DNA of 58,016 nt, counting the filler, from Bipalium vagum (Eukaryota): NCBI GenBank assembly GCA_037834085.1. It is 3 parts of 3 records of this genome, joined end to end, with 100 filler letters (N's around TTAATTAATTAA, not from the genome) between each part and the next. Parts side by side here need not be neighbours in the genome. Positions count along the whole stretch, not along the records: positions 39,207 to 58,016 come from JBBMKC010018619.1; 2 more parts are not named here. One strand, written 5' to 3'. Position 1 is the first letter of the stretch, and the number at the start of each line of letters is the position of its first letter. Of the stretch, positions 1 to 58,016 are shown piece by piece. A model generated the notes under the pieces. The model searched no databases. It was not told the DNA's origin and was given only the letters and a program-made list of their open reading frames with translations. Both the position numbers and the translations under genes were made by a program.

Positions 1-21208: not shown

Positions 21209-24200
21209 ATGAACTCATTAAATAATGATCCGAATCAGATATTGAATCAAAATAATTTTAAATCATATGATTTAGGAAATCGATTTTATCAAGTAAAAAT
21301 AAATAATTGATTATGAAATTGTAATAATCTTAGTATTATCGGATACCTAATAATGCCAGTGTAAATCCTGACTTTGCTCCACTTCATAATGCCTATGGCC
21401 CCAATCCGTTACTTGGTACTCAATTCTCCTTTCAATACAGTGATAACCAAGGACTGGGAGATGGGATAACTACAAACAATCATCCTAATGTGTGGAACGG
21501 AGCTCCAATAAATGCACCACTATCTGCACAGTCCAGGGGAAATCAGTCGCACACTATAGATCCTAATTCTGCTCATTTCTTTTCAATTCCTGGTTTGTAA
21601 ATTGTAACTTGTTTTTGCTGATCATTAACTCCATATTTTGCAGTTAAATTAAATATTAAAAAACATCTAACCGAATATTATAATGTTTTTGGTTTTTCTT
21701 ACCTTTGTAAAGTTTATGCAAATCTGGAGATCTCTGCTTTGTTCACTTGATATGTTAAGATAAATTGACTTTTTCTTATCATCTAAAGTTTACTTGAATC
21801 TATTACAGGAACTCCTCAAGCTGCAGATCAAAATTTGTTTTATCAATATGGCTATAATGCGGCTAATAATATGTATTGGACACACCCTTCTATGGTAGAG
21901 TACAAGTCCAATAATCAAAATTGCACAATCGCTCACTCTGATAAATCACAGTCATGGCCAGATGCGCTATTTAATAATCAATATCCTTTGTTCTCTAATT
22001 CGATGGGTTGCAAAACCAATGTGTCTCCTTTCGATCATGCTAACCATGTTTTACAAATCAACAATGCTGATACAGGTTATCAAAAACATCTTGCTCAGAA
22101 CAGATATCAGAATTCTAAAATCAATTCTACGGGACCGGTAAGTTAAAGTAATGTTCTCATTTAAACAATAGACGATAATTTAATTGAAAATTAAATCAAA
22201 TTAAAGAAAATTGACATTTTTAACTCTATTTTTAAGAATTTTAAATATATATTATTATTTATATCATCAAAGCTCGCTAATAAACTAACTTCAAGCTCTA
22301 TTATGACCGAGTCTACTAATGCCCAACAGCCATTTATAAATGAGAAACATGAAGTCTTAAGTTCTGATTTTACTATTTTTCATGATTGTTTGAAAACCAT
22401 CGATACTAAAGAAAATAGCATGTCAACTTGTCGAAATGATATATACATATAATATCTATCAGATATGATATAATGCAACAAAATAATGACAGAAAATAAC
22501 CAAAATAATCTTACCAATCAGCTTGCCCCGAGTGCCCCGATGATTTACCCAGGCCCTTAATAGTTGCAGCTAGGAACTTAACTCTTTCGGACCCAAGTGT
22601 AATCCTTGAGTAAAATCATAAGCTTTGAGTTACTTTATATCTTCGAAAAGGTCTTTGTTATTATTCTCACCGTTCGAAATCGTATATGGTCACAAAATGA
22701 ATAGCCATTCGGTATTTGAGGAAGCTATCGGGGATGAGACAGATTTTACAAAGGAAGATTTTACTTGTCTCCTCATCAAATGGAGCTAAAAGACCCAAGT
22801 GGCATCAAACAGAGAAGAATAGAATGGCTGATGAGATGATTGTCTTCTTGTCCGAAGGGCGAGTTAGACTAAATTTGTTTTAATTTTTAATAAATAGTTT
22901 TGAAATCCAAGTTGTTTATTATTATGAATCAATTGAAAGATTTAACTATTGTAAAACCTTGTCTATTAACAAACGCAGGTTGTTTATAACCAATACAATT
23001 TTATTTCATGTTGTTCTATGCAGTATTTATTTGGTTTTATTGTGTCACCAGAACACGGAATTCACTGAATAGACCACGAAACATTATTCATAATTTTATG
23101 GTACAAAAGTGACTTATGAATTGATGTTTCATCGATACTTATCTAGACAACTGTCTTTTTTTGTGATGTAGTGTTCAATTTTCATTTCTGGAAACAATGC
23201 AATAAAAAATAGGCGTATCTTTTAACCTATCACGGTGAATTAAAAAACCCCAAGCTTTAAATTTATTGAAGCAATGTTACAAAAAAAATTCAGGAACTTT
23301 AAAAAATGTTCTTCAACTATTTTTTTTACTCCTATACAGTAAAATACATACAAAATAAAATTCTTATTTATGATTTTTTGAAAAATTTTTTATACACATC
23401 AATTGTTATCTTATGTACCCTTGATTTTCTACAGCTAAAGTCCTGGAACTTTATTGTCACACCATGTATGTTCAAACAATCAACCATTTTTTCCAAGTGT
23501 ACAGTGGAAAAATAATTCAATCTCACTTCAGTGATTCAATCGATTTGTTGGATAAATTCTTAGTGTTTTTTCTATTATCTTTTACCATTTTTCAAAATCA
23601 GTTTAAACGAAGACATAAAATTGAAACGCCAACGCCTGCAATACTACAAAACTAATATCGTGTACCGATTTAAATGTCATGGGTGTAATTGTCCGTACAC
23701 ATGAGAGATTCGATACAGTGAGGAGCATTACTAGGTTAACTGCCAAAAATACAGTGCGCCACATATTAATTGCCGCATATTGTAAAATCAAGAAATCTCG
23801 ATTATTTCTAAACTGTAATTAAATTTTCATAAAATTGATGAAAGTACAAGATATAAGAACTTATTTGAACAGCATTGAATTATTTAAATTAAGTTGTAAT
23901 TTAACTAAATTCAATTTGTTTATATAATTCTAAATATATAAACACTAAATTGAATTTGGATTTTCTTTATCAAATTTAATTTTATACTGAAAATTTTTAA
24001 AATATATAAGTGAGAATTAATAATAATAAAAATTATAATTTAAACTGTTCAGTAAATTCTTACCATGCCAAATTTAACAAAATGTCCGACATTGAGAAAG
24101 AAATGATTAAGGCCTACCGCGAAGCCGGAAAATCAAACAGATGGATCGGAAATAAGTTAAACAGAAATGAAAGCTCCATAAGATATTATTTGAAAAATGG

Positions 24201-27200
24201 AGATAGCAAAAATCGTAAGCCTGGCCCAAAGACAAAGAATTTGGCCAAAACGAAACGATTGGTTATTCGCAAACCCAGCAATAAATCGATTTCAAACTCG
24301 ACAATTAAACATGAACTTAACTTAAACGTAAGCAAGGAGACTATCCACTGTGTTATCAACAATTCCCAGGTCTTAAAATACCAAAAATGATAGCGAAACC
24401 ACCACTGAAAGTTGAACACAAATTGAAACGTTTGCAATGGGCGAAAACTAAAGTAACATGGGGCGACGAAAAGAAATTTAATTTAGACGAACCAGATGGC
24501 CATGTATTCTATTGACATGATTTGAGAAAAGAAAACATGCAATTTTCCAAAAGAAACTCGGGCAGAGGATCTTTAACGATTTGGGCCTGTTTCAATTTCA
24601 GTGGCAGGTCGAGTCTGGCGACTGTTTCCGGCAATCTAAATCAATGGGGGTATCAGAGACTCCTGAAAGACAATCTACTACCTTTTATAAAAGATTTTGG
24701 CGGATTCAGCCCTGTCTTTCAGCAAGATAATTGCAGGTGCCATGTATCCCCTTCAACTATGAAATGGCTAAAAGGCAAAAATATTGAAGTTATGGACTAT
24801 TGAAGTACTCACCGAATTTAAATCCCATAGAAAACTTATGGGAAGTGTTGGTTTGGAAGGTATATGCTGGTGGAAAGCAAATCAATTCCATTGATGAGCT
24901 GCGATCGGCAGAAATTTTTGGACAAAAGATAATGTCATTTTTGTAAGTGTGGCAATTAAGTTGTGGCGCACTGTACTACAGTGGCCTGCTCTTTCTTTAA
25001 ACTTAAATTTCATCGAAAAGATGTGAGGATTTATTACAAGAGCTGTGTATAACAACATTATGAAGTTTCGACGAAGGAAGAACTAAAACTCACGCCTGGA
25101 ACAATCTGGACCAAGATACTTTCTGAAATTATTTTAAGAGTATTCCAAATCGATTTTTTGAGGTTATTCATAGACATGGTGTTTGTACAAGATATTAGAT
25201 GTTTTATTTTAATAAATATTTATGGTTTAAATTGATTTTTTCCTTACTATTCCTACCATTTTCCACCATTGATTTTGACCATTTTTGAAAAAAAAACGTC
25301 CAAAATTATCGAAATATTTATTAAAGTATCAATTTCTTTTGTCTTGTTGTGTTTAATGCTTGCCATAACACATAAAAATTATAAATTTACTTTAGCCATT
25401 ATCTTAGATCGACTACATTCATCAAAAATATGGCTATTCTTATCATTATGCTCCCCACTGTATTGATGAGGCCCTCAATCGAAAATGTCATTTAAAATAA
25501 ACAGTTCTGTAGATCTTTTGTCGAGCTTTTTAATGATATATTGGTTTTTGCAGTACTTGTTAATGCTTCTGTGGAAAATTTTAATTTGTACAGATATTTA
25601 CTGCTCACATGTTATTTTATTTTAAACTCATATTTCAAATGTTTACACATTTAAACTGATTTCATCAATTTACATTTATTTGAACGATTCAAAGTAATTC
25701 AATGTCGAATTTTATGATAATATCATAAATAAAACGCGAATAGTACTTAAGGTACCGGTTTCTATAAACTTTTTCTGCAACCAACGTACTAACTTTGACA
25801 AAAATAATGGTACAAAATAATAAAAATACCAAATTACTGAAATTTATACATAATTGTAATATTTAATATTTTAGGAGATCCATTCACGATCTGCAACTGA
25901 TGAAAAGATCTCATTGGAAAAGTCTGAGAATTCTGCGAATCAAGATAAAACATTCTCTACAGTCAGTAATTCGAATGATATTTATTTACAGATTGAATCA
26001 ATACAATTTCAATTATCTAATGATTGTTCTATTCGCAAAGAAAATTCCACTTGTGAAACTAATCGAATTTCTACCCTTAATAATCAACACGACTATCCAT
26101 CAGCCTTACTGTCTAAACATCATTCAAACTCCAATACCGATAAAGGAGATAGCTCAGATTTCTGGAATTCAGACGTGAACCGCGAGGTATAAATCCTCCA
26201 TAATAACTAACGATTATTTCACTATAGGCAAAATCTAACAATATGAAATCTTATGCTAAAGTTACAAAACTTCCATCAAGAAACTCCAATGGTTACAATA
26301 TTTCAAATCAGTCATCTTTCACACAACCTTATATGAATAATGGATCGTCAATTAATTCAAGATTCAATTATAAGTCATCTATGAACGGTTTTGCCACAGG
26401 CCATTCGAGACCAATATCATGTAGCAACAACTATCAAAACTGCTTCAACAATACTCTGGTAAATGGAAACAATTGGAATACCAATAAGGTAAAATCTTCA
26501 TTGAAAAATACACTGATCTTAATTGATTATTTATCGTAGGTTCTCTTCTAAAACTTAATTTTTCATGCATTACAAATAATGAATTTTGGAATGTTAATCA
26601 TATTTGTGGCCAAAAATATTTAATAACTCGAAAAAACATTTATTTTCATGTTTAATGTTTGTTTTATCTAATTATTTTATTTAGTTATTTGCGTTAGTTT
26701 AATTTAATTATTTTATATTTGCGTTTGTCTAATTTAATTCTAAGCAACACTTATGCCATGAAAGACTAGTTACAATGACCTTGATGACGAATTATTGGTT
26801 TGTTTCAAGCAGGTTGTTCTCGACGTTTTGCTACTAAAAAGTTAGATGCTTTCAAGGAGCAGTATCACTTATTTGAAAAGAGTTACTATCAACTGCATCA
26901 GCAGCTAATGCTCCTCGGTCAGGAGGGCCTCGTCTGACTAATGTACAAGATGATCAACGTAACCATATGGAAATTATTCGTGACAGATTTTGTTCTTATC
27001 GTATGTTGCGATATAATTTAGCTGTGCAGATCTCCAGGTGAAAATTAGACCGAAGAGTCCTGGAATGGTTCTCTTAAGCCACTTGCGCGTATTTCATTCA
27101 CACATAAAACGAAAAAGATATGGTAGTCTTATTACGGAGCTCCCGGAATTGTAGTTTAAGCATGGAATTTAATTATTGCTGAAGATCTGGACTAGGTGTG

Positions 27201-30200
27201 TTGAATTTTTATGAGACAATATTCAATAATAAAAGAAATTATAATAATAAATTCATGTCTCATTTTCGCTTTCATAACATTTTATAATTATCATATTCTC
27301 TTGATAATATTAACCAATAAAAAATTATATGGATCAAACTCACAAAGTTCTTTAAAATCAATTATTTATTGTTTAGGACATATTAAAAAATTGATCTATG
27401 CTTATGTGCTAAATACACAATATACATGGGTTGGTCGATACGAATTGCGAAAAACAAAAAAATATTAAAAACTAAAATTTAATTATATTAAACTGTCATT
27501 GTTTTTCAAAATATTCAACTTCTTGGTCAATACATTTTTGCAAACGCTTGAACCAATTTTGAACGCATTTTACCCATAATGATTTAGGTATCTCACAAAC
27601 ATGAAGTTTAAGAGCATCAAACGCATCCTCTGATCTACAAAATCGCTGTCCACGCAGCTTATTCTTCACATAGGGGAATAAAAAGAAATCGTTAGGAGTT
27701 AAATCAGAACTACACGGAGGATGTCGTATAAATTCTATTTTTTGGGTGTTCAAAAAGTTAGTTTTTTTTGTGAATTGTGTGAGCTGGCATTGTCAGGGTG
27801 GAGAATGATGCGGCGCTTTGAGTTGATTTTCCTTATTTCTCTTAAGACTTTTAGCAAGCAAATATTTGTATACCATGCAGAATTAACCGTACCTTGAAGT
27901 TCTAAAGTCACAGTTAAGACATGCAAAGATTTCCCGAAAAAACAGGCGACCATTTGCTTCGAAGTACTTTGAGCACGAATGACTTTTGTTGGGTTTGGTT
28001 CATCTTAGAAGACCGGAACAGACGACTGTCGGATCATACGAATATATCCAAGATTCATCACCTGTAACGATGTTGTAAACCACTACTGAAAAACCGGAAT
28101 TGAATTTCTTAAGAATTTCTTTGAGCCAATTCATACGAGCTACTTTTTGAACGTTCGTTAAATTTTGAGGGATCCAAAGGGCACATAGATTTTTCACAGC
28201 CAAATGTTCATGCAATATGGAATACATGCTAGTCATACTAATGCCCAGAGAGACCTGAATTTCGCGGTAAGTTAAATGATGATCAAACTTTATCATTTCT
28301 CGGATGGCATCAATATTTACTGGCAACATAGTTGATTTTGGACGGCCCTCTTTAAACTTATCCGTCAGCAAACTACGACCACTTTTTAATTTTTATAATA
28401 CGTATACGTATAATTCTTTAAAAATAAAAATAAAACTTAAACCAGGTACTTTAAAAACTTTAAAATTAAGTACTTTAAAATTTTAATTAAAAAATAAATT
28501 TATATTAAGTACAGTCTCTTATGAAAATTAAATTTTTAACACGGTTATGAGTTATAAATATAAAATTATTATTTACTTTAAATAATGATTTAATGCGATT
28601 TTACTTTTTTTCCACAATTTTTTTATTATCTTTGGAACTTCCCTATATGATTTTATAAATACTTCGAATCTTCTTATTTTGAATGTTGAGACAATATATT
28701 TACTTGATTGATCGTTAGATTAATTACAGGGGAAATGGACGCAGGATAAAATTCGGAAGAATGTTCCTAATTCAAGTTTTGATGCGAATATAAATGCTAA
28801 TTGGGCCTCGAAAGCTGCATATTCTAGTACCGATGAAAGTATCAGAAATGTAGAAAATAAAATTAAAGAAATACAAGCTCACATTAATCCAATAAGACTA
28901 GATATAAATTTTGAGAAGACACGTTATTTTGTTATTAAAAGCTACTCAGAAGATGATATTCATCGATCCATAAAGTACAAAATTTGGTGTTCAACAAAAG
29001 AAGGAAACAAAAGGTTAAACGATGCCTTTCAAGTAAATAATCAATCTTTTTAGAATCTTTTTATTATTGGTTAATAATTAGACTTATTTTAATTAATTTT
29101 TATTTTAAAATTATAGTCACGAGGGTGGTTCAATAAGTCCGTGAAAAATAAAATAACGACTAATATATTTACAAAGAACTTTAATTGATCAAGTCCATCA
29201 AAATAAGCACTTACTTCATGAATGATTTCATTATCCGATTGAAATTTTTGACCTGCAAGCACTTTTTCATGTCTGGAAAGAGGAAATAATTAGACGGAGC
29301 TAAATCGGGAGAATATGGTGGATGTGATATCAGTTGAAAGTGTAGTTCATGTAGATTTGTCATTGCAACTGTTGACCTGTGAGGCGGTGCGTTATCATGA
29401 AGGAACAACACCTTTTTCTTCAACATGTGTGGCACTTCACTTTAATCTCTTCCTTCAAACGGGTCAATAATACATTATAATATTCACCATTAATTTTTTT
29501 CCTTTTTCAAGATAATCGGCTGGAATTACACCGTGCACATTCCAAAAAATGACAGCCATGACCTTTCCAGCAGGTGTAACAGTCTTCGCCTTTTCTCGGA
29601 AATGGTTCGCCTGCTTTTATCCACTGCTTTGATTGATATTTAGATTCAGAAGTATAATGGTGAATCCAAGTTTCATCAACAGTGAGGAAACGACAAAGAA
29701 ATTCATTTGGATTGCCTTGGAATAAAAGCCAAACCTTGCTCCGAACTTCGCATACGCTCACCCTTTTAGTCAACTTTGAGTAATCGCGGGACCCATCTCG
29801 TAGACAGTTTTCTCATTTCCAAATCTTTATGCAAAATTGAAAATGTTGATTCAACTGATATACCAACAGCTTGCGCTGTCTCCCACACTTTGATTCGTCG
29901 ATCATTAAGAACAATATCGTGAATCTTTTGAATATTTTCCGATGTTTTCACTTCATTTTGACGACCAAACGGTGCGGAATCATCTGTGCTTGTACGGCCA
30001 TAACGAAATTCGGTGAACCATTTATAGATCATCCCGATTGATGGTGAGGAATCACCATAATATTTAATGAGTCGTAAATTTATTTCGCTGATTGTTTTAC
30101 CTCTCAAAAAATAATGTTTCAGGAGGACTCGAAATTCGTAATTTTCCATTTTCATATTGATAATTGTTATTGACAACTTTGAAATGTGATATAATTAAAA

Positions 30201-31788
30201 AAATTGTATTTATTTATCTGAAATTTCGGATTTTACATTTTTAATGTTTTAATTGTTTATTAACAAAATTTAAACACTAGTGCTAAAATTTGTTTTATTT
30301 TTCACGGGCTTATTGAACACCCTCGTATTAATTTTATAACTGTTAAATTTTCATCACTCCAAACAACTATAAAGAATATTCAATTTTACATGAGGTACAA
30401 ATTGAATTATTTTTAATCTTCGTGCTATCATGATCAAGGATAATTTTTGTTTATAAGAAACTGAATAAATAGAACTTAAATCAAACTACACATCCCATAT
30501 TTATTTGTGTCATAAATTTTTCTACATTTCAAAATGTGTTGAAATTTCAATCTTTCCAAGAAAACAGAATGGTTTTCTCGTTTTTGAGAAAAAAATTTGG
30601 ATATCTAACATTTTTTAGGACGAAAATGAAAATTATTGATAAACTTCATGTATTAGGTTGTGCCATCTGAAATTTCCGATTTAATTATATATTTTCCAAA
30701 CCAAATTAACGAGCCAAAAAAGTTTTATTAACTAAAATAAAAGCCATTCGTGAAACACATTTCTGCCAATGACATTAAAGACTTTTAATTCCTGTTAAAT
30801 AGAAGTCCACCTTTCTAGAATTTATAATTTCGGAGATGGCGGAGAATTTATTTGTATTCTTCAAATTTTGTAAAATTGGAAATCTTTAAAAACTAATAAT
30901 AATTAAAACAAAATCAATTGTGAGATAATTAAATATCAAGAAATATTTAATTTTTAGTTCATAATTTCAATTTCTAATTTTAAGATTTTGTTATATGTGG
31001 TCTTGAAAATTTGTTATCATTGAATTAAAAACCATTAGAATTGATTATCAATTGATATATTTTTTGCACAGATAATGTATTATCAGAATAATAAAATAAT
31101 GTGTAATATTAAAAGTTGCTTGACATGTATTGAATTTAAATGGTGGGTAACAAGTAAATTATTTGTTAACTTAGATATAATAATTTCTGTATTGATGATA
31201 CTATGAACTATTTTTAGCATAAACGGTATTTCAATTTTAATTGCCCATAATGGTTAAAGTGTCGGAAAACTAGAGTAATAAAAGTTATAAAATTTAGTTC
31301 GGTTATTACTTTTGATGTCATATTATTAGTAAAGACTCCATTTTTAGAATGCACAGAAAATAGGAGGTCATGTGCTTCTGTTTTTCTCAGTTAATGGGTC
31401 TGGTCATTTTTGTGGAATAGCTGAGATGACATCTAGTGTCGATGAAAATGTAATTACTGGGATTTGGTGTCAAGATAAATGGAGAGGCAAATTTTCTGTT
31501 AGATGGATCTATGTAAAAGATGTTCCCAACACTCAATTACGCCACATATCTACTAAAGTCAAAACATTAAAATCTGGAGGTGAGAGCACAACGGAAATGA
31601 AGCCCATCACGAATCTAAGAGATGCAACTGAATTAAAGTCAGATAGGGCACCGGGAACATCATTTAAAGATGATACTGGATACCAAGCCCTCAGAATTAT
31701 CATAGATTGCAAAAGTAATATGTCAATTTTTGATGACTTTTTGCATTATGAAAAGCGGGAACTTGGTATAGGTAATTTTGAAAATTAA
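21209..31788 (+). CDS. YTHDF: YTH-domain m6A reader, YTHDF-type, about 660 aa over 7 exons
   Basis: Exons: 21209-21292, 21334-21592, 21809-22137, 25875-26186, 26228-26488, 28730-29032, 31348-31788. The last exon may instead splice at 31765/31771 to a terminal exon near 33617. All junctions are GT-AG and in frame. An N/Q/P/S/Y-rich low-complexity N-terminus precedes the YTH domain: [34 protein letters not shown]|..[46 protein letters not shown]. Start codon and last exon are less certain. Confidence 0.93.
22520..22870 (-). mobile_element. BEL/Pao LTR-retrotransposon pol fragment (decayed)
   Basis: Minus strand TTTGATGCCACTTGGGTCTTTTAGCTCCA reads FD-PLG-LLAP with frame slips, preceded by KKTIIS. 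This resembles the Pao TKRxxxS..FDPLGxxxP motif. Confidence 0.4.
23752..24973 (+). mobile_element. Tc3-like (Tc1/mariner, DD34E) transposon with both ends, transposase pseudogenised; in a YTHDF intron
   Basis: TA|CAGTGCGCCACATATTAATTGCCGCA ... TGTGGCAATTAAGTTGTGGCGCACTG|TA gives imperfect TIRs plus a TA duplication. Fragmented transposase (ORFs 24010-24390, 24522-24803) with [16 protein letters not shown] and LNPIENLW, broken by stops and frameshifts. Confidence 0.92.
26755..27170 (+). mobile_element. Degraded Tc1-like transposase 5' fragment
   Basis: RIIGLFQAG and [16 protein letters not shown] (HTH plus GRPR-like linker), with many stops. Confidence 0.55.
27423..28385 (-). mobile_element. 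5'-truncated mariner (DD34D) element
   Basis: ORFs 28000-28371, 27750-27953 and 27496-27753 carry [23 protein letters not shown] and [12 protein letters not shown]. One TIR-like end near 27423 (TACATGGGTTGGTCGATACGAATTGCG); no partner seen. Confidence 0.88.
29120..30325 (-). mobile_element. Mariner (DD34D) element with both TIRs and a frameshifted transposase; in the intron that splits the YTH domain
   Basis: TIRs CGAGGGTGGTTCAATAAGTCCGTGAAAAATAAAA and TTTTATTTTTCACGGGCTTATTGAACACCCTCG|TA. Motifs [27 protein letters not shown] (third D changed to N) are spread over ORFs 29766-30176, 29507-29773 and 29211-29435. Confidence 0.93.
30651..30682 (+). repeat. Solo mariner-type TIR
   Basis: TATTAGGTTGTGCCATCTGAAATTTCCGATTT resembles TATTAGGTTG-type mariner ends. 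No partner found. Confidence 0.4.
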
Positions 31789-34700
31789 ATTATTTATTTG
31801 TAAAAATTAGATTATTTTTCCTTTAGATTTTCTAATCCCACTTACTTTTTTTAATACTGTATAATAATTTCTTTTAAAGTAGTATTATTTTAAACAAACA
31901 AAACAGTTGATATTTGATCCACCTGATCGTATTATTAACTTCAGTAGGATTTAGAAAACTAAAATTGCCTGAGAGAAAAATTCTCTCAGGGTTTATTATA
32001 TGAACACTGAATTAAATATACAAAATTAATTTATAATAAATTATAATTTTTCAGAACAGATTAGAAAAAGTTATTTACTCCATTTTGCTAAACATTAACG
32101 AAGGGATTTTTCAAAGTAACGGGAAATATTTTTGATATTCAAAATTTTCATATCACAGGATCCTTTAACATGAACTACTCAGCTAATTAATTTAACTGAT
32201 TTCAAGTACCAGTTTTTCCACTAAAAATTTTTTTACAAAAATTCACTAATTAAAAATTGAATTCTTTTTAAGGACATTGTTGCTTTCATTTATAAATATT
32301 TGTTCTCTGAAGTAACTTGTTTGAATTTAGAAAAATCTTTCAGTCTTAAAGAAAAATTAATTAATTAAATATTAAATTTTTGTTTTAATTAACCATGTGA
32401 ATATTTTGTTTCAATATAATTATCATTAAAATATCAAAATTTTTGAAGAAATTACAATATCTTTTATTGATCGACTTCAGTAATCAATTTTTTAAGACAT
32501 ATTTATTAGTTAATTATTATTGGATTTCTGGAAAATTAAAGGCACTTACTTATGCAGTTAAGTCGTATCAATTATGTAATGATGTATTTTTCATAACGGC
32601 AATCAAACGCAAGATAAACTAAAATTCGAACTCAACATTGGAAACGATCATACAATTTTAGAATGAAAGTACTATTATCAGGAAGTCATAGTATAGCATT
32701 TTTTACGAAATTCAGAAAAGCTTATAAGAATAACCATGGAAACTAAAAATGGATTTACCATTCAATTTGCATAGGACCACAAATCACACTGAAAGCATGT
32801 GGTCAAAATTAAAACAAGATACGGAACGAATAAAGATTTATTAGCATCATATCTTTTTGAATCATTTTGTTTCCTCAAAAGATTTTCCCTTATGAATAGA
32901 TACGTCAGTAAACAATCATTGAGGTTTAAACTGCAGAAGTGTCATATTAAATGAATAGGCCTCAACTCGGTACATACCTTAAAGTTTAAAATAAAATGGA
33001 TTCACAACATGATTGAACAGATATAAAAAAAGAAAAATGATAAGACAATAGAAAGCTCATCACTTTAATTCATTAAACTAAAAATAAAGATAAGAAATCA
33101 ATATAAAAAGAATGACCAGACGAAATTTTTTCAAAATTATGAAAGAATATCCGGTTTTCGTTACAGGTTACTAGAGATAAATCAAATGTTTTTACTAGAG
33201 CTAATTTTATCAAATTTTACAATAGCGGTCTTAGATCTAACGTAGTTCTGCGCATTTCATTATTCACCATTGATTGAAAGATATATTTAGTGTTTCTGCA
33301 TTCAACCGATTTACTTATCTTTACTTGTATTATAATCCCCTTAGACTCAAAAGGTTTTTTTTATTTCTTTTCATTAATTCGAAATGTTTTATAAAAATAC
33401 TTTTACTTTTAAATTTATAAAAATTGGTATCAAGTGATAATGCTGAAATTATTTTAGTTTTTACTTATTTGCACTCTCGCACTCTTGTTTCCTTATTGAT
33501 TTCATCAGTTTAGTCAAGAAATTCCAGAGAGGTCCTTCAGCCTTTTATAAATAGAAGAGAATTATCGATTTTTTATTACTAGTATTATAATAATGATTTT
33601 CATTTTATTTTTCCAGATTGACAGGTGAACTCTGCTCCGGTTGGGAAATCTGATCGAATTCGCTAAAGATTTTTTTCTGCTGATCAAACTTGGATGTATC
33701 ATTTTGCTTTTTCTTAACGATATTTATTTCTCTGCATAACTGAATGATTCTTAATGAAGTTACTTTTTATAAAATGTCAGAGATCCTGTGGCCGCTCTGA
33801 TTTTGGTCCACCCATTATCTTTCATTATCACGGATAATTAAATCATTAGAATAGCAAGGTTCGACCGTTTTTGTCATTGTTTATATGATTTTACTCTTCT
33901 TTTTATCTGTTATTAATTTCTACGTACTGACCGTTCATTTATAGATAGATTTGCATGTGATAACAATGTTATCAGTTAATGTTTTATTAATGTATTATTT
34001 TATCACATATAAATACGAATTTTATGATTGGCGGACCTGAAACATTTTCTAAAACGTTTTCTTTGATAGCTTGGATCTGAAATGACGGTAATAGGTTTCT
34101 TTATAATATTTTTAATACATTTTTGGGATTGCTTCACATTGTTTTTTGCATTTAATTTGTTTAAATAGTTTTAATCTTTTAAAAAAGTGTTATCAACAGA
34201 AAAATTTTCTTTTCGTGAAAAACCTGACCATACAAATCAGTTTTATGATGGACAGTAAGAATTAAGGCTTTCCTTTTTTGTACATTGAATGTTTTTTTTT
34301 AATAATATTTTTATCTCCAAAATTTTTATTTTGTTTTTGGTTAATTTTTCTTTTTTACAATTCTTTTATTTATTATTTTATATTTAATTTAAATATATGT
34401 AAATTAATTTAATTAATATTGCAGTATAAAAAGAAAGGTGTGCTGATTTTTTTTCATTGAATATATATTAATAAAAGAAGAAATATTCTGCCTGTCTCAG
34501 TTATTTTCTATCACATAATTTCTGATCTTTTTTCGATTTGGTCACATTTAAATTAATATTCAGATTTTCGTTCTATAAATAGTCTCAAGGTGTGGGAGTT
34601 TTGAGATAATAAATTTTATTCCATGTTACTTTTTCTTTAACTGATATTAATAATTATGAATAATGATAAACAGTATCATTATTTAAACAAAAATATTCTT

Positions 34701-34899
34701 AGAAAAACGTTACGTAGCTTGGAATTTTTATTCAAAATAAATGGTGACTCTTAAAATAAAATATATAAATAATAAAATAGATCAAAATAAAAATGTTGAT
34801 TACAAAAAATAGTTATAATATGGATCGATTGTAAATTTCTGAGGATATTACACAATTTAGTTCAGTTCCGGATTTCTGTAAATTTTTAAAGTTTGTGAA

Positions 34900-35480
34900 G
34901 ACTTCATGATTCAATTTACCAAATCTATTAAGCTATCGACTTAGAACAAATCCAGACTTGAGTTGAATTTCCTGATGTGGGGATATAAGACAGGATATTG
35001 TAAACCGAACCATATACCAATTGCTGTGTTATAGAACACAGCCGTTATAAAGAAAACAATATAAAACAGTCTGGAATAGTAATACAGAAATTGTTGTTAT
35101 TCCGTGTATGATGAGAGGTAAGCGCTATTTAAATTAAATTACCTTGCCACACAAGTTAACAATTGTTGAAGAGAATAGCCTGACGTTGAAATAAAACAAT
35201 GACAAACCTCATAAAGTCAGAATTGTGATGTCAAATTGGACTCAAATGCCTTTTTCATGGCTGGCGAAATCCCTAGACTTCTACCCTATTGAATACCTGT
35301 GACATAAGGTACGAAATCGCTTATGCGATAAGTACGAGGTATTTACCGATAATATAACGAGCTTTCAGATAGAATGCGGTGTAAGTGGATTTCTATTCAA
35401 TAAAAAAATAATCCAGCATGTACTTCGTAGCATACATGAAAAACTTTGGTATTACAAAAAGAAAGATGGTGGTCATAACT
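34900..35480 (+). mobile_element. Degraded Tc1-like transposase 3' fragment
   Basis: NDKPH..WLAKSLDFYPIEYL* is a decayed DNxxxH..WPxxSPDLNPIExLW motif. Confidence 0.55.
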
Positions 35481-36249
35481 CAATAATAAGTTTTTAAGAA
35501 CGCCAAAAGGGCCATTTTAGGGCGACAAACATTGATTATTAATTGATTCTGTTAAAATTGTAAATATGTATTGAAAATATGAATTTATAATGTCAAATTA
35601 TAGTGAGCTACTCTTTTATATTTTAATATATTTTACAAGATTATGATATCGCAACGACTGTGTAAACAATAATAATAAGACTTTTGGAGGAAAAACAAAT
35701 TTAAATGAGTGGAAAGATAAGGCATTGAGAAATGAAAATCGACAAATCGAAGTCAAAATAGTGATTACTGGATGTCGATGATGTGGATAATACGATAAGC
35801 AAAACGAATGCGTTGGTGGCACAATTTTGTGGAAAACTGAGAATGTGTAAAGTTTATTTGTTGGTGTTTTCCAAGAGTGTCTAGAACTGCATTCAAAGAA
35901 TTTGAGAAGTGAGGCGTGCATAACATTATTCCAATAGTATCTTGGGAATTAGCTTTGATAATTATGAAAGGGGTACTAAAGTCTTATCATGTCAAAAAAC
36001 GATGACAAAGAGAGCAACAGGTAATTTAGAATAGAAAATTTTGATGGTTTTCGTCCTAAGAACTACTTTTGGAGATACAATCGTCAGGGGCTTAGAAACA
36101 ATTTTTGGTTCCATCTTGTATTCGATTAGCGAACGGGGTCATATGAGAATGACTAGTTTTTGTGTAAAAAGGTTCATTCTCTATATTAGCTATGAAAATT
36201 AATTCCAATAGTTTTTTCATTAAAAAAATTCGTTTATTAAAAGTAACAA

Positions 36250-36520
36250 AATATTTGTTTCAGTCAAAATATTTTCTGTTGGAAATTCAACTTTTGATCA
36301 TCTTTCGTGCAAAGAATGGATTCCGCGGCAAAATAAATCTTGATCTTTTGAAGCAATCAATTGATTCATTTTTTTACATTTTTATAGGAATTGAAGGTCT
36401 GTCTAGCAAGAGAATGAGTATGAATCGAAAAAAAGTGGAAGTCAAATGGAGCTGTCTGGTGAGTACATCGGTTGAGGTAGATCCTGCCAACCAAATATTT
36501 TCAATGTTTCTTTAACTTGT
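36250..36520 (-). mobile_element. Mariner transposase C-terminal remnant
   Basis: Minus strand reads PQPMYSPD... and IASKDQDLFCRGIHSLHER*SKV. Confidence 0.6.
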
Positions 36521-37937
36521 TTGTCAAAATCATTTTACTAAATTTTCTTTTTTTGTTGGTGGTTATTATTTTTGGAATGTTTTGATTAAATTTGATTTTA
36601 ATGTGATTAAAAGTACCTAAATATGATTAAGCCGATTTATCTTCCTAATAAGGTAATTAGCGCAAATTTGACAGAAATTATTGGGTGTTTCAAAATTTAG
36701 TATCACTATTCATACAATCATGGAGCAGGTAAAACCAGAGATGATTCCCGTTAGAGTTTCTCTACACGAGTTTACTGTCTGAAAAGATGCGAATATGAAA
36801 GGATTAATAGAGAGAACCGATATGAGCACGACTATTACCTGAAAAGGGTTGTTTTTACTGGAAAATAATAAAGCTCTCGAGATACAAACAACTTTGTTTA
36901 AGCAAAATCTGGGAACTATGAAGTCATTCATGGAAATTAAATGCATCTTTATTAATTTAAAAGGGTTGAAGACGGAGGAAAGGCAAAAGGAAGAATACCC
37001 CAGTCCTGAAAATGGTATACCGTAGTCGTTTGGATAAGAAAATCGATTTTATTAGTGCCGCTAGGATGTTATTGATATGGAATCAATGAGAAGAGGTAAT
37101 GGCAGAAGAAATTAGTCCAATGTCAGCAGTTACATTAGAGATAAGGGTAGAAAAAATGGTTGAAATGTTACTTTATACATACGCGGTTCATAATTTTTCA
37201 TCATTATTGATTCAATATAAAGAATTCTGTAGTACCACCAACATTTAAATCTCTTAATGGAGATTATTACAGAAAAGGATTGGTTGATGAGAAAAGGTTA
37301 TGTTTCGACTGTTTCAGCGTCTGCAATAAAAAGGGAGAAAACTGAGTGATAATTTGGAACGATTTAGTGATGGAACAATATTTTTTACACAAATTTATTA
37401 TAATTATAAAAACCGAAAATAGAAACCGAAGTCGGATGATCACGACAATTTAGTCAGAAATATGATCCAAGATTTTCAAGTCTTAGGATATCGAATAAGT
37501 ATAAAAATGCATCAAACTATCAAAACTATCAACCCGCCACCTCCGTATTGTCGTTTTATCACCCGATTGAAATGTATTCTCTTTGGACTGTATGTAAACC
37601 TAATACATGGTACCATAATTGCTGATCGTATAACATTTTGTTCATGAGGCTAATATTTCTTTTTATTAATTAAATCGATTTTTATCCAACCAGATGCAGA
37701 AAATTGTTTAACTCTTATGAAATTTAGTACTTTCCTTCATTTCATTAACATATGAGGATTCCTTCAGTAACTCATTTAAATCTTAGTTTATTTCCTGAAC
37801 GATTTTTGTACAAAAAGATGGAGAATCTAAAAATATTTATTATTTATTACATTTGGTAATGAGAATATACAAAAATTATTACGTTCAACAAAATTAGGAA
37901 ATTCGATTTCAATTGATTATTTTTCACATTGGGTTGA

Positions 37938-38817
37938 TTAGTGAGGGTCATTGTCAGCATTGGACTTGCTCCAATTGCCAATATACCTGCTCAGTACGTC
38001 TGGAATTATGTTTCCCGTTGCGTGATCGATCACTTTCTTAGTGGGCACTTTTGATTGCTCAATTTTCAAAAACAACGCCTTGCTTAGCAGGCCAGAATTA
38101 ACTAGTCCTTGAAGATGAGCCTTTGACTTATGATGCTTATGGAGATGTCCGTTGACACGAAACCCAGTGTTGCATACTACACATCGAAAGTTTCTTGGTT
38201 TATTGAAAGTGGTTTTCGAACTGGTTGAAGACGTAGAATCTACAGAGGAATTAGAAGAACCTAATTTTGCATTGTTTCCATGTTGATTTGGTTCTTTACT
38301 ATCTGTGAATATATGTAGGTTTTTGTGCAAGCTAATCATACCACGATCAATCACTTGAGAACAGATTTCACAAGATATTTTATCATCAAACATCGGATAT
38401 TCATGATGATGTTCATTACTTGTACAGGAGGATTCAGAAGAAAGATTTGGAAATGATTGAGGATGCGCTGGATTATAATTTATCAACGTATTTTCATGTG
38501 CATCTATTTTACGAGTATAACCAACATTTGTAGACGATGGAATACTGATATCAGAAGGAGAAATAATTGGATATAACGTTTCAAGAACTGAAACAGAACT
38601 TTGAGAAACGAAAGGAATGGTGGGTTGTCGATTGGCAGAAAGATTAAGAGGACAATCCTAAAGAAAATGTGAGAGGGATATTATCTAATACTTACATTAC
38701 CTGCATGAGATCTTTTGCATTTATATTAGGTGCATGAAGAGGGACACATTTTTCCATTTCCTTTATGCGCTTTGGATCTTTCAATTCCTTATTATCTTCA
38801 TATAAAAATTTACTTCT
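37938..38817 (-). CDS. Schnurri/HIVEP-like C2H2 zinc-finger protein, 3' exons
   Basis: Exons 38817-38701 and 38657-37938, joined by a 43-bp GT-AG intron in phase 0. Contains PLNLS (CtBP-binding-like), finger CEICSQVIDRGMISLHKNLH, and finger PRNFRCVVCNTGFRVNGHLHKHHKSKAH followed by LQGL..IEQ..ID. This resembles my recollection of the Schnurri C-terminal finger (PRPFKC..C..AFRIHGHLAKHLRSK.H). The 5' end is undetermined and lies next to a gap. Confidence 0.72.
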
Positions 38818-39033
38818 CTAAAATATCATTAAATGAATACAAACTTTGATAAAGTTTTATGTATTTTATTGAGCTTAAATTAAAATTCGGCTTATTTTTT
38901 TAAAGTGATTATTAACAAAAAATATAACGTCTTTGTTTTATTTGTTAATCTATAAAAAATTGACATATAAATCGAATTTATTGATTAAGTACTCAGCCTT
39001 AAAAATAAATGATGTTATAGAGAACATTCGTCA

Positions 39034-39034
<1 letters not shown>

Positions 39035-39106
<72 letters not shown>

Positions 39107-39206
39107 NNNNNNNNNNNNNNNNNNNNNNNNNNNNNNNNNNNNNNNNNNNNTTAATTAATTAANNNNNNNNNNNNNNNNNNNNNNNNNNNNNNNNNNNNNN
39201 NNNNNN

Positions 39207-39276
<70 letters not shown>
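39035..39276. repeat. (ATT)n microsatellite on both sides of an assembly gap
   Basis: Perfect ATT runs abut the N block on each side. Confidence 0.95.
39107..39206. other. Assembly gap: N44-TTAATTAATTAA-N44
   Basis: Same artificial 100-bp placeholder. Confidence 0.97.
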
Positions 39277-40355
39277 TACTACTGATAATAACTAAAATAC
39301 ATAATAGAAAAGTAAAGTCATTTTTAAAGAAATGAAATACGCTTTATTTATAAAATATTTTGAGAAAATAAAATATGAGGAATGTACAAATTACAGAGGG
39401 TTATTATAATTTGTAAATAATCCAAATCCAAATTCAAATGAAGTAGCAAATGAAATAATAATAATAATGGAACTGACGAATCCAATTTTAGCTTTATCTA
39501 AAAAAAATAATAAATCAATTAAAATTAAAATTGTTAAATTGCTAATTTTATTATTGACACTTTTGAAAAATTTACTTATGTCCTGATATGAACATTCGTA
39601 TTTTTCAATGAAAGAATTTATTTTGTGTCAATGATAATTATTCTTACTTTGATCTTAACCCTATTTTTGAAACATTTCACCAAAAAGTTCTATTTACTCC
39701 TTGTGATGCTTTATGATTTTCATCAAGTTATAAACGTTTTTCGTTCACTTACGTAGAATGTTGTTTCTTTTGTCAAGGTCATTAGGATCTAGTCACACAA
39801 TTTTGTAATATATCCTTAACTTTGAAGATCATTCTCTCTCCAGACAGACCTTACTTATACATGACTGTAAAATTTATTCCTTTAAAAAGAAATGTCGTGA
39901 TTTTTTTCAGTCTTTGTACAAAAGGTTAAGGTTCATTAACCTAATTCTATGGAAAATATCAAAAATCTTTTCTGAAACTTCCAAAAATGATTAATCTTTA
40001 TCTTCTGAATATTGAATTAAAATTAATTGTAAAATCAATTTTTGATAAATTAATTAATAATTTTTTTTTCACTTTTTTAATAATGTAATTAAACAAATAG
40101 CAAAAAAATCTGATATTTTAAAATTAGAAAATAAAATTGATGGATGAGCATTTTTTTCATTGATATTTTGTTCATAAAATTTTCATGTTTAAGAATAATT
40201 CTAGTTAAAAATATAAATAATAAATTTATAAAAAATTTCTTTTTAATTCAATTACAAAGCTATTATAAATGATTTTAATAAGAACCCCTTTAAATTAAAT
40301 AATAATTAATAGTAAGCGGAAAAATATATGCAAATGCTATTAAAAGAGAACTCAA

Positions 40356-40382
40356 ATCATTGGTCGAATGATCAGCCAATGA
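40356..40382. promoter_or_regulatory. Inverted pair of CCAAT boxes (possible promoter)
   Basis: TCATTGG-TCGAATGATCAG-CCAATGA in otherwise very AT-rich DNA. Confidence 0.25.
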
Positions 40383-40749
40383 AAATCTTCATCAAACCTT
40401 ATTATCTTGAAAGGTTTTCTGACAAAAATTTTTATTATTTTAAAAATCCAATTGTAATATAAAACACCAAAGGACGATTTTTTATTTAATGTTTCCTAAG
40501 ATTCTCCGTAAATAAAATCATGAAAATCAGTGAATTAAATCTATGTAAAGGATTTTCGAATAGACCTAAGAATTTTAACATTTATTCATAATGAATAAAT
40601 TTCCAAAATTATAACAACAAAAATTTGTATAAAACTATTTCACCTAAATGCCTTAGGTTACTTTCAGAAACTTGGGAAGGAAGTTTAATAAATTCTTGTG
40701 TATATCAAAATTTTGATTGTATATTGGATATATAATTTCTTTTTTCTGG

Positions 40750-41760
40750 AATATTATGCACTCATTTCAAGATACTATTAAAATCTTACATAACATTGTT
40801 AATTGAAGTCAACCGTTACATTGAATTCTTTCAAGCATTTATCAGCAATTTTTGTTGAAGAGATCGAACAGTCTTCATCAATCCATTCTTTATTAACATT
40901 TTGCTGTTCGGCCAATATTTTTTTTGTCTTAAAGCGCCTCTTATTTTTTTCACAACTTGCTTTAGTATTTTATTTCATACAAGTATAGAATGTCAAAATA
41001 AGGTTTTACAAATTCAAAATAATTGCAACAACATACAAATCAGGAGTTCTGGAGTGGACGAAGAATTTGAAGCCTTGTTCAGCATCACATTGGTTTTTCA
41101 AGCTTTTCTGGAACATAAAGTTGGTGAGATGTTTTTGTACAAGGTTGGCCAGAAGGTTGAATAGGAATTTTTTTGTAACCGTGGTTATAATATTTTTGTT
41201 TCAATTTTGAGACATACGAGCAAGTGCTATCCTGTAGAATTATGTTCGCTTTCTGAAGATCAATGTTGATTACTTACACTGAAGTTTTTTTATTTCTTCG
41301 ATTTTCCAAACGTACTTCTGTGCTGTAATTGTCTTGCCAGATTTCAGTAAACTATAATATAAGACCAGTTTGTAAAACATAGACTGTAAGCATTATCTTT
41401 TTATGTAATTTCTGTTTTAAAAATGGTTTCGGTGCCTATTCTTGGTCCAACCACTGAGCTGATCGTCTCAGTTGTGGAAAAGAATCCATTTCTCATCACA
41501 CGCACAATGTAATTACGAATATAATTGTTTTTCTTTGCAACCATTTTTCCTATTTTGTTTTAGATGTCTCTCTTGATTTTATGCTTCGAATAATTTTTCA
41601 TTTTCAACGGTTGACGATCTTTTACTATGCACTTCATCTTCAAGATTTTGAAAAAAGTGAGCCAACGTTGACCATATACTTTCGTAAACGATATTTTGGT
41701 AAAATGTTTTTTCACATTGTAAACTGTGTCTGATGGCATAAAACTTCTTTTAAGTAAATC
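40750..41760 (-). mobile_element. Decayed Tc1/mariner-superfamily (possibly maT-like) transposase
   Basis: Raised-GC tract with only fragmentary EKNF..HN-like and SxPxL-like residues. Family assignment is weak. Confidence 0.3.
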
Positions 41761-42265
41761 TTCAGGATTTTGTTACTTTTGATTATTGATTAATTACTTT
41801 AAATTACATAAAAATTAAAAATATACTCAAAATTTTTTCTAATTAATTAATTATATTCGATGTTTAAATTGATGTATAACATGACATTAAATATTGAAGC
41901 ATTTCCGAAAATATTACACGTTAAAAGTCAACTATGCAGAAACAGCGATTTTTGATCAGCCTAATAAAATAAATAAATTTCACAAAATAAATAATTGGAT
42001 ATGATTTAATATTTTTATTAAAAATTTTCTAATAGTTTAAGTGAAATATTAATTTTTGGTAGTCTAATTTTGAATTTCTTATTTTACAAATTTTTCTGTT
42101 GCTCTTTTAACATTGACATTTAATCTAAAGATATCATTGAAGGGTATGTGGGTACTAATTGAGTAGTTAATCGGGTACTGAAAGTAGATTATATATTTTG
42201 CTAGCGAAATGCTTCTAATTAGTAACCCATGAACGCTAATATTTAAGTTACCTAAGGGTTCAAAT

Positions 42266-45200
42266 TCAGCTTGAAAACTTTTCACTCAAACGTATCAGAT
42301 TAATTGACTTAATAAAACTTAACATATAAGAATCATACTTAGTTGTTTCTTGAGCATTCATGAAGGAGACTCTTGTCCTAAGCCACTCTAAGTCCTGAAA
42401 TACCCACAACTCACCGTACGGCAAACAGAGCAGATGCTTCATATTCACAATTCGAATAGCTGAACTACGGTTTTGCGAGAGCATACTTTTCAACATATCC
42501 ATGCAACAAAAATGATTTCCTTTGAAAAAATCATAAAAGACTTCAACAAAAGGAATTTCCACTCCAGTTGCCGGATTCATGATCAACTTCATGGTTATCA
42601 TACAATTACTTTTCGTTTCTATTTTCTTGATTCTCCGATCTCCCTTTTTCCTGAAAAACGGCTCCTGACACATCTTCCTACCTTCAATGGACATTGACAC
42701 GTACAGTATTCTTAAACAGCGCTGTTGTCGCCATTTACAACAAGGAGTGCGGAAAATGAATTCGCTGAATCTCCTGATATCGTGAGAAAGCTTTAAAAGG
42801 GTTCCGATTTCTTCTTTACTTCGACTGTAGAGGCGCACATTGAATATAGATTTCGCATGATCAAGTCTCTCTTCAAATTCAAAAAGTTTAAACAAGTTCT
42901 TTATTTGATGATTAGAAGTCTTCATGATATCCATCAGCATCTTGAGATGATAATCGAAGAGCAATCCAACCGAACTGTTAAGACTGGCACAAATCAGATA
43001 AATGTCAAAGGCCAAAACACAAAGGCTGAAATTTAAGAACCTCCGATAGCTTGCATCCTTAGGGTCAACAAGGTCAAAGAATTTCGGTAAATTAACGCCG
43101 ATTTTATTAATAGCCGACAGAAATTTGACCTCAACCCCTTCTCCCTTAGTCAATTTGTTAAACTCCTGATCAACATCCGAATCGTTCCGGGACAGCAGTT
43201 TCATAATGACAAAAACGTTGGTTTTGACGCTGGTATTAATCAAATTTCTCTGTTCAGGGTTCAACTGTTGATTGAACGATTCAATGGCATTGCACTGTAT
43301 TGACTTGTGTTTCTGTGGGAAAAAATTTTGGAAATCTGCCTGATTATTCTTGATTTTTTCATTCCATATATCGCAAGACAGGATGTGTTTCTCATTGAAC
43401 AGTTGTAAAATATCGGGACTTAATTCGCCGAATAAACTAAAAAGAGTTTTTCGAAATTCCGGCGACATGAGCTCCTTCTTTTCCTTGAAATCGGCGAATA
43501 GCAAGTCCTCATCGAAAACGAATTCTTCGTACGTTTCTTCCACCAGTTCAGGAGTGGAGATCTCCGTTAAGAAAACGGACGTTGTGGATTCCGTTAGTTC
43601 GTACGAATCGATTTTATTCTCAATTTCTTCCGACACAATGCGACGACTCTCCAAGTACTGAAGACGGACTGTTTCTTCCTGTTGCTGTTTGAAGAGCGCC
43701 TGGCGGTTTATAAATGAAAGTCTTCTCTGTTCCTTAGTGATGAATACCTGATTTTTCAAATCGAAATTGTAGAATTTCTTTAGCAGATCATATATCGTAT
43801 AATAAGGCAGGTTTAATTTGGCAATTTCTCTATCTTCGGCGTCATAGTCCGTGTCGCAGCGTAAAATAACCCTTAACGTATGATTCAAGCATTCAAAGGG
43901 TGTAGAAGTGGATTTGGAAATCCGGTGATATAAAATATCAAAGAGATCATAGATGTCTGCTTGGACATTAGCACTGGTTTTCTTGGAATGCTTTCTAAGC
44001 TCCAGGAAGGTCAACTCTTTCATGTTTGGAACTGAAGAGGAGACATTGAAATTCAAAATGTTCTCAACATCAGAAATTTGTATTGTTTTATTTGTTTTAA
44101 CTTCTATTTCTTCATCCCGAGACTCTATTGTAAATTTTTCTTTCAATAGTTCCATTTCGTCGAATGAATACCTCGGCTTTGGAGGAATTGTCAAATTGGA
44201 CTTGTAGATCTTCCATTCTTTGCACTGATTAAACCAGCACTGGTGATCGGTAATGAACGAAAAGGTCATTTTTTTATATTCTTTCATGTCGGAATCTGAA
44301 AGAGAGTTCTTCCAAAAGTAAACGTCCTCGTTTTCATTGAAAAACTTCTCCAACTCTTCAATCAGAATGTTTTCCTGGCTGCTTAAAAGCTTGAAGATCT
44401 GTTTACTGATTGCGTCATGACTCAGAAACGGACTTATGAGGTCTCCAGTCCGACAGTTTATTTCCACTGCTCGCAGTTCTCTTAACGGTAAATCACTGAG
44501 AATGGAAAAATACATCGACTCGTCCCGTGTTATGGTCCGCAAAGACTTGAGAAAATACTTACTCGGATTGATTATCTTAACGATGTACCCAATACAGTCA
44601 AGGAACCCCAGAAAGTTCCCTTTATACCAATCAAAGAGCACCTCGAGCAAAATATAATCATTGCCAATTCGACAATCGCCGGCCGTAAAATCGAGCTGAA
44701 TTTTACAAAAGCATTCACATTCGATTTTTTCGAACAGTTTCTGATTCAAGTACATGAACGGTTCAGAATATCGTTTGATTTTGGGGATGAGAAAGGAATT
44801 ATAGACGACACACTTTTTGAAGGTTCTTCCGAAACTCTTCAGAAACGACAGAGAATTGCTCGACTTGATCCAGTATATCGTTCGGCTTGTTAGAAAATTG
44901 CAGATTCTTTCCAGAGCATCGATACAGAACTGTTTTTCAATCAGATCAGAGGCATTACGAAACTGATCGAAAATGTTGAACATCACATCCCAATACTTCG
45001 AAGACAGGAACCGGTTCTTGAAGCTGTGAAGTGTGATGAACTTTTCCACGAACTCCAAATGTCGAGTGATGCACTGGTTGACCAGTTTCGTTGAATTGAT
45101 ACTGGCGAACTCGAAATACTGGATCAGATAGTCTATTGCTATGAAGAATGTTGCGTTAAATTGTTGATTTTCTTCGATCTTCGTTGAAACAAAGTCCAAA

Positions 45201-45283
45201 GCTTCAACGTACATGTGATCCGAAAGAATCCCTCCATTAACGTACCACAATTCTTTTCTGAACTTGTTTGTGGATTTTTGCAT
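42266..45283 (-). CDS. Intronless 1005-aa hypothetical protein, family not recognised
   Basis: 3018-bp uninterrupted ATG-to-stop ORF, far beyond chance length in DNA this AT-rich. Visibly more GC-rich than its flanks. No transposase, RT, integrase or kinase motif recognised. Confidence 0.85.
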   Translation of the reverse strand: MQKSTNKFRKELWYVNGGILSDHMYVEALDFVSTKIEENQQFNATFFIAIDYLIQYFEFASINSTKLVNQCITRHLEFVEKFITLHSFKNRFLSSKYWDVMFNIFDQFRNASDLIEKQFCIDALERICNFLTSRTIYWIKSSNSLSFLKSFGRTFKKCVVYNSFLIPKIKRYSEPFMYLNQKLFEKIECECFCKIQLDFTAGDCRIGNDYILLEVLFDWYKGNFLGFLDCIGYIVKIINPSKYFLKSLRTITRDESMYFSILSDLPLRELRAVEINCRTGDLISPFLSHDAISKQIFKLLSSQENILIEELEKFFNENEDVYFWKNSLSDSDMKEYKKMTFSFITDHQCWFNQCKEWKIYKSNLTIPPKPRYSFDEMELLKEKFTIESRDEEIEVKTNKTIQISDVENILNFNVSSSVPNMKELTFLELRKHSKKTSANVQADIYDLFDILYHRISKSTSTPFECLNHTLRVILRCDTDYDAEDREIAKLNLPYYTIYDLLKKFYNFDLKNQVFITKEQRRLSFINRQALFKQQQEETVRLQYLESRRIVSEEIENKIDSYELTESTTSVFLTEISTPELVEETYEEFVFDEDLLFADFKEKKELMSPEFRKTLFSLFGELSPDILQLFNEKHILSCDIWNEKIKNNQADFQNFFPQKHKSIQCNAIESFNQQLNPEQRNLINTSVKTNVFVIMKLLSRNDSDVDQEFNKLTKGEGVEVKFLSAINKIGVNLPKFFDLVDPKDASYRRFLNFSLCVLAFDIYLICASLNSSVGLLFDYHLKMLMDIMKTSNHQIKNLFKLFEFEERLDHAKSIFNVRLYSRSKEEIGTLLKLSHDIRRFSEFIFRTPCCKWRQQRCLRILYVSMSIEGRKMCQEPFFRKKGDRRIKKIETKSNCMITMKLIMNPATGVEIPFVEVFYDFFKGNHFCCMDMLKSMLSQNRSSAIRIVNMKHLLCLPYGELWVFQDLEWLRTRVSFMNAQETTKYDSYMLSFIKSINLIRLSEKFSS

Positions 45284-47048
45284 TTCAAAGGAATTATTGA
45301 TTATTGGAAATTTTCTTCGACTGAATTTTGATTATTTATATTAATTATTATGAATTATCACGTGGTGGATATTTCTTTTAATAATTCTTTGATCTTTCAC
45401 AAGGTCAATGGTTTTCCCTGAGATGATAAACTCAATTTTTATTTCATTAATTATCGTGTTTAATTAGTAAATATTTTTTCCGTAAATTTTTACAAAATAT
45501 GAGAAATAGTAAATTAAATTTAGATAAATTATTCTTGAGTGGTTGAAGTTGATAAATTGTCAAATTAATAATATTAAAAATGATTTTCAGCTTAAAAGGC
45601 TTACCGCAAATTTTCAAAATTATTTTTTTATTATTTATGATATTATTTTAGAGTTGTGTAATGAATGTCAGATATAGTACCATTATATTTTTCGAGTTTT
45701 ATTATAAAACATGCTTAATTTTTATTGGTTAATCGTCTATTATGAATTGAGTTGCGCGGTACCAAGCAGCTCATATTATGCGAACTGAACTGTATAAATA
45801 TTCTTCTTTTCTTTTGTTTAGGAGGAATAACTACGTCACCTGATATTTTTGGGAATTAAATTTTTTCCTGCTTTTTCATATTTGACATTTAACATTTTAC
45901 TTATTTTTACTTAAAGAACTTATTATTTACTTAATTGTTACGTGTATTCAATGAAATTTTATTTTTATATATTTATTATTATTCATATTACTTTTACTAT
46001 TACTATTATTATTACTTTTATTTTAATTATTATTATTATTACTATTATATTTTTTTATTAATTATTATTATGTAAATTTTTTAAAATTTAATTTTACCAT
46101 ATTTTTTTATATGACCATAGGGTCACTAAAAATCTTCCCAAATGTTTCCTAACAAATATTATCGTGGGCCTAATATGGATCAAATTATGAAATTTTCCTT
46201 TGGTCTCATTACATATAGCCAGTCGTTTAAAATCAGATATTTCAATCTGCTTCTACTTAAACTAACAATTTCATTATGTGTTCCCTTATCCATTTAATTA
46301 TTATTTATTTATTAGATTTCCCTTAAGAATTTAACAGATTGAAGTCAATAATTGCAACTGTGAAAATTATTTTAATTACAAACATTAACCGAAATTTTAC
46401 ATTTATATAATTTACATAATATGTGTCCAATGTGAAACGACAATAAATAGTTAAAAATCAATATAATCGAAATATTAAAATAATAAAAAACAGAAGTCTG
46501 TTAAAAGTCAAAGTATATTTTATAAATGGGAAATATTTTTAAAAGGAATAAAATTAACAAAAATTGATATTTTATGTTTCAGAAATTAATAATTATTAAT
46601 AAATATTTTTTTGATTTATAATAAATTTGTGTCTTTTATATTAGGAAGAAAAAGTTTAAAATATACTTGCGTTTAATACATCTTTTGACAGATATTTGAA
46701 AAAATACATAGTTCAAATAAAATTAATTTTTTAAAATTAATTTTTTATATTTTATCTGTTAATATATTTTGGAAACGGATTATAATACTTAAAATGTATA
46801 TGATAGAAAGTAAAGAATATAAGAATAACAAATTAATATGTCCATTAATCCTACAGGGTGCGCAAGAAGTCCTTAGACTACTTTTTATTAAAAATTTTTT
46901 TTTGTTTCTTGATATTTTTGAATTATTGATTTCTTGTTTAGATAAGTTGAATTTTATACCCGTTATTTGGTCGGACATTATTACTATGTTTGCAGAAATC
47001 GAAGAGACATTGAATCGAGTAATGGACTTTTTGTACTGGCAATAATTA

Positions 47049-48588
47049 CAGTGCTCCAACTAATTATTGCCGCACCTTGAAAATATTTAAATCTTGACTA
47101 ATTTAAATTGAAATAAACTTTTTTGATTATTGTATTATGTATGAAATATTTGTAAGATTTTAAAATAACTTTTGGCTGACTAATCAACTATTTACTTAAC
47201 ATAAAACTGATTTCTTATAATATATCAGATAATTAATTCCAACTAATTATTGCCGCACTAATTTAAAAGTGAAATTATTTAAATCTAATTATATAAATTA
47301 AACGTTTGAAGATTAAATATTAAATGTAAGTACTTCTGTCTGTCGAATACTAAGATTTTTAAAAAAGTTTATTTAGTAAGATGAGTAAAATTGCAAGATT
47401 AATCGACACCGAGACACTATGCCTACCACGACGCCGGAAAATCGAACAGATGGATTGGCACTAAGTTATGGAAGAATAAAAGTAGTATAAGATACTTTTT
47501 GAAGAATAAAAATAAAGAAAAGACACGGGGTTTTAAGGCGATGATTACCGCAGCAACGAAGTGTTCCATTATTAGCAATGCCAGCAAACAAAGAATATCC
47601 TGTGCGAAAATAAAAACACTATTCAACCTAAATTGGTCCGTAGAGAGTATTAGAAAGATTTTGAATAAATCTGGGACGATCCGGTATATGAACATGTTGG
47701 TAATACCCCCTTTGAAGCCACAACATGAAACCAATCGTATCTGCTGGGCTAAAGAGAAAATGTCCTGGGTAACAGAATGGGAAAAGGTCATCTGGAGTGA
47801 CGAGAAGTTTAATTTGGATGGACCTGACGGTTACGCATATTATTGGCACGATTTGCGGAAGGAGATATCTTTTACGAATAAACACACTGGAGGAGGTTCC
47901 TTGTTGATTTGGGGTTGTTTCAAGGAAATCGACTCTCGCGATTATTACCGACAGACAAAATCAATTTGATTATCAAATACTTTTAAGAGAACATATACTT
48001 CCCTTAATGAATGACTTTGGCGGAGACAAACCAATTTTTGAGCAGGATAATTGTCGATACCATGTTTCAGGTTCAACTTCCCAATGGCTTCAAGACAAAA
48101 ATATCAATTTTTTGTCTTGGCCGCCCTATTCACCAGACCTGAATCCCATAGGAAATCTTTGGATACTAACACGTCGGGTATATGCTAATGGGAAACAATA
48201 TGAATCGATTTCAGAGCTCAAACGAGAGGTAATTTGCTGTTGGGAAGAAATCGGTAACAGCTTCCTGTGAGCACTGGTAAACTTTATACCAAGTAGAATT
48301 TATGAAGTGATATATTCCCATGGAAGTTCAACTAAATATTAACAATCGAAAAATAATTCAAAATGTATTTTTTGATATGATATGTGCGGCAATAAAGTAT
48401 TGGTATTTTTTTTAGTTAATTTTTACTTTTTTAAAAATTTTTTTTCATTATATTTTTGTTTGTAAATATATATATTAATAGGATGGATATTTTGTTACAT
48501 TACTTATATATACATATTAATAACTTTGATAGCTTCTATATAAAAAATATGCATTTTCATAGTGCGACAATAATTGGTTGGGGCACCG
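47049..48588 (+). mobile_element. Tc3-like (DD34E) transposon with outer and inner terminal binding sites, transposase pseudogenised
   Basis: TA|CAGTGCTCCAACTAATTATTGCCGCAC ... GTGCGACAATAATTGGTTGGGGCACCG|TA. ORFs 47499-47969 and 48007-48270 carry WSDEKFNLDGPDG..YWHDLRKE, QDN and WPPYSPDLNPI(G)NLW. There are 34 residues between the second D and the E position, which is mutated to G. Confidence 0.93.
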
Positions 48589-48628
48589 TATTATAAATAC
48601 TGAACTTTTCATGTTGATAGTAAAGAAA

Positions 48629-49108
48629 TGGATATTAAATTAAAAAACAGCATGGTGATGAATGTTCCATCCGATCCAATTTTGTTTTTAAGAGAAAACA
48701 ATCTGTTATTACTATCAGGTAATTTTTAATACTTATGCTACCTTATTAATGTTTTTAGATAAATGCGATGGTTGTAGCAAAATATTCAAAGAATGCAAAT
48801 TAAAAGGATTGTGTTTCATGGCGCCGAGAGCCTATTCCAACTGTCTAAAGATGCTCACACCCAAAGAATTGAATGGATTTGAGGGAAACTGAAGACTAAG
48901 ATCGTGTCAATGAAGGGCGTCTTAGGAATCATATCTTTATAACTGGATAGGGCTTTCAAAATATTCAATCGAGGAATTGCCAATCAATTTTTATTTTAAT
49001 AAATTTGTAAAAAATCAAAAAATATTTGTTTGTTTTTCAAGTATCTTTTTTAGCCGATTGATTACATCAAGTATCTTTTTGACCGAGTCTGTCAAAAAAA
49101 CATGATCC
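48629..49108 (+). mobile_element. Merlin (IS1016-like) transposase remnant, internally deleted, with a short intron
   Basis: ILFLRENNLL..S|DKCDGC..(frameshift)..SWR resembles the Merlin N-terminal zinc ribbon. It is followed directly by HTQRIEWI*GKLKTKI..MKGV, similar to the Merlin HTQxIExxWxxxK motif. The GTAATT..TTTAG intron is at 48719-48758. Confidence 0.6.
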
Positions 49109-49218
49109 GAAACTTTTCTTACCATTGTTAGATTATCAAAAATTATTTTTATTATTAGTAATATTATTATGATTTTATTTGTAAATCAAAATTTCTTCTA
49201 AAATAGTGTTAAAATTAC

Positions 49219-52200
49219 CATCATTGTCATGGACAATTTGAAAATTCTTCACAGATGCCTGTGTAACTCTGCCGTGAAAGTTTAACACATAAGATTGTGT
49301 ATCTGAAAAATGAAAATCGAATATTAAAAATTATAATACTGACGTTTCAGAAAAAGGACAAATTACAAAAAAACACAGATTGAAATTCCCTAATTACATA
49401 AAGAATTTTTATTACTATGTTTACACAGCATGTAATACTAGTCTCGATTTTTACAGCTGATGCAGGTTGCGCTCATCAATTTTTTGTTTTTCATCTGCTA
49501 TCACATTACCCAGTGATGGAAAGAAAAATGTCACATTTAATATTCTGTCCTATGTGAGACAAACCTTATTTCTCTCTGTTCGTTTAGTAACAATTTTGTC
49601 ATGATATTAGATTCCAATGACAATTTCTGTTTCTTTCATTTATTACAATACTACCAGACAAAAATGACTTTCAAAAAAGACGATCTATGAATACACGTCT
49701 GTTTCTATTCGATAATTTTTACTAATATAAATTTACACCTGAAAATTTTTTTAATAAATCAATTTGCAAATAACTTATGTAAATCTATTTTTAAAAAATT
49801 GACGAAACTTAATTTAAACGACTTAGCAAAATATAAAAATATTTTTATTTTTACTTTTAAAATCGAATTTTTATCAAATATTAAAAGTAAGCTTATAAAT
49901 CAAACAATTAATAATAATAATAATAATAATTAGAGAAAATAATCAAAAATGGCACCATTTAAGTAACCATATATATTAAATTATGTTAGCAGAAACCACT
50001 TCAAAAAACGTCGCATTAATTAATGATAGAATGCTAAATTTTTCATCACAATTATCAGTATTGATGAACCTTAAACCTCAATAATGGTATTTTAAATTTT
50101 GAAGGTAATTTAAGTAAATAATACTAAACTTTTACGAAAATAGTGTCAGTTTTTAAAGAATGAAAATAAAAACCTCATAACTCAGGTAATAATGAACTTT
50201 GTTAATCAAAATAAAATCTATGAGATACAATGTTTTACTGTTAACGATTAACAAGTTTCGTTAACAAGATTTTGAATAAAACCATTTCTTTTGGACGTAA
50301 TGTTGTTTTCGACATGTTAGCGTGCGTAAATCTTGCCAAATAATTTTACCTTATCAATTGACCAATGCCGGAATTAAAAGTTTCAGTTTTTCATTCATTT
50401 CTTGAATATGTTGACACTGTTTCTTTTTCGTAATAGTTTCACCCGGATTTAAAAAGTTATGACGGATCAGACTTAACTTTTTGATGCAAAATTGATTTTT
50501 TAAAGTCCTTAGGAGCTTCATCATGGTCCAACCATTGTGCCAACCATCGAATCTATTTCTCCTGACATTTCACGATTCGATTGTGAAACAGGAAAAGAAA
50601 TGAAGAAGGTTTTTCACTGAACTTGTATGTGGTAAGGACTAAAAAGTATTTAGATTCTAACAGAAAAATTGAAGACACTTAAATAAAATTTTACATGCGA
50701 TTAGTTTAGATATTCTAATTCGTGTTTGCACTAAAGATTTTACCGGTGGTAAAAGTGCATCAATGTAAACAGCGCTTATGTCGAGAAATAATATCTATAA
50801 ATATAAACGTATTGTTAAAAAAAATTTCTGATTTCACTTTATTATTTCTGAGTAAAACCAAGTACTTTTTAGCCTTCACACGTGTGACATGCACTTATTC
50901 ATATTTTTTAGTTTTCGATTTGATTTAAATGACGAAATACTGTAGTATGGTTGATATTGAGTTAATCTGATATTTCTCTAGTAGTTGTTGAAGGATGGTA
51001 CATCTTTCAGGTGAAAACATTCGTACAAATGTTGCACCAAACAATAATTAATTTTTCTTTGGCTAAATGCCTTGTACTTAATTTTAATCTTTTCCGTGTT
51101 CCTTTAGGTCAACTAGGAAAATTATAAACAGTAATTACTTTTTGATATCATTTTGCATTAGTGTAATAGAAATGTGATAAATTTTAATGAATTTAAAAAT
51201 ATAAATTATCAAAATAAAATTTCTTTTTGATTTTTAGTCTAATATTTTTAATAGATTCTATAAAATATTAAATACTAAGTTATTTAGCAATCTTCGAGCA
51301 AGTGAAGTAACATTTGCTTCACTTTAGGAACTCTTAAAAATCAATAATGGTTAAATATATATACGATCAATAAGTTTGCCTGAAGAAATTAATTCAAAAG
51401 TTGTTAAATGTAAAATATTACATTAATTTATTCTATTTAATAACGATTTGAAAAATACATTCATTTTGTCTAACTTAATCATGTTACTGGATTTTAGTAA
51501 AATAAAAAACCAACGTTGACTAGAAACATGTATTTAGATCAAAGAAAATAAGGATGTCTTTGTTAAAAGAATCAAATCGTTTATCATTATGGAAATTAAG
51601 AAAAAATTCAGAATCTTTTAATAAATTCACAGAATCTAGACATTTTTCCACGTGCATTTTGAAAAAAATTAATTTTGGTTACTTTATTAAAACCTTTAGG
51701 AATGATATTCATATTTTACAAAGTTTCCTCTTTTTTTCTTCCTACATATTTCGTTTTTTAATTTAATTTTACAAAAATATTACTTATTTTATTGAATATT
51801 TTACTATTTAATACTATTAAATTTGATTCTCAAATTTATTAAAAACTAATAAAATATAAAAACTGCCAAAAAAATAATTCACTTATAAATATAAAAAAAT
51901 TATTTAATAAATTTGATTAACAAACTATACAATTTTAACATTCAATCAAGAATCTTTCAATTTATTAATTAAATTTAAGAAAAATGTAACAAAATTAATT
52001 TAATTAAATCAAGTTTTCGATATTTTATAAAACATTGATATTTCTAAATAAATATTACACGTTTATATTTTTATTATTAAGATTCTCAATAAAGAGAAAA
52101 TTATAAAAAAATCTCGAAAACAGAAAACAACTATAGATTTTTTGAAATTTGTGCAATTTTCTAGTCCTATGAAATATATAACACAATTTCATTGTTACTG

Positions 52201-55200
52201 GTAAAAATTAATCAATCTCCGAATATTTTATAATGGTTTGTACACCGGTCTTTTAAAACCAATATTTATATAACCTAAAAAATTCATTTCTACATAAGAA
52301 CCCTAGAAAGGAATAAGATCAGAAGCAGAAATTTGTTGCATTCTTGAGAATATCTGCAGCTAAATTTTATACCGTTGAAAAGATTGTAAAAAATACATGT
52401 ACATAAAAAGTAGAATGATTAATTGTAAAAAAAATGTAAGATCCAGAGATTCTGTAGCACATGATAATTTCAATTAGCTGAATTAATTGAAGTTTATATC
52501 GGATTTTTGACTTTCTTTTTTTTCTGGGTATTTTAGTTCTTTTTGTTAAAAATCGACTCTCGATATTTTATTTTAAGAAAACAAAATAAAGTTAAGTAAT
52601 AATTTGAATTATACATTTTTGCCAATAATGCGAGCTATACTCCTCAATTATTAATCGATATATTCAAACTAATCAGTATTAATTATATTATAATCTATTT
52701 AATAAATAGACTGTGAAAATTACCTTAATTTTTCAATGTCTTTTTCAATGTCTTTCTAGGGATTCAAAATTTTTTTATTAATATCACTATTAACAATTTT
52801 CAAATAAAATAATATTAGTAAGTAAAATGAAAAGAATTCAAACATAAATCTTGAGATAATTAGAACTTTTATTTAACCAAAAATTATTCTAGTTTTTATC
52901 AAAATATTAAAATCTATGCTTAAAATTAAAATAAGAGATTTCTGAAATCTTATAAAATCATTTTGAAATATATTCATTTAAAACAATAAATCAATTATTC
53001 CTTAGGAATTAACAAATTTTTTGTTGCATCTTTAATTTATTTACTAATTTGACAATCTAGAAACATTAAGAGCAAATAAATTTTCACTTTGATAAAAAAT
53101 TATAAATTTTTTTTCATGTAAATATAGTTAATTTTTTAATGAAAATTATTGATTAATTGAAAAAGGATATAATTCAATTATTGATTCTTTCAAAATGAAT
53201 TTTACGAAATTATTTTCGTCTGTGATTTATTTTCGATTATTTCATTTTTATTTATCTTTATTTTTTATTTCAAGTCGCGAGAATAAATGTTTTATAAACA
53301 ATTTCTGCTTTAACAATTTGTTCTCTTTCGTACATGTGTAACAGATGGTAAGTCTGTCATTTGTCTGATTAAGGTGAATAACAAGGTTGTTTAGATTAAA
53401 GGCTAAAATATCAATTTATTTTAACAAATAATTTTAAAATAAAAAATAGACAAAAGATAAAATTATCTTCAAAAAATTTTAACACTGTCAATCACTCGAA
53501 ATGGTAATTGATATTTTTATAATTATTTCTGATTTAAGAGTCTTAATGTTTTTATTGGTAATATCATATCAAAACAAAATCTAAGTCAAAATTATGGAGC
53601 TTTATAAATGGGGTTTTGACAATGAAAACTCTGAATAAATCTATTAATAAAATGGATTTAATCAGAAAATTTTAATCTCATTTTGATAAAAAATCAAACA
53701 AGTTTTTCAGTTTAAATATAAATTTAACAAAATATTCCTTATCCTAAATGATAATTTTTCTTCATTTCTAAACCTTTCGTTTTCTTATAACCTTATTATA
53801 AATTTATATTATTAAATATTCTAAGGAAACCGTAACAAATGAAATTCCAATTATGGAAGTTCTGAAATAAACAGTGATTTTATCATCAAAATTTCTCAAC
53901 CATGTTCTCTTAATCATTGCCCAATTACCAAGGTATCTGGTGATCTAGTGTCTTTTTAATGCTAACACTTATTTAAAAATTCTGGTCTCATTTTTCTATC
54001 TTTATCTTCATTCTTGTCTATTTCTGACAGTAGAAAATGAAATAGATAAAATATACCAAACTGGATATTATATCTATTTCCTCGAATTTTTGGACCAATG
54101 TAGATAAAGAAACATGGTTGATTTACATAAATATCATTAAACGTAAGCAGTGCAAAGGTTTACATTGAATTGTATTAATAAAAATAAAATTCCTATATAC
54201 ATCCAAATTTTTCAGAAATTTCTGCCTAAAAGAATAAGCTATTGAATTACTAAAATGTCGATTACTTAAACATTTAAGCATTTTATGAATAAATTTTATT
54301 TTATAACTCCTGATAAAATCTAATCAAACAGGCTATTATTTTAATTTTTATCATGTTTATCTTTGATGTAAAATATCAATGATTTTTTTAAAGTCAAACT
54401 GTCAATCAAAACAATTAAATTTATATTATAATACTATATAAATAATTTATATTTAAAATAAATATCTCCAAACAGTCACTAGGATTCATTGATATTAATT
54501 ATAGCACAAAAATATAATTAAAAACAATATTATAAATCAATTCAAAAATTTCATTTAAAAGATGAAATTGGATATTTCAATTCAGATTTTTCATGCAGTA
54601 AAGTCTTTTCATCACTAACTGATGTCCAAAAAATCTCTATTATAGAAATCAAAAATTTCATTCAATGAAAAGTTAATGATAGCGAATTATAATTCGCCAT
54701 TCTTCCAAATTAAAAATTAAAATTAATTAAAAAATAAAATAGACAATTTTTGAATTTATTTGTAATTTTCTGATTACAGATAAATATGATTCAGATAAGA
54801 CGATAAATAATTTAAACGAGAAGAATTATAATATTGTTGAATAAATTCCTTGGTCTGTTTTAAAAAAAAAACATGCCACCTTTAAAGGTTTAAATTTATT
54901 TTTTGACACAATAAAATGAAAGCTGTTTCTTATTTTTGTTCTCGAAACAGTTGAGATTATTTGATTAATCATTTGGAAAGAAGTACTTGTTAAATAATTT
55001 TTTGTACTTAATTAATGGTGATATAATGTATAAAAAATAAAATAAAATTCCAGGAAATCTAGAAATATTAAGTTATTCTCAATTTAAATAACGAACTAAT
55101 TGTAATATAAATGAGTGATATTAAGAAATTATTGTATTTAAAACTTAAAAACTTTCATCTGATTATTTTTATATTAAGAAAGAAGAATATAATTTTCAAG

Positions 55201-57193
55201 ATTGTAAATTCTTCATTTTTATAAATAATTATTATTTTTAGGATAGTGAATTTTTTCAAGAATATATTTTTCATATTTTAATTTATGGCCTTAGTGAGGA
55301 CAATAAAATGAATGTGAAAAATAAATTTAGAAAAAACTATAACAGAGCCAAATAGCTGATATCAAAAGTTATAATAACATTTTTAGGCATAGAAGAACTG
55401 TAGTTAGTTTAATAAATACGTTCTTTGAACTGCAGTTGAAAGAAAATCCAACCTTTGTTATTAGCAAGTTTCCTAAGTTTGGATTTCATCGACATTTACA
55501 CCTAATAAAACTCTGTAAATTAGCTCTGTTGTATCATCGCCAAAAATTTTAATTTGATGATACGCTAATGTGTATTATTTCATTTTGTCAAGAAAATAAC
55601 ATGAAAATTTTTGGATCGAATAATGATTGATGACTATATATAGACGATCTATAAAAAAATAAATACCACAGAAAACCAGTAAGGAAAAGGAACTTTTAAA
55701 TCAAGAAAAAAATATTCTCTTATATAGGATTTTTTTACTTGCAAGGAGGATATCAAATGATAATTTGTGAACTGTTATAATAAAAACAACATTAATCATT
55801 ATTAATAATATCACAAATCAGTACTTTTAAAAGTATATCTTTGTTTTAAAAAAATTCTAATTATACACCGAAAATTAGTAAAAATAAATGAGATTCAATG
55901 GAAGATAAAACTGTATCTGTATCTATTTAATTATCATTTTATTCTGAATTCTTTGACAATTCTCAGGTTAAGAAATACTAATACTTTAGAGGTCAAAATA
56001 ACAGTGGAAGACTTTTTCATCAATGACAACTTAATTCTTTGAAAACTGACAGAAATCAAAATGGAAGACAATTATGGATAATATAAAGAATATTTTCCAT
56101 TAAAACCTGTTTTCCAATTTCCTAAATTAAAAAAATATTCAAAGCTGAATTATTAACGGTTAGAGAATGACATTAGAATTGAATGAGAATTCACTTTACT
56201 TAGACTGGATAAGATTTAGATATAATGTTATAAATAAGTATTTTTTGAAAATAAGTATTTAATTGAATATTTCAAAATTTTTTACAAAAAAATCCATTAA
56301 CACATGACGATACTTATGATTTCCCATATCAAAAACTCAAAACGCTATTTCTTAGACAACTTAGAATAGCATTTAATTTTTTAAGAACGCCGATATATTA
56401 TAATTCCCTTGGTTATTTATAACCATCATTCAACTTTCCGATAAACGAATTATCTTTTCTTCAAAATCATTTAATAGTGCAAAGCTTCTTTTTACTACTG
56501 ACTACTGGAAAAAGGAAATGTCTCTTGAGTATTTCACATTTTCTTCAATTGGAATCAAAACCTCTACCAAGAAAATTATTTCAATAACTAAGATAAGTCT
56601 GCAGATACAATTCTAAGAAAAACGTTTGTTATTTTTTACAATTTAATTTCTTAATTTTCTTATTAAACTGTGATAGATTGAGAAATCATTTCCACAAAAA
56701 TTATAAATGTAAATATTATTAAAAATATTGTTAGCAAAAAATCAAAACAAGTTCTATAGAAGAAAAGCCAAATTTAAATGATTATGAAAACCCATTTAAG
56801 TTTGCAAATTGGAAATATCGATAATTAGGTAAACAATAAATCCATTATTACCTAATAATTTATTATAAGATTGAAATGAATTTTCTAAATTAAAATCAAT
56901 ATTCTATTTCTCTAAAACTTATCGCTTTATCACAGGTCGCAGAGGGAACATGCGATTATTTATAATCTATCATTGAGAACTAATAGGAAATCATTTAAAA
57001 TAATAACTCTTAATCAGTGTTTTCATATAAAATTTTCATAATATTTATTTATAAAGACATTTAAGTATTGTTGAACGAAATGAGCTGAATAACTGAAAAT
57101 CGTACCATCATTCCAAACTGGAGTTTTATTATGTAGTTCCAAAAGGTTTTGCATTTGCTTTTTCTTCCAACACTCGATTAGCCCATCTTCGTC
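49219..57193 (-). CDS. TUB: Tubby/TULP family protein, two internal exons of the C-terminal tubby domain
   Basis: Exon 57193-57106 encodes [29 protein letters not shown]. It joins through a phase-1 GT-AG intron to exon 49302-49219 encoding [28 protein letters not shown], the tubby signature. Neither exon is in the ORF track. Upstream exons are presumably right of the window; the final exon was not found. Confidence 0.92.
50250..50620 (-). mobile_element. Mariner transposase remnant in a Tubby intron
   Basis: Minus strand reads [40 protein letters not shown]. Confidence 0.65.
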
Positions 57194-57844
57194 CTTAATC
57201 AAAATTTATTATCAATTGATCAGTTAATTAAAATCTAAAAATAATTATTTCAAATATCAAGATGTGGTAATTTAAATAGTAGCTACGTAAGAAAACATTA
57301 AAATCTATTATAACTTGTCACCGACTCAAGAACGATTGATGTGATATTTTCACATATTAAAACTTCTTCATTTAACTAAACAAACTTGAACAATAGCACT
57401 TTCAAAATATAAAAACTTTATTCAAATTATACTATTATCTATTTTATTTCATAAAGTCATTAGAAAATTCATTTTTAAAACGATATTCATTTGTAGAAAA
57501 CTTGTTTCCCTAATCTTTTGATAGGTAATAAAATAAGAAATCAATATAGTAAAAAAATAACAATCTTTTACTTTGAAATATGCATTTTAATATTAAAGAA
57601 ACTTTAAATTATTGTTAAATTGAATATCAATTAGTCCTTATTATTATTAATTTTTAAGAATTTCTCTTTTTGAAAATTAAAAGAATGAAGAATCAATAAT
57701 AAAGCTAACTCAGTTTCAAAAAGAAAAATTCTGCCTTTTATAAAAAGAGTAACATATAAATCCCAAAGAAACTTTGAAAATCCAAGAAATTTAAATGATT
57801 AATTAAGAATTTCAAATGGAATTTGAAAGATATATAAATATATA

Positions 57845-57920
57845 CAGTCAAACCCGCTTAATATCACATTGCTTTTTGAACACAATTCCAATGATATAAA
57901 CCGCTGTTGATATTAGACGG
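57845..57920 (+). mobile_element. Terminus of a pogo/Tigger-like element or MITE
   Basis: TA|CAGTCAAACCCGCTTAATATCA is followed by inverted sub-terminal copies TGATATAAACCG and TGATATTAGACGG. No partner end in the window. Confidence 0.5.
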
Positions 57921-58016
57921 AGATCTTTTTTTTAATTATGTAACACCTTAATAAATACATTCCATAACAAATTCAATTTATTTAAATAAGCGCAAAACTA
58001 ACAAGCATTTTTATAA

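Follow-up and report, generated by a model that had tools for sequence, protein, structure and literature searches.

An intact single-exon gene of Bipalium vagum with two copies of a module carrying a putative GxxG-less KH-like domain

The stretch of DNA analyzed here (the window, 58,016 nucleotides, filler included, of the Bipalium vagum assembly GCA_037834085.1) harbors a real, intact gene, whose 1005-residue product, P0001, carries at its two ends diverged copies of one module, each predicted to consist of a helical bundle followed by a KH-like domain of type I that lacks the GxxG clasp. We give about even odds (roughly 0.5) to the reading that this is a working single-exon host gene, encoding a two-ended protein-binding scaffold and not a classical RNA binder. 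According to the literature on GxxG-less KH domains, canonical RNA binding would have been lost, and by analogy the KH-like domain would offer a surface for contacts with proteins, an RNA-protein complex being the most plausible setting. The acidic middle may space the two modules, letting them bridge two partners, and the gene would have arisen by duplication of a one-module gene like that of P0002, a distant metagenomic relative. The coordinates of all features are collected in Table 1.

Table 1. Features of the P0001 gene and its surroundings, in window positions.
Feature	Position	Strand	Basis or remark
Single open frame P0001, 1005 aa	42266..45283	-	ATG-to-TGA, uninterrupted
Module 1, predicted helical part, aa 13-152	44828..45247	-	30% identity to P0003 over 142 aa; helical in low-confidence model
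Module 1, putative diverged KH-like domain, aa 159-235	44579..44809	-	Contains CECFC; clasp position YLNQ
Unassigned middle, aa 291-745	43049..44413	-	No sequence match
Acidic stretch of middle, aa 521-600	43484-43723	-	Charge
Module 2, predicted four-helix bundle, aa 746-850	42734..43048	-	PCCKW at its end
Module 2, putative type I KH-like domain, aa 857-934	42482..42715	-	Profile and structure searches
KH GxxG clasp position, here KKGD	42638..42649	-	Profile register; inside RKKGDRRIKK
Module 2 tail, aa 935-1005	42269..42481	-	Conserved with P0002; no second KH by profile
Candidate polyadenylation signal AATAAA	42014..42019	-	~250 nt past stop; only match in 41501-42268
Decayed mariner, downstream of the gene, not enclosing the ORF	40700..41965 (low end approximate)	-	Pfam Transposase_1, two frames, E 4.6e-5 and 0.0024
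Decayed Tc1-like element, upstream, not enclosing the ORF	47049..48588	+	Own inverted ends, TA both sides
Tubby-family exons	49219-49302; ~57108-57190	-	Pfam Tub E 1.4e-10; ~7.8 kb apart

The 3-kb open frame had been picked out by a previous reading of the DNA by itself (the sequence-only reading), and its 1005 codons indeed run through without interruption; the absence of introns claimed there is read from this frame only. An in-frame stop lies 16 codons upstream of the ATG, and the runner-up among the six ATG ORFs of at least 120 aa in the window reaches 151 aa. At the given composition, 1005 open codons would occur by chance with a probability of ~1e-31, which excludes a chance frame. The candidate polyadenylation signal is weak, given the AT-rich region in which it lies, and an Rfam search gave 0 matches. 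As to a retrogene, one of the origins proposed, neither a parent gene, a second copy of P0001 nor a poly(A) remnant was seen in the window, and no A-tract was seen after the stop.

Concerning composition, the GC content of the ORF is, as had been claimed, above that of its flanks (0.38 vs 0.16-0.29 in 200-nt bins), and the GC-rich part is confined to the ORF alone. Total GC resembles the 0.36 of host exons, and it is at third positions that the ORF is richer: synonymous GC is 438/969 in the ORF vs 326/1106 in 12 pooled host exons, GC4 is 161/304 (0.53) vs 137/448 (0.31), and synonymous codon use correlates with that of host exons at only 0.29. In the three exons of a kinase gene (~880-7700, minus strand) synonymous GC is 86/212, against which the ORF value is not high (p 0.22). 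Since third-position GC thus resembles that of the neighboring kinase gene, composition allows, and does not show, a foreign origin. The exon GC3s of this kinase is 0.35-0.44, vs 0.23-0.28 in the YTH and zinc-finger exons of the window; by its motifs we take it to be of the DYRK type, with a short insertion following the LLRML-containing helix.

It is in this context that capture from outside has to be weighed, i.e. that the frame was recently acquired, by itself, from a eukaryotic virus or large mobile element not yet sampled, for instance as a KH-like decoy interfering with host RNA regulation. The absence of an intron across 3 kb amid short host exons, the GC4 and codon-use values given above, the TE-rich surroundings and the position of both known relatives on short unplaced metagenome contigs all point this way, and KH domains do exist in giant-virus bins. 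Against it stand the similar GC3s of the kinase exons, the lack of a second long ORF or of enclosing repeats, and the searches: no relative turned up in four scans of viral contigs or in phage records (mostly prokaryotic viruses, with few animal viruses, scanned for close relatives only), the best PHROGs E-value was only 0.17, and matches in BFVD were low, with a TM-score of at most 0.30. The acidic and poly-Lys tracts of P0002 also look like those of a nuclear eukaryotic protein. Hence the endogenous viral gene raised by the sequence-only reading is left unmatched in these collections, and we keep capture from a virus or mobile element as an unlikely reading. As separate observations, type I KH domains with an intact GxxG occur in giant-virus bins (L003:353-571 and L006:265-483), where contamination of the bins by host DNA is possible, and the Atlas holds a cluster of Nucleocytoviricota KH proteins; a 2025 review states that viruses have no detectable KH domain (PMC12127562).

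The surroundings are those of an AT-rich, animal-type genome (window GC 0.27), with spliced genes and decayed Tc1/mariner elements. A YTH-domain gene (21334-31788, plus strand) shows an insertion inside the domain, in its last YTH exon, and its introns host decayed mariners at 27.5-28.4 kb and 29.2-30.2 kb and a Tc1-like relic at 24.0-24.8 kb. An exon at 37938-38657 (minus strand) has a C2H2 finger that ends in KHHKSKAH and resembles those of the schnurri/HIVEP type, with Pfam matches below the cut-off. Two segments, 35400-37700 and 48600-49000, show raised GC, broken frames and no Pfam match, and may represent ancient remnants of elements or additional exons. The gaps at 20176-20275 and 39107-39206 each consist of 44 N, 12 bases and 44 N, and the one spacer examined has stops in all frames; being artificial scaffold joins, they do not vouch for the order of the genes on either side.

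The idea that the ORF is cargo of a transposable element gains no support locally, as the mariner and Tc1 relics both end before the ORF; the mariner end at ~41965 looks, we assume, like a terminal repeat, and an earlier assignment of this downstream element as a hAT relic was rejected. In agreement with the claim that no TIR or LTR flanks the frame, no 13-mer with at least three G/C is common to the flanks 39301-42266 and 45284-52000, in direct or inverted orientation, a test which Helitron-type or eroded ends would escape. The ORF lies on the strand of the Tubby exons, downstream of the one at 49219-49302, and a motif search for the last Tubby exon further downstream did not find it. The ORF is therefore possibly nested in the last Tubby intron, with the last exon falling into the gap at 39107-39206, or else the assembly lacks that exon. 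That the Tubby exon is spliced into the ORF was considered and rejected: the Tubby donor requires two bases ahead of the next complete codon while the nearest two AG sites give one, both have weak pyrimidine tracts, and from the site at 45417 an in-frame stop would precede the ATG. The missing Tubby exon, expected on the ORF strand, together with the atypical codon use and the finding of the stretch in a single sequencing run, which may be that of the source sample, could also indicate that the frame is a contaminant or was misjoined into the scaffold. We hold this to be very improbable, as 39207-58016 contains no N gap, GC declines to AT-rich, host-like flanks on either side, and no prokaryotic relative was found. 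No RNA run was listed among those containing the stretch.

In the searches, phmmer against 1.84 billion representatives yielded two matches to P0001, both unnamed metagenome proteins: P0002 (568 aa, JGI, E 2.3e-14) and P0003 (181 aa, ENA, E 4.1e-12). They are ~30% identical to the module or to its helical part, each is a singleton cluster, and their contigs measure 1949 and 902 bp. Nothing significant was found for P0001 in Pfam, NCBIfam, PHROGs or PDB sequences (0 matches in the latter, where a profile gave only chance matches of the TPR type, best E 0.0059). Word-indexed searches added no relative, whether with P0001 among proteins of 552-1759 aa, with P0002 215-568 among those of 312-994 aa (P0002 itself only) or with a four-row alignment among those of 99-517 aa (P0003 only). 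The same holds for scans of viral contigs, prokaryote genomes and phage records, which reach close relatives only, and of metagenome contigs, from whose output P0002's own contig is absent too. Hence the label of orphan stands insofar as there is no well-characterized full-length relative, and gives way insofar as there are two distant ones. The earlier view of a constrained or young protein-coding gene is supported. Among the origins proposed, membership in a gene family fits best. By sequence similarity the family is real, small, and known from three proteins only; since the collections cover few animal genomes, these do not give its range. Literature searches on KH domains or GXXG in flatworms or planarians, and on KH-domain, single-exon, lineage-specific orphan genes, returned no account of it, and it is apparently undescribed.

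P0002 aligns to P0001 twice, at aa 758-970 and at aa 159-231. Its matches to both ends reveal that a module of ~270 aa is duplicated within P0001, with copies at aa 1-290 and ~746-1005 flanking the unassigned, partly acidic middle. When the two modules are compared directly, their score is reached by 2 of 1000 shuffles, and the KH-like domain of module 1 is 36% identical to that of P0002 (pairwise E 4e-11). Besides the predicted bundle, the module contains a ~78-aa alpha/beta domain, in which Y-x-S, EPF, K-x-E-x4-C-x-I, EV-x-x-D and GN are invariant across the three copies. A third module in the middle was rejected, as aa 291-745 matches nothing, and a complex prediction for module 1 with module 2, made without alignments, gave no answer (score 0.00). 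The Cys clusters and the basic patch which had drawn attention are all present (CECFC at aa 189-193, PCCKW at 847-851, HFCC at 924-927 and RKKGDRRIKK at 878-887), but the duplication and the KH-like domain, which explain the patch and all but one of the three clusters, had been missed: CECFC, HFCC and RKKGDRRIKK fall within the alpha/beta part, and PCCKW just ahead of the C-terminal one. Only two single columns hold an invariant Cys in the three copies, those of HFCC not being kept (HQGA, FLGF). Pfam shows no zinc-finger family in P0001, and a WRKY/FAR1-like finger suggested by Cys spacing was rejected, its ligands not being conserved. As for the centre, its acidic character stands (net charge -11 over aa 521-600), whereas the coiled coil is not confirmed, the full-length single-sequence model being unusable (pLDDT 35.6). 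The top 19-residue hydropathy is a borderline 1.92 at aa 750-768; as the aligned P0002 stretch is more polar, this is probably not a membrane segment, in line with the claim that none is obvious.

In profile tests the alpha/beta domain aligns in register with KH domains of type I. With the C-terminal copy as with P0002, real KH domains come out far ahead of RRM, ACT and other controls, at low absolute scores; KH is preferred over RRM (RRM 0/118; hhalign 0.3% vs 31.9%) and over ACT (1/42). The N-terminal copy alone gives no KH signal (KH is 2 of its top 20). At its cut-off the Pfam KH_1 profile matches neither P0001, P0002 nor the isolated copies, in a scan that recovers real KH domains at 56 and 33 bits, and GxxG is gone at the aligned position in all three copies (KKGD, DTSD, YLNQ). 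Judged by sequence, P0001 is therefore not a canonical KH protein; we consider it likely, even so, that the domain has a KH fold.

Type I KH domains bind single-stranded RNA or DNA and have a three-stranded antiparallel sheet bearing three helices on one face. The modeled order of the domain in P0001 is strand-helix-strand-strand-helix-strand, without the first KH helix. This order speaks for another reading, in which a four-helix bundle is joined to a regulatory or ligand-binding domain of ferredoxin-like fold (ACT, EF1beta-C or PII-type), and so do many of the Foldseek rows and most of those from VIA over model residues 116-216. KH and ferredoxin-like folds tie in the structure search. We regard the ferredoxin-like alternative as improbable, since the profile tests favor KH over RRM and ACT, the only two ferredoxin-like families compared, and an unmodeled first KH helix would fit the 15 residues that separate strand 1 from the helix. 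In the wide structure search, generic helix bundles took up the results and left the alpha/beta part barely tested; in the Atlas, whole P0001 gave helical-repeat matches at 0.80-0.83 with low recognition. A VIA match to IMP2 KH34 extends into the segment after the KH-like domain, where the model pLDDT is <50; a second KH domain there was rejected, 50 of 60 shuffles scoring as high, as was a nuclease fold, without support in the structure searches.

Granted a KH-like fold, the domain might still bind RNA through a non-canonical basic surface and act in a lineage-specific RNA regulator, as suggested by its derivation from an RNA-binding fold, by the net charge of +9 over aa 851-940 and by the basic patch where the clasp would lie. 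Neither P0002 nor the N-terminal copy shares this basic character, which makes such a role rather improbable. As domain charge is not conserved, we infer a protein-contact role, that of the scaffold reading. A further, quite unlikely reading is that an unsampled animal virus or mobile element carries an undescribed family of bundle plus clasp-less KH domain, whose members act as decoys of host KH regulators, and that one of them was domesticated here as an internally duplicated single-exon host gene.

What seemed an orphan thus becomes a defined module, absent from Pfam, PHROGs, NCBIfam and PDB sequences. If the KH fold is right, it would represent another loss of the KH RNA clasp and a case for how an RNA-binding fold turns into a protein-contact surface; if a viral or mobile origin is right, the gene would mark an unsampled element. 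Within the family, P0001 has two modules, P0002 a single one, preceded by a long low-complexity region of acidic and basic character, and P0003 covers only the helical part.

Among known systems, STAR/SF1 proteins share with P0001 a helical region ahead of the KH or KH-like domain, and we take the K-x-x-E-x4-C-x-I spacing of P0001 to resemble this group; P0001 lacks, however, a GPRG-type clasp and a Pfam STAR match. The nearest fold type is type I KH (Pfam KH_1, PF00013; e.g. IMP2 KH34, 6rol), in which the GxxG loop lies between helices 1 and 2 (PMC12127562, PMC11261784, the latter being our source for the definition of type I). P0001 differs from it by the absence of GxxG in any copy and of a Pfam match, and adds a conserved helical bundle on the N-terminal side of the domain and a likewise conserved tail of ~70 aa on its C-terminal side. 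Tandem di-KH proteins of the IMP and KHNYN type require two adjacent KH modules, which P0001 does not show. The extended di-KH of KHNYN/N4BP1 is described as a KH fold plus helical bundle whose KH1 lacks GxxG, with no detectable RNA binding (PMC11997328); there, two KH modules are followed by a C-terminal bundle and a nuclease, whereas in P0001 the bundle precedes a single KH-like domain, with no second KH supported and no nuclease family match. In PARP9, PARP14 and DTX3L, GxxG-less type I folds known as KH-like (KHL) domains mediate protein contacts (PMC11080071). Although P0001 shows no PARP, macro, RING or RRM family match and no sequence link to them was found, and although its architecture, with the bundle before the KH and the whole module doubled, would, given a KH fold, be unlike that of either PARP/DTX3L or KHNYN, these KHL domains are our working model for P0001.
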